Assembly (NCBI RefSeq): GCF_003790525.1
Contig: NZ_CP033635.1
Length of the DNA: 64,000 nucleotides
Direction: 5' to 3' (one strand)
Origin: Escherichia coli
GTDB lineage: Bacteria > Pseudomonadota > Gammaproteobacteria > Enterobacterales > Enterobacteriaceae
Shown here: in pieces, positions 1 through 64,000 of the stretch
How the letters are laid out: every line of letters starts with the position of its first letter
Numbering within the stretch: the first letter of the stretch is position 1
Translations under genes and position numbers: made by a program
Notes under the pieces: generated by a model
Seen by the model: the letters and a program-made list of their open reading frames with translations, nothing else
Databases searched by the model: none
Told to the model about the DNA's origin: nothing

Positions 1-482
1 AACTGTGTGCCCTTGATGACGTCGGTCATGCCGGAATAGGTGGCCCCCAGTAATTCGAGACCTTCTTCTTTCCGGAGGATATCGAGCACTTCCAGTTCGC
101 CGTGAACCCGGGCTTCCACATAGGTGAAGTCCGTGTTGTCGCGTCCTGGTGTGATATGCAGATCTGAGGCATCCAGTTGAGCGGCTTTTCTGATGTAATC
201 AAGAACTTTTCTTTGTACTGTGTTGATCCCTCCGTCGGATAAAACGCCCGGTGCACGTTCCGTATTATTGCTGTTCAGGGTTGCGATAACGTCAAGAGTG
301 GTAAAATCGAATTTGCTGATTTTTCCCGGATAGCGGGAGCGTAAGAGCGTCAGGTAACGTTGTACAGAGGTGATGTGCTTCTTCGCCTCGACGACTTTCA
401 CCCTGATTTTTCCGTCAGCGTCATGCTGAATTGCGACGAAATCACGAATATCTTCAGGAGGCAGTTCGATAGTCTCTGGCAT
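1..482 (-). CDS. pilQ: Type IVB pilus assembly ATPase, GspE/PilQ-like, N-terminal 160 aa only (runs off window)
   Basis: Hand translation from ATG at 482 stays open to position 1 (MPETIELPPEDIRDF...); contains ASDLHITP, close to the GspE/PilB-family SDIHIEP motif; follows pilP in R64-like order. Confidence 0.55.
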   Translation of the reverse strand, partial: MPETIELPPEDIRDFVAIQHDADGKIRVKVVEAKKHITSVQRYLTLLRSRYPGKISKFDFTTLDVIATLNSNNTERAPGVLSDGGINTVQRKVLDYIRKAAQLDASDLHITPGRDNTDFTYVEARVHGELEVLDILRKEEGLELLGATYSGMTDVIKGTQ

Positions 483-491
483 GATGGCACC

Positions 492-953
492 TCACGGGCG
501 TAGCGTCTGCCTGTTGCCGTTGTATTCCAGAATCACACTGTCCGGTGTGATTTGTTCCACCATGAACAGTGTACCGGGTAATGCCTGTCCGGCCCTGACA
601 TCAGTTTCAGTTCCTCCGGGGAGTATGACGCGTGCTGAAAGCTGTGGCTGAATACCAAAGATTTCTTTCAGACGGGGGGATGAAAATGCCTGTGAACCGG
701 AGGAGGTGCCAGCCGCATTTTCCGGCTGATGTCCCGTGACAGAACCGGAAACCGGGGAGATACCCTGTTCCAGTGTCCGCAATTCATGACGAATTTTTTC
801 TCTTGCCAGCATCGCTTCATACAGGGCGGTTTCTTCCTGAATCTGCTCAATCTGCAGTTGTTTGTTCTGTGACGCGTCATTTTCGTTGCCGGCCACTGCC
901 ATTGCCGGTAACAGCAGGGCTGCAATCAGCAGCGCTTTTGTTTTATCGTGCAT
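492..953 (-). CDS. pilP: Type IVB pilus protein PilP-like (signal peptide)
   Basis: ORF 492..1160; likely start at internal Met giving MHDKTKALLIAALLLPAMAVAG signal peptide (about 153 aa); overlaps pilO end; position in operon. Confidence 0.45.
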   Translation of the reverse strand: MHDKTKALLIAALLLPAMAVAGNENDASQNKQLQIEQIQEETALYEAMLAREKIRHELRTLEQGISPVSGSVTGHQPENAAGTSSGSQAFSSPRLKEIFGIQPQLSARVILPGGTETDVRAGQALPGTLFMVEQITPDSVILEYNGNRQTLRP

Positions 954-2241
954 AATATTTACCTGTGAACTGATAACGGAAACGACCATTTTCCAGTTGT
1001 CTTGTGACAGAGAGAAAACGGACAGATGGCTCGCTGAAGCGCTCTGCCAGCTGGTTAGCCGGGAGTAGCGTCTGTATCTGCAGGTCATACTCTTTCCACG
1101 GTGGCTGGATGATGTTTCCGTTTTCATCAGTGAAGCTGTTATTGACTTCCTGCCAGTCAATCTGCAGTTGAACTGACTGTGCGAGCGTGGTCAGTCGTTC
1201 CTGCAGGTCTCGGGTTTCCGGAAGGGAATCAACCGGGACAGGATTATCCGGGAGCCGGAATGTGACCGGCAGTGCAACGCCGCCAGAGTTCCCTTCAGGC
1301 ATAACAATAAACGGCCGGGTGTCTGTGAGTTCAGTGATGCGCCGGATGAAGGCTGTCACTGTCGTGCCTGCTGTATTGGTGTATGAAGACCGCAGATTAC
1401 CGCTGTTACCGTCAGTAGAACATTCAGCCAGGGTATAACGCCATCCGGCAGCAGACAGTGGCGTCTGGTTCCATGTTGTGCTGCATTGCCGGATAAATTC
1501 TCCGCTCTCAGGCTGCCTCGTCCATGGTGGCGTTATACGTGCTTCAGCTGCTTTCCGGGCGCTTTCTTCCCGTTCCGCTTTTTCCGCCTGCCAGATTTCA
1601 TAACGTTGCCAGCCGTACCACGATGCGCCAAGCAGCGTGATGATGAGTAAGGCTGTCATTAACTGTGGGCCTCTGGACACGGGGAGCAGACGCGCTTCTG
1701 CCGGATGCTTTCTGGTGCTGATCAGGTTTGACAGCGGTAGCGGGATACACCGACTGTCTGGTGAAAAACCGTCAGGTTCGTAGCGTACCCAGCCGTTTTC
1801 CGGTTCCGCATTGAGCATCAGGAACGTGTTGCGGGCTTCCGTGATTTCAGTCGGGGTACCGGTAACGTCGTTAACCAGAATGCCATTAATCACCGATACA
1901 AACGCACAGGTGAGTTCAGCGTCGTCGTTCTCGATGATGAAAATGGCATACCCACCTGATTTGAGTAGCGGGCGTATTAACATTGCCAGTGACAGGCACT
2001 GGCGAATGTTACGGGGGATATCTGCATCCTGACGACTGAGCAGGGCAATCATCATTTCATCACCGTTTTCACCGTCGTGGTTGTGGCAGGAAAGATACAG
2101 TTCTGCGCCCTGTGACCGGGCAAACCGCCGGGCATTCCGGTAACCGGGAGGTATGCTCTTCCAGTCAAGGCCCGCAAGGAATGCCTGTTTACCCGATATC
2201 AGTGAAACCGGACGAATTTTTTTCTGCATTGACCCGTTCAA
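943..2241 (-). CDS. pilO: Type IVB pilus biogenesis protein PilO-like
   Basis: 432-aa ORF with one internal hydrophobic segment; size and position between secretin and pilP match R64 PilO (about 431 aa). Confidence 0.5.
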   Translation of the reverse strand: MNGSMQKKIRPVSLISGKQAFLAGLDWKSIPPGYRNARRFARSQGAELYLSCHNHDGENGDEMMIALLSRQDADIPRNIRQCLSLAMLIRPLLKSGGYAIFIIENDDAELTCAFVSVINGILVNDVTGTPTEITEARNTFLMLNAEPENGWVRYEPDGFSPDSRCIPLPLSNLISTRKHPAEARLLPVSRGPQLMTALLIITLLGASWYGWQRYEIWQAEKAEREESARKAAEARITPPWTRQPESGEFIRQCSTTWNQTPLSAAGWRYTLAECSTDGNSGNLRSSYTNTAGTTVTAFIRRITELTDTRPFIVMPEGNSGGVALPVTFRLPDNPVPVDSLPETRDLQERLTTLAQSVQLQIDWQEVNNSFTDENGNIIQPPWKEYDLQIQTLLPANQLAERFSEPSVRFLSVTRQLENGRFRYQFTGKYYAR

Positions 2242-2252
2242 GGGAACCTCCG

Positions 2253-3878
2253 TCAGATTACGTGCGGTGTGATCAGCACAACCAGAATGGTGTCATCGTC
2301 ACCGCTGTCAGTGCCGCCACCCAGCCCGAAGAATGCCGGGCTGCCGACGCCCTGGCGCACGGATTTGCTGCCGGACTGCCGGAATCCGCTGAGAATGACG
2401 GTCTGACCTGATTTCAGGTCGATGGTCTGGTTGATGGTTTTCAGGTCTACCGTGGGCACCTGTGCCCGGCTGCCGCCGCTCTCGAACACCTCAAAGGTGG
2501 GTTTGTCGGAGAGGTTCATGCTGAAGAGCAGCTGCAGGCTGCGCGCATCCGGCTGAATGAACGGCAGCAGGGTCATGTTGAAGCCGGTGGTGATGGTGGC
2601 GGCGTTCAGGGAGGTGCTGGTCCCGACGTTGGCCGTGGTGTCGGTGGTGACACCTTCGATATAGCCCTGCTGGCTGGCCACCTGCATGGGCACCGGCGTC
2701 ATGTTTTTGGTGACGGCGGAGTTCTGTGTGACCACGCTGACGGTGCCCTGACTGGAGAGCGCCTTCAGGAAGGCCTTCGAGCCGGTGAGCTTACCGTCCA
2801 CAATGGAGACGCCACTGGTGATGATGTCATCGGCGGCACTGCTGAATGCCCCTCCCAGCGTGAGGCCGAGACGTCCGTCGCTGAAGACGGCATTCCAGTC
2901 AATGCCGGCCTGGTCACGGCGGGTTTTTCTGACGCTGAGGACTTCCACGTTCAGCACCACCTGACGTCGCATCTCGCGGTTACGTGCCTCCACAAAACGG
3001 CTGACGGTGTCGAGGACCCGAGGGGTGTCGGTGACGGTGAGAAAGCCGGTGGCAAGCACCATCCGGCCGGTCCCGGGGGTCAGCATGGCACCGACGGCAT
3101 TTTTCAGGTCCTCATAGAGGGTGGACTTCATGTCGACCGTGGTGGTCTGGGTGTTGCTGGCCTCCCCGCTGAGGGTGCCGGCGTTACTGCCGGTACTGCT
3201 GCCGGATGAGGAGGAGGCGGTGCCGCTGACCACCCGGGCGTTGTAGGTCACCTGAGAGTCCATGTAGGTGACCGGGAAGGTGCGTGTCTCCAGCCAGTAA
3301 AAGGTGATGGCGCGCCGGTCACTGTCGTAACGGTACGAGATACCGAGCCGGGAGGCGACGGTATCCAGCAGCTGCCGCAGCCCGGTGGCGCTGAGTTCCG
3401 GCAGGACGGCACCGCCGCCCGGGGGGATGACCTGTGCGCCACTGCCGACGGCGGCCAGCGGCACCATGCCGTTCGGGTCCGGTGCGGGGATTGCGCCTGT
3501 CAGCTGCTGTGTGGGGCCGGTGGTGGCCAGCGCCTGCCAGACGTCGGCGGTGATGGTCACGGGGATACCGCAGCTTCCGGTGATGCGCTGGGCTATCTGC
3601 CGCAGGCTGATATCCCGGCGGGTGTTGATGATGATGGGGCAGCCCGGCAGGCTCTGGTGTGCGGGGCTGACGCTGACAGGGGAGGGGTTGATCCACTGTC
3701 GCGTGGTCTCCGTGACCACCGGCCGGGATTTACGGAGTTCGCCCGCGTGCCGGCGCGCTTTCTCCAGTGTGGCGGTGGCGTCTTTTTCCGTGTTGCTGAT
3801 ACGTTCGGCCGTACCGCAGCCTGACAGCAGCAGGGCGACGGCAGTCAGTGGCAGGAGCATGTGTTGTCTTTTTTTCAT
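2253..3878 (-). CDS. pilN: Type IVB pilus secretin lipoprotein PilN-like
   Basis: Start at 3878 gives MKKRQHMLLPLTAVALLLSGC (lipobox LSGC) preceded by an AAGGA RBS; C-terminus ...TILVVLITPHVI is secretin-like; about 541 aa. Confidence 0.7.
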   Translation of the reverse strand: MKKRQHMLLPLTAVALLLSGCGTAERISNTEKDATATLEKARRHAGELRKSRPVVTETTRQWINPSPVSVSPAHQSLPGCPIIINTRRDISLRQIAQRITGSCGIPVTITADVWQALATTGPTQQLTGAIPAPDPNGMVPLAAVGSGAQVIPPGGGAVLPELSATGLRQLLDTVASRLGISYRYDSDRRAITFYWLETRTFPVTYMDSQVTYNARVVSGTASSSSGSSTGSNAGTLSGEASNTQTTTVDMKSTLYEDLKNAVGAMLTPGTGRMVLATGFLTVTDTPRVLDTVSRFVEARNREMRRQVVLNVEVLSVRKTRRDQAGIDWNAVFSDGRLGLTLGGAFSSAADDIITSGVSIVDGKLTGSKAFLKALSSQGTVSVVTQNSAVTKNMTPVPMQVASQQGYIEGVTTDTTANVGTSTSLNAATITTGFNMTLLPFIQPDARSLQLLFSMNLSDKPTFEVFESGGSRAQVPTVDLKTINQTIDLKSGQTVILSGFRQSGSKSVRQGVGSPAFFGLGGGTDSGDDDTILVVLITPHVI

Positions 3879-3940
3879 GCAGAAATCCTTGTGTGAAACG
3901 TGAAAACAGTGAGCAGAGCAGGGAGGGCAGAAGCGCTTCG

Positions 3941-4012
3941 GGACTGAAGTCTGCGCGTGATGGCGATATATCCGCGGGACATGACCGCGGCCGGATATGC
4001 AGACTTCAGTCC
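3941..4012. promoter_or_regulatory. Nested inverted-repeat structure in pilM-pilN intergenic region
   Basis: Perfect 14-bp inverted repeat GGACTGAAGTCTGC (3941-3954) / GCAGACTTCAGTCC (3999-4012) enclosing inner inverted repeat ATATCCG / CGGATAT and CCGCGG palindromes. Confidence 0.5.
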
Positions 4013-4067
4013 ACAGGCTCCTCACACTGTGCGGGACAGCGAAGGTTAACGGTGCAGTGATGTCCCG

Positions 4068-4505
4068 CTAGTTGAAATAAACAAATGCGCTGTCAGGAAT
4101 GACGGACGGCACGCTGATACCGGTGTCCTGACCTGTGGTGTTCAGCAGTCGCCGCCCCTTCACCCGGCCTGCCAGCGCGGTTTTGTGGGTGATGTCTGCC
4201 AGCGCACCTGCAAGCCCCGGGCGGTCATCCTGCCAGACAAAGACCCGCTGTCCGGCGATGATATGGCGGGTACCGTATACCGGGCGGAAACCCGTGGCGG
4301 TGACGGGGAGCGTGCCACCCCCCGTGCGCTCAGCCGGATGGGTGTACAGCCGGTCGTTAATGCCGTTCATGAGGCGGACCATCTCCCACGCACGTTCACG
4401 CATCTCCGCCTGCTCGCTGTACACGGTGACCCGGTGGGTACTGCTGTTGTGAAACCAGGTCAGCGCCACGGTCAGGGCCATGACCAGGGAGAGCGACCAG
4501 CCCAT
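4068..4505 (-). CDS. pilM: Type IVB pilus protein PilM-like
   Basis: Start at 4505 (MGWSLSLVMALTVALTW, N-terminal hydrophobic) lies 2 nt after the pilL stop; 145 aa, same length as R64 PilM. Confidence 0.45.
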   Translation of the reverse strand: MGWSLSLVMALTVALTWFHNSSTHRVTVYSEQAEMRERAWEMVRLMNGINDRLYTHPAERTGGGTLPVTATGFRPVYGTRHIIAGQRVFVWQDDRPGLAGALADITHKTALAGRVKGRRLLNTTGQDTGISVPSVIPDSAFVYFN

Positions 4506-4507
4506 GG

Positions 4508-5233
4508 TCAGTCTCCCGGTCTGTCGCTGACGTGCACCACACACTGCGTGCTGTTGATGGCTGCATACAGCGGCGTCTGTGCGTCCTGATAGAGACGGAA
4601 GAGTTCACTGAGCGCGTGGCGGAACTCGCCGGTGAAATGCAGCGGCGCATCGATGCTGTAATTGAGTCCGGGGTTCTGCCAGGCCAGCTGCCAGGTGCCA
4701 CCGGCCTGACAGGGAACGGCGGCCACCCACTGCTCAAGACCGGCACGCAGCAGGGTTCCGCGGGCAAGAGTCCAGGTGGTCCGTGCATGCGCCGGTTGCG
4801 GCATGTTTGCTGATTTTTCCGCGGTTTTTTCCTGCAGACTGGTGGTGCCCGGGGTGGCCTGAGACGGACTGAACAGGGTGTTCCGCTCAATACGTACATG
4901 CTTCTTCTCCGTGTCGGTGATGGCGCGGAGCTGATATTTTTTCAGCATGCGTTCCGTAACGTAATTCCACTGGTCATTTCCCTTCCATGACACCGTGCGG
5001 GGCGGCCTGACATCCGGTGCAATGTCAAATGTCCATCCCGGCGGTATCAGTTGCTGCATGGCTTTTTTCAGTGATAACCCTTTACCGTCCCGGGGAATAA
5101 ATTTCAGTGCTCCCGGAGCGCTGCTGACCGTGGACGATGAGGGTGCACTGACCTGAGAAGGTGACGGTGCAGCAAAAAGTGGAACAGAAAATGCCAGCAG
5201 CGGCACAATAAGAAGTGGTTTCAGTGGTGTCAT
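4508..5233 (-). CDS. pilL: Type IVB pilus protein PilL-like (secreted)
   Basis: 241-aa ORF with signal peptide MTPLKPLLIVPLLAFSVPLFA; second gene of the minus-strand operon. Confidence 0.45.
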   Translation of the reverse strand: MTPLKPLLIVPLLAFSVPLFAAPSPSQVSAPSSSTVSSAPGALKFIPRDGKGLSLKKAMQQLIPPGWTFDIAPDVRPPRTVSWKGNDQWNYVTERMLKKYQLRAITDTEKKHVRIERNTLFSPSQATPGTTSLQEKTAEKSANMPQPAHARTTWTLARGTLLRAGLEQWVAAVPCQAGGTWQLAWQNPGLNYSIDAPLHFTGEFRHALSELFRLYQDAQTPLYAAINSTQCVVHVSDRPGD

Positions 5234-5285
5234 ATTATGGTCCTGTATCGCACATTTTTTGTGTTTCCTGAGCCTGTATCCGGTT

Positions 5286-5504
5286 TTATTCCGGCTGAAC
5301 TCTGCTGCATGAGAATGCGGTGACGTTCACTTTCACACTGAACGATTTACCGGCCTCTTTTTCTTTTAAAAACAGCCTGACGCATTCAGGCTCAGTCATC
5401 GGTGTGTTCTGAAAACGCACCCAGGATACCGGTGCACCACCAGGCTTCAGGATGGTGGCTTCAATCCGGTATTTATGCGGTGTGGTGTCTGTTGTTGCTG
5501 TCAT
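5286..5504 (-). CDS. Small hypothetical protein (72 aa), first gene of the pil operon
   Basis: ATG at 5504 preceded by AGGAG at about 7 nt; no recognisable domain. Confidence 0.35.
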   Translation of the reverse strand: MTATTDTTPHKYRIEATILKPGGAPVSWVRFQNTPMTEPECVRLFLKEKEAGKSFSVKVNVTAFSCSRVQPE

Positions 5505-5512
5505 TCATGGCT

Positions 5513-5580
5513 CCTGTTGCCGGTTTCCGGTCCCGGAAAAACAGGCGACATCAGCAACAAGGGGAAAAACGCGATGTCGC
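5513..5580. promoter_or_regulatory. Palindrome cluster upstream of pil operon (candidate operator / oriT-related site)
   Basis: CCTGTT...TTTCCGG-TC-CCGGAAA...AACAGG (5513-5545) and 8-bp inverted repeat GCGACATC / GATGTCGC (5545-5580). Confidence 0.35.
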
Positions 5581-6030
5581 CTGAAAGGTACTGGTGCAGC
5601 GGTGCGTTGTACGGACGCAGGTCCGCACAACCGGAAATACACGGGATGATTCGGTCAGTGTATTTTCGTGTTGTGCGCCTGTACTGATACGGCAGGGTGT
5701 GATGAGTGTTACCTGTGGCTGCAGGCGCGGCACGTCACTCATAACGTAGCATTCTGTTTCCTCCTCAGCCCGGCTTCAGGGCGTTGCCGCAATACCCGAT
5801 TGTTAAAGAGCCTTACCGGCATGGTGTCCGGTGTCACCGCGCGGATAACGATACGGCGGTGTCTGAAGGGATGATGCTGCGGCGCTCTGCACATGGCGAC
5901 GATTAATTCTTTTTGTGTTTCTGAAAATTTATTGCCGGGAAATTTCTGGTGTGACAGGGTGAATTAATTCTGGTCAGCGACGCTCCTGAGAAGGCAGAGT
6001 GCGCTGACATTTCGTGAACGGAGGAATGCC

Positions 6031-7539
6031 ATGTCCCTGAATCCCACCGATGAACAGTCAGCCATCATTCACTGGCAGGGGGAAAAACTGGTGGTGAATG
6101 CCTTTGCCGGTACAGGCAAAACCAGCACACTGGTGCAGTTCGCCGCAGCCTGCCCTGAGAGCCGGATGCTGTATCTGGCCTATAACCGCGCGATTCGTGA
6201 TGAGGCGGAGCGCCGGTTTCCCTTTAATGTGGAGTGCAAAACCTCCCATCAGCTGGCGTATTCGCGGTTCGGAAAGCATTTCCGGCATCGTCTGGTGCCG
6301 GGGCTGTCAGTGACGGATGTAGCGAGAAAACTGAACACCCGCTACTGGACGCTTGCCCGTGTTGCCATGACCGCGCTGAATCAGTTCATCTGTTCGGCGG
6401 ACGTGGCGCCCGGAATGCAGCATATGCCGCCTCCCGACGAGATGAAGGGCATGTCGCCACAGGATGCGCTGCGTGCCGTGCAGATCCTCTGGCATGAAAT
6501 GAGCAATCCGGATGGCAATTTTCCGGTCACTCACGACACCTATCTGAAGCTCTATCAGCTTTCCTCACCGGATCTGTCACGCAGGTGGGATACGATCCTT
6601 TTTGATGAGGCCCAGGATGCGAATCCGGTGACGTCCGCACTGGTGCTGGGGCAGCGGTGCAGGGTGGTACTGGTTGGCGACCGTTACCAGCAGATTTATC
6701 GTTTTCGTGGTGCCAGCGATGCACTGTCGCATCCGGCACTGAACGGGGCGGACCGTCTCTGGCTGACGCAAAGTTTTCGTTTTGGTCCTGCCGTGGCCGG
6801 GGTGGCCAGCCAGTTACTGAAGCGTGCCGGCGAGAGCCGTGAGGTGACCGGCAGGGGCGGGGATGATGAAGTGCTGACGGCAGGTGAAATGCGTGCGCGC
6901 GTGAAGGCAGGGAAGATGACCGGTCACAGGGCGATACTGAGCCGGACGGTGGCCGGTGTGATTGGCACGGCACTGATGGCGGCAATGCGTGGCAGGAAGG
7001 TTTACTGGGTGGGGGGCATTGAAGGCTACAGAACGGAAGCACTGGAAGATCTTTACTGGTTTCAGATGGACATGCCGGAGCGGATGCACAGTGACAGACT
7101 GCGAAAGGACTACCGGAGTTTTGACGAGTACCGTCATATTGCGAAGGTGACGAAGGATGTGGAAATGAATCAGTCCATTCGTCTGCTGGAGCTGTGCTTT
7201 CCGCTGCCGAAGAAACTCGAACTTCTCAGAAAGCACACCGTCACGAATGAACAGGAGGCGGATATCACGGTCTCAACGGCACACCGCAGTAAGGGACTGG
7301 AGTGGGCACTGGTGATACTCGATGATGATTTTCAGGATATCACCGACCCGCTGATAAGCGAGCAGGAGCGGCGTGATGAAACCAATCTGCTCTATGTGGC
7401 GGTCACCCGGGCGCGCAGAACGCTGGTTCTCAATGAGCTCATGCAGCAACTGACGGAAGCTGCCGGCGATGGTGGTGCACCCGGAAACGCGCCGGTGCAG
7501 GGGAAGGAAGACGATGGCGTGGAGGGAGAGGATGTTTAA
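6031..7539 (+). CDS. SF1 (UvrD/Rep-like) DNA helicase
   Basis: 502-aa ORF; Walker A AFAGTGKTS; ILFDEAQD Walker B-like; C-terminal VSTAHRSKGLEW and LLYVAVTRAR motifs typical of UvrD_C; GGAGGAA RBS before the ATG. Confidence 0.75.
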   Translation: MSLNPTDEQSAIIHWQGEKLVVNAFAGTGKTSTLVQFAAACPESRMLYLAYNRAIRDEAERRFPFNVECKTSHQLAYSRFGKHFRHRLVPGLSVTDVARKLNTRYWTLARVAMTALNQFICSADVAPGMQHMPPPDEMKGMSPQDALRAVQILWHEMSNPDGNFPVTHDTYLKLYQLSSPDLSRRWDTILFDEAQDANPVTSALVLGQRCRVVLVGDRYQQIYRFRGASDALSHPALNGADRLWLTQSFRFGPAVAGVASQLLKRAGESREVTGRGGDDEVLTAGEMRARVKAGKMTGHRAILSRTVAGVIGTALMAAMRGRKVYWVGGIEGYRTEALEDLYWFQMDMPERMHSDRLRKDYRSFDEYRHIAKVTKDVEMNQSIRLLELCFPLPKKLELLRKHTVTNEQEADITVSTAHRSKGLEWALVILDDDFQDITDPLISEQERRDETNLLYVAVTRARRTLVLNELMQQLTEAAGDGGAPGNAPVQGKEDDGVEGEDV

Positions 7540-9157
7540 GCGGTTCAGACGTATGCTGCCCGGCACAAAGGTCACGGAGCCAGGCGTGGTCGCGCCGGTG
7601 ATACCGGCAGGGTTTTATGCGCCGCTCACAGCAGAAGCACTGTTATCACCAGAGCACAGGGAACTGAGGCTCAGGCAGGTATGGGATAACAATCCGATGC
7701 CCCGTGATGTATACGACAGGATGTGCCTTGCGCCACTCAGCCGGCTGTTGCTGAACACCCAGAATGTGCCGGCAACACGGGAAGGACGGTGGTCCCGTGC
7801 CGGTGGATTTGGTGATCTGACGGTACTGTACACCACGTATGCCGTTCGTCTGGCAAGAGGGTACATGTTTCCACCGGATGCGACCCCGGAAGACCAGGCG
7901 GCTCAGGCCGCAGTCTGGCATACGGTGATTTTCTGGTCAGCGCTGTTTTACCACCTGCCCCTGCTGGCGCACCTTGAGGGGGAGCTGCTGAGTGGTCGGG
8001 GCTGGCAGCCAGGGATTTCTGTGCCTGACGAACCTTTCCGTTTCCGGTTCAGGAAGACGGCGCCGCAGGGCACGGAAGCGCAACAACTGGCGGCCCTGAC
8101 TGCCGGCACGCTGTTACCGGACGGCGCAACGGCCTGGCTTGTGACGGCGCCGGGGGCGCTGCAGAATCTGGCCGGGGCGCTCTGGCATCAGCATCCCGGG
8201 ATGGCGCTGATTCGTGATGTGCTGCAGGAAGCGGCAAGGCAGACAGAGAGTCCGCTGAATACCTGCGCTGTCACTGCGCCGGTTACTGCGGAGGCTTCAG
8301 CAGACATCCGTCCTGCTGACCCGGTGGTGACCGGCAGCACGGACAGTGTGATGGCAGTCACTGAGGTGCAGCCGGCAGAGGAGGTGAAGACTGAGAGCGT
8401 GCAGACAGAGACTGAAGGTGGTGGTGAGTCCGCCGGAGCGTCAGAGGTGCCGTCCGCACAGCAGGAACTGACGGTTCAGACAGCGCCAGTGGTGACGGCA
8501 GATGATGAAGCGGTCAGTGCTTCTCCTGCGGATCAGGACACAGCAATGCTGCTGAGTCTTTTTTCAGCAGATGAGTCCGAAACTGCTGAACGGGATAATG
8601 GGGATGTGGTGATGCTGGCTGATGAGGAAGAAGCGCAGGATCTCACCGATGGACCGGATGAAGGCGATTCGTCTCCGGGCAGTATTCATGAATCGCCGTA
8701 TCTGGTGGAGAGTGACGCGTCGGTTAATCAGTCCGTATCCGGGGAATACCGCGCAACAGAAGTGAATCCGCTTACCGGAGATGATCCTGATTTAAAGGGA
8801 GAGACGTTTTTGGACTGGCTTAAAGCAGGGCTGAACAGTGGTGAGATATCATTTAACCAGAAAGGCGACAAAATACACATTGTTGCAGGACTGGTTTTCC
8901 TGCCGGTACCAGGCATTTTCTTTGATTACCTGAAAGCAGTGCAGCTTCCCGGGGACAAACGCCCGATTGTTCAGTCATCATTTGAGCGGCTCTGTATCAA
9001 TAAACGCCGTGATGACCAGCGTTTTTATTTTGCTCGTATTGCTGAGGAACCCGGGAACTGTGCACGTTACAAAACAGTCAAAGGTTACCTGGTCAAAGGA
9101 CGTAGTCTGATGCATGAAAGTAAACTGAAAGACAGTCCTTATCTTTTTATTTCGTGA
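7514..9157 (+). CDS. Putative conjugative relaxase (TraI_2 / MOBH-like) with acidic low-complexity linker
   Basis: ORF 7469..9157; start chosen at ATG 7514 (AAGGAAG RBS), overlapping helicase stop; C-terminal segment (IHIVAGLVFLPVPGIFFDYLK...) resembles TraI_2_C; family assignment is from memory. Confidence 0.5.
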   Translation: MAWRERMFKRFRRMLPGTKVTEPGVVAPVIPAGFYAPLTAEALLSPEHRELRLRQVWDNNPMPRDVYDRMCLAPLSRLLLNTQNVPATREGRWSRAGGFGDLTVLYTTYAVRLARGYMFPPDATPEDQAAQAAVWHTVIFWSALFYHLPLLAHLEGELLSGRGWQPGISVPDEPFRFRFRKTAPQGTEAQQLAALTAGTLLPDGATAWLVTAPGALQNLAGALWHQHPGMALIRDVLQEAARQTESPLNTCAVTAPVTAEASADIRPADPVVTGSTDSVMAVTEVQPAEEVKTESVQTETEGGGESAGASEVPSAQQELTVQTAPVVTADDEAVSASPADQDTAMLLSLFSADESETAERDNGDVVMLADEEEAQDLTDGPDEGDSSPGSIHESPYLVESDASVNQSVSGEYRATEVNPLTGDDPDLKGETFLDWLKAGLNSGEISFNQKGDKIHIVAGLVFLPVPGIFFDYLKAVQLPGDKRPIVQSSFERLCINKRRDDQRFYFARIAEEPGNCARYKTVKGYLVKGRSLMHESKLKDSPYLFIS

Positions 9158-9210
9158 GTGGAGGGGAGGCTATTATTGCAGGAATGTGAATGAAATGTAA
9201 AAGGTAATCA

Positions 9211-10200
9211 ATGAAAATAAATAATGCGGATAAGTGCTGGAATGATTTGATGGATGAGTTTTTTTTCTGCCGTTCAGTACGTGAAGCTACGGAGTGGAGC
9301 TACAGAAAGGTGCTGAACGGATTCCGTAAGTTTGTTGGCGGGACTCTGTTACCGGAAGATATCCGACAACAACATGTCAGGGAGTGGCGACGGGAGGTCC
9401 TGAAAAACCAGAAACGTTCAACTCATACATGGAACAACAAGGTACGCCATATGCGCGCTATCTTCAGTTTTGCTTCCTCATCTGAACTCCTGCATTTAAG
9501 TTGTAACCCGTTTGAGGGTATGAGCGTCAGACAGGAAAAGAAACGCAAAAAAACACTGACCCGGAAACAAATAAAACGCATCCTGCTGGTCCTTGAGCAG
9601 TTTCAGGAGGATGAAATGAACCTGAAGATGCACTGGAAGTGCGCCATTCGTCCGGCCTGGTACTGGATTATTGTGGTTAACACACTTCGCTTTACGGGGA
9701 TGAGGCTGAATCAGCTGCTGCATCTGCGCCTGCGGGATGTTAATCCTGAAGAACGGTGGATTGATTTATGCTCTGAAGGCAGCAAGACACATCATGAGTG
9801 GCGGATCCCGATGGTCAGTCATCTGGTTCCGGGGATAACCAGGCTGATGGATGAAGCGGTGAAACGTGGAGCCACGCCTGATGATTATCTTTTCCACTAT
9901 CATCGCTATGCTTTGCCTGTGTCTGAAGCATTATCGGTGAGCGGACCTCCGGAAGAGCAGAAGGTCAAAGGTTTTTTCCGGCGTCTGTCGAAAGAGTGTG
10001 GTTTTCAGGTATCTGCACATCGTTTCAGACACACTCTGGCAAGTACTCTGATGGCGGCACCGGAACGAAATCTGTACATGGTGAAAACCATGCTGGGTCA
10101 CCGGAATGTTTCAACGACACTGGAATATGTGGAGATGGATCTGAAGGGAACAGCACGTATACTTGAGGCCGAACTGTCAAAACTGACAGACGATCTTTAA
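9211..10200 (+). CDS. int: Tyrosine recombinase / integrase (329 aa)
   Basis: RBS AAGGTAA; catalytic-looking residues in LRFTGMR, HRFRHT, GHRNVSTT and LEYVE (R, H-x-x-R, H, Y); adjacent to tRNA-Phe 3' end. Confidence 0.85.
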   Translation: MKINNADKCWNDLMDEFFFCRSVREATEWSYRKVLNGFRKFVGGTLLPEDIRQQHVREWRREVLKNQKRSTHTWNNKVRHMRAIFSFASSSELLHLSCNPFEGMSVRQEKKRKKTLTRKQIKRILLVLEQFQEDEMNLKMHWKCAIRPAWYWIIVVNTLRFTGMRLNQLLHLRLRDVNPEERWIDLCSEGSKTHHEWRIPMVSHLVPGITRLMDEAVKRGATPDDYLFHYHRYALPVSEALSVSGPPEEQKVKGFFRRLSKECGFQVSAHRFRHTLASTLMAAPERNLYMVKTMLGHRNVSTTLEYVEMDLKGTARILEAELSKLTDDL

Positions 10201-10396
10201 TCAGGTGATTGCTTACAGTTGTTGACAACATGAAAAACCGTTGCAATCATAATGAATGATCGAGAAAGGGAGCATGCGACCAACATGCTCCCCAATCGAG
10301 AAAATGAGATGGCATGACCTAGACTCACGACATCTTGCACCTTCCCGATGACACCCGTCAGGGTTCTCACTCCTGACCAGTGGCTTTGATGTAAGG

Positions 10397-10472
10397 TGGT
10401 GCCCGGAGGCGGAATCGAACCACCGACACGGGGATTTTCAATCCCCTGCTCTACCGACTGAGCTATCCGGGC
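10397..10472 (-). tRNA. pheV: tRNA-Phe (GAA), pheV locus, variant T-stem
   Basis: Reverse complement reads GCCCGGATAGCTCAGTCGGTAGAGCAGGGGATTGAAAATCCCCGTGTCGGTGGTTCGATTCCGCCTCCGGGCACCA; matches E. coli tRNA-Phe except four compensatory T-stem changes. Confidence 0.9.
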
Positions 10473-10577
10473 AACGGGGCGCATTAAACCTGATTCGCCT
10501 CGTCTCGTCAATCAAATTTCTTCAATTTACTGCAGACTGCACAATCTATCATCACTTTGCCGCTATTGCACGCATTG

Positions 10578-11306
10578 TCAGGCAAACCAGGCGGTCCAGG
10601 CGGCGGAAAGCGGCATTGCCAGAAGGAGTGCTGGAAGCATGTTGACCACCGGGAACATTTTAATGCCACAGATGCGTAATCCGGTTGCCAGCAGCAATAA
10701 ACCGCCTACGGCGCTGAAGTCTGCCATCATCGACGGTGTGGTCAGCGGTAATATCAGCGCGGCAGCCCACGCCAGTGTTAACTGGATGATCAGTAATGGA
10801 ATGCTAATCACCGACACCGCAATACCCAGCGAGCAGGCGAAGATCATCGCCGTAAAGAAATCGAGAAATGACTTGGCGATTAAAATACTCGGATCGCCGG
10901 TCATCCCTTCGTTCATCGCCCCGAAGATCCCGGTGCCGCTGGCGCAAAACAGGACAATAATCGCGACATAATTCTGAATAAAAGATTCATGCGCTGGCTT
11001 CTTAGGTGAGTGGCGAAACAGATTTTGTGCTTTGGTGACCGCGGTATTGACCCCTTTTTCCAGCAGACACATTTCGCCGATTAATGCACCGAGTAAGGTT
11101 GCTAAAACCATCGCCGGAAGGTTGGCGCATTTCACCACCAGTAAAATACCAATCCCCAGCGATGCCAGACCAAAAATTGATGTCATGGAGACGCGGATAC
11201 GTTCCGGTAAGCGTTGACTAAGGAGTGCACCGAGAACGCCACCCAGTAATACTGCACTTGCGTTGATAAAAGGACCGATGACCACAAGAGTTCCTGTTAG
11301 CTGCAT
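10578..11306 (-). CDS. yqgA: DUF554 inner membrane protein YqgA
   Basis: 242-aa polytopic membrane ORF next to pheV as in K-12. Confidence 0.85.
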   Translation of the reverse strand: MQLTGTLVVIGPFINASAVLLGGVLGALLSQRLPERIRVSMTSIFGLASLGIGILLVVKCANLPAMVLATLLGALIGEMCLLEKGVNTAVTKAQNLFRHSPKKPAHESFIQNYVAIIVLFCASGTGIFGAMNEGMTGDPSILIAKSFLDFFTAMIFACSLGIAVSVISIPLLIIQLTLAWAAALILPLTTPSMMADFSAVGGLLLLATGLRICGIKMFPVVNMLPALLLAMPLSAAWTAWFA

Positions 11307-11677
11307 TGTCTGATTTTCTTATTATGACCGTTTGGCTCCTTCGATGGCTTGTTTGTTCGCAAAGTCCTGGCTTGCACGCTCTGGTGAAAGGTGCCATGAT
11401 TGCGCGAATTTTCTCCTCTCTGTACGGAGTTTGCCCGATGCACGCCACCTCCTTACATTCTCTCGCTTATCGCCGTTTCGCGCGAAACTCCTCCCTTTTT
11501 CTGCTCATGCGGTGAGGTTAACGCACGCTCACTGCAGGACAACAGTAAAATCAGAGCGTTTCTGCTTTTACTGATGTCTGGCGGTCGGAGCTGGTGACCA
11601 GTTTGACCCATATCTCGTGGGGCAGGGTTTTTCACCTTGTCCGGTATTCTTACTTCCCCGAAACGGGTTTTGCGCTT

Positions 11678-13813
11678 ATGAAATCAATGAATATTGCCGC
11701 CAGTAGTGAACTGGTATCCCGACTTTCTACTCATCGCCGCGTGGTGGCGTTGGGAGATACTGATTTTACGGACGTCGCGGCAGTCGTCATTACCGCTGCG
11801 GATAGTCGCAGTGGCATTCTTGCGTTGCTTAAGCGCACCGGTTTTCATCTACCGGTGTTTTTGTATTCCGAACATGCTGTTGAATTACCTGCGGGCGTTA
11901 CGGCGGTAATTAACGGCAACGAGCAGCAGTGGCTGGAGCTGGAATCCGCAGCCTGTCAGTATGAAGAGAATTTGCTGCCACCGTTTTATGACACGCTGAC
12001 GCAGTACGTTGAGATGGGTAATAGCACCTTTGCTTGCCCTGGGCATCAACATGGTGCGTTCTTTAAAAAGCATCCTGCCGGACGCCATTTTTACGATTTC
12101 TTTGGTGAGAACGTCTTTCGCGCCGATATGTGTAACGCTGACGTAAAATTGGGCGATCTGCTTATTCATGAAGGATCGGCGAAAGATGCGCAGAAATTCG
12201 CAGCCAAAGTCTTTCATGCCGATAAAACCTATTTTGTGCTGAACGGCACATCGGCAGCGAATAAAGTGGTGACGAATGCGCTGTTAACGCGTGGCGATCT
12301 GGTGCTCTTCGACCGTAACAACCATAAGTCGAATCATCACGGCGCGCTGATTCAGGCGGGGGCGACGCCGGTCTATCTGGAAGCTTCACGTAACCCGTTT
12401 GGTTTCATTGGCGGTATTGATGCGCACTGTTTTAATGAAGAGTATCTGCGCCAGCAAATTCGCGACGTTGCGCCAGAAAAAGCCGACCTGCCGCGCCCGT
12501 TTCGCCTGGCGATTATTCAGCTGGGAACCTATGACGGCACTGTCTATAACGCCCGTCAGGTGATCGATACCGTTGGGCATCTGTGTGATTACATTCTGTT
12601 TGATTCCGCATGGGTCGGTTACGAACAGTTTATCCCGATGATGGCGGATAGCTCGCCGCTGCTGTTAGAACTTAACGAAAACGATCCGGGGATCTTTGTG
12701 ACCCAGTCGGTGCACAAACAGCAGGCGGGATTCTCACAGACGTCGCAGATCCATAAAAAAGATAACCATATCCGTGGACAGGCGCGTTTTTGCCCGCATA
12801 AGCGGTTGAATAATGCCTTTATGCTCCATGCTTCTACCAGCCCGTTCTATCCGCTGTTCGCCGCGCTGGACGTTAACGCCAAAATTCATGAAGGGGAGAG
12901 TGGGCGTCGGCTGTGGGCGGAGTGCGTTGCGTTGGGGATTGAAGCCCGGAAGGCGATTCTTGCGCGCTGTAAGCTGTTCCGCCCGTTTATCCCGCCCGTT
13001 GTTGATGGCAAATTGTGGCAGGATTATCCGACGTCAGTGTTAGCCAGCGACCGCCGTTTTTTCAGTTTTGAGCCGGGGGCGAAGTGGCACGGCTTTGAAG
13101 GATATGCCGCGGATCAGTATTTTGTTGATCCGTGCAAGCTGTTACTCACCACGCCGGGTATCGATGCCGAAACCGGCGAATATAGCGATTTTGGCGTTCC
13201 GGCGACGATTCTGGCGCACTATCTGCGTGAGAACGGCATTGTGCCGGAGAAGTGCGATCTCAATTCCATTCTGTTCTTATTAACTCCGGCGGAAAGCCAC
13301 GAGAAGCTGGCACAACTGGTGGCGATGCTGGCGCAGTTTGAACAGCATATTGAGGATGACTCGCCGCTGGTTGAGGTGTTGCCGAGCGTTTATAACAAAT
13401 ATCCGGTGCGTTATCGCGACTACACCCTGCGCCAGTTGTGTCAGGAGATGCACGATCTGTATGTCAGTTTCGACGTCAAAGACCTACAAAAAGCGATGTT
13501 CCGCCAGCAGAGTTTCCCGTCAGTGGTGATGAATCCCCAGGATGCGCATAGCGCTTATATTCGCGGTGAAGTGGAGTTGGTGCGGATTCGTGATGCCGAA
13601 GGGCGAATTGCGGCAGAAGGGGCGTTACCTTATCCACCTGGCGTGCTTTGCGTGGTACCCGGGGAAGTCTGGGGTGGGGCGGTTCAACGTTATTTCCTTG
13701 CACTGGAAGAAGGGGTGAATTTGTTGCCGGGATTTTCGCCGGAGCTGCAAGGTGTCTATAGCGAAACCGATGCGGATGGCATGAAACGGTTGTACGGTTA
13801 TGTGTTGAAGTAA
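11678..13813 (+). CDS. speC: Ornithine decarboxylase, constitutive
   Basis: 711 aa from MKSMNIAASSELV...; ORF-track start at 11594 is an upstream extension. Confidence 0.95.
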   Translation: MKSMNIAASSELVSRLSTHRRVVALGDTDFTDVAAVVITAADSRSGILALLKRTGFHLPVFLYSEHAVELPAGVTAVINGNEQQWLELESAACQYEENLLPPFYDTLTQYVEMGNSTFACPGHQHGAFFKKHPAGRHFYDFFGENVFRADMCNADVKLGDLLIHEGSAKDAQKFAAKVFHADKTYFVLNGTSAANKVVTNALLTRGDLVLFDRNNHKSNHHGALIQAGATPVYLEASRNPFGFIGGIDAHCFNEEYLRQQIRDVAPEKADLPRPFRLAIIQLGTYDGTVYNARQVIDTVGHLCDYILFDSAWVGYEQFIPMMADSSPLLLELNENDPGIFVTQSVHKQQAGFSQTSQIHKKDNHIRGQARFCPHKRLNNAFMLHASTSPFYPLFAALDVNAKIHEGESGRRLWAECVALGIEARKAILARCKLFRPFIPPVVDGKLWQDYPTSVLASDRRFFSFEPGAKWHGFEGYAADQYFVDPCKLLLTTPGIDAETGEYSDFGVPATILAHYLRENGIVPEKCDLNSILFLLTPAESHEKLAQLVAMLAQFEQHIEDDSPLVEVLPSVYNKYPVRYRDYTLRQLCQEMHDLYVSFDVKDLQKAMFRQQSFPSVVMNPQDAHSAYIRGEVELVRIRDAEGRIAAEGALPYPPGVLCVVPGEVWGGAVQRYFLALEEGVNLLPGFSPELQGVYSETDADGMKRLYGYVLK

Positions 13814-13815
13814 GA

Positions 13816-13853
13816 ATAAAAAAACGGGTCACCTTCTGGCGACCCGTTTTTCT
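13816..13853. terminator. Bidirectional rho-independent terminator (speC / nupG)
   Basis: A-run, stem CGGGTC / GACCCG with 10-nt loop, then TTTTTC. Confidence 0.75.
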
Positions 13854-13861
13854 TTGCGTAA

Positions 13862-15118
13862 TTAGTGGCTAACCGTCTGTGTACCTGTCGGGACACGAAC
13901 GTGTTTATATTTGAACATCGCCATGAACGCGAAGGCCAGAACCACGGAGTAACCTGCGAAAATCAGCCATACGGTCTGCCAGTCGGTAATGCCGTTTTGG
14001 GTGTACATCTCAACCACTTTACCGCTCACGATGCCGCCGAGGATACAGCCGAAGCCGTTGGTCATCATCAGGAACATCCCCTGCGCGCTGGCGCGAATTG
14101 CCGGGCTAACTTCTTTTTCGACAAACACCGAACCAGAGATGTTGAAGAAGTCGAATGCGCAACCGTAAACGATCATCGACAGTACCAGCAGTACAGTACC
14201 GAACGGAGTCGGGTCGCCGTAAGCAAACAGAGCAAAACGCAGGATCCACGCCACAATACTGATCATCATTACGTTCTTAATACCGTAGCGGCTTAAGAAG
14301 AACGGGATGGTCAGAATGAACAGGGTTTCAGAGATCTGTGAAATCGACATGATGATTGACGCATGCTGCACGATGAAGCTGCTGGCAAACATCGGATCTT
14401 TGTCGAAGCTGTGCAGGAAGGTATTACCGAACATGTTGGTAATCTGCAGTTCCGCGCCCAGCAGCATTGAGAAGATGAAGAAGATTGCCATACGCTTGTT
14501 TTTAAACAGCGCGAATGCATCGAGGCCCAGCAGGGTTGTCCAGCTCTGATTCGCTTGCTGTTTAGCAACCGGAATATGCGGCAGAGTCAGGGTAAACAGA
14601 ACCAGAACGGCGGAAAGGGCTGCGCCAATATACAGCTGCATGTGGCTTAATTCGAAGCCAGACAGGCTCACCACCCACATTGCCATGATAAAGCCGATGG
14701 TGCCCCAGATACGGATTGGCGGGAAGTCAGTAACGATATCCATCCCGGCATTTTGCAGGCGATAGTAAGAGATGGTGTTGATTAACCCAAGCGTTGGCAT
14801 ATAAGCAAACGAGTTAATCAATATCACAAGGAACATCGCTTCCGGCGTCGTGACCTGTGCCGCCATGAACAGCGTGATAGCGCCAATGGTGTGGCAAATG
14901 GCATATACCCATTTCGCACTTAACCATTTGTCGGCCACAATCCCCAGCAGCGCAGGCATAAAGACCGCGGCGATACCCAGTGAACTATAAACTGCGCCAA
15001 TAGAAGCACCGTCAAACTTCAGGGTAACAAACATATAGGAGCCGAGGGTCGTCAGCCAACTTCCCCACAGACAGAACTGCAGAAAAGAGAGGATTTTCAG
15101 CTGCAGCTTAAGATTCAT
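13862..15118 (-). CDS. nupG: Nucleoside:H+ symporter NupG
   Basis: 418 aa from MNLKLQLKILSFLQF...; MFS topology. Confidence 0.95.
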   Translation of the reverse strand: MNLKLQLKILSFLQFCLWGSWLTTLGSYMFVTLKFDGASIGAVYSSLGIAAVFMPALLGIVADKWLSAKWVYAICHTIGAITLFMAAQVTTPEAMFLVILINSFAYMPTLGLINTISYYRLQNAGMDIVTDFPPIRIWGTIGFIMAMWVVSLSGFELSHMQLYIGAALSAVLVLFTLTLPHIPVAKQQANQSWTTLLGLDAFALFKNKRMAIFFIFSMLLGAELQITNMFGNTFLHSFDKDPMFASSFIVQHASIIMSISQISETLFILTIPFFLSRYGIKNVMMISIVAWILRFALFAYGDPTPFGTVLLVLSMIVYGCAFDFFNISGSVFVEKEVSPAIRASAQGMFLMMTNGFGCILGGIVSGKVVEMYTQNGITDWQTVWLIFAGYSVVLAFAFMAMFKYKHVRVPTGTQTVSH

Positions 15119-15319
15119 GTTAATTTCCTCACATCGTGATGCGGATGAGTGTTTGAAAAAGCACATTTGACCGTGCGAGATGATGGGATTCTATCAACTT
15201 CGCGGACTGGTTTTTTGTTACCTGTGGCAAATAATTGCAAACATTCCCAATTTGCAAAACGAAATTGTGATGTGGATAACATTTTTGCCCCTGAGCATCG
15301 TCAGGGGCGGTTAGTGGAA

Positions 15320-16426
<1,107 letters not shown>

Positions 16427-16463
16427 TTATGCAAGTTGCCGGAGGCGTGCTCCGGCACTGTTT

Positions 16464-16742
<279 letters not shown>

Positions 16743-16766
16743 TCATCCTCTTTATCGACTCACGTG

Positions 16767-17819
16767 CTAAACCGGCGCGCCAGTGCGTAACTGCTGTAAC
16801 AAACGCTCCACGGGAGCCGCCAGGCCAACTGACGGCGGTTGCGCTAAGTTATACCAGAGCGCATTGCCTTCATCCATGCAGCCGGTGAATGACGACACGG
16901 GAAGCCACATAGGCACAATATCTAAGTGGAAATGGCTGAAGGTATGCCGAAACGCGGTCAGTTGCGTCAGGTTATCGGCAGCAATCTGCCGTTGCGCCAG
17001 CCACTGCCGCAAACTTTCTTCGTCGGCAAACTGTGGGAAACAGTATAAACCGCCCCACAATCCACTCGGCGGGCGTTGCGCCAGCAATACCTCATCATCA
17101 TGCTGTAACAGTAAAAAGTAACCCGTGCGCTCCGGTAGCGTCTGCTTTGGTTTTTTGCCCGGATAAAGCGACCAGCTATTGTTGGCGGCGGCAATACACC
17201 CGTTTTGTAGCGGACAGAGCGAACATTTCGGCTTCGAGCGCGTACAAATCATCGCGCCCAAATCCATCATCGCCTGATTAAACCGTTCCACGCCGACCGC
17301 GGGCGTCACCTGCGCGCTCAAACTCCATAGTTTATTCTCGACCTCTTTTTTCCCAGGCCAGCCGCTTACAGCATAGCAGCGCGCCAGCACCCGTTTGACG
17401 TTACCGTCGAGAATCGGAAAGTGCTTACCCAGAGAAAGCGAGAGAATCGCACCTGTGGTGGAACGCCCGACGCCCGGTAACGCCGCGACTTCTTCAAAGG
17501 TTTCCGGGAATTTACCGCCGTGTAAGGTCGCCACTTGTTGTGCCGCTTTATGCAGATTGCGCGCGCGGGCGTAATAGCCAAGCCCGGTCCACAAGTGGAG
17601 AACTTCGTCGAGCGGCGCATTGGCGAGATCGGTCACCGTTGGGAAGCGCGCCATAAAGCGTTCAAAATAGGGGATAACGGTCGCAACCTGAGTTTGTTGC
17701 AACATCACTTCTGAGAGCCATACTTTGTAGGGCGTCTTGTCAATTTGCCAGGGCAGCGTTTTCCGCCCGTATTTATCGTACCAGTCCAGAACCTGGGCTG
17801 AAAATTGCGACGCTTGCAT
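16767..17819 (-). CDS. mutY: Adenine DNA glycosylase MutY
   Basis: 350 aa from [20 protein letters not shown]...; 4Fe-4S cysteine cluster region present. Confidence 0.95.
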
Positions 17820-17979
17820 GGTCACCGAATTCACTGTTATTGGGGGCAAGATTGCAGCACAGCGACGGCAGGGTGTAAACCGGAACTTTCCGCAGCCACG
17901 GCCTTATCATGCTTGCATCCGGCAACTAACTTTGGATAATGCCCGTTTTCAGAACACTTTCACAAGCGACTAAATCTTT

Positions 17980-18699
17980 ATGAAAAACGACGTCATCTCA
18001 CCGGAATTTGATGAAAACGGCCGCCCGCTGCGCCGTATCCGTAGTTTTGTGCGCCGCCAGGGGCGACTGACCAAAGGCCAGGAACATGCGCTGGAAAACT
18101 ACTGGCCGGTGATGGGCGTTGAGTTCAGCGAAGATATGCTGGATTTCCCTGCGCTTTTTGGCCGTGAAGCGCCGGTGACGCTTGAGATTGGTTTCGGCAT
18201 GGGGGCGTCGCTGGTGGCAATGGCTAAAGATCGCCCCGAGCAGGACTTCCTCGGCATTGAAGTGCATTCACCGGGCGTTGGTGCGTGCCTGGCTTCTGCG
18301 CATGAAGAGGGCTTAAGCAACCTGCGCGTGATGTGTCACGATGCGGTTGAAGTGCTGCATAAAATGATTCCTGACAATTCATTGCGCATGGTGCAGCTCT
18401 TTTTCCCTGACCCGTGGCACAAAGCGCGCCATAATAAACGCCGTATCGTTCAGGTGCCGTTTGCCGAACTGGTAAAAAGCAAACTGCAACTGGGGGGCGT
18501 ATTCCATATGGCGACCGACTGGGAACCTTATGCGGAACATATGCTTGAAGTGATGTCTTCTATTGACGGTTATAAAAACCTGTCAGAGAGCAATGATTAC
18601 GTACCGCGTCCGGCATCACGTCCGGTGACGAAATTTGAACAACGTGGTCATCGTCTTGGTCACGGAGTATGGGACTTAATGTTCGAGAGGGTGAAATAA
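17980..18699 (+). CDS. trmB: tRNA (guanine-N7)-methyltransferase
   Basis: 239 aa; divergent from mutY as in K-12. Confidence 0.9.
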
Positions 18700-19025
18700 T
18701 GGCAAAGAACCGTAGCCGTCGTCTGCGTAAAAAAATGCACATCGACGAATTCCAGGAATTAGGATTTTCGGTGGCATGGCGATTCCCGGAAGGTACATCG
18801 GAAGAACAGATTGATAAAACCGTTGATGACTTTATTAACGAGGTTATCGAACCGAACAAACTGGCCTTTGACGGCAGCGGTTATCTGGCCTGGGAAGGTC
18901 TGATCTGCATGCAGGAAATCGGCAAATGCACCGAAGAACATCAGGCGATTGTGCGTAAGTGGCTGGAAGAGCGCAAACTGGGCGAGGTACGCACCAGCGA
19001 ACTTTTCGACGTTTGGTGGGACTAA
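18699..19025 (+). CDS. yggL: DUF469 protein YggL
   Basis: 108 aa from [12 protein letters not shown]...; start overlaps trmB stop (TAATG). Confidence 0.85.
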   Translation: MAKNRSRRLRKKMHIDEFQELGFSVAWRFPEGTSEEQIDKTVDDFINEVIEPNKLAFDGSGYLAWEGLICMQEIGKCTEEHQAIVRKWLEERKLGEVRTSELFDVWWD

Positions 19026-19057
19026 GAAAACATACGGGCGATGACAAATGCAAAACT

Positions 19058-19140
19058 GCCTGATGTGCTACGCTTATCAGGCCTATAAAGATGCACGATC
19101 GAGTAGGCTGGATAAGGCGTTTACGCCGCATCCGGCATGG
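19058..19140. repeat. REP/BIME element (two REP units)
   Basis: GCCTGATGTGCTACGCTTATCAGGCCTA and GGCTGGATAAGGCGTTTACGCCGCATCCGGCA palindromic units typical of E. coli REP. Confidence 0.8.
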
Positions 19141-19208
19141 AAAACGCGCACTTTGTTATCAATCTGGGGCCAGCAAATGCTGGCCTGATTTGTTCTTGAG
19201 GGAAGACT

Positions 19209-19928
19209 ATGATGCGCAAAATGCTGCTGGCGGCAGCACTTTCAGTGACGGCAATGACCGCTCACGCCGACTACCAGTGCAGCGTCACGCCGCGTGACGA
19301 TGTGATTGTCAGCCCGCAAACCGTGCAGGTGAAGGGCGAAAACGGCAATCTGGTGATCACGCCAGACGGCAACGTGATGTATAACGGTAAGCAATATTCC
19401 CTGAATGCCGCCCAGCGCGAGCAGGCGAAGGATTATCAGGCTGAACTCCGTAGCACCCTGCCGTGGATTGATGAAGGCGCGAAAAGCCGCGTCGAGAAAG
19501 CCCGTATTGCGCTGGATAAAATTATCGTTCAGGAGATGGGCGAAAGCAGCAAAATGCGCAGCCGTCTGACCAAACTTGATGCGCAGCTGAAAGAGCAGAT
19601 GAACCGCATTATCGAAACGCGCAGCGATGGCCTGACGTTCCACTATAAAGCCATTGATCAGGTTCGCGCCGAAGGCCAGCAATTAGTGAATCAGGCAATG
19701 GGCGGAATTTTACAGGACAGCATTAATGAAATGGGCGCGAAAGCGGTGCTGAAAAGCGGTGGTAACCCATTACAGAATGTGCTGGGAAGCCTGGGCGGTC
19801 TGCAATCCTCAATCCAAACCGAATGGAAAAAGCAGGAAAAAGATTTCCAACAGTTTGGCAAAGATGTTTGTAGCCGCGTTGTGACTCTGGAAGATAGTCG
19901 CAAAGCCCTGGTCGGGAATTTAAAATAA
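19209..19928 (+). CDS. yggN: DUF2884 periplasmic protein YggN
   Basis: 239 aa with signal peptide. Confidence 0.85.
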   Translation: MMRKMLLAAALSVTAMTAHADYQCSVTPRDDVIVSPQTVQVKGENGNLVITPDGNVMYNGKQYSLNAAQREQAKDYQAELRSTLPWIDEGAKSRVEKARIALDKIIVQEMGESSKMRSRLTKLDAQLKEQMNRIIETRSDGLTFHYKAIDQVRAEGQQLVNQAMGGILQDSINEMGAKAVLKSGGNPLQNVLGSLGGLQSSIQTEWKKQEKDFQQFGKDVCSRVVTLEDSRKALVGNLK

Positions 19929-20103
19929 TCCTCTATTTTAAGACGGCATAATACTTTTTTATGCCGTTTAATTCTTCGTTTTGTTACCTGCCTCTAACTT
20001 TGTAGATCTCCAAAATATATTCACGTTGTAAATTGTTTAACGTCAAATTTCCCATACAAAGCTAAGGGATAATGCGTAGCGTTCACGTAACTGGAGGAAT
20101 GAA

Positions 20104-21150
20104 ATGGAGTTTTTCAAAAAGACGGCACTTGCCGCACTGGTTATGGGTTTTAGTGGTGCAGCATTGGCATTACCCAATATCACCATTTTAGCAACCGGCG
20201 GGACCATTGCCGGTGGTGGTGACTCCGCAACCAAATCTAACTACACAGCGGGTAAAGTTGGCGTAGAAAATCTGGTTAATGCGGTGCCGCAACTGAAGGA
20301 CATTGCGAACGTTAAAGGCGAGCAGGTAGTGAATATTGGCTCCCAGGACATGAACGATGATGTCTGGCTGACACTGGCGAAAAAAATTAACACCGACTGC
20401 GATAAAACCGACGGCTTCGTCATTAACCACGGTACCGACACGATGGAAGAAACCGCTTACTTCCTCGACCTGACGGTGAAATGCGACAAACCGGTGGTGA
20501 TGGTCGGCGCAATGCGCCCGTCCACGTCCATGAGCGCAGACGGTCCATTCAACCTGTATAACGCGGTAGTGACCGCAGCTGATAAAGCCTCCGCTAATCG
20601 TGGCGTGCTGGTGGTGATGAACGACACCGTACTGGACGGTCGCGATGTCACCAAAACCAACACCACCGACGTAGCGACCTTCAAGTCTGTTAACTACGGT
20701 CCTCTGGGATACATTCACAACGGTAAGATTGACTACCAACGTACCCCGGCACGTAAGCACACCAGCGATACGCCATTCGATGTCTCTAAGCTGAATGAGC
20801 TGCCGAAAGTCGGCATCGTTTATAACTACGCTAACGCATCCGATCTTCCGGCTAAAGCACTGGTAGATGCGGGCTATGATGGCATCGTTAGCGCTGGTGT
20901 GGGTAATGGTAACCTGTATAAATCCGTGTTCGACACCCTGGCAACCGCTGCGAAAAACGGCACTGCAGTCGTGCGTTCTTCCCGCGTACCGACGGGCGCT
21001 ACCACTCAGGATGCTGAAGTGGATGATGCAAAATACGGCTTCGTCGCCTCTGGCACGCTGAACCCGCAAAAAGCGCGCGTTCTGCTGCAACTGGCTCTGA
21101 CGCAAACCAAAGATCCGCAGCAGATCCAGCAGATCTTCAATCAGTACTAA
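20104..21150 (+). CDS. ansB: L-asparaginase II (periplasmic)
   Basis: 348 aa; signal peptide; conserved TGGTIAG motif. Confidence 0.95.
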   Translation: MEFFKKTALAALVMGFSGAALALPNITILATGGTIAGGGDSATKSNYTAGKVGVENLVNAVPQLKDIANVKGEQVVNIGSQDMNDDVWLTLAKKINTDCDKTDGFVINHGTDTMEETAYFLDLTVKCDKPVVMVGAMRPSTSMSADGPFNLYNAVVTAADKASANRGVLVVMNDTVLDGRDVTKTNTTDVATFKSVNYGPLGYIHNGKIDYQRTPARKHTSDTPFDVSKLNELPKVGIVYNYANASDLPAKALVDAGYDGIVSAGVGNGNLYKSVFDTLATAAKNGTAVVRSSRVPTGATTQDAEVDDAKYGFVASGTLNPQKARVLLQLALTQTKDPQQIQQIFNQY

Positions 21151-21157
21151 TCACCTC

Positions 21158-21183
21158 GCCCCGGTATCGTGCCGGGGCTTTTT
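21158..21183 (+). terminator. Rho-independent terminator after ansB
   Basis: Stem GCCCCGG / CCGGGGC followed by TTTTT. Confidence 0.75.
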
Positions 21184-21266
21184 CACTTCAGACTTACGTC
21201 CATTGCCAATTTTCATTACCCTGATGATAATCACCGAAATAAATTATTCCGCGCGAGGGTTTTCGG

Positions 21267-22274
21267 GTGAAAAAGCAATGGATTGTTGGCACGGCGCTGC
21301 TTATGTTGATGACTGGTAATGTCTGGGCAGATGGCGAACCGCCAACTAAAAATATCTTAAAAGATCAATTCAAAAAGCAGTATCACGGCATTCTCAAGCT
21401 TGATGCCATCACCTTAAAAAATCTTGATGCTAAGGGTAATCAGGCCACCTGGTCAGCGGAAGGCGATGTCTCTTCCAGTGACGATCTCTATACCTGGGTC
21501 GGTCAGTTGGCAGATTACGAACTGCTCGAACAGACCTGGACGAAAGATAAACCGGTAAAATTCTCGGCGATGTTAACCAGTAAAGGAACGCCCGCGTCTG
21601 GCTGGTCGGTGAACTTTTACTCTTTTCAGGCGGCAGCCAGCGATCGTGGGCGGGTGGTCGACGATATCAAAACGAATAATAAATATCTGATCGTGAATAG
21701 CGAAGATTTCAATTATCGCTTTAGTCAGCTTGAGACTGCGTTGAATACCCAGAAGAACTCGATTCCTGCGCTGGAAAAGGAAGTTAAAGCGCTTGATAAG
21801 CAAATGGTGGCGGCGCAGAAAGCAGCGGATGCATATTGGGGAAAAGATGCAAATGGTAAGCAAATGACCCGCGAAGACGCCTTTAAAAAAATTCACCAAC
21901 AGCGTGATGAGTTTAATAAACAGAACGATAGCGAGGCGTTCGCGGTTAAATATGACAAAGAGGTTTATCAACCGGCGATTGCGGCATGTCATAAACAGAG
22001 TGAAGAGTGTTATGAAGTGCCGATTCAGCAGAAACGAGATTTCGATATCAACGAACAACGGCGACAGACTTTTCTGCAATCACAAAAACTTAGCCGTAAA
22101 TTGCAGGATGACTGGATAACGCTCGAAAAAGGGCAATATCCGTTAACGATGAAAGTTTCAGAAATAAACAGTAAAAAAGTCGCGATTTTGATGAAAATTG
22201 ACGATATCAACCAGGCTAATGAACGCTGGAAAAAAGATACCGAACAACTGCGGCGCAATGGGGTGATTAAGTAA
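21267..22274 (+). CDS. yggM: DUF1202 periplasmic protein YggM
   Basis: 335 aa with signal peptide; K-12 neighbour of ansB. Confidence 0.85.
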   Translation: MKKQWIVGTALLMLMTGNVWADGEPPTKNILKDQFKKQYHGILKLDAITLKNLDAKGNQATWSAEGDVSSSDDLYTWVGQLADYELLEQTWTKDKPVKFSAMLTSKGTPASGWSVNFYSFQAAASDRGRVVDDIKTNNKYLIVNSEDFNYRFSQLETALNTQKNSIPALEKEVKALDKQMVAAQKAADAYWGKDANGKQMTREDAFKKIHQQRDEFNKQNDSEAFAVKYDKEVYQPAIAACHKQSEECYEVPIQQKRDFDINEQRRQTFLQSQKLSRKLQDDWITLEKGQYPLTMKVSEINSKKVAILMKIDDINQANERWKKDTEQLRRNGVIK

Positions 22275-22329
22275 CTCATGTTAAGTGCCTTTGCCGGATA
22301 ATATAAAAAGTTATCCGGCAAATTATTTT

Positions 22330-23631
22330 TTACATTAGCCCTAGTAGCTGTGGAATGAACAAGGATATTTGCGGGATGTAAGTGATCATCATCAACGCGA
22401 TTAACAATGCGGCATAAAATGGCAGCAATGGTTTGATCAAATGTTGAATCTTCACACCTGAAATAGAACAACCAACAAATAGCGCACTACCCACCGGCGG
22501 TGTTAACAGCCCAATACAAAGGTTAGCCACCATCATAATACCGAAATGTACCGGATCCATTCCCAGCTCTTGTGCAATCGGCAAGAAGATTGGTGTGAAG
22601 ATTAGTACAGCTGGTGTCATGTCCATAAAGATGCCGACAATTAATAAGACGATATTAATCAGCAGCAATATGACCAGTGGGTTATCAGAAATCCCCATCA
22701 ACGCGTCGCTGATCATATAAGGAATATCAGCATTGGTCATTGCCCAGGACATGCCCACGGAAAAACCGATCAACAGTAATACAATCGAAGTGGTAACAAC
22801 TGATTCCAGAATCAGTTTGGGTAAATCGCGCCATTTTACTTCCCGGTAAATCAGCACCGAGAGAATAAATGTGTAGACAACGGCAATCGCAGACGCTTCA
22901 GTTGCGGTAAAAATGCCGCCCAGAATGCCGCCCATCACAATGAACACCAGAAGCAAACTTGGTAAGGCATCCAGAAACGCTTTACAGGCCTGAGCGAAGG
23001 TTGCTCTTTCTGAAAGCGGGTAGCCACGGCGTTTAGCAATAATGCCGCAGACTATCATTACCGCGAGACCCATTAAGATCCCTGGCAAATATCCCGCCAT
23101 AAATAATGATGCTACAGAAACGCCGCCAGCTGTCAGGGAAAACACAATTAACACGTTTGAGGGCGGTATCAGTAATCCAGTAATACAAGATGAGACGTTT
23201 ACAGCGGTAGAAAATGCCGGATCATAACCTTCTTTGGTCTGAATGGGATTCAGTGTGCCACCAACGGCAGCAGCTGCCGCAACGGCTGAACCAGAAATGG
23301 AACCAAACATCATATTCGCCAGGACGTTCACATGACCAAGCGAACCAGGAACGCGGCCAACCATTACCTGGGCGAGGTTAATCAAGCGTATCGCAATACC
23401 GCCGCTGTTCATCAGCGTTCCGGCAAAGATGAAAAAGGGGATTGCCAATAGGGCAAAGTTATCCAGTCCATTAGCCAGTCGCTGCGAAACAGTGATTGCC
23501 GCGATATCCCAGGGAAACATCAAAAGCATTGAAGCTACAGTGGCAATACCGATTGAGAACGAAATGGGCACACCAATAAAGACCAGCACAAAAAAACAGC
23601 CAAATAGTGTAAGCGCGATATAACTATCCAT
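22330..23631 (-). CDS. TRAP transporter large permease (DctM family)
   Basis: 433-aa polytopic membrane ORF; forms operon with DctQ/DctP-like genes. Confidence 0.8.
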   Translation of the reverse strand: MDSYIALTLFGCFFVLVFIGVPISFSIGIATVASMLLMFPWDIAAITVSQRLANGLDNFALLAIPFFIFAGTLMNSGGIAIRLINLAQVMVGRVPGSLGHVNVLANMMFGSISGSAVAAAAAVGGTLNPIQTKEGYDPAFSTAVNVSSCITGLLIPPSNVLIVFSLTAGGVSVASLFMAGYLPGILMGLAVMIVCGIIAKRRGYPLSERATFAQACKAFLDALPSLLLVFIVMGGILGGIFTATEASAIAVVYTFILSVLIYREVKWRDLPKLILESVVTTSIVLLLIGFSVGMSWAMTNADIPYMISDALMGISDNPLVILLLINIVLLIVGIFMDMTPAVLIFTPIFLPIAQELGMDPVHFGIMMVANLCIGLLTPPVGSALFVGCSISGVKIQHLIKPLLPFYAALLIALMMITYIPQISLFIPQLLGLM

Positions 23632-24143
23632 TAACTGGCCTCCTGCGCAGGTTGTTTCAGTTGTTGAATGCTTTGATTAATAAAACACAAGGCATAAAAC
23701 ATCATCACCACTCCACTTAATGGCAGAATGATATATACGTATCCCATCGGTATTTGCATAGCGGCAGATACTTGTGATGTTGCCAGCGTTTTATCAATTA
23801 ATTTCAGGCCACCAGTCACAATGACCGAACCGGCAAAACCTAAAATGAGAATGTTAATGACTATACTAAGAAGTAATTGCTTGCGCTTATTCAGGGCGAG
23901 AGCAAATAAATCGATAGAGAGATGTCTCTGCGCGCCGACGGTATATGCAGCACCTAATAATCCTACCCAGATCATCAAAAAGCGTGCCAGCTCATCGGTT
24001 AATGTACTTGGCTGGTTAAGTACGTAGCGGCTAAATACTTGCCAGACTACGCATACAACCAGAGCAAGCATGACGGCGACAGAAAACGCGGCAATGACGC
24101 GGTCTACCGCAAGTTTCAGGCGGTTAAATATCATTGTAAGCAT
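23631..24143 (-). CDS. TRAP transporter small permease (DctQ family)
   Basis: 170 aa, four hydrophobic segments; start overlaps the DctM ATG. Confidence 0.75.
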   Translation of the reverse strand: MLTMIFNRLKLAVDRVIAAFSVAVMLALVVCVVWQVFSRYVLNQPSTLTDELARFLMIWVGLLGAAYTVGAQRHLSIDLFALALNKRKQLLLSIVINILILGFAGSVIVTGGLKLIDKTLATSQVSAAMQIPMGYVYIILPLSGVVMMFYALCFINQSIQQLKQPAQEAS

Positions 24144-24178
24144 CCTGGAAAATCAGGGCCAGAGACTGGCCCGAAATA

Positions 24179-25165
24179 TTATTGAGCAGCGTTATCGAAT
24201 TTCTCTAACAAAGCAGCTTGTTTTGGATCTTTTTTGAAGTCGTCAAACAGAGGTTGAACTGCGGCACGGAATGGGGCTTTATCAACCTTAACGATTTCAC
24301 CACCCATAGCTTTCGCCTGAGCACGTGTGTCAGCGTCAATTTTTTCCCACAATTTTTGTTGATAAGCTTCGGATTTCTTCGCCGCTGTTTCGAGGATTTG
24401 TTGCTGTTCTGGGGTTAATTTATTCCATGTTTTGGTGGAGATAACCAAAAAGTCAGGAATTGAGGCGTGTTCATCTTCAGAAAAGACTTTGGCAATTTCG
24501 ATATGTCGAGTCTGCACCCAGGAAGGTACATTATTTTCTGCTCCATCCACTACGCCTTGTTGCATCGCAGTATAAACTTCGCCAAATGAAATTGGAGTGG
24601 GTGAGCCACCCATCAGTTCAATCATTTTGATGGTGGTCGGGCTTGGCTGAACACGAATTTTCAGCCCTTTAAGATCTTCTGGCTTAGTAATCGGTTTTTT
24701 CGCATAGAAACTGCGTGTACCCGCTACATAAGCTGATAAAGCAAAAAAGCCTTTGTCTTTTGTTGAGTCCATAATTTCTTTACCAACTTCACCAAAAACC
24801 ACTTTGTTGAAGTGCACCTGATCTTTAAATAAGAACGGCAAATTATAGATAGCATAAATATTATCAAAAGACTCCAGATCACTGGCGGAACCTTTGGTCA
24901 TATCCAGTGCGCCATTTTGCAACAATTCCATAGTTTCTCGCGCATTACCCATCTGGCTGCTGGGATAAATACGGATCACCATATTACCTTTTGACAGCTG
25001 TTTTACCTCTTTCGCCAGCTCTTCAAAACTCTGATGTACAACATGACTTCTTTCCAGGTTGTGTGCTAACTTTAACGTCACTTTTTCTGCGGCGTTTACG
25101 CCAGTGCTAACCAGAGCCAGCAAGGATGCGCAGACTAATGAGCGGGTAAATGACCTCATTTTCAT
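24179..25165 (-). CDS. TRAP transporter substrate-binding protein (DctP/SiaP-like)
   Basis: 328 aa with signal peptide; motifs YPSSQMG, AGTR (carboxylate-binding Arg) and GSPTPISFGEVY resemble SiaP-type binding proteins. Confidence 0.8.
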   Translation of the reverse strand: MKMRSFTRSLVCASLLALVSTGVNAAEKVTLKLAHNLERSHVVHQSFEELAKEVKQLSKGNMVIRIYPSSQMGNARETMELLQNGALDMTKGSASDLESFDNIYAIYNLPFLFKDQVHFNKVVFGEVGKEIMDSTKDKGFFALSAYVAGTRSFYAKKPITKPEDLKGLKIRVQPSPTTIKMIELMGGSPTPISFGEVYTAMQQGVVDGAENNVPSWVQTRHIEIAKVFSEDEHASIPDFLVISTKTWNKLTPEQQQILETAAKKSEAYQQKLWEKIDADTRAQAKAMGGEIVKVDKAPFRAAVQPLFDDFKKDPKQAALLEKFDNAAQ

Positions 25166-25376
25166 AAAAAAACTCCCTGTTGAAGGATGGAAATTGGTTG
25201 ATATCTAATTGTGCTTATCAGTGCTTTGTGCGACAAATTGGTTAACCTGTCTGACAACTTGTCTATGTTTATCACAACTTGAAATAAAGTCAGAAATTAA
25301 ATATTAAATTTGTGCGCCAGGTTGTACATGTTTATAATCAATAAATGATGAGTAAATATTCACTAAATATATATAA

Positions 25377-25395
25377 TAAATATCGTCGATATTTA
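25377..25395. promoter_or_regulatory. 19-bp palindrome in TRAP operon upstream region (candidate operator)
   Basis: TAAATATCG-T-CGATATTTA, perfect palindrome about a central base, in the AT-rich 312-bp region upstream of the DctP-like gene. Confidence 0.4.
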
Positions 25396-25477
25396 TTCAG
25401 TAAGAAATATATTTTTGCCGAAGTTAATTAACGGGGGGTAAAAGAAGTGATTAATGCGCCCGCAGGCGCATTAATGA

Positions 25478-26614
25478 TTACTCAGCGAGGAATAATTCAA
25501 GAAGTGAGTTTAAGAATAATTTACCATGTTCCGTTATCTGCCAGTAATCCGCACATTCTGTGAGATAACCCTGAGCGATGGCCTCGTCTAACTGAGAGCG
25601 AATAACTTCTTCAGAAAGGCCAGTATACTGGCTAAACTCCACGCGCGGCGCGGCTTCCAGCAGACGGAAGCGATTCATAAAGAACTCAAACGGCTTATCT
25701 GCGGCTTCGACATCACGCTGGCTTTCCAGATATCTTCCCTGCATAAAACCACGCGGATGACGCGTTTTGGTGGTACGCAGAATGCGCCCATCCGGGAAGG
25801 TCACTTTGCCGTGCGCGCCGCAGCCAATACCGATGTAGTCGCCAAAACGCCAGTAGTTGAGATTGTGCTGGCACTGATAACCTGGTTTGGCGTAAGCGGA
25901 TGTTTCATACTGCTGATAGCCCGCTGCGGTTAATAACTGATGCCCCTGTTCGAATATATCCCACAACGCATCGTCGTCCGGCAGCACCGGCGGGCGAGAG
26001 CCAAACAGCGTATTGGGTTCGATGGTCAGTTGATACCAGGAAAGATGCGGCGGATTCAGTTCAATAGCCTGGCGCAGATCGCCTAGCGCCTCTTCCAGTG
26101 ATTGATCCGGCAGCCCATGCATCAAATCAAGGTTAAAGCTACGTAACCCTAAACCGCTCGCCAGCTTCGCAGCTCGTTTCGCTTCTTGCGGGCCATGAAT
26201 GCGCCCAAGTCGTTTCAGCTTTTCTTCGCTAAAACTTTGCACACCAATAGAGATGCGGTTCACACCAGCACGCTGATAATCGACAAAGCGATCGGCTTCT
26301 ACCGTACCAGGGTTCGCTTCCATAGTAATTTCTGCATCCGCTGCCAGCGGCAAACGCGCACGCACGCCGTCCAGCAGCGTTTGCATCGCCGGGCCGGAAA
26401 GCAGGCTCGGCGTACCACCGCCAATAAAGATTGTCTTTACTTCACGGCTCTGAGCGTAAGCCACATCGTTGTCCAGATCGCTAAGCAGATGCTGAACATA
26501 ATCGTCGTGCGGCACTTCTCCTTTCAACGCGTGAGAGTTGAAATCGCAGTACGGGCATTTCTGCACGCACCACGGGATGTGAATGTAGAGACTCAGCGGC
26601 GGTAATTTAACCAT
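25478..26614 (-). CDS. hemW: Heme chaperone HemW (radical SAM family)
   Basis: 378 aa; CxxxCxxC (CVQKCPYC) radical-SAM motif. Confidence 0.9.
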
Positions 26615-27200
26615 TACGTAAAGCGTCCAGCAGCAGTTTCAATGCCTGACCACGGTGGGAAATGGCGCTCTTTTCTTCGCGGGTCAGTTCGGCAGCGGTT
26701 TTCCCTTCGGAAGGTACGAAGAAGATTGGATCATAACCAAAGCCACCAGTGCCCGCTGGTTCACGAGTAATCACGCCTGGCCAGCTACCGTGGCATACCA
26801 GCGGAGTGGGATCTTCCGCGTGACGCAGATATACCAGCACGCAGTGGAAACGCGCCTGACGTTGGTCATCCGGTACGTCTTTCATCGTTTCCAGCAGTTT
26901 TTGCAGATTCTTTTGATCGGTCGCGTCTTCACCGGAATAACGCGCGGAGTAAATACCCGGCGCGCCACCCAGCGCATCTACCGCCAGACCGGAGTCGTCG
27001 GCAATTGCCGGTAAACCGGTCACTTTTGCCGCATGGCGCGCTTTCAGAATCGCGTTTTCAATAAAGGTCAGGCCGGTTTCTTCAGCGGAATCTACGCCGA
27101 GGTCTGTTTGGGCCACGATATCAAGACCGAAGTCGCTAAGCAGCGACGCCAGCTCACGCACTTTACCGGCATTGCCGGTTGCGAGGACAACTTTTTGCAT
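26607..27200 (-). CDS. rdgB: dITP/XTP pyrophosphatase
   Basis: 197 aa; Ham1-family sequence. Confidence 0.9.
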
Positions 27201-27207
27201 AGGATAC

Positions 27208-27510
27208 CTAATTAATTAACGCCGCGATTTCTGGCGGGATTTGTTGCGGATTAATGATTTTAATTTGTTTGTGGCGGCCAAGTTCGCCTTTTTCAATCAC
27301 CACCTGGCTTTTGGCAACCCGGAATTGCTTACCGAGAAACTTCACCAGATGGCTGTTGGCCTGGCCGTCAACCGGCGGCGCGGTAATGGCGACTTTTACC
27401 TCGTCGCCATGTAAACCGACAATAGAATCACGGCTGGCTTTCGGCTGAATATAGAGCCGTAAAACCAGACCGTCATCATTAACTGTTACGGCACTCATAA
27501 CGCCATCCAC
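27208..27510 (-). CDS. yggU: DUF167 protein YggU
   Basis: About 96-100 aa ORF in conserved position. Confidence 0.8.
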
Positions 27511-28061
27511 AGCCCCGGCAGCAGCATGTTTCCGGTTGCCTGTAATACTTCTGCGACACCCATATTGATGACATACAGCAGCAGAACGAGGATCATCGGC
27601 GAGAAATCAATCCCACCCATTGCCGGTAGCAGGCGGCGAATCGGGCGCAGCAGCGGATCGGCCAGCTGAATCAGCACGTATTCAATCGGACTACGACCCT
27701 GGCTTACCCAGCTCATAATCGCCATCACCAGCAGGACCCAGAAAATCAGCAGGCCGATGGTTTTCAGCAGAATCAATAAACCGGCAATCCAAATGATTGG
27801 CAGGAAGGTCACCACTTTAAACAGCACGATGGCTTTGATAAAACTGAGAATATAGGCAACCAGCAGCGAGGCGCTGTCAATCGGTCCCATTGCCGGAATA
27901 ACGCGGCGCAGTGGTCCGATAATCGGCTGCGTCACCTTCACCACAAACTGTGAGAAGGGGTTGTAAAAATCACAATGAGCCCACTGCATCCAGATGCGTA
28001 ATAACAGCACCATGGTATACAGCTCAATGACCGTTGAAAGCAGGAAAGTCAACGTATTCAT
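27495..28061 (-). CDS. yggT: YGGT-family membrane protein
   Basis: 188 aa, hydrophobic. Confidence 0.85.
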
Positions 28062-28078
28062 GGCGTTCCTTTAATTCC

Positions 28079-28783
28079 TTATTTTTTAGAGTAATCACGC
28101 GCACCAAAAATTGCAGTGCCGATACGAACCATCGTGCTACCTGCCGCAATAGCGGCTTCCATATCGTCCGACATTCCCAGAGAGAGCGTGTCGATATGCG
28201 GGTAGCGCGTTTTCAGTCCGGCAAATGCTACAGCCATTTGGCGTGCAACTTCAAACTGCCTTACATATTCTGACTCAGGCGCAGGGATTGCCATCAGCCC
28301 GCGCAGACGTAAACGCGGTAGTTCAGCGACCGCAGCTGCCAGCTCGTCCAGTTCTGCCAGTTGAATCCCGGACTTACTGTTTTCATCACTAATATTAATT
28401 TGAATCAGTACGTCAAGAGGGGGAAGTTCTGCCGGGCGCTGATCGTTGAGGCGGGTAGCAATGCGCAAACGGTCGATGGTATGACACCAGTCGAAATGCT
28501 CTGCCACCAGGCGGCTTTTATTAGACTGCAACGGGCCAATAAAATGCCATTCTAATCCTGTTACGCCCAGTTCCTGAAAGTGGCGAATTTTATCTACCCC
28601 TTCCTGAACGTAGTTTTCACCAAATTGACGCTGCCCGGCATCAATGGCTTCTGCGATGGCGCTCGCAGGTTTTGTTTTACTGACTGCAAGCAGCGTAATT
28701 TCTTCTGGAGAACGGCCGCAACGCGTTGCAGCCGCTGAGATTTTGTCCCGGACCTGTGCCAGGTTATGCGCAATATCGTTCAT
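28079..28783 (-). CDS. yggS: PLP homeostasis protein (YggS/PROSC family)
   Basis: 234 aa; alanine-racemase-N-like fold family. Confidence 0.9.
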   Translation of the reverse strand: MNDIAHNLAQVRDKISAAATRCGRSPEEITLLAVSKTKPASAIAEAIDAGQRQFGENYVQEGVDKIRHFQELGVTGLEWHFIGPLQSNKSRLVAEHFDWCHTIDRLRIATRLNDQRPAELPPLDVLIQINISDENSKSGIQLAELDELAAAVAELPRLRLRGLMAIPAPESEYVRQFEVARQMAVAFAGLKTRYPHIDTLSLGMSDDMEAAIAAGSTMVRIGTAIFGARDYSKK

Positions 28784-28800
28784 TTTCCGAGGATCTTAGT

Positions 28801-29781
28801 ATGAATATGGAAGAAATTGTGGCCCTTAGTGTAAAGCATAACGTCTCGGATCTACACCTGTGCAGCGCCTGGCCCGCACGATGGCGTATTCGCGGGCGAA
28901 TGGAAGCTGCGCCGTTTGATGCGCCGGGCGTCGAAGAGCTACTGCGGGAGTGGCTGGATGACGATCAGCGGGCAATATTGCTGGAGAATGGTCAGCTGGA
29001 TTTTGCTGTGTCGCTGGCGGAAAATCAGCGGTTGCGTGGCAGTGCGTTCGCGCAACGGCAAGGTATTTCTCTGGCATTACGGTTGTTACCTTCGCACTGT
29101 CCACAGCTCGAACAGCTTGGTGCGCCACCGGTATTGCCGGAATTACTCAAGAGCGAGAATGGCCTGATTCTGGTGACGGGGGCGACGGGGAGCGGCAAAT
29201 CTACCACGCTGGCGGCGATGGTTGGCTATCTCAATCAACATGCCGATGCGCATATTCTGACGCTGGAAGATCCTGTGGAATATCTCTATGCCAGCCAGCG
29301 ATGTTTGATCCAGCAGCGGGAGATTGGTTTGCACTGTATGACGTTCGCATCGGGATTGCGGGCCGCATTGCGGGAAGATCCCGATGTGATTTTGCTCGGA
29401 GAGCTGCGTGACAGCGAGACAATCCGTCTGGCGCTGACGGCAGCAGAAACCGGACACCTGGTGCTGGCAACTTTACATACGCGTGGTGCGGCGCAGGCAG
29501 TTGAGCGACTGGTGGATTCATTTCCGGCGCAGGAAAAAGATCCCGTACGTAATCAACTGGCGGGTAGTTTACGGGCAGTGCTGTCACAAAAGCTGGAAGT
29601 GGATAAACAGGAAGGACGCGTGGCGCTGTTTGAATTACTGATTAACACTCCCGCGGTGGGGAATTTGATTCGCGAAGGGAAAACCCACCAGTTGCCGCAT
29701 GTTATTCAAACCGGGCAGCAGGTGGGGATGTTAACGTTTCAGCAGAGTTATCAGCAGCGGGTGGGGGAAGGACGTTTGTGA
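28801..29781 (+). CDS. yggR: PilT-like twitching-motility ATPase homologue
   Basis: 326 aa from MNMEEIVALS...; Walker A GATGSGKST. Confidence 0.9.
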   Translation: MNMEEIVALSVKHNVSDLHLCSAWPARWRIRGRMEAAPFDAPGVEELLREWLDDDQRAILLENGQLDFAVSLAENQRLRGSAFAQRQGISLALRLLPSHCPQLEQLGAPPVLPELLKSENGLILVTGATGSGKSTTLAAMVGYLNQHADAHILTLEDPVEYLYASQRCLIQQREIGLHCMTFASGLRAALREDPDVILLGELRDSETIRLALTAAETGHLVLATLHTRGAAQAVERLVDSFPAQEKDPVRNQLAGSLRAVLSQKLEVDKQEGRVALFELLINTPAVGNLIREGKTHQLPHVIQTGQQVGMLTFQQSYQQRVGEGRL

Positions 29782-29811
29782 GGCTAAAGTGATTGATTAG
29801 TTTAGTAAATA

Positions 29812-29950
29812 TGCCTGATGCGCTACGCTTATCAGGCATACAAACGCAGCACCCGGCAATAAACGTCTGATGCGACGCTAACGCGTCTTATCAGACCTAC
29901 AGCCGCTGCCAGATGTGTGCTGGATAAGGCGTTCACGCCGCATCCGGCAA
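29812..29950. repeat. REP/BIME element (three REP units)
   Basis: TGCCTGATGCGCTACGCTTATCAGGCATA, CGTCTGATGCGACGCTAACGCGTCTTATCAGACCTA and GCTGGATAAGGCGTTCACGCCGCATCCGGCA between yggR and ruvX. Confidence 0.8.
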
Positions 29951-29993
29951 GATGGCGGGATGGTACGACTATCCGCCAGGCTTTTAAATCGCC

Positions 29994-30410
29994 TTAATAT
30001 CCCTGCTCGAAATAGCTTTCGAGAATAATAACCGCAGAGGCAGAGTCAACTTTGCCTTTGTTGAGCGCCCGATAGCCGCCCTGTTCAAACAGACCGGAAC
30101 GTGCCTCCACGGTGCTAAGACGCTCGTCATGGAGCTTTACTTCAACACCGAAACGGCCATGAATACGGTTGGCAAATTTACGGGCTCTGGCAGTCAATGG
30201 TTGCTCGGTGCCATCCATATTCAGCGGCAAACCAACGATGATTTCGTCCGGCTGCCACTCTTTCAGTAAACGTTCGATGAGATTCCAGTCCGGCGTACCG
30301 TCCTGTGCTTTAATTGCAGGCAATGGGCGAGCGGTGCCGGTAATGCGTTGGCCGACCGCTACACCAATGCTTTTGGTACCGAAGTCGAAGGCGAGTAAGG
30401 TTCCACTCAT
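29994..30410 (-). CDS. ruvX: Holliday-junction resolvase-like / pre-16S rRNA nuclease
   Basis: 138 aa from [20 protein letters not shown]... Confidence 0.9.
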
Positions 30411-30973
30411 CAGGCGTGTCCTGCCACACCAGGCATGGTGAGAATATCCACACCAATCAGTTTTGCCGCCTCGCGCCAGCGGTCGGCAATCGGCGTTTTG
30501 AACAGAATATTCAGATCTGCCGGGGCCGTTAGCCACGCGTTATCGAGAATTTCTTGTTCCAGTTGACCTTTCTCCCAGGAGGCATAACCCAGAGCCACCA
30601 ATACGTCAGACGGTTGTTTATCGGTGCCGAGCGTTTCCAGCACATCGCGGGAAGTGGTCATCACCGTGTTGTCTGAAATGCGAATGCTGGAAGCAAAATT
30701 GGAGGGCGGAGTATGCAAAATAAACCCGCGATCTTCAGCCAGCGGACCGCCGAGCATAACCGGTTTATCCAGACGGATTGATTCATCACGCGGCTCCGGC
30801 GTGATCTTCAGCTTTTCCAGAATCCCTTCAATTTTGAGATTTTCCAGCGGCTTGTTGACGATGATCCCCATTGCACCATTGGTATTATGTTCGCAAATGT
30901 AGACCACGGAACGACGGAAAATCGGATCCTGGAGAGCAGGCATGGCAATAAGAAAGTGATGCTGTAAATTCAT
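30410..30973 (-). CDS. yqgE: UPF0301 protein YqgE
   Basis: 187 aa from [17 protein letters not shown]... Confidence 0.9.
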
Positions 30974-31081
30974 TGTCAGAGGTTCTGTTTCCTGGTTCAA
31001 AAAAGCAACAGCGCCCAGTATGCGTGGAAAGAAGGGCGCTGTCACTCAGAGTCTCAACGAGATCCTTCTCGCTAAGGTGGG

Positions 31082-32032
31082 TTACTGCTGCTGTAAACGT
31101 GCTTCGATGGCATCCATTAACATTCCGGTGATCGACACCGGAAACTCTGCTTCAATCTCACGAATACAGGTTGGGCTGGTGACGTTAATTTCAGTCAGAC
31201 GGTCGCCGATGATATCCAGACCAACAAAAATCAGCCCTTTTTCTTTCAGCGTCGGCCCAATCTGACGGGCGATTTTCCAGTCACTTTCCGTCAGCGGACG
31301 AGGTTCACCGCGACCACCGGCAGCCAGATTGCCACGGGTTTCGCCCCCCTGCGGAATACGCGCCAGGCAATACGGCACCGGCTCGCCATCCACTACCAGC
31401 ACGCGTTTGTCGCCATCTTTAATGGCTGGCAGGTAATTTTGCGCCATGCAGTAGCGAGTGCCATGCTCAGTCAGGGTTTCGGCAATCACGCCGAGGTTTG
31501 GATCGCCTTCTTTCACGCGGAAAATCGACGCGCCGCCCATACCGTCCAGTGGCTTAAGAATGATGTCGCCGTGTTTCTCCCAGAACGCTTTTAGCTGCGC
31601 TTTATTGCGCGTAACCAGCGTTTCTGGCGTTAAGTCAGAGAACCAGGCAGTAAACAGTTTCTCGTTACAGTCGCGCAGGCTCTGCGGCTTGTTAACGATC
31701 AGCGTCCCTTTCTCTTCGGCACGTTCCAGAATATAAGTCGCGTAGATAAACTCGGTATCAAACGGCGGGTCTTTACGCATCAGGATCACATCGAGATCGG
31801 CCAACGGTAGATCCTGTTCACCGACGAACGAAAACCACTCTTCGTAGTTCTGCTTCACGTTCAGCGTGCGGGTATGGGCGCGGGCTTCGCCATTGATCAG
31901 ATACAGATCGCCCATCTCCATATAGTGAAGTTCGTAACCACGACGCTGTGCTTCCAGCAACATAGCGAAACTGGAATCTTTCTTGATGTTGATGTTTGCG
32001 ATGGGGTCCATCACGATGCCGAGCTTGATCAT
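31082..32032 (-). CDS. gshB: Glutathione synthetase
   Basis: 316 aa; ATP-grasp. Confidence 0.95.
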   Translation of the reverse strand: MIKLGIVMDPIANINIKKDSSFAMLLEAQRRGYELHYMEMGDLYLINGEARAHTRTLNVKQNYEEWFSFVGEQDLPLADLDVILMRKDPPFDTEFIYATYILERAEEKGTLIVNKPQSLRDCNEKLFTAWFSDLTPETLVTRNKAQLKAFWEKHGDIILKPLDGMGGASIFRVKEGDPNLGVIAETLTEHGTRYCMAQNYLPAIKDGDKRVLVVDGEPVPYCLARIPQGGETRGNLAAGGRGEPRPLTESDWKIARQIGPTLKEKGLIFVGLDIIGDRLTEINVTSPTCIREIEAEFPVSITGMLMDAIEARLQQQ

Positions 32033-32044
32033 TATTCTTCTCCG

Positions 32045-32776
32045 TTAGCCCAAATCGCCAAATCGTACTTGTAGCGCGGTAATGGCGGTGAGCGCAGTTG
32101 TCTCTGTACGCAAAACGCGAGGTCCCAACAGGATATCAGTAAATTGATAGCGGGCAGTCATGGCAATTTCATCTGCCGATAAACCGCCTTCCGGGCCAAT
32201 CAGCAGGCGGACGCGTTCGACCGGTAACGGCAACGTATTGATGCTGTTACTGGCGCGCGGGTGAAGATTCAGTTTCAGTCCTTCATCCTGCTCTGCACAC
32301 CAGGCTTCCAGATCCATCGCTGGACGGATTTCCGGCACCCGGTTACGACCACACTGCTCACAGGCAGCAATTGCAATCTTCTGCCACTGCTGGAGCTTCT
32401 TGTTCAGACGTTCACTATCCAGTTTAACGCCGCAGCGCTCAGAAAAAAGTGGCGTAATGAGGCTTACACCGAGTTCGATCGATTTCTGGATCGTAAATTC
32501 CATTTTTTCGCCACGCGACATCACCTGACCGAGGTGAATATGCAGCGGAGATTCACGATCGTCGATCTGTCCTTCCAGCACCTTCACTTCCACGCTTTTT
32601 TTGCTGGCGCTGGTAATTTCGGCGTCAAAGACCTGGTTGCTGCCGTCAAATAATTGCAACGCCTGCCCCGGCCCCATACGCAGTACGCGCCCGATATGGT
32701 TGGCGGCATCTTCGCAAAGCGCGATGTGAGAATGGCTGGTCAGTGGTTCAGGATGATAAATGCGGGGGATACGCAT
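32045..32776 (-). CDS. rsmE: 16S rRNA m3U1498 methyltransferase
   Basis: 243 aa from [12 protein letters not shown]... Confidence 0.9.
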
Positions 32777-32855
32777 AGTTAAAAATCCGCGTCGTCTCCC
32801 CACGCGGTTGTACGCGTGGGGTAGGGGTTAACAAAAAGAATCCCGCTAGTGTAGG

Positions 32856-33563
32856 TTAGCTCTTTCGCGCCTGGCAAGCGCGTTGCACATACGGGTTATG
32901 ATTGCCCTGCACCTTCGCGATGCGTTCATCACGCTCGCACTCCCAGTCGGTAACCGGATACATCTTGTTCCATGCGTTGAACAGCTGCGTTTGCTGGCGG
33001 GAGAGTGTCAGGTTGTATTGGTCGCGCATATAGAAGTAGGTGCGCGCAATGGCACCGCGTGCACGCGCTGGTGGTTCGGCCGCTTTTTCTTTGAAATCGA
33101 CCTTCATGGCGCATTGACCGTACTGGCCTTCGCCGCCATTCCACTGGCTGTACATAAAGTTGCCGCGATCGCCATTCACCTCGCCGACTGACGGTTGCAG
33201 GTTATGCATATCGCTTTCCATCTTGCGATAGACCGGATCTTTGGCGCAATTTTTACGTCCACCGTCCTGCCAGCACTGGCGCTGGTGACCGAATTGCCAG
33301 GCGGGAACGACGTGTTCCCACTCTACGCGGCTGGCGCGGTTTTCATTTTTGCGCACCTGATAGCCGCACGATTGCAGATCAACAACGCCTTTTTTGCCCT
33401 GCCAGTTAATTTTACATCCGCAATAAAACGTACCGGGCGCATCAGCGTGGACTTTTACCGCCGCGGCTTTCGCCTGAGAAAAACTATTGATACCTTCGGC
33501 CAACGCCGGGCCGGAAAATGCTGCGCTCAGTACCACCGCAGCAATAGACAAATAACGGTACAT
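32856..33563 (-). CDS. endA: Periplasmic endonuclease I
   Basis: 235 aa with signal peptide. Confidence 0.9.
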
Positions 33564-33657
33564 CACTTACTCCGTGTTAAAACGAGCCAGCAACGTAGCG
33601 AAAGTTGTTTTAGTATGCAATCAGCCAGATCAGGAAAGTTCCTGATAGTTCAGGTGG

Positions 33658-34155
33658 TTACTTTGCAATCAGCTGTTCACCGCAGTGAACACAGCGATAG
33701 ACGGCCTCGCCACGAACTACGCGATTATGGCGGCGTACGGTAAGCTGATGCTCCTGGCACTTGCAGCGGTAGGGGAAGGTGTTGCGACGCACGGATTGCA
33801 GTTCGAACTGATGCGTACGACGGGCGGGAACGCCCAGCACGTTTTCCATCATCCACTTCCACTCTTTGCCATGTGGCGCTACGCGGCCGAAATGTTTCCA
33901 TACCAGCAAATGTGCCAGTTCGTGCGGCACCACTTCTTCAATAAAGGCTTCACTGTTTTCCAACAGCAAAACGGGATTGAGGCGAATTTCATAGCTTTCC
34001 AGCCAGGCTGTTCCGGCGGAGGTGCCGCGCTGGGTGTAAGAGAGTTTTGGCTCCGGGTAGTTACGTCCTAGCTTCAGGTTGGCCTGGGCGAGTTTTTCCC
34101 GCAGGCGACGCATAACGGCTTGTTGGATGGCGATAGGGAGACGGGATGTTTTCAT
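33658..34155 (-). CDS. sprT: SprT-like zinc metallopeptidase-like protein
   Basis: 165 aa; HELAH motif. Confidence 0.85.
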
Positions 34156-34231
34156 AGCGGCAGAGGATAGAGCGAAGAAAAGATGACTGCAAGAGGTGGC
34201 TTCCTCCGCGACGGGAGGAAGCCTGAGGAGA

Positions 34232-35626
34232 TTAATCGTGAGCGCCGATTTCGCGCAGTTTACGACCTTTCATCAGATTACGTTCAATATGTTCCAGCGA
34301 AACGTGTTTGGTTTCCGGTACCAGCCACAATGTCAGCAAGATAAACAGTACGTTCAGAGCCGCATACACCCAGAAGGTGTTGGCGTTACCCAGCGTGTTG
34401 AGCATGGTCAGGAACGTTGCGCCAACGATCATGTTGGCAATCCAGTTGGTGGCGGTGGAGCAGGTGATGCCAAAATCGCGGCCTTTCAGCGGCTGAATTT
34501 CGGAGCACAGTACCCAAATCAGCGGACCGGCACTCATGGCAAAACCGACAATAAACATCAGCAGCATGGCGATAGCGAAATACTGCGCCGACGGAGAGTG
34601 GATACCGATATGCATCATTGTACCGAGTACGCCCATGCCAGCAGCCATCACCAGGAAGCCCAGCGTTAGCGTTGGTTTACGTCCCCAGCGGTCAACAAGG
34701 CCGATTGCGATAAAGGTGGCGAGTACGTTAGTCAGGCCGACGATCACCGTCCCCCACATTTGCTCGGTAGTGTTGGTATAACCCGCCAGTTCGAAGATTT
34801 TCGGCGCGTAATACATGATGACGTTCATCCCGGTGAATTGCTGCATTACCTGCAACAGTACGCCAAGGAACACCGCGCGGCGGAAGTTGCTGTTCTCTTT
34901 AAACAGCGCCCAGCCACTCTGTTTAACCTGCAAACTTTCACGGATTTCATCCAGTTCACGTTTCGCTTCCGCGCTGGTGTCACGCAGGCGCAGCAGCACG
35001 CGTTCGGCATCAACAAAACGGCGTTTGGCGGCAAACCAACGAGGGCTGTCTGGCAGGAAGAAGACACCAATCAGCAGCAAAATTGCCGGGATGATAATCA
35101 CACCCAGCATCCAGCGCCATGCACCGGTGTAGCTGAAGGCGGTATCAGAAAGATAAGCACCGAGGATCCCGATAGTGATCATCAACTGATACATCGAGAT
35201 CATACTGCCGCGAATTTTTTCCGGCGCAATTTCTGACAGGTACAGTGGTGCGGTATAAGAGGCCACACCCACCGCCAGCCCCAGCAGAACGCGGGAAAGA
35301 ATCAGTACTTCAACGTTTGGCGCAGCCGCAGAGAACAGTGAACCGGCAACAAACAGGATTGCGCCGATCATCAGGCTCTTTTTGCGCCCGAGTTTAAAGG
35401 AGAGCCAGCCGCTGCCCACCGCACCGACTGCCGCACCGAACATCATGGAGCTTACGACCCATTCTTGCGTGTGCGAAGTAATCTGGAATTCATCTGCAAT
35501 AAACGGCAGTGCGCCAGCAATTACACCGATATCCAGGCCAAAGAGTAATCCCGCCAGAGCAGCAAGGAAGCAGACGAAAAACGTCATTGCCTTGTTTGAC
35601 CGCCCCTGTTTTTTAGCGTCAGGCAT
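34232..35626 (-). CDS. galP: Galactose:H+ symporter
   Basis: 464 aa from [18 protein letters not shown]...; MFS sugar porter. Confidence 0.95.
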
Positions 35627-36010
35627 GATGCCCTCCAATATGGTTATTTTTTATTGTGAATTAAGATAGGTGAGTACGACGTAAAAAGATGTGAAGCAAA
35701 TCACATCAGTGTAATCGCTTACACTAACATTTATCTTGGTTATGATTTAAGTGCATGAAAATAATTGAGTTATATCATCATAGATTAAACGCTGTTATCT
35801 GCAATTAAGACTTTACTGAAAAGAAATGTAACAACTGTGAAAACCGAATAATAATATGAAAATATTACAAATCTTTGGCTGGTGTGGTTGGTGTAATCGG
35901 TTTCAGTAGCGATGATAATTTGCGGTAAAACGTGTTCAGGAAGAATGATGTTATTGTGCGGGCAGCTTTTTGCCGGATGCCGCGTGAACGCCTATCCACC
36001 GCGGTGAGGT

Positions 36011-36039
36011 AAAAGAAAAAGGCCAGCGCGAGGCTGGCC
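36011..36039 (-). terminator. Rho-independent terminator after metK
   Basis: Stem GGCCAGC / GCTGGCC followed (on minus strand) by T-run. Confidence 0.7.
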
Positions 36040-36061
36040 TTTGAAAGCAGGTGAAGAAAGA

Positions 36062-37216
36062 TTACTTCAGACCGGCAGCATCGCGCAGCAGCTGCGCTTT
36101 GTCGGTTTTTTCCCACGGGAAATGTTCGCGACCAAAGTGACCGTATGCTGCGGTTTCTTTGTAGATCGGGTGCAGCAGATCCAGCATCTGAATCAGACCG
36201 TATGGACGCAGGTCAAAGAACTCACGTACCAGCAGAGTCAGTTGTTCAGAAGGCACTTTCTCGGTACCGAAAGTTTCCACCATGATAGAGGTCGGTTCAG
36301 CCACGCCGATTGCGTAGGAAACCTGAATTTCACAACGATCGGCCAGGCCAGCAGCAACGATGTTTTTCGCGACATAACGTGCTGCGTACGCTGCGGAACG
36401 GTCCACTTTTGATGGATCTTTACCAGAGAATGCACCACCACCGTGACGTGCCATGCCGCCGTAGGTATCAACGATAATTTTACGACCAGTCAGACCGCAG
36501 TCACCCATCGGGCCACCGATAACAAAACGACCGGTCGGGTTGATGAAGAATTTGGTGGCAGAAGTCAGCCATTCAGCCGGCAGAATCGGCTTGATGATCT
36601 CTTCCATTACCGCTTCTTGCAGCGATTTCTGGTCGATTTCTTCAGAGTGCTGAGTGGAAAGCACGACAGCATCGATACCAACGATTTTGCCGTCGTCATA
36701 CTGGAAAGTCACCTGGCTTTTCGCGTCCGGGCGCAGCCACGGCAGAGTGCCGTTTTTACGCACTTCAGCCTGACGCTGTACCAGACGGTGTGCATAGGTG
36801 ATAGGCGCTGGCATCAGCACGTCGGTTTCATTGGTTGCGTAGCCAAACATCAGACCCTGGTCACCCGCGCCCTGTTCCAGCGGATCGGCACGGTCAACGC
36901 CCTGGTTGATGTCAGGAGACTGTTTACCGATGGCGCTCAGAACCGCACAGGAGTTAGCGTCAAAGCCCATGTCGGAATGCACATAGCCAATTTCGCGAAC
37001 GGTGTTACGGGTGATCTCTTCGATGTCTACCCAGGCGCTGGTGGTGATTTCGCCGCCAACTAAAACCATGCCGGTTTTTACGTAGGTTTCGCAAGCAACG
37101 CGTGCTTTCGGATCCTGTTCGAGGATCGCGTCTAAAACGGCATCAGAGATTTGGTCAGCAATTTTGTCAGGATGCCCTTCAGAGACGGACTCGGACGTAA
37201 AAAGGTGTTTTGCCAT
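36062..37216 (-). CDS. metK: S-adenosylmethionine synthetase
   Basis: 384 aa from [22 protein letters not shown]... Confidence 0.95.
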
Positions 37217-37519
37217 ATTTAATATCACCTAAAGAGAATTTGGTTAGCTCAAACTGTTGTGTGGATTTTCTGTGGTAGCGGATCCTACCACGACTCTGCA
37301 GGTTAAAAACACTGGCAGTCTGAGTGTTAATCGGTATGGATGGATTAACATCTGGATGGCTATTTTAGGTCAGTTCTTCACCCAATTTCCACTTTTTTTT
37401 GAATCGTGTCTCATTCTGTTAAAAACGTGGCTGGAAATTTTTCCTGACAATGCTGGCATTCTGCGTATTTATCTTTTGCAATTTTCTGCCATTGTGGGGT
37501 ATAAAACGCGGCGCGCGGC

Positions 37520-37735
37520 TTAAATAAAAAGCACACGACGTTTCTTTCGTGTTGCCACTTCCAGCCGGGTTGAAAACAGAGTTTTGGCTTGTGGGTTCGT
37601 CTTAACAGGCGGCCGTGGAGGTGATACGAAATAATGAACCGTTGTCTGCTGCTTAACCTGTCTCACCGTTCTGGTGAAGATTCGTTCCCCGCACTCTGCA
37701 TCTCTGCTTTGCATACCTGCCGATGTTATACCCAT
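37520..37735 (-). CDS. Small hypothetical protein, possibly YqgC (71 aa)
   Basis: 71-aa ORF in metK-speA intergenic region where K-12 has small yqgC/yqgD ORFs; coding status doubtful. Confidence 0.3.
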
Positions 37736-37870
37736 CTCGGCGCTTCTCAGGATTCAAGAGCTGGTTACAGCTACTGAGGACTGAACAAGGGCGCTCTTGT
37801 AAAAACAAGAGTTTTCTCGTGGTTTCGCCGAACTGTCACACTTACGTTCGGTTATGTGCTTAATAATGTT

Positions 37871-38002
37871 ATGAAAAAGAAACCGGTTGCGCAGTTGGAG
37901 CGTCAGCATTCACTGCTGGAAAATCCATGTGCTTATGGGTTGTTATCGCAGTTCCAGGCTGCGATAGTCGTTAACTGTTTTACACTTAATAAAATAATTT
38001 GA
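37871..38002 (+). CDS. yqgB: Small acid-stress/leader peptide YqgB (43 aa)
   Basis: ATG at 37871; [43 protein letters not shown]; stops 8 nt before speA. Confidence 0.8.
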
Positions 38003-38010
38003 GGTTCGCT

Positions 38011-39987
38011 ATGTCTGACGACATGTCTATGGGTTTGCCTTCGTCAGCGGGCGAACACGGTGTACTACGCTCCATGCAGGAGGTTGCAATGAGCTCCCAG
38101 GAAGCCAGCAAGATGCTGCGTACTTACAATATTGCCTGGTGGGGCAATAACTACTATGACGTTAACGAGCTGGGCCACATTAGCGTGTGCCCGGACCCGG
38201 ACGTCCCGGAAGCTCGCGTCGATCTCGCGCAGTTAGTGAAAACTCGCGAAGCACAGGGTCAGCGTCTGCCTGCACTGTTCTGTTTCCCACAGATCCTGCA
38301 GCACCGTTTGCGTTCCATTAACGCCGCGTTCAAACGTGCGCGGGAATCCTACGGCTATAACGGCGATTACTTCCTTGTTTATCCGATCAAAGTTAACCAG
38401 CACCGTCGCGTGATTGAGTCCCTGATTCATTCGGGCGAACCGCTGGGCCTGGAAGCCGGTTCCAAAGCGGAGTTGATGGCGGTGTTGGCACATGCTGGCA
38501 TGACCCGTAGCGTCATCGTCTGCAACGGTTATAAGGACCGCGAATATATCCGCCTGGCATTAATTGGCGAGAAGATGGGCCACAAGGTCTATCTGGTCAT
38601 TGAGAAGATGTCAGAAATTGCCATTGTGCTGGATGAAGCAGAACGTCTGAATGTCGTTCCTCGTCTGGGCGTGCGTGCACGTCTGGCTTCGCAGGGCTCG
38701 GGTAAATGGCAGTCCTCCGGCGGGGAAAAATCGAAGTTCGGCCTGGCGGCGACTCAGGTACTGCAACTGGTTGAAACGCTGCGTGAAGCCGGGCGTCTCG
38801 ACAGCCTGCAACTGCTGCACTTCCACCTCGGTTCGCAGATGGCGAATATTCGCGATATCGCGACAGGCGTTCGTGAATCCGCGCGTTTCTATGTGGAACT
38901 GCACAAGCTGGGCGTCAATATTCAGTGCTTCGACGTCGGCGGCGGTCTGGGCGTGGACTATGAAGGCACCCGTTCGCAGTCCGACTGTTCGGTGAACTAC
39001 GGCCTCAATGAATACGCCAACAACATCATCTGGGCGATTGGTGATGCGTGTGAAGAAAATGGTCTGCCACATCCGACAGTAATCACCGAGTCGGGTCGTG
39101 CGGTGACTGCGCATCACACCGTGCTGGTGTCAAATATCATCGGCGTGGAACGTAACGAATACACGGTGCCGACTGCGCCTGCAGAAGACGCACCGCGCGC
39201 ATTGCAAAGCATGTGGGAAACCTGGCAGGAGATGCACGAACCGGGAACTCGCCGTTCTCTGCGTGAATGGTTACACGACAGCCAGATGGATCTGCACGAT
39301 ATTCATATCGGCTACTCTTCCGGCACCTTTAGCCTGCAAGAACGCGCATGGGCTGAGCAGCTTTATTTGAGCATGTGCCATGAAGTGCAAAAGCAGCTGG
39401 ATCCGCAAAACCGTGCTCATCGTCCGATTATCGACGAGCTGCAGGAACGTATGGCGGACAAAATGTACGTCAACTTCTCGCTGTTCCAGTCGATGCCGGA
39501 TGCGTGGGGGATCGACCAGTTGTTCCCGGTTCTGCCGCTGGAAGGGTTGGATCAAGTGCCGGAACGCCGCGCTGTGCTGCTGGATATTACCTGTGACTCT
39601 GACGGTGCTATTGATCACTATATTGATGGTGATGGTATTGCCACGACAATGCCAATGCCGGAGTACGATCCAGAGAATCCGCCGATGCTCGGTTTCTTCA
39701 TGGTCGGCGCATATCAGGAGATCCTCGGCAACATGCACAACCTGTTCGGTGATACCGAAGCGGTTGACGTGTTCGTCTTCCCTGACGGCAGCGTAGAAGT
39801 AGAACTGTCTGACGAAGGCGATACCGTGGCGGATATGCTGCAATATGTACAGCTCGATCCGAAAACGTTGTTAACCCAGTTCCGTGATCAAGTGAAGAAA
39901 ACCGATCTTGATGCTGAACTGCAACAACAGTTCCTTGAAGAGTTCGAGGCAGGTTTGTACGGTTATACCTATCTTGAAGATGAATAA
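38011..39987 (+). CDS. speA: Biosynthetic arginine decarboxylase
   Basis: 658 aa from [18 protein letters not shown]... Confidence 0.95.
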
Positions 39988-40004
39988 TTAAGATTATTCC
40001 GCTG

Positions 40005-40045
40005 GCGGGTCGATTTATTTACGTAAATCGGCCCGCTTTCTTTTT
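40005..40045 (+). terminator. Rho-independent terminator after speA
   Basis: 13-bp imperfect stem GCGGGTCGATTTA / TAAATCGGCCCGC followed by TTTCTTTTT. Confidence 0.7.
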
Positions 40046-40132
40046 ATATATTCTTAAAAATAATTTAGCTGCTTTTCTTATTAAATAATCCCCCTACAAT
40101 CGCTGCATTAATTAAATGCAGAGGGAACGGTT

Positions 40133-40864
40133 ATGAAAAAATGGAAAGTACGTAGCGCGTTGATAGCATTAGCCGTGCTGCTGGCCGGTTGTTCCAGTAA
40201 TGCGCAGTATAATAGCAGTGCATCAGGCAATGTCGGCACCGCCTGGGGTGGGGATGTGCACTCATCGGTTCAGGGCGTATCTGCTGAACGAGTCTGGCGC
40301 GATCCGGCAGAGATGATCGTTATTAGTTATTCGACTACTGTTCCTTCGGGCTACGACCGCGTTTATAGCATTCGTATTAACGAACTTGAATATGCTATTC
40401 GCGATGGTAATTTTAATTCTCTACCTATTACGCGGGTTTATGATTCGTCAAATAATGAACCACGCTATATTGTCCATGCCAGAGTAGGAATGAATTATCA
40501 ATTATATGTCCGCAATTACAGTCGTAATACCAACTACGAGATCGTTGCTACGGTTGATGGCCTGGATGTGCTGAACGGCAAGCAAGGTTCGCTGAATAAC
40601 AACGGCTATATTGTGAATGCCGGAGATTCGTTAGCGATTAAAGGATTCCGCAAAGATAAACATACCGAAGCGGCTTTTCAGTTCGCCAACGTTGTTGATT
40701 CCTACGCAGCCAATTCGGCGCAAGGCGATGTGCGTAATACCGGTGTAATCGGCTTTGCCGCCTTTGAATTACAAGGCCCGGCGCAAAACGCGCTGCCGCC
40801 GTGCTCTGGACAAGCCTTTCCGGCGGACAACAATGGCTATGCGCCGCCACCGTGTCGGAAATAG
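40133..40864 (+). CDS. Hypothetical lipoprotein (243 aa), not recalled in K-12 at this site
   Basis: Signal peptide with lipobox LLAGCSS; Asn/Tyr-rich; no recognised domain; own terminator downstream. Confidence 0.6.
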   Translation: MKKWKVRSALIALAVLLAGCSSNAQYNSSASGNVGTAWGGDVHSSVQGVSAERVWRDPAEMIVISYSTTVPSGYDRVYSIRINELEYAIRDGNFNSLPITRVYDSSNNEPRYIVHARVGMNYQLYVRNYSRNTNYEIVATVDGLDVLNGKQGSLNNNGYIVNAGDSLAIKGFRKDKHTEAAFQFANVVDSYAANSAQGDVRNTGVIGFAAFELQGPAQNALPPCSGQAFPADNNGYAPPPCRK

Positions 40865-40931
40865 CAACCTCGCTTGATGCCTCGTCCATTTAAGGCGATA
40901 ATTAGCGCAAACTTGTGTTTCGCAAATCCAA

Positions 40932-40971
40932 CCCTTCCTCGTCGGGCCTAACGACGCGGAAGGGTTTTTTT
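40932..40971 (+). terminator. Rho-independent terminator after the inserted lipoprotein gene
   Basis: Stem CCCTTCCTCGTCG / CGACGCGGAAGGG (one mismatch) followed by TTTTTTT. Confidence 0.7.
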
Positions 40972-40999
40972 ATATCGACTTTGTAATAGGAGTCCATCC

Positions 41000-41920
41000 A
41001 TGAGCACCTTAGGTCATCAATACGATAACTCACTGGTTTCCAACGCCTTTGGTTTTTTACGCCTGCCGATGAACTTCCAGCCATATGACAGCGATGCTGA
41101 CTGGGTGATTACTGGCGTGCCGTTCGATATGGCCACTTCTGGTCGTGCGGGTGGTCGCCACGGTCCGGCAGCGATCCGTCAGGTTTCGACGAATCTGGCC
41201 TGGGAACACAATCGCTTCCCGTGGAATTTCGACATGCGTGAGCGCCTGAACGTCGTGGACTGCGGCGATCTGGTATATGCCTTCGGAGATGCCCGTGAGA
41301 TGAGCGAGAAGCTGCAGGCGCACGCCGAGAAGCTGCTGGCTGCCGGTAAGCGTATGCTCTCCTTCGGTGGTGACCACTTTGTTACGCTGCCGCTGCTGCG
41401 TGCTCATGCGAAGCATTTCGGTAAAATGGCGCTGGTACACTTTGACGCCCATACCGATACCTACGCTAACGGTTGTGAATTTGACCACGGCACCATGTTC
41501 TATACCGCGCCGAAAGAAGGTCTGATCGACCCGAATCATTCCGTGCAGATTGGTATTCGTACCGAGTTTGATAAAGACAACGGCTTTACCGTGCTGGACG
41601 CCTGCCAGGTGAACGATCGCAGCGTGGATGACGTTATCGCTCAGGTGAAACAGATTGTAGGTGATATGCCGGTTTACCTGACCTTTGATATCGACTGCCT
41701 GGATCCTGCTTTCGCGCCGGGAACCGGTACGCCAGTAATTGGCGGCCTGACCTCCGATCGCGCTATTAAACTGGTACGCGGCCTGAAAGATCTCAACATT
41801 GTTGGGATGGACGTAGTGGAAGTGGCTCCGGCATACGATCAGTCGGAAATCACCGCTCTGGCTGCGGCGACGCTGGCGCTGGAAATGCTGTATATTCAGG
41901 CGGCGAAAAAGGGCGAGTAA
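41000..41920 (+). CDS. speB: Agmatinase
   Basis: 306 aa; arginase-fold metal ligands (DAHTD, DIDCLDP). Confidence 0.95.
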
Positions 41921-42070
41921 GTCATCTGCCTGGTTGAATTTTTTACACAGTCCCTTGTCTGGCACAAGGGACTTATCATTTAAAACCTATCCTGTTAATT
42001 AAGTCATCTTTACCCTGACTGCTGTTTTTTTAATGGATTGTTATTATCACGTTTTTAATGGAATAAATAG

Positions 42071-43633
42071 ATGGAACGCACTCTTCCCTGGAAGCCCCTT
42101 CTTTGTTTGTTATTTCTTTTATCAACTGGCTGCGATAGAGCAGAAAAACAGAAAATTGCCGCACAGCTGCAACAAGACAAAGAAGCTATTTCCTCTGTCG
42201 TCAAAAAGAGTTATCGCGCATTATGTGGCCCTGAGTTTGTCACCAGCACAGATTCGCACGATCGCCTTGCGGAAATGCAGCAAGTATTTACACCTGCTTT
42301 AATGGAGCCTGTACTGAAATACTGGCAAGAGTCACCCAAAACGTGTAAACGACGTTTCCCCAGTTATAGCGATCCTTCAGCGACCTTCGTCGAAGGCGAC
42401 AAGGCGCAGATTGGTGCTTTTTTTGGTCACCAATCTTATATTGATATTCCAATGGAGTTAATCCGGCAAGGGGATGGTAAATGGAAGATTACTGCGATTG
42501 ATTTTGCATCGTTACACGAGTTTGAAAAAAACGGTCGGGTTACTGGTGAGGTGCAGAAGCAAATAGATTTGCTTAAAAAACGCTCATTCAAGCAACATAG
42601 GGATTCCCCTGTGCTGACGAGGACCGCGCCAGAGCGGGTCAGTAAGTCCCCTTTGACATCGATGGAGCAAACAGTTACGGAGCAAGACTCTTCCTGGCTG
42701 GATGTCTTACTGACAATAGGCAAATATGCCCTTTATCTGGTAGCGATAATACTTATTCTCGCCTTGGTGGCTGTTTTGTGGATTGGTTATGGCCTGGTGT
42801 TCGCCGGACATCGCCTTTTCAAAGCATCCTGTAGAGATCCCTCAATTCAAAAAATTCCTGTGGCTGAACGTTGGGCAATGGCAGTCGGCGCGCCTTATGC
42901 CATTGCGGGTAACAATCACTGGGCGCGACGAGTCGTTAATGATGATTCCGTGGAAGCAGAGAATGATTGCAAAAATGAAGTGGAGTCCCTTGCTGACATG
43001 TGGGGCGTCTTTGATCGGGATTCGTTACTTGAGCAACTCTTAGCTTTGTTTGTAGCAGGACATCGTCCAGTTTATGAAGAACAGATCAAAAACGATAGCG
43101 AAATGCCGGATGCTGAATATCGCGCGTTCGCTCAGCAATTAGCTCAGAACGCGAAATCAAGTAGCGAAGCGAAAGAGCGTTTGTGGCAGCTACAGATGGT
43201 CAGAAAAAATCGACGTAAAATATGCGATATAGATTTTTGTGCCTGGGATATGGTGCGTTTTGTCATGCTATGTAATAGCGGGGCGCAAGTGGGATACATT
43301 ACCCAGCGTGAAATGGTCGATTTTTCGATGCTGGCAGCCAGACGCGTACAGCAACATTACAGAAGCTGGCGCGAATTGGCCGGGCATTTTTTGCTGGCCC
43401 GTTGGTACTGGAAAGCAACGGATAAACGGCACCTGATTACCCATATTCTTTTTAAGAAAGCCATTACATCTTTATTAGAAGAGCAGGGGAGTCCGTGGCG
43501 TACTTTACCCTGGGATACTCCATTACCTGAAGGAACAGAGACGGCTTTTGCCTGGGCTTGTGGCGTAAGCACTGCCGATGTCGTAGAGGTGCGATCGGAT
43601 ACACCAGATAAAGCAATCTACGAAGCGAATTGA
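42071..43633 (+). CDS. Hypothetical lipoprotein/membrane protein (520 aa) with possible DUF1266-like C-terminal domain
   Basis: Lipobox LLSTGC; one central TM helix (LYLVAIILILALVAVLWIGYGLVFAG); C-terminal AWDMVR...GYITQRE...YRSWREL pattern reminiscent of DUF1266 (YbeU/YbeR-like), from memory. Confidence 0.55.
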   Translation: MERTLPWKPLLCLLFLLSTGCDRAEKQKIAAQLQQDKEAISSVVKKSYRALCGPEFVTSTDSHDRLAEMQQVFTPALMEPVLKYWQESPKTCKRRFPSYSDPSATFVEGDKAQIGAFFGHQSYIDIPMELIRQGDGKWKITAIDFASLHEFEKNGRVTGEVQKQIDLLKKRSFKQHRDSPVLTRTAPERVSKSPLTSMEQTVTEQDSSWLDVLLTIGKYALYLVAIILILALVAVLWIGYGLVFAGHRLFKASCRDPSIQKIPVAERWAMAVGAPYAIAGNNHWARRVVNDDSVEAENDCKNEVESLADMWGVFDRDSLLEQLLALFVAGHRPVYEEQIKNDSEMPDAEYRAFAQQLAQNAKSSSEAKERLWQLQMVRKNRRKICDIDFCAWDMVRFVMLCNSGAQVGYITQREMVDFSMLAARRVQQHYRSWRELAGHFLLARWYWKATDKRHLITHILFKKAITSLLEEQGSPWRTLPWDTPLPEGTETAFAWACGVSTADVVEVRSDTPDKAIYEAN

Positions 43634-43718
43634 TGCCCCAAATGATTGAGCTTGTTTAATGACTGTGACCGGCTCTGAATGAAAATTTCTCCGACATTCC
43701 TGTCGGAGAAATATGAAA

Positions 43719-44477
43719 TCACTTTATCCCATCCGCGCTCATACGATCGCGAATATGCTGGGCGCGTTCGGCGGATGCTGGATGGTCGTCAAACATTGAG
43801 CTTTGACGGCCTTCTTCCAGTTTTGCCAGTTTTTCAAAGCTGGTGGCAAGACCTGCCGGGCTGATGCCGCGTTGGCGCAGAAGATCGTAAGAATAATCAT
43901 CGGCTTCTGCTTCCTGGCGCTGGGAGAATTGCGAATTAACTAATTTCTCGCCCAGATCACCGAGTTGTGATTGAGATAAACTGCCGACAATCCCGCCCGC
44001 AGAGGCCGCAGCTACTCGTACGGCATTTGTACCAAGTGCCACCTGCATCCCTTTCTTCACATGGCCTAACGCTACGTGCCCCATCTCGTGACCGATCACC
44101 GCTTCGACTTCGTTATCTGTCATCATATCCATCAGCCCGCTATAGACGCGGATACAGCCGTTAGCCATTGCAAAGGCGTTCACATCCTTCGCCATATACA
44201 CTTTGTAATTCACCGGCTGACCGTTGATATTGTTGCCTAGCGCATTGGCAATAGTTGTCAGACGTTTAGCGTATTCGCTATTGGTTGGCGCAATCGTCGC
44301 CTTGCTGTCCATCTCCTGACATGCCTGATCGCTCAGGGTTTTCACCTGCGCATCACTCAAACTGTAAGCCTGAAAAGCTTCCGCTCCTGATGAGAGCAGT
44401 CCGTTGGAGTCCATATTCTGGCAACCGGTCAGTACCGTTGCCACGCTCATTGCTACCAATAAGGCGCGAATTTTCAT
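43719..44477 (-). CDS. loiP: Metalloprotease LoiP (M48 family lipoprotein)
   Basis: 252 aa from MKIRALLVAMSVATVLTGC; HEMGH zinc motif. Confidence 0.9.
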   Translation of the reverse strand: MKIRALLVAMSVATVLTGCQNMDSNGLLSSGAEAFQAYSLSDAQVKTLSDQACQEMDSKATIAPTNSEYAKRLTTIANALGNNINGQPVNYKVYMAKDVNAFAMANGCIRVYSGLMDMMTDNEVEAVIGHEMGHVALGHVKKGMQVALGTNAVRVAAASAGGIVGSLSQSQLGDLGEKLVNSQFSQRQEAEADDYSYDLLRQRGISPAGLATSFEKLAKLEEGRQSSMFDDHPASAERAQHIRDRMSADGIK

Positions 44478-44754
44478 GTTTTCTCTTCCGCACAAGGTCA
44501 GGATTATTCTAAAAATGCGCCGTTTGCAGGTGAATCGACGCTCAGTCTCAGTATAAGGAAAAGCGCAGCGGACGGGCGAGCAGATTGCGCAACATGCGAG
44601 CATGATCCAGAGATTTCTGAAGCGGCAAAAGGATGTTCCATGTACATGACGCGCGGCTTGCGGTAAATTGTTGGCAAATTTTCCGGCGTAGCCCAAAACG
44701 CGCTGTCGTCAAGTCGTTAAGGGCGTGCCCTTCATCATCCGATCTGGAGTCAAA

Positions 44755-46746
44755 ATGTCCTCACGTAAAGAGCTTGCCAATGCTATTCGTGCGCTGAGCA
44801 TGGACGCAGTACAGAAAGCCAAATCCGGTCACCCGGGTGCCCCTATGGGTATGGCTGACATTGCCGAAGTCCTGTGGCGTGATTTCCTGAAACACAACCC
44901 GCAGAATCCGTCCTGGGCTGACCGTGACCGCTTCGTGCTGTCCAACGGCCACGGCTCCATGCTGATCTACAGCCTGCTGCACCTCACCGGTTACGATCTG
45001 CCGATGGAAGAACTGAAAAACTTCCGTCAACTGCATTCCAAAACGCCGGGCCACCCGGAAGTGGGCTACACCGCAGGTGTGGAAACCACTACTGGTCCGC
45101 TGGGTCAGGGTATTGCCAACGCAGTCGGTATGGCGATTGCAGAAAAAACGCTGGCGGCGCAGTTTAACCGTCCGGGCCACGACATTGTCGACCACTACAC
45201 CTACGCCTTCATGGGTGACGGCTGCATGATGGAAGGCATCTCCCACGAAGTTTGCTCTCTGGCGGGTACGCTGAAGCTGGGTAAACTGATTGCGTTCTAC
45301 GATGACAACGGTATCTCTATCGATGGTCACGTTGAAGGCTGGTTCACCGACGACACCGCAATGCGTTTCGAAGCTTACGGCTGGCACGTTATTCGCGGCA
45401 TCGACGGTCATGACGCGGCATCCATCAAACGCGCAGTAGAAGAAGCGCGCGCAGTGACTGACAAACCGTCCCTGCTGATGTGCAAAACCATCATCGGTTT
45501 CGGTTCACCGAACAAAGCCGGTACCCACGACTCCCACGGTGCGCCGCTGGGCGACGCTGAAATTGCCCTTACCCGCGAACAGCTGGGCTGGAAATATGCA
45601 CCGTTCGAAATCCCGTCTGAAATCTATGCTCAGTGGGATGCGAAAGAAGCAGGCCAGGCGAAAGAATCCGCATGGAACGAGAAATTCGCTGCTTACGCGA
45701 AAGCTTATCCGCAGGAAGCCGCTGAATTTACCCGCCGTATGAAAGGCGAAATGCCGTCTGACTTCGATGCCAAAGCGAAAGAATTCATCGCTAAACTGCA
45801 GGCTAATCCGGCGAAAATCGCCAGCCGTAAAGCGTCTCAGAATGCGATTGAAGCGTTCGGCCCGCTGTTGCCGGAATTCCTCGGCGGCTCTGCTGACCTG
45901 GCACCGTCTAACCTGACCCTGTGGTCTGGTTCTAAAGCAATCAACGAAGATGCTGCGGGTAACTACATCCACTACGGTGTTCGCGAGTTCGGTATGACCG
46001 CGATTGCTAACGGTATCTCCCTGCACGGTGGCTTCCTGCCGTACACCTCCACCTTCCTGATGTTCGTGGAATACGCACGTAACGCCGTACGTATGGCTGC
46101 GCTGATGAAACAGCGTCAGGTGATGGTTTACACCCACGACTCCATCGGTCTGGGCGAAGATGGCCCGACTCACCAGCCGGTTGAGCAGGTCGCTTCACTG
46201 CGCGTGACCCCGAACATGTCCACATGGCGTCCGTGTGACCAGGTTGAATCCGCGGTCGCGTGGAAATACGGCGTTGAGCGTCAGGACGGCCCGACTGCGC
46301 TTATCCTCTCCCGTCAGAACCTGGCGCAGCAGGAACGTACTGAAGAGCAGCTGGCAAACATCGCGCGCGGTGGTTATGTGCTGAAAGACTGTGCCGGTCA
46401 GCCGGAACTGATCTTCATCGCGACCGGTTCTGAAGTTGAACTGGCGGTTGCTGCCTACGAAAAACTGACTGCTGAAGGCGTGAAAGCGCGCGTGGTTTCC
46501 ATGCCGTCTACCGACGCGTTCGACAAGCAGGATGCGGCTTACCGTGAGTCTGTACTGCCGAAAGCGGTTACTGCACGCGTTGCGGTGGAAGCGGGTATTG
46601 CTGACTACTGGTACAAGTATGTTGGCCTGAACGGTGCTATCGTCGGCATGACCACCTTCGGTGAATCTGCTCCGGCAGAGCTGCTGTTTGAAGAGTTCGG
46701 CTTCACCGTTGACAACGTTGTTGCGAAAGCAAAAGAACTGCTGTAA
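44755..46746 (+). CDS. tktA: Transketolase 1
   Basis: 663 aa from [20 protein letters not shown]... Confidence 0.95.
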
Positions 46747-46767
46747 TCGGTAAGATACTTTGTGAGA

Positions 46768-46794
46768 AGGGCCGCGAAAGCGGCCCTTTTTTTA
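46768..46794 (+). terminator. Rho-independent terminator after tktA
   Basis: Stem AGGGCCGC / GCGGCCCT, loop GAAA, then T7. Confidence 0.8.
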
Positions 46795-47700
46795 CTTAGT
46801 AGAGATAAACGGAACTGTGCTGCCGGGGATCATGGTATCGGGCAGTTTACCGTCCCAACGTTCGGCAGTGGTGAGGGCTACAAGTCCGGGATTATCCCGC
46901 AGAGCTTCACCGCGCAGGCGGATCGCTTCTGCTTCAGCCGCACTTTTTAAACGAATAGTTTCAGCCTCTGCCGCGCCTCTTACGCGAATAGTTTCCGCTT
47001 CTGCTTTAGCTGCCGCCAGTTTACTGTCTGCTTCTGCCTGGGCCTGAGTTACCGCTATTTGCGCCTGGATTTTCTCTGTTTCCAGATTTTGCTTACGCGT
47101 GGCAATGGCGACTTCTGCTTTCATTCGGTCTTCAATCGACTTTTCATAAGCGTCAGAAAAATCAATATTTTCAATCTGGACCCCGTCAATTACCACTGGC
47201 CCAACAACGGCTTTGCGCATGGCATTTTGCAGATCCTGAACCAGTTTTGTACGATCCTGTACAGCGCTGATGGCGGTATATTGGCCGAAAACGTTCTCCA
47301 GTTGAGTTGGCAACTGACGGACAATCAGACGATCTTTTAATGCTTCAATGGTGTTGTAGGTGGTATAAACCGCGCCTGCTTCTGAAGGTTTAATGTGGAA
47401 GCTGACTGATACTGTCATTTGTGCCGGTTGCTGGTCGCGGCTGTAGGCCTGTAATCCCTGATAGACCACAGCCTGATTACGCGTGGAAATTTTCTCCACG
47501 CTTTCCATAAACGGGATCTTAAAACCCAGACCCGGCTCGGCAACTTTTACGATTTTTCCGTAGCGCAGCAAAATGCCGCGTTCACCTTCATTAACGGTGT
47601 AATACGAGAGAAATGGCAGCACAACCACGGCAAGCACGCCAATGGCGATAGCAAGAGATTTTTGTGGGCGAAATGAGGTTAATGAAACAGGTGCTTTCAT
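46792..47700 (-). CDS. SPFH/band-7 (HflC/prohibitin-like) membrane protein
   Basis: 302 aa; N-terminal TM segment, band-7 core, Ala/Glu-rich coiled-coil tail; stop codon lies in the T-tract of the tktA terminator. Confidence 0.7.
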   Translation of the reverse strand: MKAPVSLTSFRPQKSLAIAIGVLAVVVLPFLSYYTVNEGERGILLRYGKIVKVAEPGLGFKIPFMESVEKISTRNQAVVYQGLQAYSRDQQPAQMTVSVSFHIKPSEAGAVYTTYNTIEALKDRLIVRQLPTQLENVFGQYTAISAVQDRTKLVQDLQNAMRKAVVGPVVIDGVQIENIDFSDAYEKSIEDRMKAEVAIATRKQNLETEKIQAQIAVTQAQAEADSKLAAAKAEAETIRVRGAAEAETIRLKSAAEAEAIRLRGEALRDNPGLVALTTAERWDGKLPDTMIPGSTVPFISTK

Positions 47701-48077
47701 GACAATCTTCCTTGAGTAAAGTGTGGGAATATGTCACATGAGATGAGGAGAAAACAGCCGACAGGTGAGAATTCAGAATCTATAAAGGGGTATAGCGAAA
47801 AAACATTGCTTTAAAAAAGTATGTTTTCGGACATTCAATAAATAAATGGCGATATGCATCACAAATACAACAATAATCAAAATGTTGATTTTGTGATAAA
47901 CGTAACAAATACAAAGTTGACTTTAAAAATATCAACTTCATGTTGTTATTATTTAAGGTTTTATTATTTTTGTTCATGGGGTTTTTCTTCTCGCGTACCC
48001 AATTGCTTTCATTAAACCGCACGAGTATTTTATTTTTACCGCCGGACGGTACCCTAAAAATAAAATAAGGATAATTT

Positions 48078-48521
48078 ATGCGGCTTAGTGATTATTTTCC
48101 AGAATCATCAATCTCAGTTATACATTCAGCAAAAGATTGGCAGGAAGCTATCGATTTCTCGATGGTATCATTGCTGGATAAAAACTATATCAGCGAGAAT
48201 TACATTCAGGCAATTAAAGATTCCACCATTAACAATGGCCCTTATTATATTCTCGCACCAGGCGTGGCAATGCCTCATGCGCGACCGGAATGTGGGGCGC
48301 TTAATACCGGGATGTCTTTGACATTACTTGAACAAGGTGTTTATTTTCCGGGGAATGACGAACCTATTAAATTACTCATCGGACTCTCTGCTGCCGATGC
48401 CGATTCGCACATTGGCGCTATTCAGGCGTTAAGTGAATTACTGTGCGAAGAAGAAATACTCGAACAACTCTTAACAGCATCATCAGAAAAACAATTAGCG
48501 GACATTATCAGCCGCGGATAA
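48078..48521 (+). CDS. cmtB: PTS mannitol-type EIIA (cryptic)
   Basis: 147 aa from MRLSDYFPESSISVIHSAKDWQ... Confidence 0.9.
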   Translation: MRLSDYFPESSISVIHSAKDWQEAIDFSMVSLLDKNYISENYIQAIKDSTINNGPYYILAPGVAMPHARPECGALNTGMSLTLLEQGVYFPGNDEPIKLLIGLSAADADSHIGAIQALSELLCEEEILEQLLTASSEKQLADIISRG

Positions 48522-48548
48522 TTACTCTCTCCTCTACAGGATAATATT

Positions 48549-49937
48549 ATGGAAAACAAGTCTGCTCGTGCAAAGGTCCAGGCTTTTGGGGGCTTTTTGA
48601 CTGCAATGGTCATCCCCAATATTGGTGCTTTTATTGCCTGGGGTTTTATTACTGCATTATTTATTCCTACTGGTTGGCTGCCTAACGAACATTTCGCCAA
48701 AATTGTCGGCCCGATGATTACCTATTTATTGCCCGTGATGATTGGTTCTACCGGTGGCCATTTAGTCGGCGGTAAACGCGGCGCGGTCATGGGCGGAATA
48801 GGTACTATTGGTGTGATCGTCGGCGCAGAGATCCCGATGTTCCTTGGCTCAATGATTATGGGGCCGCTCGGTGGGCTGGTCATAAAATATGTCGATAAGG
48901 CACTGGAAAAACGCATACCTGCTGGTTTTGAGATGGTTATCAATAACTTCTCATTAGGTATCGCGGGGATGCTCCTTTGTCTGCTGGGTTTTGAAGTGAT
49001 CGGCCCGGCGGTGTTAATTGCCAATACTTTCGTCAAAGAGTGTATTGAGGCGCTGGTACATGCGGGTTATCTGCCTCTGCTGTCAGTCATCAATGAACCG
49101 GCGAAAGTGCTTTTCCTTAATAATGCGATCGATCAGGGCGTCTATTATCCGCTGGGAATGCAACAGGCTTCGGTTAACGGTAAATCCATCTTCTTTATGG
49201 TGGCCTCTAACCCAGGTCCGGGCCTGGGGCTGCTGCTGGCGTTTACCTTGTTTGGTAAAGGGATGAGTAAACGTTCTGCGCCCGGGGCGATGATTATTCA
49301 CTTCCTCGGTGGGATCCACGAACTGTATTTCCCGTATGTGCTGATGAAGCCGCTGACCATTATTGCCATGATTGCAGGCGGTATGTCTGGCACCTGGATA
49401 TTTAACTTACTGGACGGTGGTCTGGTGGCTGGCCCAAGTCCGGGGTCTATCTTTGCGTACCTGGCACTGACGCCGAAAGGCTCGTTCCTGGCGACAATTG
49501 CTGGTGTTACGGTAGGTACCCTGGTGTCCTTTGCTATCACTTCGCTGATACTGAAGATGGAAAAAACGGTGGAAACGGAGAGCGAAGATGAGTTTGCTCA
49601 GTCAGCCAATGCGGTTAAGGCGATGAAACAAGAGGGTGCATTCTCGCTAAGCAGAGTTAAGCGTATCGCCTTTGTTTGCGATGCGGGGATGGGCTCCAGT
49701 GCGATGGGCGCGACGACCTTCCGTAAACGCCTGGAAAAAGCGGGGCTGCCAATTGAAGTAAAACATTACGCGATAGAAAACGTGCCTGCGGATGCGGATA
49801 TCGTCGTTACTCATGCCAGTCTGGAAGGGCGCGTGAAACGTGTGACGGATAAACCGCTGATATTGATTAATAACTATATTGGCGATCCAAAACTCGACAC
49901 TTTATTTAATCAATTAACCGCCGAACATAAACACTGA
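48549..49937 (+). CDS. cmtA: PTS mannitol-type EIICB (cryptic)
   Basis: 462 aa; EIIC membrane domain plus C-terminal EIIB. Confidence 0.9.
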   Translation: MENKSARAKVQAFGGFLTAMVIPNIGAFIAWGFITALFIPTGWLPNEHFAKIVGPMITYLLPVMIGSTGGHLVGGKRGAVMGGIGTIGVIVGAEIPMFLGSMIMGPLGGLVIKYVDKALEKRIPAGFEMVINNFSLGIAGMLLCLLGFEVIGPAVLIANTFVKECIEALVHAGYLPLLSVINEPAKVLFLNNAIDQGVYYPLGMQQASVNGKSIFFMVASNPGPGLGLLLAFTLFGKGMSKRSAPGAMIIHFLGGIHELYFPYVLMKPLTIIAMIAGGMSGTWIFNLLDGGLVAGPSPGSIFAYLALTPKGSFLATIAGVTVGTLVSFAITSLILKMEKTVETESEDEFAQSANAVKAMKQEGAFSLSRVKRIAFVCDAGMGSSAMGATTFRKRLEKAGLPIEVKHYAIENVPADADIVVTHASLEGRVKRVTDKPLILINNYIGDPKLDTLFNQLTAEHKH

Positions 49938-49951
49938 TTACAGAGGTAAAA

Positions 49952-51229
49952 ATGAAAACCAAAGTTGCTGCTATTTATGGCAAGCGGGATGTCCGTCTGC
50001 GCGAATTTGAACTGCCAGAAATTACCGATAATGAACTGTTAGTGAGTGTAATTTCTGACAGCGTCTGTTTATCGACCTGGAAAGCGGCGTTGCTTGGTAG
50101 TGAACATAAACGCGTACCCGACGATTTAGAAAATCATCCGGTCATTACCGGGCATGAATGTGCCGGGGTTATTGTTGAAGTGGGTAAAAATCTCACCGAC
50201 AAATATAAAAAAGGCCAGCGTTTTGTATTGCAACCGGCGATGGGGTTACCAAGCGGATATTCAGCGGGCTACAGCTACGAATATTTTGGCGGTAACGCCA
50301 CCTATATGATTATTCCCGAGATCGCCATTAACCTGGGCTGCGTATTACCCTATCACGGCTCTTATTTTGCTGCGGCGTCGCTGGCAGAGCCTATGTGCTG
50401 CATTATTGGCGCTTATCATGCCAATTATCACACTACGCAATATGTTTATGAGCATCGCATGGGCGTCAAACCTGGCGGCAATATTGCGCTGCTGGCGTGT
50501 GCAGGTCCGATGGGCATTGGCGCTATCGATTACGCCATTAACGGCGGTATACAACCGTCGCGGGTGGTGGTGGTCGATATCGACGACAAACGGCTGGCGC
50601 AGGTAGAGAAGCTGCTGCCGGTGGAACTGGCGGCCAGTAAAGGCATTGAGCTGGTGTATGTGAATACCAAAGGGATGAGCGATCCGGTACAGATGCTGCG
50701 GGCGCTGACGGATGATGCCGGATTTGATGACGTATTTGTCTATGCAGCGGTGCCTTCAGTCGTCGAGATGGCTGATGAATTACTGGCGGAAGATGGCTGC
50801 ATGAACTTCTTTGCCGGGCCAACGGATAAAAACTTCAAAGTGCCGTTTAATTTCTACAACGTCCATTACAACAGCACGCACGTCGTCGGTACATCTGGCG
50901 GTTCAACGGACGACATGAAAGAGGCGATTACCCTTAGCGCCACGGGACAGTTACAGCCGTCGTTTATGGTGACCCATATTGGTGGCCTTGATGCGGTGCC
51001 AGAAACCGTGCTCAATCTGCCGGATATCCCAGGCGGTAAAAAACTCATTTATAACGGCGTGACCATGCCGCTCACTGCCATTGCCGATTTTGCCGAAAAA
51101 GGCAAAACCGATCCGCTGTTTAAAGAGTTGGCGCGGCTGGTTGAGGAAACGCACGGCATCTGGAATGAGCAGGCCGAGAAATATCTGCTGGCGCAATTTG
51201 GCGTTGATATCGGGGAGGCCGCGCAATGA
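49952..51229 (+). CDS. yggP: Zn-dependent alcohol/polyol dehydrogenase-like protein
   Basis: 425 aa; MDR superfamily. Confidence 0.85.
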   Translation: MKTKVAAIYGKRDVRLREFELPEITDNELLVSVISDSVCLSTWKAALLGSEHKRVPDDLENHPVITGHECAGVIVEVGKNLTDKYKKGQRFVLQPAMGLPSGYSAGYSYEYFGGNATYMIIPEIAINLGCVLPYHGSYFAAASLAEPMCCIIGAYHANYHTTQYVYEHRMGVKPGGNIALLACAGPMGIGAIDYAINGGIQPSRVVVVDIDDKRLAQVEKLLPVELAASKGIELVYVNTKGMSDPVQMLRALTDDAGFDDVFVYAAVPSVVEMADELLAEDGCMNFFAGPTDKNFKVPFNFYNVHYNSTHVVGTSGGSTDDMKEAITLSATGQLQPSFMVTHIGGLDAVPETVLNLPDIPGGKKLIYNGVTMPLTAIADFAEKGKTDPLFKELARLVEETHGIWNEQAEKYLLAQFGVDIGEAAQ

Positions 51230-52191
51230 TGTCCCTGGCGTGGCCATTATTTCGCGTTACGGAACAGGCAGCGTTGGCTGCCTGGCCGCAAATCGGATGT
51301 GGCGACAAAAATAAAATTGATGGCCTGGCGGTCACCGCGATGCGCCAGGCATTAAACGACGTCGCTTTTCGTGGGCGAGTGGTTATCGGCGAGGGAGAGA
51401 TTGACCATGCGCCGATGCTGTGGATTGGCGAAGAGGTGGGCAAAGGCGATGGGCCAGAAGTCGATATCGCGGTTGATCCGATTGAAGGCACCAGGATGGT
51501 GGCGATGGGGCAGAGCAATGCGCTGGCAGTCATGGCCTTCGCCCCACGAGGCAGCCTGCTACACGCTCCCGATATGTATATGAAAAAACTGGTTGTTAAT
51601 CGGCTGGCGGCGGGCGCGATTGATCTGTCTTTGCCACTGGTGGACAACCTGCGCAACGTGGCGAAAGCGTTAGGCAAACCGCTGGACAAGCTGCGCATGG
51701 TTACGCTGGATAAACCGCGCCTGAGTGCCGCGATTGAAGAAGCAACACAGCTGGGCGTGAAGGTTTTCGCTCTGCCGGATGGCGATGTCGCCGCCAGCGT
51801 GCTGACCTGCTGGCAGGATAATCCTTACGATGTGATGTACACCATCGGCGGTGCGCCAGAAGGCGTGATTTCTGCCTGTGCCGTTAAAGCATTAGGCGGG
51901 GATATGCAGGCCGAGCTGATTGACTTTTGTCAGGCTAAAGGGGATTACACGGAAAATCGGCAGATTGCAGAGCAGGAGCGCAAGCGTTGCAAGGCAATGG
52001 GCGTTGACGTTAACCGTGTGTACTCGCTCGATGAACTGGTGAGGGGGAACGATATCCTCTTTAGCGCTACGGGCGTGACGGGTGGCGAGTTGGTGAACGG
52101 TATCCAACAGACGGCGAATGGGGTGCGGACGCAGACATTACTGATCGGCGGCGCGGACCAAACGTGTAATATAATAGACTCCCTGCATTGA
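51226..52191 (+). CDS. yggF: Fructose-1,6-bisphosphatase class II (GlpX-like)
   Basis: 321 aa; overlaps yggP stop (ATGA). Confidence 0.85.
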   Translation: MMSLAWPLFRVTEQAALAAWPQIGCGDKNKIDGLAVTAMRQALNDVAFRGRVVIGEGEIDHAPMLWIGEEVGKGDGPEVDIAVDPIEGTRMVAMGQSNALAVMAFAPRGSLLHAPDMYMKKLVVNRLAAGAIDLSLPLVDNLRNVAKALGKPLDKLRMVTLDKPRLSAAIEEATQLGVKVFALPDGDVAASVLTCWQDNPYDVMYTIGGAPEGVISACAVKALGGDMQAELIDFCQAKGDYTENRQIAEQERKRCKAMGVDVNRVYSLDELVRGNDILFSATGVTGGELVNGIQQTANGVRTQTLLIGGADQTCNIIDSLH

Positions 52192-52212
52192 TGGTGATCT
52201 ATCGGAAGACGA

Positions 52213-52722
52213 ATGGCGACGCTGACAGAAGATGATGTGCTTGAGCAACTGGATGCACAGGACAATTTATTTTCATTTATGAAAACTGCGCATTCTATTT
52301 TGCTCCAGGGGATACGCCAGTTTCTGCCGTCGCTGTTTGTCGATAACGATGAAGAGATCGTCGAATATGCAGTGAAGCCGTTACTCGCCCAAAGCGGCCC
52401 GCTTGACGATATTGATGTTGCGCTGCGTTTGATTTATGCGCTGGGGAAAATGGATAAATGGCTGTACGCCGATATCACGCATTTTTCCCAGTTCTGGCAT
52501 TACCTGAACGAACAGGATGAAATGCCCGGATTTGCCGATGACATGACCTGGGATTTTATCAGCAACGTCAATAGTATAACCCGCAATGCGACGCTCTATG
52601 ACGCATTGAAAGCGATGAAGTTCGCCGATTTCGCCGTCTGGTCAGAGGCGCGTTTTAGCGGGATGGTCAAAACGGCGCTGACGCTGGCAGTAACGACCAC
52701 CTTAAAGGAATTAACGCCGTGA
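52213..52722 (+). CDS. yggD: MtlR-like regulator
   Basis: 169 aa. Confidence 0.8.
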   Translation: MATLTEDDVLEQLDAQDNLFSFMKTAHSILLQGIRQFLPSLFVDNDEEIVEYAVKPLLAQSGPLDDIDVALRLIYALGKMDKWLYADITHFSQFWHYLNEQDEMPGFADDMTWDFISNVNSITRNATLYDALKAMKFADFAVWSEARFSGMVKTALTLAVTTTLKELTP

Positions 52723-53432
52723 AAATTGAATTAACGGTGAATGGGCTGAAGATACAGGCACAGTACCAGAACGAAGAGATTGAAAATGTACATAAACCGT
52801 TGCTGCACATGTTGGCGGCCTTACAGACGGTAAATCCGCAGCGGCGTACGGTGGTTTTTCTTTGCGCTCCGCCGGGGACGGGTAAATCTACCCTAACCAC
52901 CTTCTGGGAATATATCGCGCAACAAGACCCGGAACTGCCCGCTATTCAGACGCTACCGATGGATGGTTTTCATCATTACAATAGCTGGCTGGATGCGCAT
53001 CAATTGCGCCCCTTCAAAGGCGCACCAGAGACATTTGACGTTGCGAAACTGGCGGAAAATCTGCGCCAGGTCGTGGAAGGGGATTGTACGTGGCCGCAGT
53101 ACGATCGACAAAAGCATGATCCTGTTGAAGATGCGTTGCACGTTACCGCACCACTCGTCATCGTCGAAGGAAACTGGTTGTTGCTGGACGACGAGAAGTG
53201 GCGCCAGCTTGCGCAATTTTGTGATTTCTCGATCTTTATCAAAGCTCCCGCATCTGCGTTGCGGGAGCGTCTGGTGGGGCGCAAGCTGGCGGGAGGGTTA
53301 TCGCTGGCAGACGCAGAAGCCTTTTATGACCGTACCGACGGGCCGAATGTTCGCCGGGTGCTGGAAGAGAGTCTGCCTGCAAATTTGACCTTAATGATGA
53401 CCGCTACGGGTGAATATCGTCTGATGGATTAA
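52719..53432 (+). CDS. yggC: P-loop kinase-like protein
   Basis: 237 aa; Walker A APPGTGKST. Confidence 0.8.
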   Translation: MKIELTVNGLKIQAQYQNEEIENVHKPLLHMLAALQTVNPQRRTVVFLCAPPGTGKSTLTTFWEYIAQQDPELPAIQTLPMDGFHHYNSWLDAHQLRPFKGAPETFDVAKLAENLRQVVEGDCTWPQYDRQKHDPVEDALHVTAPLVIVEGNWLLLDDEKWRQLAQFCDFSIFIKAPASALRERLVGRKLAGGLSLADAEAFYDRTDGPNVRRVLEESLPANLTLMMTATGEYRLMD

Positions 53433-54114
53433 CGTTCCTGATTACACCATCTTCCAGTCGCACCACACGAGAGAAATGACGCCGGGTAAATGCGGCGTCA
53501 TGACTGATTGCTACGACGCTCGTGCCTCGCTGGCGGCACTTTTCCAGCCAACTTTCAAACACGCTCATCCAATTTTCGTCAAAATCCCGACTCGGCTCGT
53601 CCAGCAGCAATAGCGGCGGAGAGAGTGCTTCCAGGCAGGCGACGGCGACCATCCGTCGCTGCGCACTATGCAGATCCAGCGGATGCGCGCTGGCAGTGTC
53701 TGCTAACTGACAGCATTGCAGGGCAGCATTGGTACGTTGAGTGATTTCATCCGCCGGGCATTTTTGCAGTTTCAAACCAAATGCGATCTCGTCAGCGACG
53801 GTGCTGTGAAAAAGCTGGTTTTCCGCTTCCTGAAACAGTACGCCAATCTTTGCCGCGCGCTGGCGGTTTTTCAGGTTTTTCATCGCCTGTTGTTGCAGCA
53901 TAACCGTACCGGCTGTGGGCGTAAGAAGACCTGCCATTACTCGTAACAGCGTCGATTTTCCCGCGCCATTGTCGCCGGTCAGCGCCAACCATTCACCTTG
54001 TTTGAGTTGCAGAGAAATGTCGCAAAGACAATCCGTTGCCGCGTCAGGCCAGCGATAAGTTATCTGATTTAACGTTAACATAGTGGCTGGAGCGCTCCGT
54101 TTTGCAATTGCCAC
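53404..54114 (-). CDS. ECF/CbiO-type ABC ATPase subunit (second ATPase)
   Basis: 236 aa; Walker A GDNGAGKST; LLLLDEP Walker B; overlaps preceding ATPase gene. Confidence 0.75.
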   Translation of the reverse strand: MAIAKRSAPATMLTLNQITYRWPDAATDCLCDISLQLKQGEWLALTGDNGAGKSTLLRVMAGLLTPTAGTVMLQQQAMKNLKNRQRAAKIGVLFQEAENQLFHSTVADEIAFGLKLQKCPADEITQRTNAALQCCQLADTASAHPLDLHSAQRRMVAVACLEALSPPLLLLDEPSRDFDENWMSVFESWLEKCRQRGTSVVAISHDAAFTRRHFSRVVRLEDGVIRNVNPSDDIHP

Positions 54115-54758
54115 GCTTGCTGGCAGTAGTTCAGGAAAGGTGTACGATGACGTTCAAAAAGAATAATCAGCGAACCACGTTCAAGCGCCCAGTGTTGTAA
54201 GCGCTGCAACAGCATTTCGCAGGCCTGCGGCGTCAGGCGGCTAAAGGCTTCATCAAGAATTAAGAGCTTTGGCTGCATCGCGATGGCGCAGGCGATGACC
54301 ACACGCTGTGTCTCTCCACCGGAGAGTGTTGCCGGGTGACGATGGCGCAACGGCTGGCACTCGGTCAGAGTCAGGGCGGCATCAATCCGCGCCATAATCT
54401 CCTCTTCAGCAAGACACAGATTTTCTGGCCCAAAGGCAACTTTTTCTTCCACGCTAAAGGTACAGCCGGAGAGCTGCAAATAGGGCGATTGCTGAACGAG
54501 CTGGATGGTGGCGGATTGTTCATTAAGCGGGATATGCCCAATGGGCGTACCGAGAAGCGTCCCCGTGCCGGTTATCTCTCCTGGCAGAAAGTCCGGATAC
54601 CAGCCCGCCATCAGCTGTGCCAGCGTACTTTTGCCACTGCCGTTGTCACCAAAGATGGCGACCATCCCCGGTTTGACATAGTGAAAGTCATAACAGAACG
54701 GAGGATGCGTTGAGTGTGTCGGGCAATAGCGAAACTGTTCTAACGTAACCATATCCAC
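54075..54758 (-). CDS. ECF/CbiO-type ABC ATPase subunit (first ATPase)
   Basis: 227 aa; Walker A GDNGSGKST; signature LSGGE; LILDEA Walker B. Confidence 0.75.
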   Translation of the reverse strand: MDMVTLEQFRYCPTHSTHPPFCYDFHYVKPGMVAIFGDNGSGKSTLAQLMAGWYPDFLPGEITGTGTLLGTPIGHIPLNEQSATIQLVQQSPYLQLSGCTFSVEEKVAFGPENLCLAEEEIMARIDAALTLTECQPLRHRHPATLSGGETQRVVIACAIAMQPKLLILDEAFSRLTPQACEMLLQRLQHWALERGSLIILFERHRTPFLNYCQQAWQLQNGALQPLC

Positions 54759-55447
54759 GCTCCGAATTCAGCCAGCATTAGCAAGATCATGGCGTAACGT
54801 GCTACGCGTTGTAGGGTGCTATCGGCTGGTGCCCATAACGTAGTGCGCCTATTGTTGATTCGAAATGCCCGCATATCCAGCGCCGCACCACGGACAGCCA
54901 GATCGTTAAGCGCATTGTGTGTTAGCGGAATAATTAGCGCGGGCATCGCGCGTAAACGCTGATACCAGCCTTCATCAAGCGGCACGCCGCGGGCGCGCTG
55001 CGCTTCATGAATAATCGCTAATTGCCGTTTTAACTGCTCAACGACCAACAACGGCCCGGCGAACAGATAAGCGACGCCCGGCGGCAGGCGAGAAGCAAAC
55101 AAAGCGCGGATAAAACGTTGCACTGGGACGTACTGCATCCACAACTGCGAGGTTGAAACAATCGCCAGAATCCGCAACCAGAGCGTAATAGCATGCGTCC
55201 ACCGTTCTGGCGAGCGTGGCGTGCCGCTTAGCCATTCTATCAGCCAGCCACCGTGTACCAGCCACAGTCCAGCCCCCAGCGAGAACATCAGCCAGACGAC
55301 ATATTTTGCCCGCCGCCGCGTGGCCTTTAGCGCAATAAGGCAGAAAAAGGTCGCCGCGCTATAGACTGGCAATATTGTCTGTGTGGGCAGGATAAGCGTG
55401 GTGTAGGCCGCCAGCGCCCACAGCGTTAATGAGGTAAACGGATGCAT
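54740..55447 (-). CDS. ECF transporter transmembrane component (EcfT/CbiQ-like)
   Basis: 235 aa polytopic; ends with Arg-containing ALDMRAF segment of the kind seen in T components; lies between S-like and ATPase genes. Confidence 0.65.
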   Translation of the reverse strand: MHPFTSLTLWALAAYTTLILPTQTILPVYSAATFFCLIALKATRRRAKYVVWLMFSLGAGLWLVHGGWLIEWLSGTPRSPERWTHAITLWLRILAIVSTSQLWMQYVPVQRFIRALFASRLPPGVAYLFAGPLLVVEQLKRQLAIIHEAQRARGVPLDEGWYQRLRAMPALIIPLTHNALNDLAVRGAALDMRAFRINNRRTTLWAPADSTLQRVARYAMILLMLAEFGAWIWLR

Positions 55448-56026
55448 TTAGCGCACGGCTGCCATTGCCGGAAAATGGCGCGTGGTGCGAATCGGCAGCT
55501 GACGCAGTAAAAGCCAGACAATCACCGCTGTAAGAATTTTATCGACCAGGTTTGCGCCTATCACCGTAATCGCCACCGACTCCACCAGGTTTTGCCCCAT
55601 AGAGTGCATCCAGGCAACGAACAAATCGGCTCCGCTACCGGTGACACCGCCGAACAGCGCAGTACGCAGCGGTACAGCGACGACCGTTACCGCAAGCGTA
55701 ATAATCACGCCGCTGACAACGACTTTTGGCAGGGTGCGGAACCAACCCGCTCGCGCCAGCCAACCGGCGACCAGGCCGATGACCATCGCCACGGGCGCAA
55801 ATGCGGCGGCGATCGGGTCGGTCAGCAATCCCCAGAGTAAATTGGTCAGTAAGCCGGTCAGCATCCCGATCACCGGACCAAGCAGTACCGCGCTAATAAG
55901 TGTGCCGACGGAGTCGAGAAATATAGGTAATTTGACCATGCTGGCCAGTTGCCCGCCGATCATATTGATGGCGATAGATATAACGATCAACACCAGCGCC
56001 TGACTGGAAAAGTGGCGACGCGCCAT
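55448..56026 (-). CDS. ECF transporter substrate-capture (S) component-like membrane protein
   Basis: Start at 56026 (GAGAGG RBS) gives 192 aa, about six hydrophobic helices, Gly-rich; substrate not inferable. Confidence 0.6.
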   Translation of the reverse strand: MARRHFSSQALVLIVISIAINMIGGQLASMVKLPIFLDSVGTLISAVLLGPVIGMLTGLLTNLLWGLLTDPIAAAFAPVAMVIGLVAGWLARAGWFRTLPKVVVSGVIITLAVTVVAVPLRTALFGGVTGSGADLFVAWMHSMGQNLVESVAITVIGANLVDKILTAVIVWLLLRQLPIRTTRHFPAMAAVR

Positions 56027-56048
56027 AAGAAAACCTCTCTGAAAATAG

Positions 56049-56480
56049 TTAGTTAACGGGGGAAATATGCAACTCGTCGTAACCAGAAAGCGCGCAAGGC
56101 TGGCGGCTAAACGCCAGTTCCTCAAGGCAGCCGATCACCAGTTCAAGCGTGGTCCGCACGGTACAGCCGGGCATCATATGACCGCCAAGCATCGTGCCGT
56201 GTGGATCGGAAACGCAGAGATGAAGATGTTCACCACTCTGTTCCAGCGTGCCGTTCAATGCGATGACTTCGAACTTACCGCTTAGTAGGGCAGTGTTTTC
56301 TTGCCCGGCATAGCGTAAGGCGACGTCAGTCAGACTGCCGGTACAACCTGCAATCCACGCGGCGTGAAGTTGTTGTTGCTGCGCGAAGGCGCGTAATTGG
56401 GAGAGAACTTCCTGCCCGGGGAGCAGGCGCAGCGCGTAAAAACGTGCGGAGGAAGAATATGGGTAGGGCAATGTCATCAT
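56049..56480 (-). CDS. DUF296 / PPC-domain protein
   Basis: 143 aa, first gene of the ECF-like operon; size and motif pattern resemble PPC-domain proteins (from memory). Confidence 0.5.
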   Translation of the reverse strand: MMTLPYPYSSSARFYALRLLPGQEVLSQLRAFAQQQQLHAAWIAGCTGSLTDVALRYAGQENTALLSGKFEVIALNGTLEQSGEHLHLCVSDPHGTMLGGHMMPGCTVRTTLELVIGCLEELAFSRQPCALSGYDELHISPVN

Positions 56481-56851
56481 TGGAGTACTCCGAAACTCGG
56501 ACGTATTGCGGATAATATCGACGCTGCATCAGTCATATTCTGATATAAGTCAGGGTTTGTGACGGCACAACGAAAAGATTTTGCTACGCTTATTCGTGAT
56601 TCTGCAAAGTGGAATAAATTCCACAGGGGCGGGGCTGAAAACGTGACGTAAGTCAGATAATTGTCTTCTTTGACTGGACAATCATTCCTTTTATTCCACG
56701 TTTCGCTTATCCTAGCTGAAGCGTTTCAGTCGATTAAATGTTCGACAATTAACCAATCAGTCGCAGTTTGCGACAGGTAAGGTTTCCCCGGACGATTTGC
56801 TGGATTACTCTGTCTGGCAAATTTGCTCAGGGAAAACCTTGCAGGAGATCT

Positions 56852-57871
56852 ATGACCGTACGCGTAGCGATAAATGGCTTCGGTCGCATCGGGCGTAATG
56901 TGGTTCGTGCTTTGTATGAATCCGGACGCCGGGCGGAAATTACCGTGGTGGCAATCAACGAACTGGCGGATGCTGCGGGCATGGCGCATTTGTTGAAATA
57001 TGACACCAGCCATGGCCGTTTTGCATGGGAAGTACGACAGGAACGCGATCAACTTTTTGTTGGTGATGACGCCATCCGCGTATTGCATGAACGTTCACTG
57101 CAATCGCTCCCCTGGCGTGAACTTGGCGTTGATGTAGTCCTCGACTGCACCGGCGTATATGGCTCCCGTGAGCATGGCGAAGCGCATATTGCCGCCGGGG
57201 CCAAAAAAGTGCTCTTTTCACATCCTGGCAGTAACGATCTCGACGCGACCGTTGTTTACGGCGTCAATCAGGATCAACTTCGTGCGGAACACCGCATCGT
57301 TTCTAACGCTTCCTGTACCACGAATTGCATAATTCCCGTCATCAAATTGTTAGATGATGCGTACGGTATTGAGTCCGGCACTGTGACCACAATTCACTCC
57401 GCCATGCACGATCAACAGGTTATTGATGCATACCATCCTGACCTGCGTCGCACTCGGGCAGCCAGCCAGTCGATCATTCCGGTCGATACTAAACTGGCCG
57501 CCGGTATCACACGATTTTTTCCGCAATTTAACGATCGCTTTGAAGCGATTGCGGTACGTGTGCCAACCATAAATGTGACGGCAATCGATTTAAGCGTGAC
57601 GGTGAAGAAACCTGTAAAAGCCAATGAAGTCAACCTGTTGCTGCAAAAAGCAGCACAAGGTGCATTTCATGGTATAGTTGACTATACGGAATTGCCGTTG
57701 GTCTCTGTAGATTTTAACCACGATCCGCACAGTGCCATTGTCGATGGCACCCAAACCCGGGTCAGTGGCGCACACCTGATCAAAACGTTGGTCTGGTGCG
57801 ATAACGAATGGGGCTTTGCTAACCGAATGCTCGACACGACGTTAGCTATGGCTACTGTTGCTTTCAGGTAA
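56852..57871 (+). CDS. epd: D-erythrose-4-phosphate dehydrogenase
   Basis: 339 aa from [17 protein letters not shown]... Confidence 0.95.
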
Positions 57872-57920
57872 GACGCAAGCAGCGTCTGCAAAACTTTTAG
57901 AATCAACGAGAGGATTCACC

Positions 57921-59084
57921 ATGTCTGTAATTAAGATGACCGATCTGGATCTTGCTGGGAAACGTGTATTTATCCGTGCGGATCTGAACGTACCAGTAAA
58001 AGACGGGAAAGTAACCAGCGATGCGCGTATCCGTGCTTCTCTGCCGACCATCGAACTGGCCCTGAAACAAGGCGCAAAAGTGATGGTAACTTCCCACCTG
58101 GGTCGTCCTACCGAAGGCGAGTACAACGAAGAATTCTCTCTGCTGCCGGTTGTTAACTACCTGAAAGACAAACTGTCTAACCCGGTTCGTCTGGTTAAAG
58201 ATTACCTCGACGGCGTTGACGTTGCTGAAGGTGAACTGGTTGTTCTGGAAAACGTTCGCTTCAACAAAGGCGAGAAGAAAGACGACGAAACCCTGTCCAA
58301 AAAATACGCTGCACTGTGTGACGTGTTCGTAATGGACGCATTCGGTACTGCTCACCGCGCGCAGGCTTCTACTCACGGTATCGGTAAATTCGCTGACGTT
58401 GCGTGCGCAGGCCCGCTGCTGGCAGCTGAACTGGACGCGCTGGGTAAAGCACTGAAAGAACCTGCTCGCCCGATGGTGGCTATCGTTGGTGGTTCTAAAG
58501 TATCTACCAAACTGACCGTTCTGGACTCCCTGTCTAAAATCGCTGACCAGCTGATTGTTGGTGGTGGTATCGCTAACACCTTTATTGCGGCACAAGGCCA
58601 CGATGTGGGTAAATCCCTGTACGAAGCTGATCTGGTTGACGAAGCAAAACGTCTGCTGACCACCTGCAACATCCCGGTTCCGTCTGATGTTCGTGTAGCA
58701 ACTGAGTTCTCTGAAACTGCACCGGCTACCCTGAAATCTGTTAACGATGTGAAAGCTGACGAGCAGATCCTGGATATCGGTGATGCTTCCGCTCAGGAAC
58801 TGGCTGAAATCCTGAAGAATGCGAAAACCATTTTGTGGAACGGTCCGGTTGGCGTGTTCGAATTCCCGAACTTCCGCAAAGGTACTGAAATCGTGGCTAA
58901 CGCTATCGCAGACAGCGAAGCGTTCTCCATCGCTGGCGGCGGCGACACTCTGGCAGCAATCGACCTGTTCGGCATTGCTGACAAAATCTCCTACATCTCC
59001 ACTGGCGGCGGCGCATTCCTCGAATTCGTGGAAGGTAAAGTACTGCCTGCAGTAGCGATGCTCGAAGAGCGCGCTAAGAAGTAA
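57921..59084 (+). CDS. pgk: Phosphoglycerate kinase
   Basis: 387 aa from [25 protein letters not shown]... Confidence 0.95.
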
Positions 59085-59297
59085 AAAATCACAGGGCAGG
59101 GAAACCTGCCCTTGTTGCAGCGCGCTTTTAAAGCACGCACTTTTTCATACTCTAAATAATTCGAGTTGCAGGAAGGCGACAAGAGAGTGAATCCCATGAG
59201 CTTACATAAGTAAGTGACTGGGGTGAGCGAACGCAGACGCAGCACATGCAACTTGAAGTATGACGAGTATAAGGCCCGACGATACAGGACAAGAGAC

Positions 59298-60377
59298 ATG
59301 TCTAAGATTTTTGATTTCGTAAAACCTGGCGTAATCACTGGTGATGACGTACAGAAAGTTTTCCAGGTAGCAAAAGAAAACAACTTCGCACTGCCAGCAG
59401 TAAACTGCGTCGGTACTGACTCCATCAACGCCGTGCTGGAAACCGCTGCTAAAGTTAAAGCGCCGGTTATCGTTCAGTTCTCCAACGGTGGTGCTTCCTT
59501 TATCGCTGGTAAAGGCGTGAAATCTGACGTTCCGCAGGGTGCTGCTATCCTGGGCGCGATCTCTGGTGCGCATCACGTTCACCAGATGGCTGAACATTAT
59601 GGTGTTCCGGTTATCCTGCACACCGACCACTGCGCGAAGAAACTGCTGCCGTGGATCGACGGTCTGCTGGACGCGGGTGAAAAACACTTCGCAGCTACCG
59701 GCAAGCCGCTGTTCTCTTCTCACATGATCGACCTGTCTGAAGAATCTCTGCAAGAGAACATCGAAATCTGCTCTAAATACCTGGAGCGCATGTCCAAAAT
59801 CGGCATGACTCTGGAAATCGAACTGGGTTGCACCGGTGGTGAAGAAGACGGCGTGGACAACAGCCACATGGACGCTTCTGCACTGTACACCCAGCCGGAA
59901 GACGTTGATTATGCGTATACCGAGCTGAGCAAAATCAGCCCGCGTTTCACCATCGCAGCGTCCTTCGGTAACGTACACGGTGTTTACAAGCCGGGTAACG
60001 TGGTTCTGACTCCGACCATCCTGCGCGACTCTCAGGAATATGTTTCTAAGAAACACAACCTGCCGCACAACAGCCTGAACTTCGTATTCCACGGTGGTTC
60101 CGGTTCTACTGCTCAGGAAATCAAAGACTCCGTAAGCTACGGCGTAGTGAAAATGAACATCGATACCGATACCCAATGGGCAACCTGGGAAGGCGTTCTG
60201 AACTACTACAAAGCGAACGAAGCTTACCTGCAGGGTCAGCTGGGTAACCCGAAAGGCGAAGATCAGCCGAACAAGAAATACTACGATCCGCGCGTATGGC
60301 TGCGTGCCGGTCAGACTTCGATGATCGCTCGTCTGGAAAAAGCATTCCAGGAACTGAACGCGATCGACGTTCTGTAA
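59298..60377 (+). CDS. fbaA: Fructose-bisphosphate aldolase class II
   Basis: 359 aa from MSKIFDFVKPGVITGDDVQ... Confidence 0.95.
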   Translation: MSKIFDFVKPGVITGDDVQKVFQVAKENNFALPAVNCVGTDSINAVLETAAKVKAPVIVQFSNGGASFIAGKGVKSDVPQGAAILGAISGAHHVHQMAEHYGVPVILHTDHCAKKLLPWIDGLLDAGEKHFAATGKPLFSSHMIDLSEESLQENIEICSKYLERMSKIGMTLEIELGCTGGEEDGVDNSHMDASALYTQPEDVDYAYTELSKISPRFTIAASFGNVHGVYKPGNVVLTPTILRDSQEYVSKKHNLPHNSLNFVFHGGSGSTAQEIKDSVSYGVVKMNIDTDTQWATWEGVLNYYKANEAYLQGQLGNPKGEDQPNKKYYDPRVWLRAGQTSMIARLEKAFQELNAIDVL

Positions 60378-60403
60378 GTCATTCCTTTCTGCTTATCTCA
60401 AGG

Positions 60404-60425
60404 CCCGCTCTGCGGGTCTTTTTTT
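60404..60425 (+). terminator. Rho-independent terminator after fbaA
   Basis: Stem CCCGC / GCGGG followed by long T-run. Confidence 0.7.
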
Positions 60426-60567
60426 CGCCAAAAGCAAGGTGATACAGATGAGAAATCTGTGATCTATTTGGCAAAATTATGCTTTATTGTTTACCCTTGT
60501 CAGACTGCCCGTCATAAGGCGGCGGAGTGTATTTCTCCATTTTGAGTCAGTTGAAAAGGAATATTGA

Positions 60568-61428
<861 letters not shown>

Positions 61429-61566
61429 TCAACGCTGAGGCCAGATAATACTCTCTGGCCTCTCTCTTATTAGTTTTTCTGATTGCCAATTAATATTATC
61501 AATTTCCGCTAATAACAATCCCGCGATATAGTCTCTGCATCAGATACTTAATTCGGAATATCCAAC

Positions 61567-62202
61567 GTGTTTTCTTATTACTTTCAAGGTCTTGCGCTTG
61601 GCGCAGCTATGATCCTACCGCTCGGTCCACAAAATGCTTTTGTGATGAATCAGGGCATTCGTCGTCAGTACCACATTATGATTGCCTTACTTTGCGCTAT
61701 CAGCGATTTGGTCCTGATTTGCGCCGGGATTTTTGGTGGCAGCGCGTTATTGATGCAGTCGCCGTGGTTGCTGGCGCTGGTCACCTGGGGCGGCGTAGCC
61801 TTCTTGCTGTGGTATGGTTTTGGCGCTTTTAAAACAGCGATGAGCAGCAATATTGAGTTAGCCAGTGCCGAAGTCCTGAAGCAAGGCAGATGGAAAATTA
61901 TCGCCACCATGCTGGCAGTGACCTGGCTGAATCCGCATGTTTACCTGGATACTTTTGTTGTACTGGGCAGCCTTGGCGGGCAACTTGATGTGGAACCAAA
62001 ACGTTGGTTTGCGCTCGGGACAATTAGCGCCTCTTTCCTGTGGTTCTTTGGTCTGGCTCTTCTCGCAGCCTGGCTGGCACCGCGCCTGCGCACGGCAAAA
62101 TCACAACGCATTATCAATCTGGTAGTGGGATGTGTTATGTGGTTTATTGCCTTGCAGCTGGCGAGAGACGGTATTGCTCATGCACAAGCCTTGTTCAGTT
62201 AG
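61567..62202 (+). CDS. argO: Arginine exporter (LysE family)
   Basis: 211 aa. Confidence 0.9.
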
Positions 62203-62294
62203 GCGCTATCTGATGGAAAAATAAAACAGAGGCGCTAAGCTTGCCTCCAGAGGTCCTGAATTTTAGGCAAGTCAATTAACACGGAGAGACTAAC

Positions 62295-63035
62295 GTGAAG
62301 TTCAAAGTTATCGCCCTGGCGGCATTAATGGGTATTAGCGGGATGGCAGCGCAGGCTAACGAATTGCCGGATGGACCGCATATTGTCACCTCCGGTACGG
62401 CAAGCGTGGATGCGGTGCCAGACATTGCCACTCTTGCGATTGAAGTCAACGTGGCCGCGAAGGATGCCGCTACTGCCAAGAAACAGGCGGATGAGCGCGT
62501 CGCACAATACATTTCCTTCCTTGAACTCAATCAGATCGCGAAAAAAGATATCAGCTCAGCGAACTTACGCACCCAGCCAGATTATGATTATCAGGATGGT
62601 AAAAGTATCCTGAAAGGCTACCGTGCTGTGAGAACGGTGGAAGTCACGCTCCGTCAGTTAGACAAACTGAATTCCTTGCTGGATGGCGCGCTGAAGGCGG
62701 GTCTTAACGAAATTCGTTCTGTGTCGCTGGGCGTGGCGCAGCCGGATGCCTATAAAGACAAAGCGCGTAAGGCAGCGATTGATAACGCGATTCATCAGGC
62801 GCAGGAACTGGCGAACGGCTTTCATCGTAAACTGGGGCCGGTATATAGCGTGCGCTACCATGTTTCCAACTATCAGCCCAGCCCAATGGTGCGGATGATG
62901 AAAGCCGATGCCGCGCCGGTGTCCGCCCAGGAAACTTACGAGCAGGCCGCTATTCAGTTTGATGATCAGGTCGATGTGGTCTTCCAGTTAGAACCTGTGG
63001 ATCAACAACCCGCTAAAACACCTGCAGCACAATAA
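62295..63035 (+). CDS. yggE: DUF541/SIMPL periplasmic protein YggE
   Basis: 246 aa with signal peptide. Confidence 0.85.
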   Translation: MKFKVIALAALMGISGMAAQANELPDGPHIVTSGTASVDAVPDIATLAIEVNVAAKDAATAKKQADERVAQYISFLELNQIAKKDISSANLRTQPDYDYQDGKSILKGYRAVRTVEVTLRQLDKLNSLLDGALKAGLNEIRSVSLGVAQPDAYKDKARKAAIDNAIHQAQELANGFHRKLGPVYSVRYHVSNYQPSPMVRMMKADAAPVSAQETYEQAAIQFDDQVDVVFQLEPVDQQPAKTPAAQ

Positions 63036-63202
63036 TATTTGTAGCCCGACGTATTCGTCGGGCTAATGCCTTTACCCGATATTGCCTCCTTTTTCTGTAA
63101 TTTTCTGTAAAACCATGACGTAATCACCTATCTTTGCTCGCGGTTTCATCAAGGATAGGCTGACTGAAACGGTTAAGCGGACAAGGATGCGGGGGAGGGG
63201 GT

Positions 63203-64000
63203 ATGGACATTTTTATTTCGAAAAAGATGCGCAATTTCATTTTATTAGCGCAAACCAATAATATTGCCCGGGCGGCAGAAAAAATCCATATGACGGCTTC
63301 GCCATTTGGTAAAAGCATTGCCGCGCTGGAAGAACAAATTGGCTATACGCTATTTACCCGCAAAGATAATAATATCAGCCTCAATAAAGCCGGACAGGAA
63401 CTGTATCAAAAACTGTTCCCGGTTTATCAACGACTTTCTGCGATTGATAATGAAATCCATAACTCAGGGCGTCGTTCACGAGAAATTGTGATTGGCATAG
63501 ATAATACTTATCCGACAATTATTTTCGATCAGTTGATTAGTCTCGGAGATAAGTATGAAGGCGTGACCGCCCAGCCAGTTGAGTTCAGCGAAAACGGCGT
63601 TATCGATAATCTTTTTGACCGTCAGTTAGATTTTATAATCTCCCCACAGCATGTGTCTGCACGAGTTCAGGAACTGGAAAACCTGACTATCAGTGAACTA
63701 CCGCCGCTGCGATTGGGCTTTCTCGTTTCTCGTCGTTATGAAGAGCGACAAGAGCAAGAGCTGCTTCAGGAGCTACCCTGGCTACAAATGCGCTTTCAGA
63801 ACCGGGCTAACTTCGAAGCAATGATTGATGCGAATATGCGTCCTTGTGGGATCAATCCCACCATTATTTATCGTCCCTACAGTTTTATGGCCAAAATCAG
63901 CGCCGTGGAGCGCGGACATTTTCTGACGGTGATCCCGCATTTTGCCTGGCGACTGGTGAATCCGGCAACGCTGAAATATTTTGATGCGCCGCACAGGCCG
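63203..64000 (+). CDS. ygfI: LysR-family transcriptional regulator (partial, runs off window end)
   Basis: ATG at 63203 (MDIFISKKMRNFILLAQTNNIARAAEKIHMTASPFGKSI...) with HTH at N-terminus; no stop within window. Confidence 0.7.
   Translation, partial: MDIFISKKMRNFILLAQTNNIARAAEKIHMTASPFGKSIAALEEQIGYTLFTRKDNNISLNKAGQELYQKLFPVYQRLSAIDNEIHNSGRRSREIVIGIDNTYPTIIFDQLISLGDKYEGVTAQPVEFSENGVIDNLFDRQLDFIISPQHVSARVQELENLTISELPPLRLGFLVSRRYEERQEQELLQELPWLQMRFQNRANFEAMIDANMRPCGINPTIIYRPYSFMAKISAVERGHFLTVIPHFAWRLVNPATLKYFDAPHRP

Follow-up and report, generated by a model that had tools for sequence, protein, structure and literature searches.

An ICEEc2-kind integrative element probably occupies pheV in Escherichia coli and encodes a putative relaxase of the MOBH3 clade

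Genes at the right-hand end of the island

The window analysed is a stretch of 64,000 nucleotides from Escherichia coli (NZ_CP033635.1), and its positions 1-10472 comprise the right-hand end of an island with a tRNA-Phe gene, an integrase, a TraI-like protein, a helicase, a DUF1187 protein and pil genes. The tRNA-Phe(GAA) gene (10397-10472, minus strand; Rfam tRNA, 69.1 bits) is neighboured by yqgA and then speC, as in strain K-12, and the locus is therefore pheV. The assignment to pheV, which had been made in an earlier sequence-only reading of this DNA, was confirmed by ARAGORN and Rfam as well as by these neighbours. Leftward from pheV follow a XerC/D-like integrase, a protein with TraI_2 and TraI_2_C domains and a UvrD-like SF1 helicase; a DUF1187 gene and pilL-M-N-O-P with a partial pilQ are oriented divergently. 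The ORF translations showed no disruption in any of the ten island genes, with pilQ being cut by the window start.

The pil operon is transcribed leftward (all genes on the minus strand) and begins with pilL (4508-5233; TcpQ-family pilus biogenesis protein, Pfam TcpQ E 6e-13), followed by pilM (4068-4544; Pfam PilM E 8e-12) and pilN (2253-3878), which encodes a type IVb pilus outer-membrane secretin lipoprotein (TIGR02520, 415 bits, cutoff 288) with the lipoprotein signal LLSGC in the ORF translation. Furthermore, pilO (943-2229; type IVb pilus accessory protein PilO2, Pfam PAP_PilO E 5e-36 over the full length) and the gene of the type IV pilus biogenesis lipoprotein PilP (492-953; TIGR03021 pilP_fam, 102 bits, cutoff 34.7) were detected; pilL, pilO and pilP are also annotated in a relative in RefSeq. 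The first 160 codons of pilQ (1-482), encoding a GspE/PulE-type type IVb pilus ATPase, form an open frame that runs off the window start and is annotated in the RefSeq entry of strain FDAARGOS_1287. Translation of pilN, pilO and pilP probably begins downstream of the starts set by the ORF finder. Of the divergent pilL-M-N-O-P-Q operon claimed earlier, pilL to pilP were thus found, but pilQ is represented by its 5' third only. The combination, within a single operon, of a PilN-family secretin lipoprotein with PilL, PilM, PilO, PilP and the PilQ ATPase is characteristic of a type IVb, R64 thin-pilus-like PilL-V system. PilR, PilS, PilU, the PilV adhesin of a shufflon system and an adjacent site-specific integrase are annotated in the relatives only; the latter is presumably an Rci-type recombinase.

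Upstream of pilL, a small intact ORF of 72 amino acids (5286-5504, minus strand) belongs to the DUF1187 family (NF007283, 91.3 bits, cutoff 92), and DUF1187 also occurs in the annotation of the relatives. An intergenic region (5505-6030) separates it and the pil genes from the divergent helicase operon. Inverted repeats form two stable hairpins here (5542-5583 and 5624-5677; DNA folding z-scores -6.4 and -5.3), and their arms are conserved in the approximately 80% identical variant of NCTC9112. At the equivalent place upstream of the helicase gene, the hairpins are absent in KE41 and Y. pestis. No oriT was identified in the analysis of the window; the hairpins between 5542 and 5677 are candidates for regulatory elements or for oriT.

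The helicase (6031-7539, plus strand; 502 amino acids, intact) contains the Pfam domains UvrD-helicase, AAA_19, UvrD_C and UvrD_C_2. None of the motifs I, II, III, V and VI is disrupted (AGTGKT at residue 26, FDEAQD at 191, YRFRGA at 223, TAHRSKG at 416 and VTRAR at 458), which bears out the UvrD-like SF1 helicase predicted for this position. Its stop codon overlaps the start codon of the traI-like gene (7532-9157, plus strand). Y. pestis and a metagenome contig still have the trio of helicase, TraI-like protein and integrase, with TraI identities as low as 37-42%.

The integrase and the hybrid pheV gene

The last gene before the tRNA encodes a tyrosine integrase of 329 amino acids (9211-10200, plus strand; Pfam Phage_integrase E 4e-20). 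Between the end of its ORF and the 3' end of the tRNA gene lie 196 bp, and a tyrosine recombinase next to this 3' end, as had been claimed, is thus indeed present. The catalytic residues R165, H270, R273, H297 and Y306 align with their equivalents in XerA (PDB 5HXY). The best NCBIfam matches are of the Xer type and remain under their cutoffs, and homologues with approximately 49-55% identity were found in Klebsiella, Pantoea, Salmonella and Yersinia. The protein is a short XerC/D-like integrase at the att-proximal end and corresponds in this to the IntKX type, which was assigned to ICEEc2 and PAPI-1 (PMC8138268).

ARAGORN and Rfam place the 3' end of the tRNA gene towards the island. Comparison with pheV of K-12 and with the displaced native copy in relatives revealed a 50-nt attR repeat at 10397-10446, within pheV; the island is inserted at the 3' end of the tRNA gene, with attR in the window and the second copy of the direct repeat in near-identical relatives. 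The T-arm of pheV is derived from the element at 10408-10409 and 10423-10424, where the T-stem reads GGTGG/CCGCC in the window versus CTTGG/CCGAG in the native gene. This change is compensatory, and the hybrid gene is still scored as tRNA-Phe by both programs. The 3' half of pheV in the window is the native tRNA-Phe allele in many Gammaproteobacteria. Element and native copies share an identical 22-bp core at 10425-10446, covering the anticodon stem and variable loop. Since the T-arm of the functional tRNA originates from the element and the native 3' half was displaced to the far end, this core is most probably the region of the crossover.

In the element-side arm of attR (10201-10396), the final approximately 75 bp are almost invariant in an alignment of divergent island variants. 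The arm also contains a palindrome with a 9-bp stem (10268-10292), whose hairpin has a folding z-score of -5.8.

Distribution and extent of the island

Of 5426 complete E. coli genomes, only 36 contain at least 80% of the 10.4-kb block, and the pheV site of K-12 is empty; the block is therefore accessory. FDAARGOS_1287 carries a copy with 99.8% identity, and CH4804 holds one with 99.6%. In two relatives with 99.5-99.8% identity to the block, the far end of the island was located 73,707 and 75,520 bp away. It consists in both of the displaced native 3' 50 nt of pheV, and beyond this point the genomes diverge. The sequence-only reading had named two observations that would speak against it, namely that no direct repeat of the tRNA 3' end occurs within about 150 kb to the left, and that the genes lie at this locus in essentially all E. 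coli genomes. Neither applies, as is seen from the repeats at 73.7 and 75.5 kb in the two relatives and from the low number of genomes, and its interpretation therefore stands.

The island has a size of 74-76 kb in 5CRE51 and FDAARGOS_1287 and of 100 and 113 kb in CH4804. In the relatives, RefSeq annotation of the island includes ParA, DnaB-PI, ParB, proteins of the STY4528 and STY4534 families, topoisomerase III and SSB, and in addition TraD, TIGR037xx ICE proteins, a VirB4-like conjugative ATPase, TraG, pilV and pilS/R/Q. The MPF_G core and the ParA/DnaB-PI/ParB genes would thus lie outside the window in this genome, their presence being annotated in relatives with 99.5-99.8% identity across the 10.4 kb. 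The window itself contains DNA-processing genes and the pilus operon but no genes of a type IV secretion system (T4SS), as would be expected of a mobilisable island that is not self-transmissible and borrows the secretion system of another element. This explanation, which the sequence-only reading had left open, is very improbable, because the near-identical relatives encode TraD, the VirB4-like ATPase, TraG and the TIGR037xx core inside the same att-bounded element.

In approximately 25 genomes the element sits in pheV, in four it occupies a second tRNA-Phe site, and in strain 64.1 it lies in malS. The second tRNA-Phe site in CH4804 was named pheU (supplement), and an 'ICE in malS' was also described (PMC13127887). 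The presence of the same element at three sites in different strains implies recent movement. Moreover, the ICEs of CH4804 at pheV and pheU are conjugative and drive an Hfr-like transfer of the chromosome (Mol Biol Evol 2026, PMC13127887).

Immobile remnants of such elements are known from S. Typhi, as SPI-7, and from Y. pestis. In L013, IS66 and unrelated genes surround the trio, and in KE41 the trio is kept with different neighbours and no adjacent pil operon; in FDAARGOS_1287, the genes of the helicase and of ParB are frameshifted. As only 10.4 kb of the island are seen in the window, the element could likewise be a remnant that has kept integrase, TraI, helicase and pil genes and has lost excision or transfer in this genome. 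This is improbable, though less so than a mobilisable island, in view of the ten intact genes, the closest relatives (99.5-99.8%), whose islands of 74-76 kb have a complete gene set and both att repeats, the different insertion sites among strains and the experimentally conjugative ICEs of CH4804. The window covers the right end of the island, and completeness and activity in the source genome were judged from the relatives.

Relationship to known elements

Taken together, the locus most likely contains an element of the pKLC102/PAGI-2/PAPI-1/SPI-7/YAPI family, of the ICEEc2 kind and with an MPF_G-type secretion system, inserted at the 3' end of pheV (probability of about 0.93). The SPI-7/PAPI-1/pKLC102/YAPI type had already been proposed from the sequence and is upheld by the gene content of the relatives, the integrase homologues, the match of the TraI C-terminal domain to STY4665 of SPI-7 (PDB 2IPQ) and the literature on ICEEc2 at pheU and pheV. 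Elements of the ICEEc2 kind are already known and have been studied experimentally. ICEEc2 originates from avian pathogenic E. coli BEN374 and targets pheU and pheV, and the title of the article uses the family name (Roche et al. 2010, J Bacteriol 192:5026). Excision and conjugative transfer of ICEEc2 as well as a role of its type IVb pilus in mating are reported in the literature.

ICEEc2 and the ICEs at pheU and pheV in clinical E. coli (PMC13127887) share species and target genes with the element in the window. Like the latter, ICEEc2 possesses an IntKX-type integrase and a type IVb pilus, a likeness drawn from published descriptions. Copies of the ICEEc2 kind vary among themselves in cargo and size. 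The same integration into tRNA-Phe is found for SPI-7 (Salmonella Typhi), YAPI (Yersinia pseudotuberculosis), ICEKp2 (Klebsiella pneumoniae), ICEPan (Pantoea) and HAI2 (Pectobacterium). The pilL-V operon is common to this enterobacterial tRNA-Phe branch, and the relatives of the window element carry SPI-7-type DnaB and STY4528/STY4534 proteins. However, protein identities within the branch amount to only approximately 40-55% and the cargo is different; a viaB locus, for instance, was not seen in the relatives examined.

The MPF_G archetypes, i.e. PAPI-1, pKLC102, PAGI-2 and ICEclc of Pseudomonas and ICEHin1056 of Haemophilus, follow the same modular plan, with a tRNA gene as attB, ParA/DnaB/ParB at the end opposite to the integrase and a TIGR037xx T4SS core. 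The Pseudomonas members use tRNA-Lys, unlike the tRNA-Phe of the window, and ICEHin1056 has no adjacent UvrD-like helicase.

The TraI-like protein

The TraI-like protein begins with a TraI_2 domain (Pfam E 2e-16), continues with an acidic low-complexity middle part and ends with a TraI_2_C domain (E 4e-16). TIGR03760, 'ICE relaxase, PFGI-1 class', matched with 193 bits (cutoff 161) and NF041494 MobH with 73 bits, which is under its cutoff of 200. The C-terminal domain matches STY4665 of SPI-7 (PDB 2IPQ, E 2e-16). A MOBH-like relaxase of the TraI_2 type had been claimed for this gene; the MOBH homology and the TraI_2 and TraI_2_C domains were found, but the 3H and HD motifs are lacking. In place of the 3H motif (HHH), residues 85-87 are GRW, so that the canonical H85, H86 and H87 are replaced by G, R and W (window numbering). 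HHH occurred in 29 of 29 canonical MobH representatives, and neither in the window protein nor in any of 59 other representatives of its clade. The HD motif (H...HD...H...D) is missing as well, since the canonical H96, H140, D141, D147, H183 and D235 are replaced by L, Y, H, H, A and A. In the alignment of the clade, no invariant Tyr or His was found.

TraI_2 homology in combination with the absence of both motifs places the protein in the MOBH3 clade (Garcillan-Barcia 2009), which lacks 3H and HD and includes the SPI-7 protein of 2IPQ and the Coxiella protein 3KQ5 (PMC6736028). The loss of the motifs in this clade is already in the literature and was said to suggest 'an alternative function' (PMC6736028). 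In the AlphaFold2 model (pLDDT 90.5), 3KQ5 was the top PDB match and the HD-domain protein YhaM the second. The residues P80, G91, G92, D95, P114, E120, W129, W158, R170 and W202 of the scaffold are strongly conserved. The protein is thus predicted to retain the fold of the MOBH relaxase domain and none of its metal ligands.

The MobH relaxases of ICEHin1056 and Pseudomonas keep HHH and HD and show approximately 25-30% identity to the N-terminal domain of the window protein. TraI of the GGI of Neisseria gonorrhoeae, the prototype and only biochemically characterised MOBH relaxase, has the same architecture of TraI_2, disordered middle part and TraI_2_C, but its 3H and HD residues are essential for Mn2+-dependent cleavage (PMC6736028), whereas all of them are replaced in the window protein. 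Therefore, the protein can only be regarded as a putative nickase, and from its sequence it is classified as a putative relaxase, homologous to MOBH relaxases and belonging to MOBH3.

It might alternatively be no nickase at all and act together with the helicase as a DNA-binding or coupling-protein adaptor, with oriT being cut by another enzyme such as the XerC/D-like tyrosine recombinase or a further protein of the island. The loss of all ligands that are invariant in canonical MobH proteins, their requirement in GGI TraI, the lack of an invariant Tyr or His in the clade and the conservation of helicase, TraI and integrase as one module are consistent with this explanation. MpsA of SGI1 is reportedly a tyrosine-recombinase-like relaxase, which would provide a precedent. 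On the other hand, the conserved fold and scaffold residues argue for a selected function on DNA, and the annotation of the relatives contains no further relaxase-like gene. In addition, the putative relaxase ECA0613 of Pectobacterium HAI2, whose clade may not be MOBH3, is reported to take part in mobilisation. We consider a non-nicking adaptor rather unlikely.

Proposed transfer mechanism

The integrase would recombine the 3' half of pheV or pheU with attP, which contains a 50-nt copy of a tRNA-Phe 3' half; the product is seen in the hybrid gene, and its attribution to this enzyme is probable. After excision, the translationally coupled helicase/TraI pair would process the DNA, which would then be exported by the T4SS encoded left of the window, as synteny and the genetics of relatives suggest for both steps. 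The nicking step is the weak link of this mechanism, because the TraI-like fold is kept and the metal ligands are gone. Tentatively, and with considerable doubt, the conserved pair of helicase and 'dead-HD' TraI, which the XerC/D-like integrase always follows, may process the DNA as a module and initiate conjugative transfer with neither an HD/3H nor a HUH active site. The MOBH3 protein would then cleave by an undescribed chemistry, or the nick would be made by another protein, possibly the tyrosine recombinase, and TraI would serve only to load the helicase or to dock the DNA to the coupling protein. The type IVb pilus encoded by the PilL-V genes, the first six of which lie in the window, probably stabilises mating pairs, as indicated by the literature on ICEEc2. 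Close relatives also start transfer while integrated and drag along the chromosome, as shown for the ICEs of CH4804 (PMC13127887).

Gene content of the island end

To the left of the tRNA gene, open reading frame and domain searches recovered the genes which the sequence-only reading had described; they face the tRNA 3' end. The tRNA itself, the sole one detected by ARAGORN in the window, is a tRNA-Phe(GAA) on the minus strand (10397-10472; Rfam 69 bits), and an Rfam scan of the whole window yielded nothing besides it. The genes yqgA and speC are located to its right, matching pheV in K-12 MG1655. Next to it, a tyrosine recombinase of 329 amino acids is encoded on the plus strand (9211-10200; Pfam Phage_integrase, E 4e-20), whose best NCBIfam matches, XerA, XerD and XerC, all remained under the cutoff. 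The same strand encodes a protein with TraI_2 and TraI_2_C domains (7532-9157; TIGR03760, 193 bits at a cutoff of 161) and a UvrD-like SF1 helicase (6031-7539) with intact motifs I, II, III, V and VI. An overlap between the end of the helicase gene, with its stop codon, and the start codon of traI (7532-7539) suggests that the two genes are translationally coupled. The divergent genes on the minus strand are, in order, a DUF1187 gene, pilL (Pfam TcpQ), pilM, pilN (TIGR02520, 415 bits), pilO, pilP and pilQ, the last with only its first 160 codons in the window. The G+C content varies between 0.65 over pilN and 0.47 over the integrase gene versus approximately 0.51 in the flanking chromosome; the island block is compositionally mosaic.

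The presence of an island end with these genes at pheV was confirmed, and its interpretation as an integrative element of the SPI-7/PAPI-1 type was supported: the region represents the right-hand terminus of an ICE of the ICEEc2 type. Elements of this kind have already been described, annotated and experimentally studied and are thus known. The window reveals no new principle; the right end is clean and intact, and the hybrid tRNA-Phe within it marks where the crossover took place. In PMC13127887 and PMC11537424, ICEEc2 (Roche 2010) serves as the reference for this kind of element. According to PMC4458695, the ICEEc2 pilus functions in mating-pair formation, and PMC8138268 assigns the integrases of ICEEc2 and PAPI-1 to the IntKX subgroup. 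Hundreds of homologues of the integrase with about 46-55% identity occur in Enterobacterales (Klebsiella, Pantoea, Salmonella, Yersinia, Xenorhabdus, Serratia).

Extent of the element in related genomes

At least 80% of the region 1-10472 was found by megablast in 36 of 5426 complete E. coli genomes, with identities up to 99.8%. The best match to the island had 99.8% identity and that to the junction 99.6%; none reached 100%, and the left end was therefore inferred from relatives. In K-12, the interval between pheV and yghD is empty. The same 10.4 kb form the right end of an element of 75,520 bp in strain FDAARGOS_1287 and of 73,707 bp in strain 5CRE51. According to the RefSeq annotation, this element encodes ParA, an SPI-7-type DnaB, ParB, replication proteins of the STY4528 and STY4534 families, topoisomerase III, SSB, TraD, the ICE proteins TIGR03745-03759, a conjugative ATPase, TraG, ArdA, pilU/S/R/Q, and pilV as the tip adhesin of a shufflon system. 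A site-specific integrase adjoins pilV and was taken as a putative Rci-type shufflon recombinase.

In both relatives, the element terminates at its far end in a perfect copy of the 50-nt 3' half of native pheV; on the plus strand of the window, the marker expected for an intact ICE would read as the reverse complement of GGGGATTGAAAATCCCCGTGTCCTTGGTTCGATTCCGAGTCCGGGCACCA. Past this copy, the two genomes have different sequences, and an island with a P4-type integrase, or its remnant, is present in each. Far-end repeat and P4-type island together indicate that the insertion of the ICE separated pheV from an older GI-pheV, and the tandem of both in the two relatives exemplifies how islands accumulate serially at pheV. 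An identity of the window's island as a prophage or as a P4-type GI-pheV was rejected; in the relatives, the island with the P4-type integrase is a tandem neighbour past the far end of the ICE. One of the tandem GI-pheV islands is intact and carries sugar genes of the raffinose/sucrose type, and the other is truncated by IS26 (FDAARGOS_1287 locus, L002, 19104-20288 and leftwards; 5CRE51 locus, L010, 23273-24337).

RefSeq lists a 'tRNA-Ser' of 78 nt where the ICE ends on its far side (L002 20465-20542; L010 24535-24612). This annotation comprises the native 3' half of pheV (50 nt), displaced to this end and joined to ICE DNA starting with GCCCGTAAC, and the ICE end resembles the 5' acceptor strand. 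ARAGORN, applied to L002, identified no tRNA there. Probably, the 'tRNA-Ser' is an annotation artefact.

The hybrid tRNA-Phe and the probable crossover region

Compared with the K-12 gene, the tRNA-Phe of the window has four substitutions, all in the T-stem (GGTGG/CCGCC versus CTTGG/CCGAG), and the changes are compensatory. The displaced far-end copy has the native T-stem, and both copies are identical over 22 bp (10425-10446), comprising the 3' strand of the anticodon stem and the variable loop. Judged from this product, with the element's T-stem in the functional tRNA and the native one displaced, the functional tRNA now holds the 3' half of the element, and the crossover most likely occurred in the shared 22-bp core.

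The element's 50-nt 3' half occurs without mismatch as the native tRNA-Phe allele in many marine Gammaproteobacteria and also in some Xenorhabdus, Pantoea and Erwinia. This distribution shows the element-borne T-arm allele to be a normal and functional one, and since the 3' half is normal in other Gammaproteobacteria, the hybrid tRNA is expected to be functional. The same 3' half was also used in a search for the donor of the element's T-arm, and its wide distribution singles out no donor.

Among complete E. coli genomes, the variant tRNA was found in 72 records, twice the 36 with this 10.4-kb end, and some of them possess only distant integrases (e.g. 2013C-3033 at about 81%). Hence, the allele marks a wider set of related islands or their scars.

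In the divergent island variants of NCTC9112 and KE41, the integrase junctions are about 85-87% identical and the native T-arm is kept. A near-invariant arm of 75 bp beside the tRNA is shared, as is a palindrome at 10268-10292; both are likely sites for the recombinase or an accessory factor. In strains MS1494, MS1737 and C5, the match to the window starts about 45 bp past the tRNA 3' end (window 10351-10396, inside the attR arm), and megablast gave no match to the integrase. This suggests additional divergent members of the family, or remnants, at pheV.

TraI and the nicking step

In an alignment with the MobH proteins of ICEHin1056 and of a P. aeruginosa plasmid, the N-terminal domain of TraI showed replacements of HHH by GRW, of GGMLDH by GGFGDL and of HDIGK by YHL-P. 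Altogether, nine canonical invariants (H85, H86, H87, H96, H140, D141, D147, H183 and D235) are changed to G, R, W, L, Y, H, H, A and A, and the scaffold residues P80, G91-G92, D95, P114, E120, W129, W158, R170 and W202 are kept. When 1.84 billion representative proteins were searched exhaustively with HMMER, no more than 255 clusters were retrieved at E-values up to 0.001. Motifs were compared in 92 long sequences, namely the window protein, the two reference MobH proteins and 89 matches. Both the 3H and the HD motif are absent from the window protein and 59 others, including every long match above approximately 31% identity; 29 canonical MobH proteins have kept both.

A confident AlphaFold2 model of residues 1-270 (pLDDT 90.5) matched best to 3KQ5, the TraI_2 domain of Coxiella (E 4e-5, TM 0.59), followed by the HD-domain nuclease YhaM. 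At the sequence level, a convincing match in the PDB was obtained for the C-terminal domain only (2IPQ, the SPI-7 protein STY4665), and structure prediction was needed for the link of the N-terminal domain to 3KQ5. According to Heilers et al. 2019 (PMC6736028), both 3KQ5 and 2IPQ belong to MOBH3, a clade said there to suggest 'an alternative function', and the prototype MOBH relaxase, GGI TraI, cannot cleave without its HD and 3H motifs. Due to the motif loss and these two matches, the window TraI is a member of MOBH3, the MOBH clade without both motifs; this feature is already known and not a discovery. The middle of the protein (window 8280-8790, residues ~250-420) forms a long linker of low complexity, acidic in character, with many E, D, T, A and S residues and a length that differs among homologues, consistent with the disordered middle region of MOBH proteins (PMC6736028).

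TraI in the enterobacterial branch of ICEs has lost all known catalytic ligands. That the nick is made by something other than TraI seems rather unlikely to us. The trio of helicase, TraI and integrase, with overlapping helicase and traI genes, is kept in NCTC9112 and KE41 as well as in Y. pestis and a metagenome contig, where TraI is 42% and 37% identical, respectively. The pairing of TraI with a UvrD-like helicase also occurs in the top plasmid matches, whereas ICEHin1056 with its canonical MobH lacks an adjacent helicase of this type. These observations support a putative functional coupling of helicase and TraI. With a low probability, the enterobacterial branch may use a non-canonical DNA-processing module consisting of the UvrD-like helicase, a catalytically stripped TraI and the XerC/D-like integrase. 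Which enzyme nicks the DNA in this branch is a question already flagged in the literature, and the locus is a convenient, genetically tractable site for testing it.

Directly upstream of the trio, the divergent pheV island of KE41 (L006 1-7332) has an inverse autotransporter together with a restriction-modification/methylase pair of the Eco57I type, in place of the pil operon.

Candidates for oriT

The divergent intergenic region of 526 bp (5505-6030) contains two very stable hairpins at 5542-5583 (z -6.4) and 5624-5677 (z -5.3). Their arms are conserved in the approximately 80% identical variant of NCTC9112, and the loops diverge. Upstream of the helicase gene in KE41 and Y. pestis the hairpins are absent; hence, they were not called oriT and are regarded as candidates only. 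A scan for consensus promoters and terminators (5200-6100) gave no more matches than expected by chance.

Mobility of the element

The near-identical right end was found in three contexts: beside yqgA, i.e. at pheV, in about 25 genomes; at a tRNA-Phe without yqgA in four genomes, including strain CH4804; and at an alpha-amylase gene in strain 64.1. CH4804 harbors ICEs of 113 kb at pheV and 99.9 kb at pheU, both classed as conjugative (PMC13127887, supplement). Both were transferred to MG1655, each drove an Hfr-like chromosome transfer, and a donor with an 'ICE in malS' is on record (PMC13127887). ICEs of the ICEEc2 kind are of practical importance: they shift among pheV, pheU and at times malS, and in some strains their cargo comprises resistance or virulence genes. 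A 2026 study (PMC13127887) found that they can drag long stretches of the E. coli chromosome into recipients, resulting in hybrid, fluoroquinolone-resistant clones.

The chromosome flanking pheV on the right

On this side, the window consists of E. coli core genes from speC through yggE, which are 96.5-99% identical to 5CRE51. Five segments are absent from 5CRE51 (22275-25477, 39988-40922, 41922-43720, 46748-47999 and 53364-56630). They encode a TRAP transporter of the DctP/DctM type, two open reading frames of 243 and 520 amino acids without an NCBIfam match, a protein resembling SPFH/HflC, and a transporter of the ECF type that comprises two ATPases and an S component of the CD3073 family.

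Follow-up and report, generated by a model that had tools for sequence, protein, structure and literature searches.

A probable R64-type type IVb pilus operon on an ICE at pheV in Escherichia coli

Gene content of the pilus locus

Seven genes, all on the minus strand and in one direction, occupy positions 1–5504 of the window, the 64,000-nt stretch of E. coli contig NZ_CP033635.1 that we analysed: a small DUF1187 ORF, pilL, pilM, pilN, pilO, pilP and the start of pilQ (Table 1). The sequence-only reading had described this co-directional array, and its ORFs are all present. It had also called the genes partly overlapping, which holds only for pilO and pilP, which share 11 nt at the pilO stop; the remaining junctions are gaps, from 2 nt (pilL stop codon to pilM ATG) to 189 nt (pilM–pilN spacer). 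The higher GC content that it saw relative to the core was borne out (0.575 for 1–5504 versus 0.507 for 10473–64000), and the excess is concentrated in pilN (0.64, with GC3 of 0.82) and pilM (0.635).

Table 1. Features of the pilus locus and the adjoining ICE end in the window
Feature	Position	Strand	Description
pilQ 5′ fragment	3–482	-	Codons 1–160 of a 506-aa GspE/PulE-family pilus assembly ATPase, cut at the window edge
pilP	492–953	-	153 aa, signal peptide; PilP/GspC-like
pilO	943–2229	-	428 aa; type IVb pilin accessory protein PilO2
pilN	2253–3878	-	541 aa; outer-membrane lipoprotein secretin; lipobox LLLSGC at residues 15–20
pilM–pilN spacer	3879–4067	-	189 nt; 12-bp perfect inverted repeat (hairpin)
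pilM	4068–4505	-	145 aa from ATG 4505
pilL	4508–5233	-	241 aa; secreted TcpQ-domain protein, putative secretin partner
Small ORF	5286–5504	-	72 aa, DUF1187 family; putative pilus-operon member
Divergent intergenic region	5505–6030	.	526 nt, between the pil side and the helicase–relaxase–integrase side; presumed promoter region
UvrD-like helicase, ICE DNA-processing module	6031–7539	+	Weak partial UvrD/Rep/PcrA matches; RefSeq UvrD-helicase domain-containing protein
ICE relaxase TraI, MobH-related, PFGI-1 class	7532–9157	+	TIGR03760, 193.2 bits (cut-off 161.4)
ICE tyrosine recombinase/integrase	9211–10200	+	RefSeq annotation; Xer-type models 1e-25 to 1e-16
tRNA-Phe (pheV), attR end of ICE	10397–10472	-	ARAGORN; Rfam tRNA, 69 bits

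Curated models support five of the genes, those encoding PilN, PilP, PilO, PilM and PilL, and the plasmid reference was IncK2/Z pH2332-107 (NC_025138), an R64-like member of the IncI complex. PilN scores 415.4 bits with TIGR02520 (cut-off 287.65), matches Pfam Secretin_N_2 (1e-18) and Secretin (5e-11), and is 66% identical to its IncK2/Z counterpart (541 versus 539 aa); among solved structures, BfpB (9u5s, 5e-33) comes closest. PilP scores 103.3 bits with TIGR03021 (cut-off 34.65) and shares 60% identity with IncK2/Z PilP (153 versus 150 aa), while PilO, which RefSeq names pilO2, matches PF06864 (PAP_PilO) end to end at 5e-36 and shares 62% (428 versus 431 aa). PilM matches PF07419 (PilM, 8e-12) and aligns without gaps and end to end with IncK2/Z PilM (145 versus 145 aa, 39% identity). 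RefSeq places the pilM start at GTG 4544, giving 158 aa.

PilL carries the TcpQ domain (PF10671, residues 153–237, 6e-13) and aligns with the last 243 residues of the IncK2/Z protein at 31% identity. It lacks about 110 N-terminal residues of the 356-aa plasmid lipoprotein, and its own N-terminus resembles a signal peptide with no cysteine and hence no lipobox, whereas IncK2/Z PilL bears the lipobox LLSGC. Other short members of the PilL family exist, for example one of 223 aa with 44% identity.

The PilQ fragment is identical over all 160 residues to the first 160 of WP_001696152.1, a 506-aa protein of E. coli AR_0089 in which T2SSE (PF00437) spans residues 88–464 (7e-61), and it is on account of this identity that we call it a GspE-family ATPase. 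Over its full length, PilQ shares 85% identity with IncK2/Z PilQ. Domain searches recovered the predicted secretin in the 541-aa ORF, while the 160-aa fragment alone gave no Pfam or NCBIfam match; since the window stops at residue 160, before most of T2SSE, this null result does not refute the ATPase assignment. The assignments of PilL, PilM, the PilN secretin lipoprotein, PilO, PilP and the PilQ N-terminus made from sequence alone are therefore all backed, either through profile models or because annotated full-length proteins are identical.

The small ORF scores 91.3 bits with NF007283, slightly below the cut-off of 92, and matches phrog_5753 (3e-16); RefSeq annotates a DUF1187 family protein. 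Profile searches gave it no homology tie to pilus biogenesis, and it does not resemble the ORF found just before pilL in the IncK2/Z plasmid. Upstream of pilL there is no homologue of that plasmid ORF or of pilI. A sigma-70 consensus scan found no site in the divergent intergenic region and, overall, none above shuffle expectation. The pilM–pilN spacer folds as RNA at −63.2 kcal/mol (z = −2.2), has no Rfam match, and is far longer than the 30 nt found in the IncK2/Z plasmid.

ICE context and related genomes

Beyond the pilus genes, the window contains the right end of an ICE, comprising a helicase, a MobH-class relaxase, an integrase and tRNA-Phe. The relaxase scores 73 bits with the MobH model NF041494, under its cut-off of 200, and the Xer-type recombinase models all score under their cut-offs for the integrase, whose gene adjoins tRNA-Phe. 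pheV is followed by yqgA and speC, flanking genes of the core for which AR_0089 has annotations. The sequence-only reading makes no mention of integration at tRNA-Phe, and the comparison that it proposed with SPI-7, YAPI and PAPI-1 agrees with an ICE.

In 36 complete E. coli chromosomes this DNA recurs at 99.9% identity, with the pil genes named by RefSeq. AR_0089, the one relative examined in full, is 99.9% identical across window positions 1–5600, and left of the window edge it continues with pilQ-R-S-T-U-V, an R64-type shufflon and an rci-like recombinase, and repeats fitting GTGCCAATCCGGTnnnTGG occur as well. The pilR–pilV genes, pilin and prepilin peptidase that had been predicted to lie there were thus found in that genome, and the near-identical genomes suggest that the source genome would carry the same distal half. 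In AR_0089, the operon lies within an ICE of ~78 kb that ends at its far side in a partial tRNA-Phe copy. Besides TIGR037xx ICE conjugation genes, this element encodes ParA, a DnaB-PI protein of ‘SPI-7-type’, a conjugative ATPase and TraD, and its cargo includes iha, an adhesin/siderophore receptor gene.

The gene identities, the synteny and the ICE context are established here. Taken together, they make it highly likely that positions 1–5504 are the promoter-proximal half of an R64-type type IVb ‘thin pilus’ operon on an ICE at pheV, and nothing speaks against this identification. We are similarly confident that the element belongs to the PFGI-1/PAPI-1/pKLC102/SPI-7 class and is ICEEc2-like, a likeness drawn from description, at the 3′ end of tRNA-Phe (pheV). 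The operon is already known and ordinary, the same copies being annotated in dozens of genomes.

Proposed role of the pilus and alternative readings

For the copy in the window, we infer the roles of the individual proteins, the production of a pilus and its part in conjugation. The PilN lipoprotein secretin would form the outer-membrane channel, with PilL as a TcpQ-domain periplasmic partner, while PilP (PilP/GspC-like) and PilO may bridge the secretin to the inner-membrane platform and PilM would be a small membrane accessory protein. PilQ, as a GspE-family ATPase, would drive polymerisation of the PilS pilin. Judging from the genes left of the window in AR_0089, the machine would be completed by the PilR platform, PilS, the PilT transglycosylase, the PilU prepilin peptidase and the PilV tip adhesin, the last varied by the shufflon with its rci-like recombinase. 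Binding of PilV to recipient LPS would hold donor–recipient pairs, and the separate type IV secretion system of the ICE could then move the excised element. The most likely role of the pilus would be mating-pair stabilisation in ICE conjugation.

An adhesin or virulence role has been put forward for the pil clusters of SPI-7 (S. Typhi) and YAPI (Y. pseudotuberculosis), which are related to this one, and the pilus here might likewise serve chiefly in host colonisation or aggregation, making it less an aid to conjugation than a virulence factor in avian and extraintestinal pathogenic E. coli. Many genomes with the identical locus come from poultry (chickens, turkeys) or are human clinical isolates, iha is carried by the AR_0089 ICE, and deletion of the YAPI pil locus lowered virulence in mice infected orally (Collyn 2002, cited via PMC4458695). 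However, the operon sits inside an ICE transfer backbone, beside a relaxase, and is followed in AR_0089 by the R64-type shufflon and rci-like recombinase, hallmarks of recipient-specificity switching in conjugation. We therefore consider a chiefly adhesive function improbable, although the two roles are mutually compatible. It is more remote still that the cluster belongs to another secretin system, either type II secretion or a Bfp/Tcp-type colonisation pilus, and we give this reading next to no chance. PilN does match MshL, GspD, SctC and PilQ models weakly and has BfpB as its nearest structure, PilL has a TcpQ domain and PilP a faint GspC similarity, but TIGR02520 (PilN family, type IVB) is alone above its cut-off (415 versus 288 bits), with the other secretin models far under theirs. 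In addition, PilO, PilM and PilP fit R64-type families, gene order and sizes fit a plasmid thin-pilus operon, and PilV, the shufflon and the recombinase lie downstream in AR_0089. The curated-model scores and synteny thus rule out such an identity for practical purposes.

The thin-pilus operon could also be an inactive, decaying remnant, its window genes intact but the whole machine making no pilus. In AR_0089, pilT has an internal stop at codon 98, as it does in 11 other genomes with 100% identity there, and this could lower pilus function; PilL is short at its N-terminus and is not a lipoprotein; and no consensus sigma-70 promoter lies upstream. Against this, the six complete genes in the window are full length relative to their homologues, none of the six is flagged as a pseudogene by RefSeq, and the locus is at least 99.9% conserved in 36 genomes from varied sources. 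A second transglycosylase with an SLT domain is encoded on the ICE and might stand in for PilT, and short PilL-family proteins are known elsewhere. PMC13127887 describes pheV/pheU ICEs of clinical E. coli as transfer-proficient, and CH4804, one of the 99.9% matches, has a ‘CH’ prefix like the strain labels there, a likeness of name only. Decay of this kind appears very improbable.

Comparison with known systems

The order pilL-M-N-O-P-Q(-R-S-T-U-V-shufflon-rci-traE/F) is shared with IncI-complex plasmids (R64, ColIb-P9), as judged via pH2332-107, where the pil locus lies on an MPF_I plasmid rather than on a chromosomal ICE. The operon is a mosaic: over a stretch that starts at traF and takes in the 3′ two-thirds of pilQ, AR_0089 has 92–95% DNA identity to these plasmids, and identity breaks near window position 170. 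No plasmid exceeds ~71% DNA identity in the pilL–N part. Besides having a different ORF before pilL, the IncK2/Z plasmid has pilM and pilN genes that are far less GC-rich than those here (GC3 about 0.8). Outside its own cluster, PilN is closest to plasmid PilN proteins (65–68% identity), some of them named ‘R64 PilN family’. The best Salmonella matches reach 68% (P0004) and 60% (P0026) and may come from plasmids or ICEs; the Yersinia and Pseudomonas protegens matches are each at ~49%. On present data, PilN here seems at least as close to the plasmid proteins as to those of islands of the SPI-7/YAPI/CTnscr94/ICEPan type.

Among E. coli ICEs, ICEEc2 has reportedly been described at pheU (by Roche and colleagues in 2010), while the copy here is at pheV. 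The helicase–relaxase–integrase trio would correspond to a set of three DNA-mobility genes that ICEEc2 reportedly needs for its transfer. Both ICEEc2, from the avian pathogenic E. coli strain BEN374, and the pheV/pheU ICEs of PMC13127887 are pKLC102/PAGI-2/PAPI-family elements at a phe tRNA gene, as here, and the window combines a pil operon with this trio beside tRNA-Phe, a likeness to them taken from their descriptions. The ICEEc2 cargo may differ from that of AR_0089, which includes iha. The pheV/pheU ICEs transfer and mobilise chromosomal DNA, a statement that PMC13127887 attributes to Roche 2010.

SPI-7 (S. Typhi), YAPI (Y. pseudotuberculosis), CTnscr94 and ICEPan are enterobacterial ICEs or islands with a pilL–pilV locus, the last three at tRNA-Phe (PMC4458695), and among the proteins of the AR_0089 ICE, RefSeq lists a ‘SPI-7-type island replicative DNA helicase’ and members of the ‘STY4528/STY4534 family’. 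The Pseudomonas elements PAPI-1, pKLC102 and PFGI-1 (pilL2–pilM2 cluster) share the ICE class through the TIGR03760 relaxase and, in AR_0089, the TIGR037xx genes. The type IVb pilus of PAPI-1 is related to that of R64 and needed for island transfer, disruption of any of its 10 pil genes strongly lowers transfer, and PilV2 binds recipient LPS (PMC5297154). PAPI-1 differs in its tRNA-Lys insertion and in having its 10 pil genes in another order, with pilM2 last and no pilU listed (PMC5297154, PMC6761156). The TP114 type IV pilus takes part in stabilising mating pairs (PMC9045228). Finally, BfpB of EPEC is also a lipoprotein secretin, and PilL shares the TcpQ domain of the V. cholerae TcpC–TcpQ pair, but EPEC Bfp and V. 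cholerae Tcp are colonisation pili with different sets of accessory genes.

Gene content of the pil region

The left edge of the window carries seven co-directional reading frames on the minus strand, identified from an ORF list covering window 1–9000 and a separate translation of the left edge. The sequence-only reading had described them as the pilL–pilQ part of a thin-pilus operon truncated by the window edge; this observation is confirmed and its interpretation supported. Gene order and orientation, pilL-M-N-O-P-Q, are the same as in the IncK2/Z plasmid pH2332-107, an R64-like member of the IncI complex that served as the plasmid reference in place of R64 itself. The genes had been called partly overlapping, which is true of pilO/pilP (11 nt) but not of the other junctions, where gaps of 2, 9, 23, 52, and 189 nt are found. 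As had been seen by eye, the region is richer in GC than the core (0.575 versus 0.507). The excess sits in two genes, pilN (0.64, with third-position GC of 0.82) and pilM (0.635 and 0.78), against 0.52–0.55 in the adjacent pilO and pilP.

Features at the left end of the window, with amino acid identity of the Pil proteins to those of IncK2/Z plasmid pH2332-107
Feature	Position	Strand	Length	Remarks	Identity to plasmid protein
Small ORF	5286–5504	–	72 aa	DUF1187; phrog_5753	
pilL	4508–5233	–	241 aa	Secreted protein, TcpQ at C-terminus	31%, C-terminal part alone (194 residues)
pilM	4068–4505	–	145 aa	From ATG 4505; 158 aa if upstream GTG 4544 is used	39%, no gaps, 145 aa versus 145 aa
pilN	2253–3878	–	541 aa	Starts MKKRQHMLLPLTAVALLLSGC, lipoprotein signal	66%
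pilO	943–2229	–	428 aa		62%
pilP	492–953	–	153 aa		60%
pilQ, 5′ part	Start 482, off window edge	–	160 codons		85% (506-aa PilQ of a related genome)
UvrD-like helicase	6031–7539			Right of the pil genes	
Relaxase TraI	7532–9157			TIGR03760 ('ICE relaxase, PFGI-1 class'), 193.2 bits, cut-off 161.4	
Tyrosine recombinase/integrase	9211–10200				
tRNA-Phe	10397–10472			3′ end toward integrase	

Assignment of the Pil proteins

The product of pilN, expected to be a lipoprotein secretin, scored 415.4 bits against the NCBIfam model TIGR02520 ('PilN family type IVB pilus formation outer membrane protein'; cut-off 287.65), carries the Pfam domains Secretin_N_2 and Secretin, and has the lipobox LLLSGC on inspection of the sequence, all of which bears the expectation out. 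With the NCBIfam models for the MshL, SctC, GspD, and PilQ secretins, it fell far under each one's cut-off. Its closest solved structure is BfpB, the secretin of the EPEC bundle-forming pilus (9u5s, 5e-33). A search of 5.8 billion proteins placed PilN in a 90% cluster of its own with 292 members; the proteins next in line, at 65–68% identity, belonged for the most part to E. coli, Shigella, and Salmonella, and those of Serratia, Yersinia, and Pseudomonas were further off, at about 49–54%. Because of these next relatives and the comparisons with the plasmid proteins, 'R64 thin-pilus-like' is an accurate label for the operon.

Domain searches had been expected to find a GspE-family ATPase domain at the window edge as well as the secretin in the 541-aa ORF. 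The secretin was found, but the 160-aa PilQ fragment by itself had no match in Pfam or NCBIfam, and taken literally the check thus failed for this ORF. The edge falls at PilQ residue 160, ahead of most of the T2SSE domain. A related genome encodes a 506-aa protein whose first residues are identical to the fragment at 160/160 positions and in which T2SSE covers residues 88–464 (7e-61). This match supports reading the edge ORF as the N-terminus of a GspE-family ATPase. The PilO-, PilP-, and PilM-like assignments likewise stood: PilO matches PF06864 (PAP_PilO) over its full span (5e-36), PilP scored 103 bits on TIGR03021 (cut-off 34.65), and PilM, in either its 145- or 158-aa form, matches PF07419 (8e-12). 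RefSeq starts pilM at GTG 4544, giving the longer protein and a 37-nt overlap with pilL. We favour the 145-aa length originally proposed, because from ATG 4505 the protein aligns end to end and free of gaps with the 145-aa plasmid PilM; ATG 4505 is thus probably the true start.

PilL has a TcpQ domain at its C-terminus (Pfam) and a signal peptide without cysteine. The plasmid PilL, in contrast, is 356 aa long with the lipobox LLSGC, so that the ICE protein lacks both the lipobox and ~110 N-terminal residues. A word-indexed search with PilL returned its own cluster and nothing beyond, and a full HMMER scan showed PilL/TcpQ proteins to be of widely differing length, with other short forms among them, e.g. 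one of 223 aa at 44% identity; the short PilL is therefore not remarkable. A split PilL was considered, in which another ICE protein, called 'PilL N-terminal domain', would be the lost N-terminus, and was rejected when BLASTP gave no similarity. A PilL of Salmonella enterica serovar Infantis (match P0122) shows 100% identity across 93% of its length, and this record suggests that Salmonella also has the same ICE lineage.

The small ORF, the pilM–pilN spacer, and regulatory signals

Upstream of pilL, neither pilI nor a homologue of the plasmid ORF that precedes pilL was seen, and the DUF1187 ORF stands in that place. It scored 91.3 bits on NF007283, against a cut-off of 92, and falls in the phage protein family phrog_5753, which has no assigned function. 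Its identification as a pilK/pilJ equivalent was rejected, since it is unlike the plasmid ORF upstream of pilL and matches this phage family; its tie to pilus biogenesis is its position and nothing else.

The pilM–pilN spacer (3879–4067) is 189 nt long, compared to 30 nt in the IncK2/Z plasmid, and contains a 12-bp perfect inverted repeat, ACTGAAGTCTGC ... GCAGACTTCAGT, which forms a hairpin stem around a smaller palindrome. Its predicted RNA fold is mildly better than that of shuffled sequences (z = -2.2). In a search of 1–10600 for structured RNAs and riboswitches, Rfam at a permissive threshold gave tRNA-Phe alone, with no match in the spacer. Promoter and terminator counts in a scan of 1–6200 were not above shuffle expectation, and the sole promoter-like match falls within the pilL start region.

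The distal half of the operon in a related strain

For the DNA left of the window we turned to AR_0089, an E. coli strain 99.9% identical over window 1–5600. Here the rest of pilQ is followed by a T2SS-F platform gene, a type 4 major pilin, a lytic transglycosylase, a prepilin peptidase, and a shufflon-type pilV. The genes pilR–pilV, with the pilin and prepilin peptidase, had been predicted to lie left of the window; all are annotated in AR_0089, and we infer their presence from such near-identical genomes. Past pilV comes a 1.5-kb stretch with six repeats fitting GTGCCAATCCGGTnnnTGG, which we take to be the R64 shufflon repeat, and then an rci-like recombinase and traF. The lytic transglycosylase gene pilT (16739–17215 of the AR_0089 stretch L001) is a pseudogene with an internal stop at codon 98, and 11 further complete genomes, most of them from poultry, have the stretch with this stop at 100% identity. 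The stop might weaken pilus function, although the AR_0089 ICE encodes a second SLT-domain transglycosylase besides pilT.

The operon lies in an ICE at pheV

Thirty-six complete E. coli chromosomes, many of them of chicken, turkey, and human isolates, match window 1–5600 end to end at 99.9% identity, and for the genes there RefSeq already uses the names PilN family, pilO2, pilP, pilM, TcpQ family, and GspE/PulE. The relaxase to the right of the pil genes also matches the MobH family model NF041494, at 73 bits and so under the cut-off of 200. As yqgA and speC come after tRNA-Phe, the locus is pheV. The corresponding element of AR_0089 is ~78 kb long, begins at a partial tRNA-Phe copy at its far end, and encodes ParA, a 'SPI-7-type' DnaB, ParB, topoisomerase III, Ssb, TraD, a conjugative ATPase, and a full set of TIGR037xx ICE conjugation genes. 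The relaxase, the integrase at tRNA-Phe, and the contents of the AR_0089 element identify the element as a PFGI-1/PAPI-1/pKLC102/SPI-7-class ICE. In the literature, ICEEc2 of avian pathogenic E. coli BEN374 is assigned to the same class, and transfer and mobilisation of chromosomal DNA were recently shown for pheV/pheU ICEs of clinical E. coli (PMC13127887).

Other features were observed along the way. Amid the conjugation block, the AR_0089 ICE carries iha (siderophore receptor/adhesin) as cargo (35520–37607 of the AR_0089 stretch L002). The left end of this ICE (attL), at 79–156 of the same stretch, consists of a partial tRNA-Phe copy taken from the 3′ part of the gene; RefSeq calls it a 78-nt 'tRNA-Ser', probably a mis-call of the repeat. 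Elsewhere in the window, a low-GC block (0.43–0.46) at ~22300–25200 corresponds to a three-gene TRAP transporter cluster in the yggM–hemW interval of the AR_0089 annotation; to our knowledge, K-12 has no such cluster at this position.

Mosaic structure of the operon

In AR_0089, DNA identity to IncI-complex plasmids is 92–95% from traF into pilQ, covering the 3′ two-thirds of that gene. At window ~170, within pilQ, identity to these plasmids drops sharply, from about 90–95% to 46–60%, in the manner of a recombination breakpoint (window ~100–300; 20100–20300 of the AR_0089 stretch L001); right of this breakpoint it returns to about 80% over pilP and the 3′ part of pilO, and is then lower again. 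On no plasmid in the search was pilL–N found at more than about 71% DNA identity. The operon may be a three-part recombinant, a reading to which we give slightly less than an even chance. The distal module, which runs from the 3′ two-thirds of pilQ to traF and takes in pilV, the shufflon, and the rci-like gene, would have been exchanged recently with IncI-complex plasmids; the pilQ5′–pilP–pilO segment would be the part of E. coli-like composition; and pilM–pilN, with GC3 of about 0.8, would be foreign and come from an unsampled higher-GC lineage, the closest PilN relatives being 68% identical at most. A genome-contig search with PilN returned one locus, on a metagenome-assembled contig at 67% identity, and revealed nothing of the origin of this GC-rich segment. 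If the three-part reading is true, ICEs and IncI plasmids trade the adhesin/recipient-specificity half of the thin pilus, and each retains its own secretin and alignment half.

Proposed function and alternatives

Because of work on the related systems PAPI-1, TP114, and ICEEc2, a mechanism can be proposed. PilN would form the outer-membrane channel with the TcpQ-like PilL as its partner, and PilP and PilO would bridge toward the inner-membrane platform PilR. PilU would process the PilS pilin, which the PilQ ATPase would then polymerise, and PilV would act as the tip adhesin for recipient LPS, its C-terminus varied by the shufflon and recombinase. The pilus would keep donor and recipient together, and the separate type IV secretion system of the ICE would transfer the excised element. 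In PAPI-1, efficient transfer needs each of the 10 pil genes, and PilV2 binds LPS (PMC5297154); the type IV pilus of TP114 has a role in mating-pair stabilisation (PMC9045228). Going by the literature on TP114, PAPI-1, and ICEEc2 (PMC9045228, PMC5297154, and, citing the ICEEc2 result, PMC4458695), the product would be a thin flexible pilus required for liquid mating.

The pilus might instead serve mainly for host adhesion, as was once proposed for YAPI. This is possible and not exclusive of a role in conjugation, but the shufflon and the ICE context suit it less well. That the operon is decayed and silent could be argued from the pilT stop shared by AR_0089 and the 11 other genomes; however, the genes within the window are intact and 99.9% conserved over 36 genomes, and decay is not supported. 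The scores on curated models and the synteny exclude a third alternative, in which the cluster is part of another secretin system. The mating pilus is the preferred reading. In practice the result is of use as annotation, since it identifies the first 10.4 kb of the window as a conjugative element's right end, at pheV.

Comparison with known systems

The system is already known: it is an R64-type thin pilus on an ICE of the ICEEc2/PAPI-1 class, a kind that has been characterised experimentally, and dozens of complete E. coli genomes already have the locus, with the right names in RefSeq. The IncK2/Z plasmid has the order traF, a hypothetical gene, rci, and pilV-U-T-S-R-Q-P-O-N-M-L, the same as in the ICE operon, and all differences between the two are minor. 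Only the plasmid/ICE mosaic, with its compositionally foreign pilM–pilN, is mildly new, and it is of modest interest for the evolution of conjugative pili and recipient specificity.

Follow-up and report, generated by a model that had tools for sequence, protein, structure and literature searches.

A lineage-restricted structured element downstream of pilM in Escherichia coli integrative elements and IncI2 plasmids

Intercistronic hairpins that serve in mRNA processing or stability are familiar from pilus and phage operons and their like, among them papB-papA processing in pap, RNase III sites such as T7 R1.1, and rpsO-pnp. Here we describe an element downstream of pilM that resembles these in being a long irregular hairpin with an asymmetric internal loop, located on the sense strand between cistrons and built on a basal duplex of about 22 bp. 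It differs from them in the unusually strong sequence conservation of its stem, its three-way junction with a tetraloop arm and in its restriction to one pilM clade.

Other described structures are comparable. REP/BIME and ERIC sequences are likewise imperfect palindromes in the intergenic gaps of operons, where such repeats can stabilise the upstream mRNA; our element, however, is not repetitive, with one copy per integrative element (ICE) or plasmid. HK022 put and the Bacillus EAR are cis-acting structured RNAs of long operons, as our element may be, and share with it a conserved sequence that implies a macromolecular partner, but it matches neither in sequence or structure. Neither Rfam nor the literature that could be searched on the oriT, inverted repeats, pilM-pilN region and promoters of IncI2 plasmids yielded any description of the element. 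What is new is the lineage-restricted element itself; a structured intercistronic mRNA element is of a known general kind.

The inverted repeat and its setting

The stretch of DNA analysed (the window, 64 kb) is 99–100% identical to a chromosomal island, ICE_A, which 36 of 5,426 complete E. coli genomes carry. Inserted beside a tRNA-Phe gene, near yqgA-speC, the island has an R64-type pilL-pilV operon with its shufflon, along with integrases, a UvrD-like helicase and a relaxase that matches NCBIfam TIGR03760 (PFGI-1 class, MobH-like) with 193 bits, above the cutoff. Known insertion sites of ICEEc2 are pheV and pheU (PMC11537424). In strain AR_0089, which carries the same ICE, the pilT-like lytic transglycosylase gene of the pil operon, outside the window (L001 5340–5816), is annotated as a pseudogene with an internal stop.

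Between pilM and pilN, a perfect inverted repeat is formed by GGACTGAAGTCTGC at 3941–3954 and GCAGACTTCAGTCC at 3999–4012, its 14-bp arms separated by a 44-nt spacer. Nested in the spacer are ATATCCG (3968–3974) with CGGATAT (3992–3998), and CCGCGG twice (3972–3977 and 3985–3990). The window has no second perfect inverted repeat with arms of 14 bp or more and at most 100 nt between them; windows simulated under a first-order Markov model held a mean of 0.03 such repeats, and 2.5% of them had at least one. According to the RefSeq annotation of identical E. coli DNA, the pilM-pilN gap measures 189 bp and no other gap between the listed pil genes exceeds 60 bp. The original prediction, made from the window's letters, had described the repeat, its nested palindromes and its place beside the secretin gene in the only sizeable gap of the operon, and all of this was borne out. 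RNA folding, one of the checks it had proposed, gave a strong fold relative to shuffled sequences (z = −3.9 sense, −3.5 antisense). The conserved element reaches past the repeat at 3941–4012 to span 3929–4024, and in the window's lineage further pairing extends to 3906–4030 (Table 1).

Table 1. Positions of the element, its helices and the neighbouring cistrons in the window
Feature	Position	Strand	Basis
Conserved structured element (P0, P1, P2 with apical hairpin, P3)	3929–4024	−	Covariance model, 85 bits
P0 5' strand AGGAGCCU, pairing with 3929–3937 (AG-C-GCUUCU)	4015–4022	−	Fold; two double compensatory changes versus other lineages
P1 5' arm, sense strand, GGACUGAAGUCUGC (right arm of the repeat)	3999–4012	−	Sequence, repeat search, pair counts
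P1 3' arm, sense strand, GCAGACUUCAGUCC (left arm of the repeat)	3941–3954	−	Sequence, repeat search, pair counts
P2 (ATATCCG/CGGATAT; as RNA AUAUCCG/CGGAUAU) enclosing the lineage-specific apical hairpin CCGCGG-UCAUGUC-CCGCGG	3968–3998	−	Repeat search, variants
P3 mini-hairpin AUCGCCAUCACGC in the 13-nt asymmetric junction strand	3955–3964	−	Variant comparison
Outer closing helix GCUCUGCUCACUGU, lineage-specific, pairing with 4017–4030	3906–3919	−	Repeat search, fold
HP1, separate GC-rich hairpin GCGGGACA ... 22 nt ... TGTCCCGC, overlapping the pilM stop codon	4031–4068	−	Repeat search, fold
pilM, type IVb pilus biogenesis protein, upstream cistron	4068–4544	−	ORF list, RefSeq annotation of identical DNA, translation
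pilN, PilN-family secretin lipoprotein, downstream cistron; ATG at 3878, lipobox LLSGC	2253–3878	−	ORF list, RefSeq annotation

Two observations on the window stand apart from the element. The annotated pilM start is a GTG at 4544, which overlaps pilL by 37 nt (4508–4544); an alternative ATG at 4505 gives a 145-aa protein that aligns with other PilM proteins from residue 1, so ATG 4505 may be the true start. The chromosomal backbone part of the window holds four more perfect inverted repeats (22290–22322, 43685–43712, 48026–48067 and 53202–53291), with arms of 12–13 bp and spacers of 4–66 nt, which are likely terminators or REP-type elements.

Distribution and conservation of the element

Short-word blastn gave an 87-nt match of 74% identity in E. 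coli plasmids of about 60 kb, comprising 515 PLSDB records. These plasmids were typed IncI2, MOBP and MPF_T, and many carry mcr-1. Their layout is pilM, the element, a hypothetical gene and the virB1-virB11/T4CP cluster, with pilN only beyond the cluster. Short and long forms of the IncI2 locus occur: the element follows the pilM stop directly in the short form, and in the long form it comes after a small 53-codon ORF. This ORF (MKLKNSYTSTPAFLSPKSQAEAERLKHFADMVYMNCATTLSLGTKNNSPSTKE), situated between pilM and HP1 plus the element (L002 4137–4298, minus strand; L081 388–549), is unannotated in the records and missing from the short form (L079 and L080).

A second ICE lineage, ICE_B (L073), occurs in 18 E. 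coli chromosomes; its PilM is 43% identical and its layout of UvrD, DUF1187, pilL, pilM, gap and pilN is the same. A decayed relative of this lineage (L078) also carries the element: in this E. coli assembly (3001–5235), pilL, pilM and pilN are fragmented and an insertion lies inside HP1, while the element is intact at 94 bits. Further copies were found in the IncI2 mosaics L061, L076 and L077, in the IncI2 variants L079–L081, in a Salmonella IncI2-like contig (L085) and in L084, where the order is NusG-x-pilL-pilM-element-pilN. In L083 an IncI2-like pilM allele is followed by pilN, and the copy there is degenerate (20 bits, 4 of 14 P1 pairs broken), an example of how the sequence looks once the element is being lost. 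An IS1A insertion in the IncI2 plasmid pFORC_081_2 (L082 500–640) took out pilL, pilM and the element's 5' arm, making this plasmid a naturally occurring deletion mutant, in which the ability to transfer could be instructive.

Every intact copy was on the sense strand after pilM, one per ICE or plasmid. The ICE_A and ICE_B copies lie at the pilM-pilN junction, and the sampled plasmid copies lie after pilM, except in pFORC_081_2. A covariance model of the element likewise found exactly one copy per host element and no second copy in the window, and short-word blastn placed it at one site per genome (at most two) and nowhere else in 5,426 E. coli genomes.

Other pil operons had no covariance-model match. 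Eight other pilM-bearing plasmid classes (Erwinia, two IncK2/Z, Yersinia ruckeri pYR4, Serratia entomophila, Salmonella Anatum, Enterobacter hormaechei and S. diarizonae) had pilM-pilN gaps of 13–31 bp and no match, as did 17 Enterobacterales genome loci fetched through PilN (gaps of 7–48 bp) and the pilM lineage of L074 and L075 (a 30-bp gap). The PilN-based search returned no close relatives of the ICEs, just operons without the element. Thus, the element is not general to R64-type pilLMN operons and is limited to one pilM clade. Most pil operons work without it, so any role must be accessory. The original prediction had proposed conservation across homologous loci as a check; the element is absent from most pil operons but kept in one specific pilM clade, and hence its absence from the others does not make it meaningless. 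It likely arose once between pilM and pilN, with the IncI2 plasmids later gaining the virB cluster downstream of it.

The IncI2 layout bears on another part of the original prediction, which had offered attenuation of secretin expression as one function. A strong intercistronic hairpin does sit directly upstream of pilN in the ICEs and L084, where it might act as an intrinsic terminator or attenuator reducing pilN transcription. However, neither HP1 nor the element has a U-tract after it in any lineage, a scan of 3600–4400 returned 0 terminator-like sites and no promoter-like site on either strand, and in IncI2 plasmids what comes after the element is a hypothetical gene and then the virB cluster instead of the secretin gene. 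We therefore regard termination or attenuation as very unlikely.

The element stands out from the genes around it. Between IncI2 plasmids and the mosaic L076, pilL is 98% identical and pilM gives no blastn alignment (about 60% identity in nucleotides and 41% in amino acids), whereas the element is 83% identical, and near-identical once its apical part is left aside. For the next gene, identity is about 73% across no more than 78 nt, and from virB1 onward it is back at 95%. When ICE_A and ICE_B were compared by blastn, nothing but the element aligned in the region from the 3' part of pilL to the conserved part of pilN. Such conservation amid a divergent pilM and next gene makes it an island of purifying selection in a hypervariable cassette.

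The cassette comprises pilL, pilM and the 5' third of pilN (2253–5233 of the window; also L073, L076 and L003), and pilM is 53–60% identical in nucleotides between lineages, against 86–98% for the flanking genes. The mosaics L061, L076 and L077 had pilM, the element and the next gene swapped for a version closer to ICE_B (PilM 62% identical in amino acids). These patterns suggest diversifying selection or recombination acting on the pilus proteins.

The same comparisons speak to whether the element is a non-functional relic, for instance a miniature mobile element that is no longer active, a repeat of the REP kind or a scar left by recombination. Most pil operons lack it, one decayed copy is known, and it lies at the point where IncI2 plasmids have the virB cluster between pilM and pilN. 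The repeat search reported no direct repeat flanking it, although its old age would erase a target-site duplication. Against a relic stand its single copy per host element and its absence elsewhere in the 5,426 E. coli genomes, conservation far above that of the neighbouring coding DNA, compensatory changes (see below), and its position inside the exchanged tract of the IncI2 mosaics, not at the edge. A relic of this kind is barely credible as an explanation. A dispersed repeat (REP, BIME, ERIC or MITE) was ruled out by blastn of 5,426 E. coli genomes and 72,556 plasmids together with the covariance-model scan.

Wider searches returned similarities of other kinds. A pattern scan of viral contigs gave 0 matches. 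A metagenome pattern scan gave mostly unrelated sequences with the same 11-mer arms and no homology outside them. One of these, from an organism in a groundwater metagenome, has tandem 78/132-nt units in its nuoC-nuoD gap, made of the small palindromes GCGGACTGAAGTCCGC and GCAGACTTCAGTCTGC (L050 3731–4288; also L048, L051, L053, L056, L062, L069 and L071); these palindromes match the element's arms over 14–15 nt, perhaps by chance, and are probably a REP-like repeat. In Citrobacter werkmanii (L026 211–331, minus strand), a weak covariance-model match of 21.6 bits may be a distant relative or chance. The match is an inverted repeat, GGGACTGATGCCTG...CAGGCATCAGTCC, with GGAAACG and a hairpin resembling a terminator after it, and lies on the opposite strand of an R64-like pil locus, about 2.7 kb from pilN on its upstream side. 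Finally, the PGLMSAL codons of Serratia/Erwinia-type pilM read CCGGGACTGATGTCTGC (L008 2768, L018 2770 and L019 2827), one mismatch from the arm GGACTGAAGTCTGC, a likeness that may be coincidence or a hint at the arm's origin.

Fold, covariation and strand

Nine distinct variants share a three-way-junction fold on the sense strand. At its base is P0, a helix of 7–8 bp formed by GGGGAUUCU and AAAAUCUUU in most variants and by AGGAGCCU and AG-C-GCUUCU in the window. A 2x3 internal loop separates P0 from P1, which has 14 bp, the second pair being formed only in the window's variant and unpaired in all others; P0 and P1 together give a basal stem of about 22 bp. P2 is AUAUC/GAUAU, extended differently in each lineage and topped by an apical hairpin. 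P3 is a 2-bp mini-hairpin within the junction strand of 11–13 nt, which starts AUCGC. In eight variants P3 is GC-UACG/UGCG-GC, with the loop UACG (UGCG in L084) forming C(UNCG)G, a tetraloop family that is exceptionally stable in RNA. P3 of the window's variant has a 6-nt loop and is not a tetraloop.

The apical hairpin has arms CCGCGG/CCGCGG in the window, CACAU/AUGUG in IncI2, AUGU/ACAU in ICE_B, GGAAUA/UAUUCC in L084 and UCU/AGA in L076. Its sequence is unrelated between lineages, yet it is paired in each. The spacing of the repeat arms varies from 37 to 44 nt across the variants. In most lineages HP1 lies between the pilM stop codon and the element. The window's HP1 is not homologous to those of the other lineages, which have the hairpin AUCCCC..GGGGAU in that position, and L084 has no HP1. 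A conserved switch by alternative pairing of HP1 and P0 was rejected, since the two do not overlap in the window's lineage and L084 lacks HP1 altogether. Conserved masking of the downstream ribosome-binding site was not seen in the folds.

In the model-based alignment, standard pairs filled 93.5% of 261 pair cells, compared with 22–54% when partners were slid by 1–3 columns. Double compensatory changes occurred at three pairs, two in P0 and one in P2 (U-A to C-G in L085). This level was reached by 2 of 500 column shuffles, a figure that is not a probability, the covariation amounting to few independent events in about five lineages. P1 showed no double compensatory change despite deep divergence. 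Where P1 changed on one side only (A to G at two positions, A/G at a third), a G·U pair is retained each time on the sense strand; on the antisense strand the same changes are A·C mismatches. A pure structural stabiliser would not need the P1 sequence to be kept without double changes, and so the RNA reading has to assume a specific partner.

The strands differ in the same direction over the whole element. Of the 261 cells, 244 pair in the sense orientation and 215 in the antisense, and in P0 alone the proportions were 87.5% and 52.8%. The RNA minimum free energy was lower on the sense strand in eight of the nine variants, by 2.5–10 kcal/mol. The exception was the window's variant, in which the strands fold equally well (sense −46.0, antisense −46.6 kcal/mol). 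With DNA parameters both strands fold equally, so the asymmetry exists under RNA rules only.

The original prediction had also proposed a protein-binding site. Both arms are conserved in sequence without covariation, and each is nearly self-complementary (a quasi-palindrome GGACT-NN-AGTCC), as would suit regulator sites in a double-stranded DNA operator or a cruciform. However, the 37–44-nt arm spacing shifts the helical phase, and plain double-stranded DNA binding explains neither the sense-only G·U pairs nor an apical hairpin whose pairing is kept while its sequence changes. No promoter-like site lies nearby and no regulator was identified as common to all hosts. Taken together, these points make an operator improbable.

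The structure might also form in single-stranded DNA, all hosts of the element being conjugative. The transferred strand might form the hairpin during conjugation, as a priming (single-strand initiation) signal or another structure read by a conjugation or replication protein. In IncI2 plasmids the relaxase gene is on the strand opposite pil and virB and, by analogy with R64, RP4 and F, the transferred strand would have the sense sequence. The ICE relaxase gene and pil genes have the same relative orientation as in IncI2, so the transferred strand would carry the mRNA sequence in IncI2 and probably also in the ICEs. Moreover, the element folds as single-stranded DNA with z of about −4, and a conserved stem sequence with an asymmetric junction is typical of hairpins read by DNA enzymes. 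It thus resembles ssi and Frpo, which are likewise bulged hairpins on conjugative elements. Unlike these, however, it lies outside any recognised leading region in IncI2 and has no −35/−10 in its stem. Furthermore, both strands fold equally under DNA parameters, the three P0 G·U pairs and the UNCG tetraloop are features of RNA, the element always fills an intercistronic slot beside a stop codon, about 30 kb separate it from the IncI2 relaxase gene, and it has no blastn similarity to F, R100 or ColIb-type plasmids. On balance we judge a role in the transferred strand unlikely, though not negligible.

Several specific DNA structures were rejected. The element shares with oriT inverted repeats its conserved arms and its presence on conjugative elements, but oriT was rejected because the relaxases are of different, unrelated families (MobH/PFGI-1 in the ICE, MOBP in IncI2) and the relaxase gene is distant; in the IncI2 plasmid pLD67-1-MCR1 the element lies at 54.4 kb, and the gene presumed to encode the relaxase, with no annotation beyond LPD7 domain protein, lies at 18–22 kb. 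An Frpo-like single-stranded promoter was rejected, there being no promoter-like site on either strand and the transferred strand apparently being the coding strand for the genes on either side rather than their template. In the aligned variants, inspection revealed neither the R''/R' core of an integron attC site (RYYYAAC/GTTRRRY) nor the dif-like 11-6-11 arms of a Xer-type hairpin.

Known RNA classes gave no match either. An Rfam 15 cmscan of 3500–4500 on both strands, at E values up to 10, returned only chance-level matches of at most 17 bits, far below gathering scores. A hammerhead-like core (CUGA..GAAA) was considered and dropped, with no Rfam ribozyme match.

A possible role in processing or stability of pil mRNA

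Of the functions offered in the original prediction, a structured element of the sense-strand transcript is favoured by the compensatory and G·U changes and by an apical hairpin that varies yet stays paired. The comparisons establish a conserved hairpin that is favoured on the sense strand, sits between cistrons, occurs in single copy and is under selection. In general terms, we infer that the element acts as RNA, with somewhat better than even confidence. Its particular function is a more tentative matter. By analogy with the intercistronic hairpins of pilus and phage operons, it may be a cis-acting structured mRNA element that determines processing or stability and uncouples pilL-pilM from the genes downstream, a proposal to which we give a little under an even chance.

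Under such a mechanism, an RNA of about 95 nt would be transcribed within the polycistronic pil mRNA (pil-virB mRNA in IncI2) and fold into the three-way junction, with its long P0/P1 basal stem, a P2 whose apical hairpin is free to vary and a small P3 tetraloop hairpin. A trans-acting factor, from the host or the mobile element, would then recognise the basal stem and junction; that these are kept in both sequence and pairing while the apical arm is free suggests recognition by a specific partner. The effect would most likely be post-transcriptional: the element would be a site of the RNase III or RNase E type for endonucleolytic processing, a protective hairpin that determines stability, or both. 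In this way the pilL-pilM segment of the mRNA could differ in abundance or lifetime from the segment downstream (pilN onward in the ICEs, virB onward in IncI2). In structure, P0 and P1 resemble an RNase III site, which comprises about two turns of double-stranded RNA, often with an internal loop, on the transcribed strand; together they give about 22 bp with a 2x3 internal loop on the sense strand.

A structured RNA on the sense strand, early in a very long operon (>20 kb in IncI2), might instead act on RNA polymerase, as a processive-antitermination or pause-modulating RNA of the HK022 put or Bacillus EAR kind that allows read-through of the long downstream operon. Its conserved sequence suggests a specific partner, conjugation operons often need antitermination, and related pil operons have NusG paralogues upstream of them. 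However, the element has no similarity to any Rfam antiterminator family, L084 has a NusG paralogue and the element together, and no downstream terminators that need overcoming were identified. We consider antitermination a fairly remote prospect beside the proposed role in processing or stability.

More than 500 sequenced IncI2 plasmids, the chief carriers of mcr-1, have the element, as do two ICE lineages found in avian and human extraintestinal E. coli, and it is the best-conserved non-coding sequence in a fast-evolving pilus gene cassette. Conservation of both its structure and its stem sequence implies that it has a specific partner and that selection maintains it for some function in how the conjugation apparatus is expressed. 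Should it have no measurable effect, it would still be a neat case of a structured intercistronic motif confined to certain lineages. Were it to govern when, or in what proportion, pilus and secretion-system components are made, conjugation would have a new point of post-transcriptional control. More speculatively, and with low confidence, it could represent an undescribed class of regulatory RNA, or a dual RNA/ssDNA hairpin, read by a dedicated factor and, in ICEEc2-like islands and epidemic IncI2 mcr-1 plasmids, adjusting how the type IVb mating pilus is balanced against the secretion machinery encoded downstream. If that were true, mutation of the element would alter conjugation efficiency, and the element would offer a cis target for blocking the spread of colistin resistance.

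Follow-up and report, generated by a model that had tools for sequence, protein, structure and literature searches.

A divergent control region with a candidate leader element shared by IncI2 plasmids, upstream of the helicase-relaxase operon of an Escherichia coli ICE

The 526-bp gap at 5505-6030 of the window (the whole 64,000-nt stretch of Escherichia coli DNA that was analysed) is probably not the origin of transfer (oriT) of the island in which it lies, and the oriT idea is weakened. On balance, and with some reserve, it is taken to be a composite divergent control region, not the main oriT of the ICE, in which a long structured leftward leader would gate expression of the pil genes. The initial annotation had described a gap between two divergent operons, which is borne out, with DUF1187-pil genes running leftward and helicase-TraI-integrase genes rightward. 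Its proposal of a divergent promoter/operator region is likewise supported: the genes are arranged divergently, the gap is as conserved as its flanks, and a promoter candidate is conserved in position.

The first ~10,400 nt of the window are the right end of an ICE inserted at a tRNA-Phe gene (10397-10472, minus strand). As yqgA and speC come after this tRNA gene, the insertion site is pheV. The element is a member of the ICEEc2/SPI-7/PAPI-1 (MPF_G) ICE family, having a PFGI-1-class TraI, a XerC/D-like integrase at a tRNA gene, MPF_G genes, parA-dnaB-parB and a type IVb pil operon; the MPF_G and parA-dnaB-parB genes were read from the full ICE annotation in an identical relative. Thirty-six complete E. 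coli genomes have the same DNA at 99-100 % identity; it lies at pheV or pheU, in every case in the chromosome and never on a plasmid. In E. coli strain GF60 the whole element is ~87 kb and contains parA, dnaB-PI, parB, topoisomerase III, ssb, traD, MPF_G genes, traG and cargo, as well as a shufflon-bearing type IVb pil operon followed by helicase, traI and int. ICEs of such type at pheV/pheU, credited to Roche 2010 in that source, are capable of self-transfer and Hfr-like chromosome transfer (PMC13127887); their oriT was left unmapped there, and the direction of Hfr transfer is not given in the text of that paper.

Leftward from the gap lie DUF1187, a TcpQ-like pilL, pilM, pilN and pilO, and rightward a UvrD-like helicase, TraI and an integrase (Table 1). 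The helicase and traI genes overlap, and the gap is directly upstream of both. TraI scores 193 bits against the NCBIfam model TIGR03760, 'ICE relaxase, PFGI-1 class' (cut-off 161), and its C-terminal domain matches STY4665 of SPI-7 (PDB 2IPQ, E=2e-16). The DUF1187 gene is annotated as such in identical E. coli ICEs, and members of this family are also found in IncI2 plasmids and in lambdoid nin regions. No significant PDB match was found for the AlphaFold model of DUF1187 (pLDDT 75.6, beta-beta-alpha-beta), which was considered as a possible regulator.

Table 1. Features in and beside the gap at 5505-6030. Positions are those of the window; lineage A is the lineage of the window.
Feature	Position	Strand	Details	Basis
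DUF1187 gene	5286-5504	-	First gene of type IVb pil operon (DUF1187-pilL-pilM-pilN-pilO...)	Pfam PF06688, E=7e-23
DUF1187 Shine-Dalgarno (SD)	5512-5516	-	AGGAG, 7 nt ahead of ATG 5504	Sequence reading; lineage B arranged alike
Nested palindrome	5513-5545		CCTGTT..TTTCCGG TC CCGGAAA..AACAGG	Lineage A-specific; not conserved in L002-L004
H1, terminator-like hairpin	5535-5583	-	Arms 5542-5552 / 5573-5583; U-tract 5541-5537	Folding, conservation
H2, long imperfect hairpin	5620-5680		Arms ~5624-5642 / 5658-5677	Folding
Core leader element (candidate)	5694-5815	-	122 nt, nearly invariant between lineages A and B	Alignment, nhmmer
H3, hairpin inside core	5699-5745	-	Arms 5699-5708 / 5736-5745; conserved loop	Conserved hairpin, compensatory changes
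Strong SD and mini-ORF	5735-5766	-	GAGGAGG (5766-5760); ATG 5752 to TGA 5735 (MLRYE*)	Sequence reading
H4, small hairpin	5815-5833		ACCGG..CCGGT (lineage B ACCGTT..AACGGT)	One compensatory pair
AT-rich segment	5895-5975		ATTAAT-core boxes ACGATTAATTCT (5899-5910) and GAATTAATTCT (5961-5971), flanking the candidate promoter	Composition
Candidate sigma-70-like promoter	5926-5955	-	-35 GTCACA (5955-5950), 18-nt spacer, -10 TAAATT (5931-5926)	Top-scoring in both lineages
Helicase-proximal module	5938-6030	+	AAATTT..TTAAT..TGGT..GCAGAGTG..SD GGAGG (6020-6024)..ATG 6031	Fixed spacing, 7 lineages
UvrD-like helicase	6031-7539	+		Pfam, NCBIfam
TraI relaxase (TraI_2/TIGR03760)	7469-9157	+	ORF; annotated homologue start ~7532	Pfam, NCBIfam
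Tyrosine integrase	9211-10200	+		Pfam, NCBIfam

The motifs listed in the initial annotation are all present at the coordinates claimed, and its description of the gap as rich in palindromes agrees with counts of inverted repeats above the dinucleotide-shuffle expectation. There are 11 perfect 8-mer inverted repeats (3.4 +/- 2.3 in 1000 dinucleotide shuffles, p ~0.009) and 19 7-mer inverted repeats (4.8 +/- 2.8 in 1000 such shuffles, p < 0.001). The 8-bp inverted repeat GCGACATC (5545-5552) / GATGTCGC (5573-5580) exists as reported, but its true extent is 11 nt, perfectly paired, and its arms are those of H1. The direct repeat ATTAATTCT is indeed found at 5902 and 5963, and both copies are kept in lineage B (71 % identical); as a 9-mer repeat alone, however, it is within chance (p ~0.37). 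The CCGCGCGG palindrome at 5837-5844 is not conserved in lineage B. The nested palindrome next to DUF1187 is made up of CCTGTT (5513-5518), TTTCCGGTCCCGGAAA (5524-5539) and AACAGG (5540-5545); because it overlaps the DUF1187 SD, it could conceivably sequester this site in minus-strand RNA. The gap was also said to be the largest non-coding stretch, which is correct for the island part of the window but not for the whole ICE, which has larger gaps, among them one of 1.2 kb (L090:9690-10922).

Comparison with a second ICE lineage, B (L002-L004 and metagenome contigs), in which the gene order is identical, supports the gap as a conserved region. The gap aligns between the two lineages at 71 %, and the flanking genes are 74-75 % identical (74.6 % over 5329-8257), which makes the gap about as conserved as the flanking coding DNA. 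Within it, a nearly perfect block of ~110 nt (5704-5812) is conspicuous for uninterrupted identical runs of 37 and 41 nt, the DNA on either side being 55-75 % identical. Between the two lineages, 97.6 % of cells in the local hairpins are paired, and the hairpins have eight compensatory pairs; shuffles gave 2.2 +/- 1.3 and slid controls 0-3. Since just two effectively independent lineages carry the whole leader, this covariation is supportive evidence and not strong. A metagenome scan with a 22-mer of the core returned the same two lineages and, in a GC-rich contig from soil, one 25-nt match that was attributed to chance. Two ORFs of 63 aa (5551-5742, minus strand) and 68 aa (5668-5874, plus strand) were rejected as genes because lineage B has indels of 1, 2, 6 and 11 nt there.

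Different parts of the gap travel with different neighbours. At least five more E. coli lineages have the helicase-TraI-Int-tRNA-Phe module, their helicase genes being 68-75 % identical. There, the upstream neighbours are cargo (adhesins, pga, defence genes), and the gaps ahead of the helicase measure 125-858 bp. Only next to DUF1187-pil were the left and central ~400 bp of the gap found. DNA from 5505 to ~5900 is absent from L085, L086, L107-L110 and the complete MPF_G ICE of ECOR29 (L112), which has just 125 bp upstream of its helicase and no adjoining pil operon. It follows that the left and central part, which holds all of the large hairpins and the core, is linked to DUF1187-pil rather than to the helicase and relaxase. 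Conservation in related elements, which the initial annotation had linked to its oriT proposal, is 71 % in lineage B, and the left ~400 bp are missing in the other helicase-TraI-Int lineages. Cross-species footprinting of 80 helicase loci found the upstream regions to be unalignable outside E. coli. Pseudomonas ICEclc-type loci were tried as a comparison and were uninformative because their UvrD-like helicase lies inside the MPF operon, away from traI.

In the proposed arrangement, the AT-rich middle of the gap would hold the promoter of the leftward DUF1187-pil operon, and the left ~400 bp would be transcribed leftward as a long structured leader. The candidate promoter scores 7.0 and 9.0 in the two lineages and occupies identical alignment columns, with GTGACC as the -35 of lineage B. 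These scores are modest; the minus-strand candidate was missed by a stricter consensus promoter/terminator scan, which gave no match inside the gap. Transcription is predicted to start near 5919, giving a leader of ~415 nt. The surrounding segment is 38 % GC, against 56 % in the flanks, and its ATTAAT boxes are conserved in lineage B and in part in L107, L085 and L109. These boxes are candidate operator or H-NS nucleation sites and may bind a regulator or H-NS. Candidate sigma-54, LexA and CRP sites in the gap were rejected by manual check, as spacing or conservation fails.

The hairpins of the left part support the idea of a leader. The left 326 nt fold with z-scores of -2.2 to -2.9, and single hairpins with z-scores of -4 to -6.5. 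In lineage A, H1 has a dG of -22.1 kcal/mol (z -4.0) and lies ~20 nt before the DUF1187 SD. In lineage B, it has the classic form of an intrinsic terminator, a stem of 12 bp and a loop of 8 nt being followed by UUUUUU (dG -20.1, z -5.1). The arms of H1 and the A/T-run are conserved between the lineages, the loop in the window lineage being unusually long (13-20 nt); H1 was missed by a simple terminator scan because its loop exceeds 8 nt. In both lineages a stable hairpin with U5-U6 is thus found between the predicted promoter and the first gene, making H1 a candidate attenuator. In the consensus fold the U-tract pairs with an upstream A-run, a pairing that is weakly supported. H2 has a dG of -34.4 on the plus strand (z -6.5) and -26.7 on the minus strand (z -5.2), and two of its pairs have compensatory double changes (ATACAC/GTGTAT versus ACGCAC/GTGCGT).

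The order of these elements in the leader would be, from ~5919, the core, H2, H1, UUUUU and then the DUF1187 ribosome-binding site. This layout, with the U-tract before the SD, suggests control after initiation. Expression of the conjugative type IVb pilus would be gated either by attenuation or by translation-coupled unfolding, in which translation of the mini-ORF may open H3; its stop codon sits within the 5′ arm of that hairpin. Where transcription starts and terminates, and what the mini-ORF does, are in each case predictions from the sequence.

The core is not confined to ICEs. When the whole gap was used as a profile (nhmmer), IncI2 plasmid loci matched at E=1e-8, the match coinciding exactly with the core, and a core-only profile matched the IncI2 loci at E=2e-28 to 6e-31. 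Across 1.14 Mb of sequence, HMM searches found one copy per element. The ~60-kb IncI2 plasmids, which have a MOBP relaxase and MPF_T, carry the core between a leftward repA and a rightward CaiF/GrlA-DUF1187-SPFH-NfeD-...TrbL operon; in a 37-kb IncI2 subgroup, the genes downstream of it are small ORFs and then virB1, virB3 and virB4. In every case the orientation of the core is the sense of the downstream operon, which is the minus strand in the window. The motifs TCTTTAACA, GCGG, CCTGAAGCC, GGAGG, GCTACGT, GAGTGACGTGCCGCGCC and ACAGGTAAC (sense strand) are invariant. An SD and a short ORF are present in all four lineages: MLRYE* (A), MLRRE* (B), and, in IncI2, a 17-codon ORF ending ..GYVTE* and a 16-codon ORF ending ..GYV*. 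The frame and length of the mini-ORF differ between the ICEs and IncI2, and the stops lie at or beside a common GAGTGA in the 5′ arm of H3.

Short ORFs with a strong SD overlapping a stem-loop are also known from leader-peptide leaders, such as those of IncI2 repR-repA (PMC8053102) and IncI1/IncB repY-repZ, which likewise have a long 5′ leader and a hairpin near the downstream ribosome-binding site. The core is, however, at a different locus from the IncI2 repR-repA leader, on the opposite strand and 700-850 nt upstream of repA. At this distance it is outside the mapped repR-repA control region, which is -497 to +45 (PMC8053102). Its role as a leader is predicted. A leader-like element common to ICEs and IncI2 plasmids appears to be undescribed. 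It is a tentative and rather doubtful proposal that the core, together with the terminator-like hairpin of the ICEs, forms a cis-regulatory leader element, so far undescribed, that gates conjugative pilus/T4SS operons in both ICEEc2-type ICEs and IncI2 plasmids.

Conservation of the core between ICEs and IncI2 is mainly at the level of sequence, with little covariation, and fits a protein-binding DNA site as well as an RNA element. The core and boxes might then be double-stranded DNA operator sites, for a TprA-like RHH protein, a CaiF/GrlA-type activator or H-NS, with the hairpins as mere by-products and no leader RNA. The low GC content of the segment would suit such sites, and box 1, ACGATTAATT, resembles TCGATAAATT, the published high-affinity motif of H-NS. 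There is also a parallel in PAPI-1, in which the pilL2 promoter is under the control of a distal TprA site, at -254 to -287, and of MvaT silencing (PMC8565334). On the other hand, 12-nt or longer matches to gap motifs elsewhere in the 87-kb ICE, whether as a regulon or a second copy, are at chance level (nine, against an estimated ~5 expected), whereas TprA binds 13 promoters. The SD and short ORF preserved in four lineages, the terminator-like hairpin and U-tract preserved in both ICE lineages, and the compensatory changes in H2, H3 and H4 also argue against operator sites alone, which are considered a quite improbable explanation of the gap.

The PAPI-1 pilL2 region is nevertheless a precedent for a long control region upstream of pil2, and the two can be likened in layout. 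Each precedes a conjugative type IVb pilus operon in an MPF_G ICE, and both have an essential or candidate element ~250-290 bp upstream of the first gene, that of PAPI-1 being essential, and AT-rich DNA, subject in PAPI-1 to silencing by a nucleoid protein. The SD, mini-ORF and terminator-like hairpin seen here are, in contrast, undescribed for PAPI-1. PAPI-1-type control relies on an ICE-encoded RHH activator, TprA, and on the YejK-like NdpA2; among the genes given a name in the annotation of the E. coli ICE, neither has a homologue.

The leader reading places the RNA on the minus strand, but the plus strand folds somewhat better, through many G-U pairs. This could reflect a plus-strand RNA, an antisense RNA or a function as single-stranded DNA. 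A plus-strand small RNA or cis-antisense RNA might pair with the leader SD and mini-ORF, along the lines of FinP/traJ or Inc RNA; the consensus fold of the plus strand is -127.5 kcal/mol, against -94.5 for the minus strand, with 15 compensatory pairs, and its CCUCCUC is complementary to both the leader SD and the helicase SD GGAGGAA. The shuffle-corrected z-scores of the two strands are similar, however, there is no conserved plus-strand promoter in the right place, and no plus-strand terminator was found by the scan. Nor was an Rfam family matched: over 4500-11600, the Rfam 15 covariance models gave no match at E <= 1 except tRNA-Phe and a chance miRNA match. An antisense RNA is therefore regarded as highly improbable.

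The rightward part of the gap differs from the leader in its distribution. The last 95-130 bp before the helicase ATG are the sole part conserved in seven lineages, the upstream neighbours of which differ, and are probably the promoter and 5′UTR of the helicase-traI-int operon. No convincing conserved sigma-70 or sigma-54 match was found on the plus strand by candidate scoring and manual inspection; the module may be activator-dependent.

The initial annotation had also suggested that the gap is possibly an oriT. An oriT1 of ICEclc was reportedly described by Miyazaki and van der Meer in 2011. The gap, or its helicase-proximal part, would in this case be the oriT of the adjacent TraI (PFGI-1/ICEclc-class MOB_H), perhaps as a second site beside a MOB_M-associated oriT. 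An oriT is usually located in the first large intergenic region ahead of the relaxase operon, and the gap occupies that position; a recent survey applied this location rule, and ICEclc oriT1 is reported to lie beside its relaxase. In the GGI, the oriT is in the divergent gap upstream of the traI operon, and hairpin structure matters over sequence (PMC6736028). Like these MOB_H oriTs, the gap is a divergent intergenic region upstream of a relaxase operon with a structure-conserved hairpin, H2 showing structure-preserving changes, and it includes an AT-rich tract. A mosaic relative has inherited the gap and the helicase together with the N-terminal 374 residues of TraI, as one block of 99.3 % identity, its TraI C-terminus and integrase being different. 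ICEs of this kind do transfer and drive Hfr-like transfer from an unmapped oriT (PMC13127887).

For most of the gap, this suggestion is not supported. At least five other lineages with the module, one of them represented by a complete ICE, lack H1-H4 and the core, so that only the proximal 95-130 bp, and not 5505 to ~5900, travel with the relaxase module. Unlike the hairpins of MOB_H oriTs, those of the gap are not tied to the relaxase module across lineages, and the core is shared with MOBP IncI2 plasmids, where it is placed without relation to the relaxase genes. STY4665-like TraI proteins are also said to lack HD/3H motifs. H2 and H3 are conserved hairpins in the gap, next to which a nic region would be expected in an oriT. 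The gap as the oriT of TraI is accordingly thought unlikely. The existence of two oriTs in ICEclc offers a parallel for a second, TraI-specific oriT in the helicase-proximal module, which by this analogy would be conceivable, although again improbable.

A better site is found elsewhere in the element. About 33 kb to the left of the gap, outside the window, the GF60 ICE has an Integrase_1 + Phage_int_SAM_2 gene adjoining a Phage_int_SAM_2-only protein, an arrangement that recalls MpsA and MpsB of SGI1. Distant relatives of this MOB_M-like gene occur on small 'non-mobilizable' plasmids and Clostridium plasmids. It is preceded by the 1.2-kb gap L090:9690-10922, with two 15-nt inverted repeats. 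This region is 88.6 % identical in ICE lineage B, is matched in 710 of the 5426 E. coli genomes, some of the matches lying in TAI islands that lack conjugation genes, and is 83 % identical to an unannotated stretch of the O157:H7 ure/ter TAI island. The gap at 5505-6030, by contrast, has no similarity to the TAI/rM6 region and matches ICE copies alone (54 genomes). The genes for ArdA, DUF1281 and a methylase, which are typical of leading regions, come after L090:9690-10922 and do not adjoin the gap.

The SGI-4/TAI oriT_rM6 MOB_M system is said to have been addressed by Neupane in 2025. According to a 2026 preprint, a tyrosine-recombinase-like MOB_M relaxase has often been overlooked in MPF_G ICEs, in which the oriT lies between the MPF genes and the relaxase gene; SGI-4 carries such a previously unrecognised MOB_M relaxase, and its oriT, localised by experiment, shares 60 % identity with oriT_rM6 of O157 TAI islands (bioRxiv 10.64898/2026.01.13.699239). 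SGI-4, a Salmonella ICE, is of the same backbone family (parA...traD...helicase-traI-int at tRNA-Phe), and its helicase-traI-int end lies at tRNA-Phe as here. The counterpart of its 'oriT_rM6' (MOB_M MpsA/TcpM/MobK-like), however, is ~33 kb from the gap and without similarity to it. The oriT of the ICE is therefore more likely to be at the MOB_M-linked site, the equivalent of L090:9690-10922.

The search for the oriT of the Hfr-driving pheV/pheU ICEs is redirected to the region beside the MOB_M-like gene, and their conjugative pilus operon gains a testable control element. Should the leader idea prove wrong, the gap would still be an ordinary divergent promoter region. The leader-like core common to ICEs and IncI2 plasmids is the most interesting result, its mechanism being conjectural. 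IncI2 plasmids are the main carriers of mcr-1, and because the core is upstream of their transfer operons, a conjugation switch common to both kinds of element would be of practical interest.

The helicase and traI genes downstream of the 526-bp gap at 5505-6030 appear to be translationally coupled, whichever TraI start holds. The longest TraI ORF begins at 7469 and shares 71 nt with the helicase gene; the annotation of a relative, with DNA 99.3 % identical here, places the start at the equivalent of approximately 7532, giving an 8-nt overlap. Within the helicase gene, lineage A, to which the window's ICE belongs, and lineage B share a stretch of 50 nt without a single mismatch. It is the longest perfect run in the 3-kb comparison of the two, in which helicase identity averages about 76 %, and could be either a tract of gene conversion or a functional site that lies within the gene.

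A mosaic breakpoint is present within traI. Compared with the window, L001 and L090 (the latter the locus from E. coli GF60) are 99.3 % identical up to 8591, beyond which the C-terminal part of TraI and the integrase diverge, leaving overall identities of 76 % for TraI and 47 % for Int. In L004, the lineage B gap and helicase are joined to an integrase 81 % identical to that of the window. In one relative (L088), a parA gene, rather than tRNA-Phe and the core genes, is found approximately 340 bp after the integrase, which suggests that a tandem array or the circular, excised form was captured in the assembly.

Coordinates of features in the window and in the other loci
Feature	Coordinates	Location
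TraI ORF overlap with helicase	window 7469-7539	helicase-traI junction
Perfect run, lineage A vs B	window 7129-7178	helicase gene
Mosaic segment vs L001/L090	window ~8591-10200	from within traI
Integrase followed by ParA gene	L088:6033-7491	one relative
DUF1187 gene	L112:17726-17929	MPF region, ECOR29 ICE
25-nt core match	L104:1299-1324	soil metagenome contig Ga0190273_10018383
MOB_M-like region	L090:9690-12584	E. coli GF60 ICE, ~33 kb left of gap 5505-6030, outside window

The 122-nt core of the gap has an exact 25-nt match, TCCTCCTCAGCCCGGCTTCAGGGCG, in a soil metagenome contig. This match is intergenic and flanked by an inverted repeat of the contig's own, in GC-rich sequence that is otherwise unrelated, and is tentatively taken as chance.

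DUF1187 genes are also found adjoining NinB in the nin regions of lambdoid prophages (L094-L096), after a CaiF/GrlA regulator in IncI2 plasmids (L091), and, with large non-coding flanks, in the ECOR29 ICE. The predicted fold is beta-beta-alpha-beta with two conserved cysteines, for which no PDB match was found.

The MOB_M-like region of the GF60 ICE opens with 1.2 kb of non-coding sequence. Matches to it are present in 710 E. coli genomes, and one of them lies in the O157:H7 TAI island. Next to it come an Integrase_1/Phage_int_SAM_2 gene and then one with Phage_int_SAM_2 and DUF3268, which are a MOB_M / MpsAB-like pair; ArdA and DUF1281 also come after the non-coding sequence. The region is likely to be where ICEs of this type have their actual oriT and their leading region.

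Follow-up and report, generated by a model that had tools for sequence, protein, structure and literature searches.

A TraI-family protein without the canonical catalytic motifs of MOBH relaxases in a predicted SPI-7/ICEEc2-type ICE at pheV of Escherichia coli

SPI-7-type islands are vehicles of virulence and resistance genes in Enterobacterales, and the way in which ICEs of this type start transfer with a motif-less protein as their sole relaxase-family member is a question raised in 2009 and again in 2019. MOBH relaxases, whose functional definition is that of Garcillan-Barcia 2009 as summarised in PMC6736028, are laid out as a TraI_2 domain, a disordered middle of 50-200 aa and a TraI_2_C domain (PMC6736028). 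[quoted passage not shown] The relaxases of pKLC102 (MobH/TraI) and of the PFGI-1 class have intact HHH, HD-GK, Tyr/His and Asp motifs and a complete TraI_2 domain of 324 positions; their genes lie at the island end, beside that of the integrase. MOBH3 members, including STY4665 of Salmonella Typhi SPI-7, are without both motifs (PMC6736028), and Coxiella burnetii 3KQ5, assigned to MOBH3 in the same paper, likewise combines TraI_2 and TraI_2_C without the conserved motifs. Here we describe a tractable case of this kind in E. coli.

The window, a stretch of 64,000 nucleotides of the E. coli contig NZ_CP033635.1, contains a traI-like gene at 7532..9157 on the + strand (541 aa plus stop) that is 100% identical at the DNA level to a gene of E. 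coli SF-088 encoding WP_064759830.1, a 'TraI domain-containing protein'. The mechanical ORF spans 7469-9157 on the same strand, and the original prediction had placed the start at ATG 7514, which is in frame but unlikely: GGAGG lies six bases upstream of ATG 7532, at 7521-7525, the RefSeq start of the annotated gene is the equivalent of 7532, all homologue alignments begin there, and in two E. coli alleles of only ~72% nucleotide identity (L011 and L012) the codon at -18 is not a start codon. ATG 7532 and the TAA stop of the upstream helicase gene (7537-7539) together form ATGTTTAA, an overlap of 8 nt that is also present in both divergent alleles. Because the junction is kept in these alleles and the RefSeq start and homologue alignments agree with it, we consider the overlap real and conserved, and the translational coupling to the helicase that had been proposed stands with the start moved. 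Annotating the gene adds nothing new: earlier records cover it, its family, the three-part layout and the clade without motifs.

The protein has three parts, namely a TraI_2/TIGR03760 N-terminal domain, an acidic linker predicted to be disordered and a TraI_2_C domain, and thus shares the disordered middle followed by TraI_2_C that characterises MOBH architecture. STY4665 has the same three parts and the same motif-less N-terminal domain, and the S. Typhi homologue P0116 shows the same motif replacements at 45% identity overall, although STY4665 is a different allele with a different linker sequence and a C-terminal domain of another type. The pKLC102/PFGI-1-class relaxases likewise join a TIGR03760 N-terminal region to a disordered acidic middle and TraI_2_C, but the N-terminal domain of pKLC102 MobH is only ~26% identical to that of this protein. 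Gonococcal TraI also shares TraI_2, an extended disordered middle and TraI_2_C, and differs by its N-terminal amphipathic helix, a middle part of ~300 aa and the presence of catalytic residues. Among the structural matches to the model, 3KQ5 ranks second (E 3.8e-7); it is a weak match in sequence, with an identity of only 12%, and its solved chain of 360 residues has no long acidic linker.

The N-terminal domain (aa ~21-245; 7592..8266, + strand) matched Pfam TraI_2 (PF07514) with 60.6 bits against a gathering threshold of 23.9 over aa 30-229, and NCBIfam TIGR03760 (ICE relaxase, PFGI-1 class, N-terminal domain) with 193.2 bits against 161.4 over positions 2-213 of 218. With both profiles above their cut-offs, the assignment to a relaxase-like TraI_2 family made by the original prediction is borne out. 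The TraI_2 match, however, covers only profile positions 4-216 of 324, whereas intact relatives are matched over 1-324, and the equivalog model for MobH family relaxases (NCBIfam NF041494) gave 73.2 bits over positions 3-218 of 340, well below its cut-off of 200 and below the 297-361 bits of intact relatives. The caution with which the relaxase assignment had been offered was therefore justified, since the family profile is matched while the catalytic motifs are absent and the MobH score stays below its cut-off. The domain was modelled by AlphaFold2 with pLDDT >93 for aa 21-245, and Foldseek matched the model to 3KQ5 and to the HD domain of YhaM (9h3f_A, probability 0.98). The YhaM match suggests that the HD fold itself is kept, in a degenerate form without its metal ligands.

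Where aligned intact relatives read LPASE(S/N)HHH..GG.LDH, ALLHD(I/V)GK, PYRFRY..DY.LH and IIQKADQ, the protein reads VPATREGRWSRAGGFGDL, ALFYHLPLLA, PFRFRFRK and VLQEAARQ. The alternative 3H motif (SE.HHH) is absent, its aligned columns reading TREGRW; the HD metal centre (H..HD..GK..H..D) is absent, with LDH replaced by GDL, HD(I/V)GK by HLPLL and KAD by EAA, and with DY.LH missing; and the cleavage tyrosine, Y212 of the gonococcal enzyme, is absent from the aligned segment, in which PYRFRY has become PFRFRF. By this alignment, the failure of the original prediction to see a clear HD motif reflects a real loss and not a reading problem. The relaxase domain has also lost its final ~110 residues. 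The protein thus matches the "MOBH3" clade, published as being without the motifs; the gene is in itself ordinary, but the "relaxase" domain is devoid of all catalytic residues by which such enzymes are defined.

One reading of these data is that the protein is still a true relaxase that nicks the origin, with a non-canonical site that either consists of D95, E120, R170, R43 and Q77 or needs the C-terminal domain to be complete. These five polar residues remain conserved, the TIGR03760 score lies above its cut-off, and the N-terminal domain is under strong purifying selection. Nonetheless, we regard this reading as unlikely, as residues unable to bind metal or attack phosphate stand in place of all five H..HD..H..D metal ligands, of the 3H histidines and of the Tyr/His pair, the catalytic domain is shorter by ~110 residues, and only Q77, P80, E120, W129, R170 and W202 are invariant across 58 relatives (the group-B sequences), with no His, Tyr or Ser among them. 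DNA was still secreted in vivo when the HD and 3H motifs of gonococcal TraI were mutated (PMC6736028), and the loss of motifs is thus no proof of lost function in cells.

The C-terminal domain (aa 418-541; 8783..9154, + strand) was assigned to TraI_2_C as predicted. Pfam TraI_2_C (PF07515) matched aa 422-538 with 60.3 bits against 27.3, phmmer matched 2IPQ, the C-terminal domain of STY4665, with an E value of 2e-16, and Foldseek aligned the model (pLDDT >90 for aa 418-541) to 2IPQ with a target-normalised TM-score of 0.91 and an rmsd of 1.7 A. The two domains are separated by the linker (aa ~246-417; 8267..8782, + strand), which is dominated by A, E, V, S, D and T. Residues 241-420 (nt 8252-8791) include 41 D/E against 4 K/R, for a net charge of -37, and only 3 aromatics, and AlphaFold2 gave pLDDT 40-55 over aa 246-417. 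Composition and low pLDDT agree on the acidic low-complexity linker that had been described, but the boundaries drawn from them give a length of ~172-180 aa instead of ~160. Tandem Repeats Finder detected no tandem repeats in the linker, which rules out a repetitive linker and leaves one that is only compositionally biased. Family linkers range from 26 to 354 aa, always with more D/E than K/R, and this region is 21-29% identical to homologues against 34-61% for the N-terminal domain. Within it lies a short linear motif, D336-T-A-M-L-L-S-L-F344 (8537..8563, + strand).

Helicase, traI and integrase genes form, in this order, an operon at the end of the island that is nearest to the tRNA. The first gene (6031..7539, + strand) encodes a UvrD-like SF1 helicase of 502 aa with Pfam UvrD-helicase, UvrD_C and AAA_19 matches all above cut-off, and the third (9211..10200, + strand) a XerC/D-like tyrosine recombinase of 329 aa (Pfam Phage_integrase, 72.6 bits), the island integrase. 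A tRNA-Phe (GAA) identified by ARAGORN at 10397..10472 on the - strand marks the integration site at pheV, beyond which lie a yqgA-like DUF554 gene (10578-11306) and an ornithine decarboxylase gene (11594-13813), speC-like by position. Upstream, the intergenic region that separates the helicase gene from a divergent pil operon (5505..6030) is a candidate promoter/oriT and contains inverted repeats at 5624-5677 and 5542-5583. A promoter and terminator scan of 5200-10600 gave nothing above shuffled expectation and so provides no support for internal signals of either kind.

Positions 5900-10300 of the window are 99.8% identical to the SF-088 island, which encodes TIGR037xx transfer genes, TraD, TraG, topoisomerase III, SSB, ParB, DnaB-PI and STY4528/STY4534. 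The tRNA-Phe, integrase and pil genes lie inside the window, and the remaining SPI-7-type genes are read from this near-identical island. On that basis, the tRNA site, XerC-like integrase, type IVB pilus, MPF_G and replication/partition genes point to an SPI-7/ICEEc2-type ICE of the pKLC102/PAGI-2 family. The annotation of the SF-088 island contains no second relaxase, and the plasmid relative pEB102, typed as conjugative by MOB-suite, has MOBH as its only relaxase; the protein is therefore the sole relaxase-family gene product detected in these self-transmissible elements, a point that counts for the true-relaxase reading as well as for the one favoured below.

Of the ~26 loci with sufficient upstream sequence, most have a UvrD-like helicase ahead of motif-less TraI, although several of the matches are partial or displaced; some motif-less loci lack it, and three catalytic-group loci have none upstream. 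The helicase was considered as a specific companion of motif-less TraI and rejected, since pKLC102 has a clear orthologue (43% identity over the full length, E 9e-127) that adjoins traD and does not lie upstream of traI as here; it is therefore a backbone gene of the family that has been relocated. The traI-integrase pair, in turn, occurs in catalytic and motif-less groups alike. This pairing, along with the 'alternative function' suggested for the motif-less clade (PMC6736028), could mean that the protein acts mainly in the control of island excision, replication or maintenance, for example as a partner of the integrase or of island replication. Such a role is very unlikely in our view, because pEB102 keeps helicase-TraI without an adjacent integrase, the intact pKLC102 orthologue in the same position is a MobH relaxase, and TraI_2_C and the linker motif are common to catalytic relaxases.

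The protein is conserved across Enterobacterales, and a narrow genome scan gave only Enterobacterales motif-less loci. Compared with the allele of strain CH4804, we counted 16 synonymous and 5 non-synonymous codon differences, of which the N-terminal domain holds 15 and 3, respectively; this domain is under purifying selection. The loss of the catalytic motifs and of part of the domain, together with the truncation of Xenorhabdus homologues, which are without TraI_2_C, might indicate a decaying and functionless remnant of a MOBH relaxase gene. This is extremely improbable given the ratio of changes in the N-terminal domain, an intact frame with both domains kept in the Enterobacterales loci analysed, a high-confidence AlphaFold2 model, conserved start/stop coupling, and conservation that is confined to the two folded domains while the linker drifts. 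This pseudogene reading was rejected, as it is contradicted by the selection pattern.

The CH4804 allele is located at pheU and corresponds to 'ICE 2', which was shown as acquired by recipient hybrids in mating experiments (PMC13127887). In that 2026 study, ICEs of such kind drove Hfr-like transfer of megabases of the E. coli chromosome (PMC13127887). Acquisition of an ICE with a near-identical allele also fits a true relaxase, as does the citation of ECA0613, from the SPI-7-family island HAI2 of P. atrosepticum, among the MOBH relaxases required for ICE transfer (Heilers 2019). By its title, Vanga 2015 describes ECA0613, a putative relaxase, as involved in mobilisation, a role compatible with a true relaxase.

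Because the motifs are lost, yet the gene is under purifying selection and a near-identical allele sits in an ICE reported as acquired, we lean, by a modest degree, towards the TraI-family protein of this SPI-7/ICEEc2-type ICE at pheV being a non-catalytic, or at least non-canonical, subunit of the relaxosome. It would no longer cut DNA by the HD/3H mechanism and would instead serve, in a split relaxosome, as the subunit for DNA recognition and recruitment, whose two folded domains may hold the transfer origin while the acidic tether and LLSLF dock a partner, for which the coupling protein TraD, the helicase or the replisome clamp are candidates. The co-translated UvrD-like helicase would unwind the strand, and cleavage might come from an unrecognised site in this protein or from another island-encoded nuclease. 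Two observations run against a non-catalytic protein: TIGR03760, Pfam and MOB-suite still class it as a MOBH relaxase, and the conserved polar residues named above could form an active site that is not recognised as such.

A related reading makes the protein a catalytically dead 'pseudo-relaxase', with the origin nicked by another island enzyme, one candidate being an Mrr-type nuclease, and with LLSLF docking a partner such as the clamp or the coupling protein. A membrane-anchored Mrr-type PD-(D/E)XK nuclease is encoded just upstream of traD in both SF-088 and pEB102, overlapping traD by 4 nt in the latter, and close homologues (60-80% identity) share plasmids with motif-less TraI; on E. coli chromosomes the two also occur in similar numbers, with 139 places for one against 146 for the other. 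A search of ~99.5 kb of pKLC102 revealed no such nuclease. Against this reading, distant Mrr_cat homologues are common on plasmids, where 2607 records matched, and in pOXA-48, the one context examined, the gene is unrelated to traD. We thus consider the 'pseudo-relaxase' reading quite unlikely, and the Mrr-type nuclease as a replacement nickase is only a lead.

The presence of a near-identical traI allele in one strain used by the 2026 Hfr-like transfer study (PMC13127887) provides a genetically workable E. coli system, and the one sharply conserved, docking-type motif of the linker provides a mutable target, so that direct experiments are easy to design. This motif, D-T-x-x-L-L-S-L-F, is strongly conserved and is the one small new point of our analysis. 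T337, M339, L340, S342 and F344 are invariant in the homologue alignment, 21 of 26 linkers contain L[LIV][SNGA][LM]F, where 2000 shuffles gave a mean of 0.03 and a maximum of 2, and aa 337-341 form the sole helix that AlphaFold2 predicts in the linker. Several PFGI-1-class members have an analogous D-x-x-Phi-L-x-L-F motif in their linkers. The consensus for binding to the bacterial sliding clamp is QL[SD]LF, which LLSLF resembles. The Xenorhabdus forms without TraI_2_C retain the motif near their C-terminus.

The traI-like ORF of the window (7469-9157, plus strand, from the ORF scan) follows directly on a gene for a 502-aa UvrD-like helicase (6031-7539). Its start is better placed at ATG 7532 than at ATG 7514, as first proposed, because GGAGG is located 6 bases 5' of ATG 7532, the RefSeq start is the equivalent of 7532, and the alignments of all homologues begin there. 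ATG 7532 and the helicase stop codon form the junction ATGTTTAA, which is retained in E. coli alleles with a DNA identity of only ~72%, where the -18 codon is no start codon. On this comparison of alleles, the overlap with the helicase gene is genuine and conserved, and translational coupling is therefore likely.

The product, 541 aa long, divides clearly into three parts. In an AlphaFold2 model made with 58 homologues as input, the pLDDT is >93 over residues 21-245 and >90 over 418-541 but 40-55 in between (246-417), and residues 241-420 hold 41 Asp/Glu versus 4 Lys/Arg (net charge -37) with three aromatics; no tandem repeats were found in this linker. The protein matches the Pfam profiles TraI_2 (60.6 bits) and TraI_2_C (60.3 bits) and scores 193 bits on NCBIfam TIGR03760 ("integrating conjugative element relaxase, PFGI-1 class"; cut-off 161), confirming its place in the relaxase family. 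Its C domain resembles that of STY4665 from Salmonella Typhi, solved as 2IPQ (E 2e-16, target-normalised TM-score 0.91, rmsd 1.7 A), and the confidently modelled N domain retains an HD-type fold, with the Coxiella protein 3KQ5 and the YhaM HD domain as structural matches. The acidic linker and TraI_2_C-like C-terminus of the original prediction are both borne out.

Used as query against 1.84 billion representative proteins, the N domain retrieved 254 clusters, which fall into two groups. Group A, including pKLC102 MobH, matches the full TraI_2 profile (1-324), reaches >300 bits with the MobH equivalog model, and carries the motifs LPASE(S/N)HHH..GG.LDH, ALLHD(I/V)GK, PYRFRY..DY.LH, and IIQKADQ, whereas group B, with the window protein and its S. 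Typhi homologue, matches TraI_2 at positions ~4-220 only, stays at 73-116 bits with the MobH model (below the cut-off of 200), and reads TREGRW, GDL, HLPLL, PFRFRF, and EAA at the same columns. Group B lacks the final ~110 residues of the relaxase domain, and the acidic linker begins at that point. Only Q77, P80, E120, W129, R170, and W202 are invariant among 58 group-B sequences, with no invariant His, Tyr, or Ser. The replaced HD and 3H columns explain why no clear HD motif had been seen in the N domain, and calling the relaxase assignment tentative was sound; both the original observation and its cautious interpretation were correct. The same motif loss has been described for the MOBH3 clade, in which STY4665 and 3KQ5 are placed (Heilers et al. 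2019, PMC6736028), and a typical MOBH relaxase has 50-200 disordered aa between TraI_2 and TraI_2_C (PMC6736028), so the acidic linker and the absent motif were both already known. The window protein is a known, annotated family member of known architecture; what is new is modest, namely a conserved motif in the linker and the link between a motif-less allele and an E. coli ICE that was mobile in experiments.

E. coli SF-088 has an annotated gene with 100% DNA identity to this one, and a recognisable allele occurs in 126 of 5,426 complete E. coli genomes, in every case on the chromosome. A XerC-like integrase gene (9211-10200) and then tRNA-Phe (10397-10472, minus strand) lie 3' of it; yqgA-like and speC-like genes lie past the tRNA, so the site is pheV. 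A type IVB pilus cluster lies 5' of the helicase and traI genes on the opposite strand. The near-identical SF-088 island has a complete SPI-7-type gene set (MPF_G transfer genes, TraD, TraG, topoisomerase III, SSB, ParB, DnaB-PI, and STY4528/STY4534). Given this context and gene set, the element is an ICE of the SPI-7/ICEEc2 type, and the ORF encodes its TraI.

The protein is still in use, on four lines: selection, conservation, transfer, and its standing as sole candidate. Of the codons that differ from the E. coli CH4804 allele, 16 are synonymous and 5 non-synonymous (15 and 3 in the N domain). Scanning one genome per species gave 24 loci, in Enterobacterales only, from genera including Pantoea, Erwinia, Pectobacterium, Klebsiella, Edwardsiella, and Xenorhabdus; both folded domains are conserved, and linker identity to homologues is 21-29%. 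The CH4804 allele is at pheU, a position that corresponds to "ICE 2" of that strain, which was acquired by recipients, and ICEs of this kind are reported to drive Hfr-like chromosome transfer (PMC13127887). The SF-088 island has no second annotated relaxase, and MOB-suite assigned MOBH as the sole relaxase of pEB102, a plasmid relative that it typed as conjugative.

The rest of the linker is unalignable, leaving one motif, D-[TA]-x-x-L-L-[SNGA]-[LM]-F (D336-F344, nt 8537-8563; D-T-x-x-L-L-S-L-F in the window protein). Its core, L[LIV][SNGA][LM]F, is present in 21 of 26 linkers (shuffle mean 0.03) and coincides with the sole helix predicted in the linker by AlphaFold2. An analogue, D-x-x-Phi-L-x-L-F, occurs in 9 of 23 more distant relatives, most with HD and 3H motifs intact. 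As a lead, we take the motif to resemble the sliding-clamp-binding consensus QL[SD]LF. TraI homologues from three Xenorhabdus loci (L029, L032, and L034; ~300-340 aa) comprise the N domain and a partial linker and stop 4 to ~45 residues past LLSLF; these loci lack both the TraI_2_C domain and the upstream helicase. A 509-aa E. coli homologue (P0002) is near-identical to the window protein through ~residue 355 and continues with another linker tail and the alternative C-domain allele, which suggests recombination within the linker that would shuffle N and C domains.

The traI-integrase pair is common to groups A and B. Of the ~26 motif-less loci with sufficient flank, most have the helicase 5' of TraI, several matches being partial or displaced; it is missing from this position at three group-A genes. 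Unlike in the window ICE, the UvrD-like helicase of pKLC102 is not 5' of the relaxase gene but adjoins traD (L041:8123-9604), just after traD and a TIGR03747 gene, so the gene position changed between the two ICE lineages. This orthologue, 43% identical, rules out the helicase as a group-B invention. It is in the enterobacterial lineage that the helicase gene relocated and became coupled to traI. The SF-088 annotation gives the helicase gene (L001:20132-21639) as a frameshifted pseudogene; the copies in the window and CH4804 are intact. In a 572-aa homologue from a metagenome assembly (P0076), the helicase N-terminus (MSLTPTDEQSAIIHWQG...) is fused to TraI from ~residue 15, probably through a deletion or assembly artefact.

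Two globules joined by an acidic tether make up the protein, which is co-translated with an SF1 helicase, is under selection, and lacks the known MOBH catalytic apparatus. We lean slightly towards its being the origin-recognition and recruitment subunit of a split relaxosome, in which the helicase would unwind DNA, the linker motif would dock a partner, and strand cleavage would fall to another protein or to an unrecognised site. The main rival is that the protein is a genuine relaxase whose site is non-canonical. This seems rather improbable to us, but three points speak for it: this is the sole relaxase-family gene in a transmissible element; ECA0613 of the SPI-7-family island HAI2, the subject of Vanga 2015 according to its title, is presumably a motif-less homologue; and the gonococcal enzyme with its HD and 3H motifs mutated continued to support DNA secretion in vivo (PMC6736028).

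If cleavage in a split relaxosome came from another protein, a stand-in nickase to which we give low weight would be the membrane-anchored Mrr-type PD-(D/E)XK protein encoded just 5' of traD. In SF-088 this Mrr_cat "restriction endonuclease" gene (L002:29040-29630, minus strand) lies between a PFL_4695-family gene and traD, as does that of pEB102 (L039:11948-12484, minus strand), which overlaps traD by 4 nt. Close homologues share plasmids with motif-less TraI, and a search of ~99.5 kb of pKLC102 did not find the gene; however, many plasmids carry distant homologues, and the single context examined bore no relation to traD. Between the Mrr-type gene and traD, pEB102 lacks a gene that in SF-088 encodes a 249-aa hypothetical protein (L002:27749-28498, minus strand) with no Pfam or NCBIfam matches, whose DGNHR stretch, to our eye, recalls ParB-like nuclease motifs.

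The divergent intergenic region between the pilus operon and the helicase gene (5505-6030) holds inverted repeats at 5624-5677 (14-nt arms and an inner 11-nt pair) and 5542-5583 (perfect 11-nt arms), which are candidate origin-of-transfer or regulatory sites; a consensus promoter scan over 5200-10600 gave nothing above chance. Elsewhere in the window, a TRAP transporter operon (DctP, DctQ, and DctM; 22330-25165, minus strand), flanked by a DUF1202 gene and a HemN-like radical-SAM gene, has a GC content of 0.44 versus ~0.52 in its flanks and may represent a small accessory insertion with no connection to the ICE.
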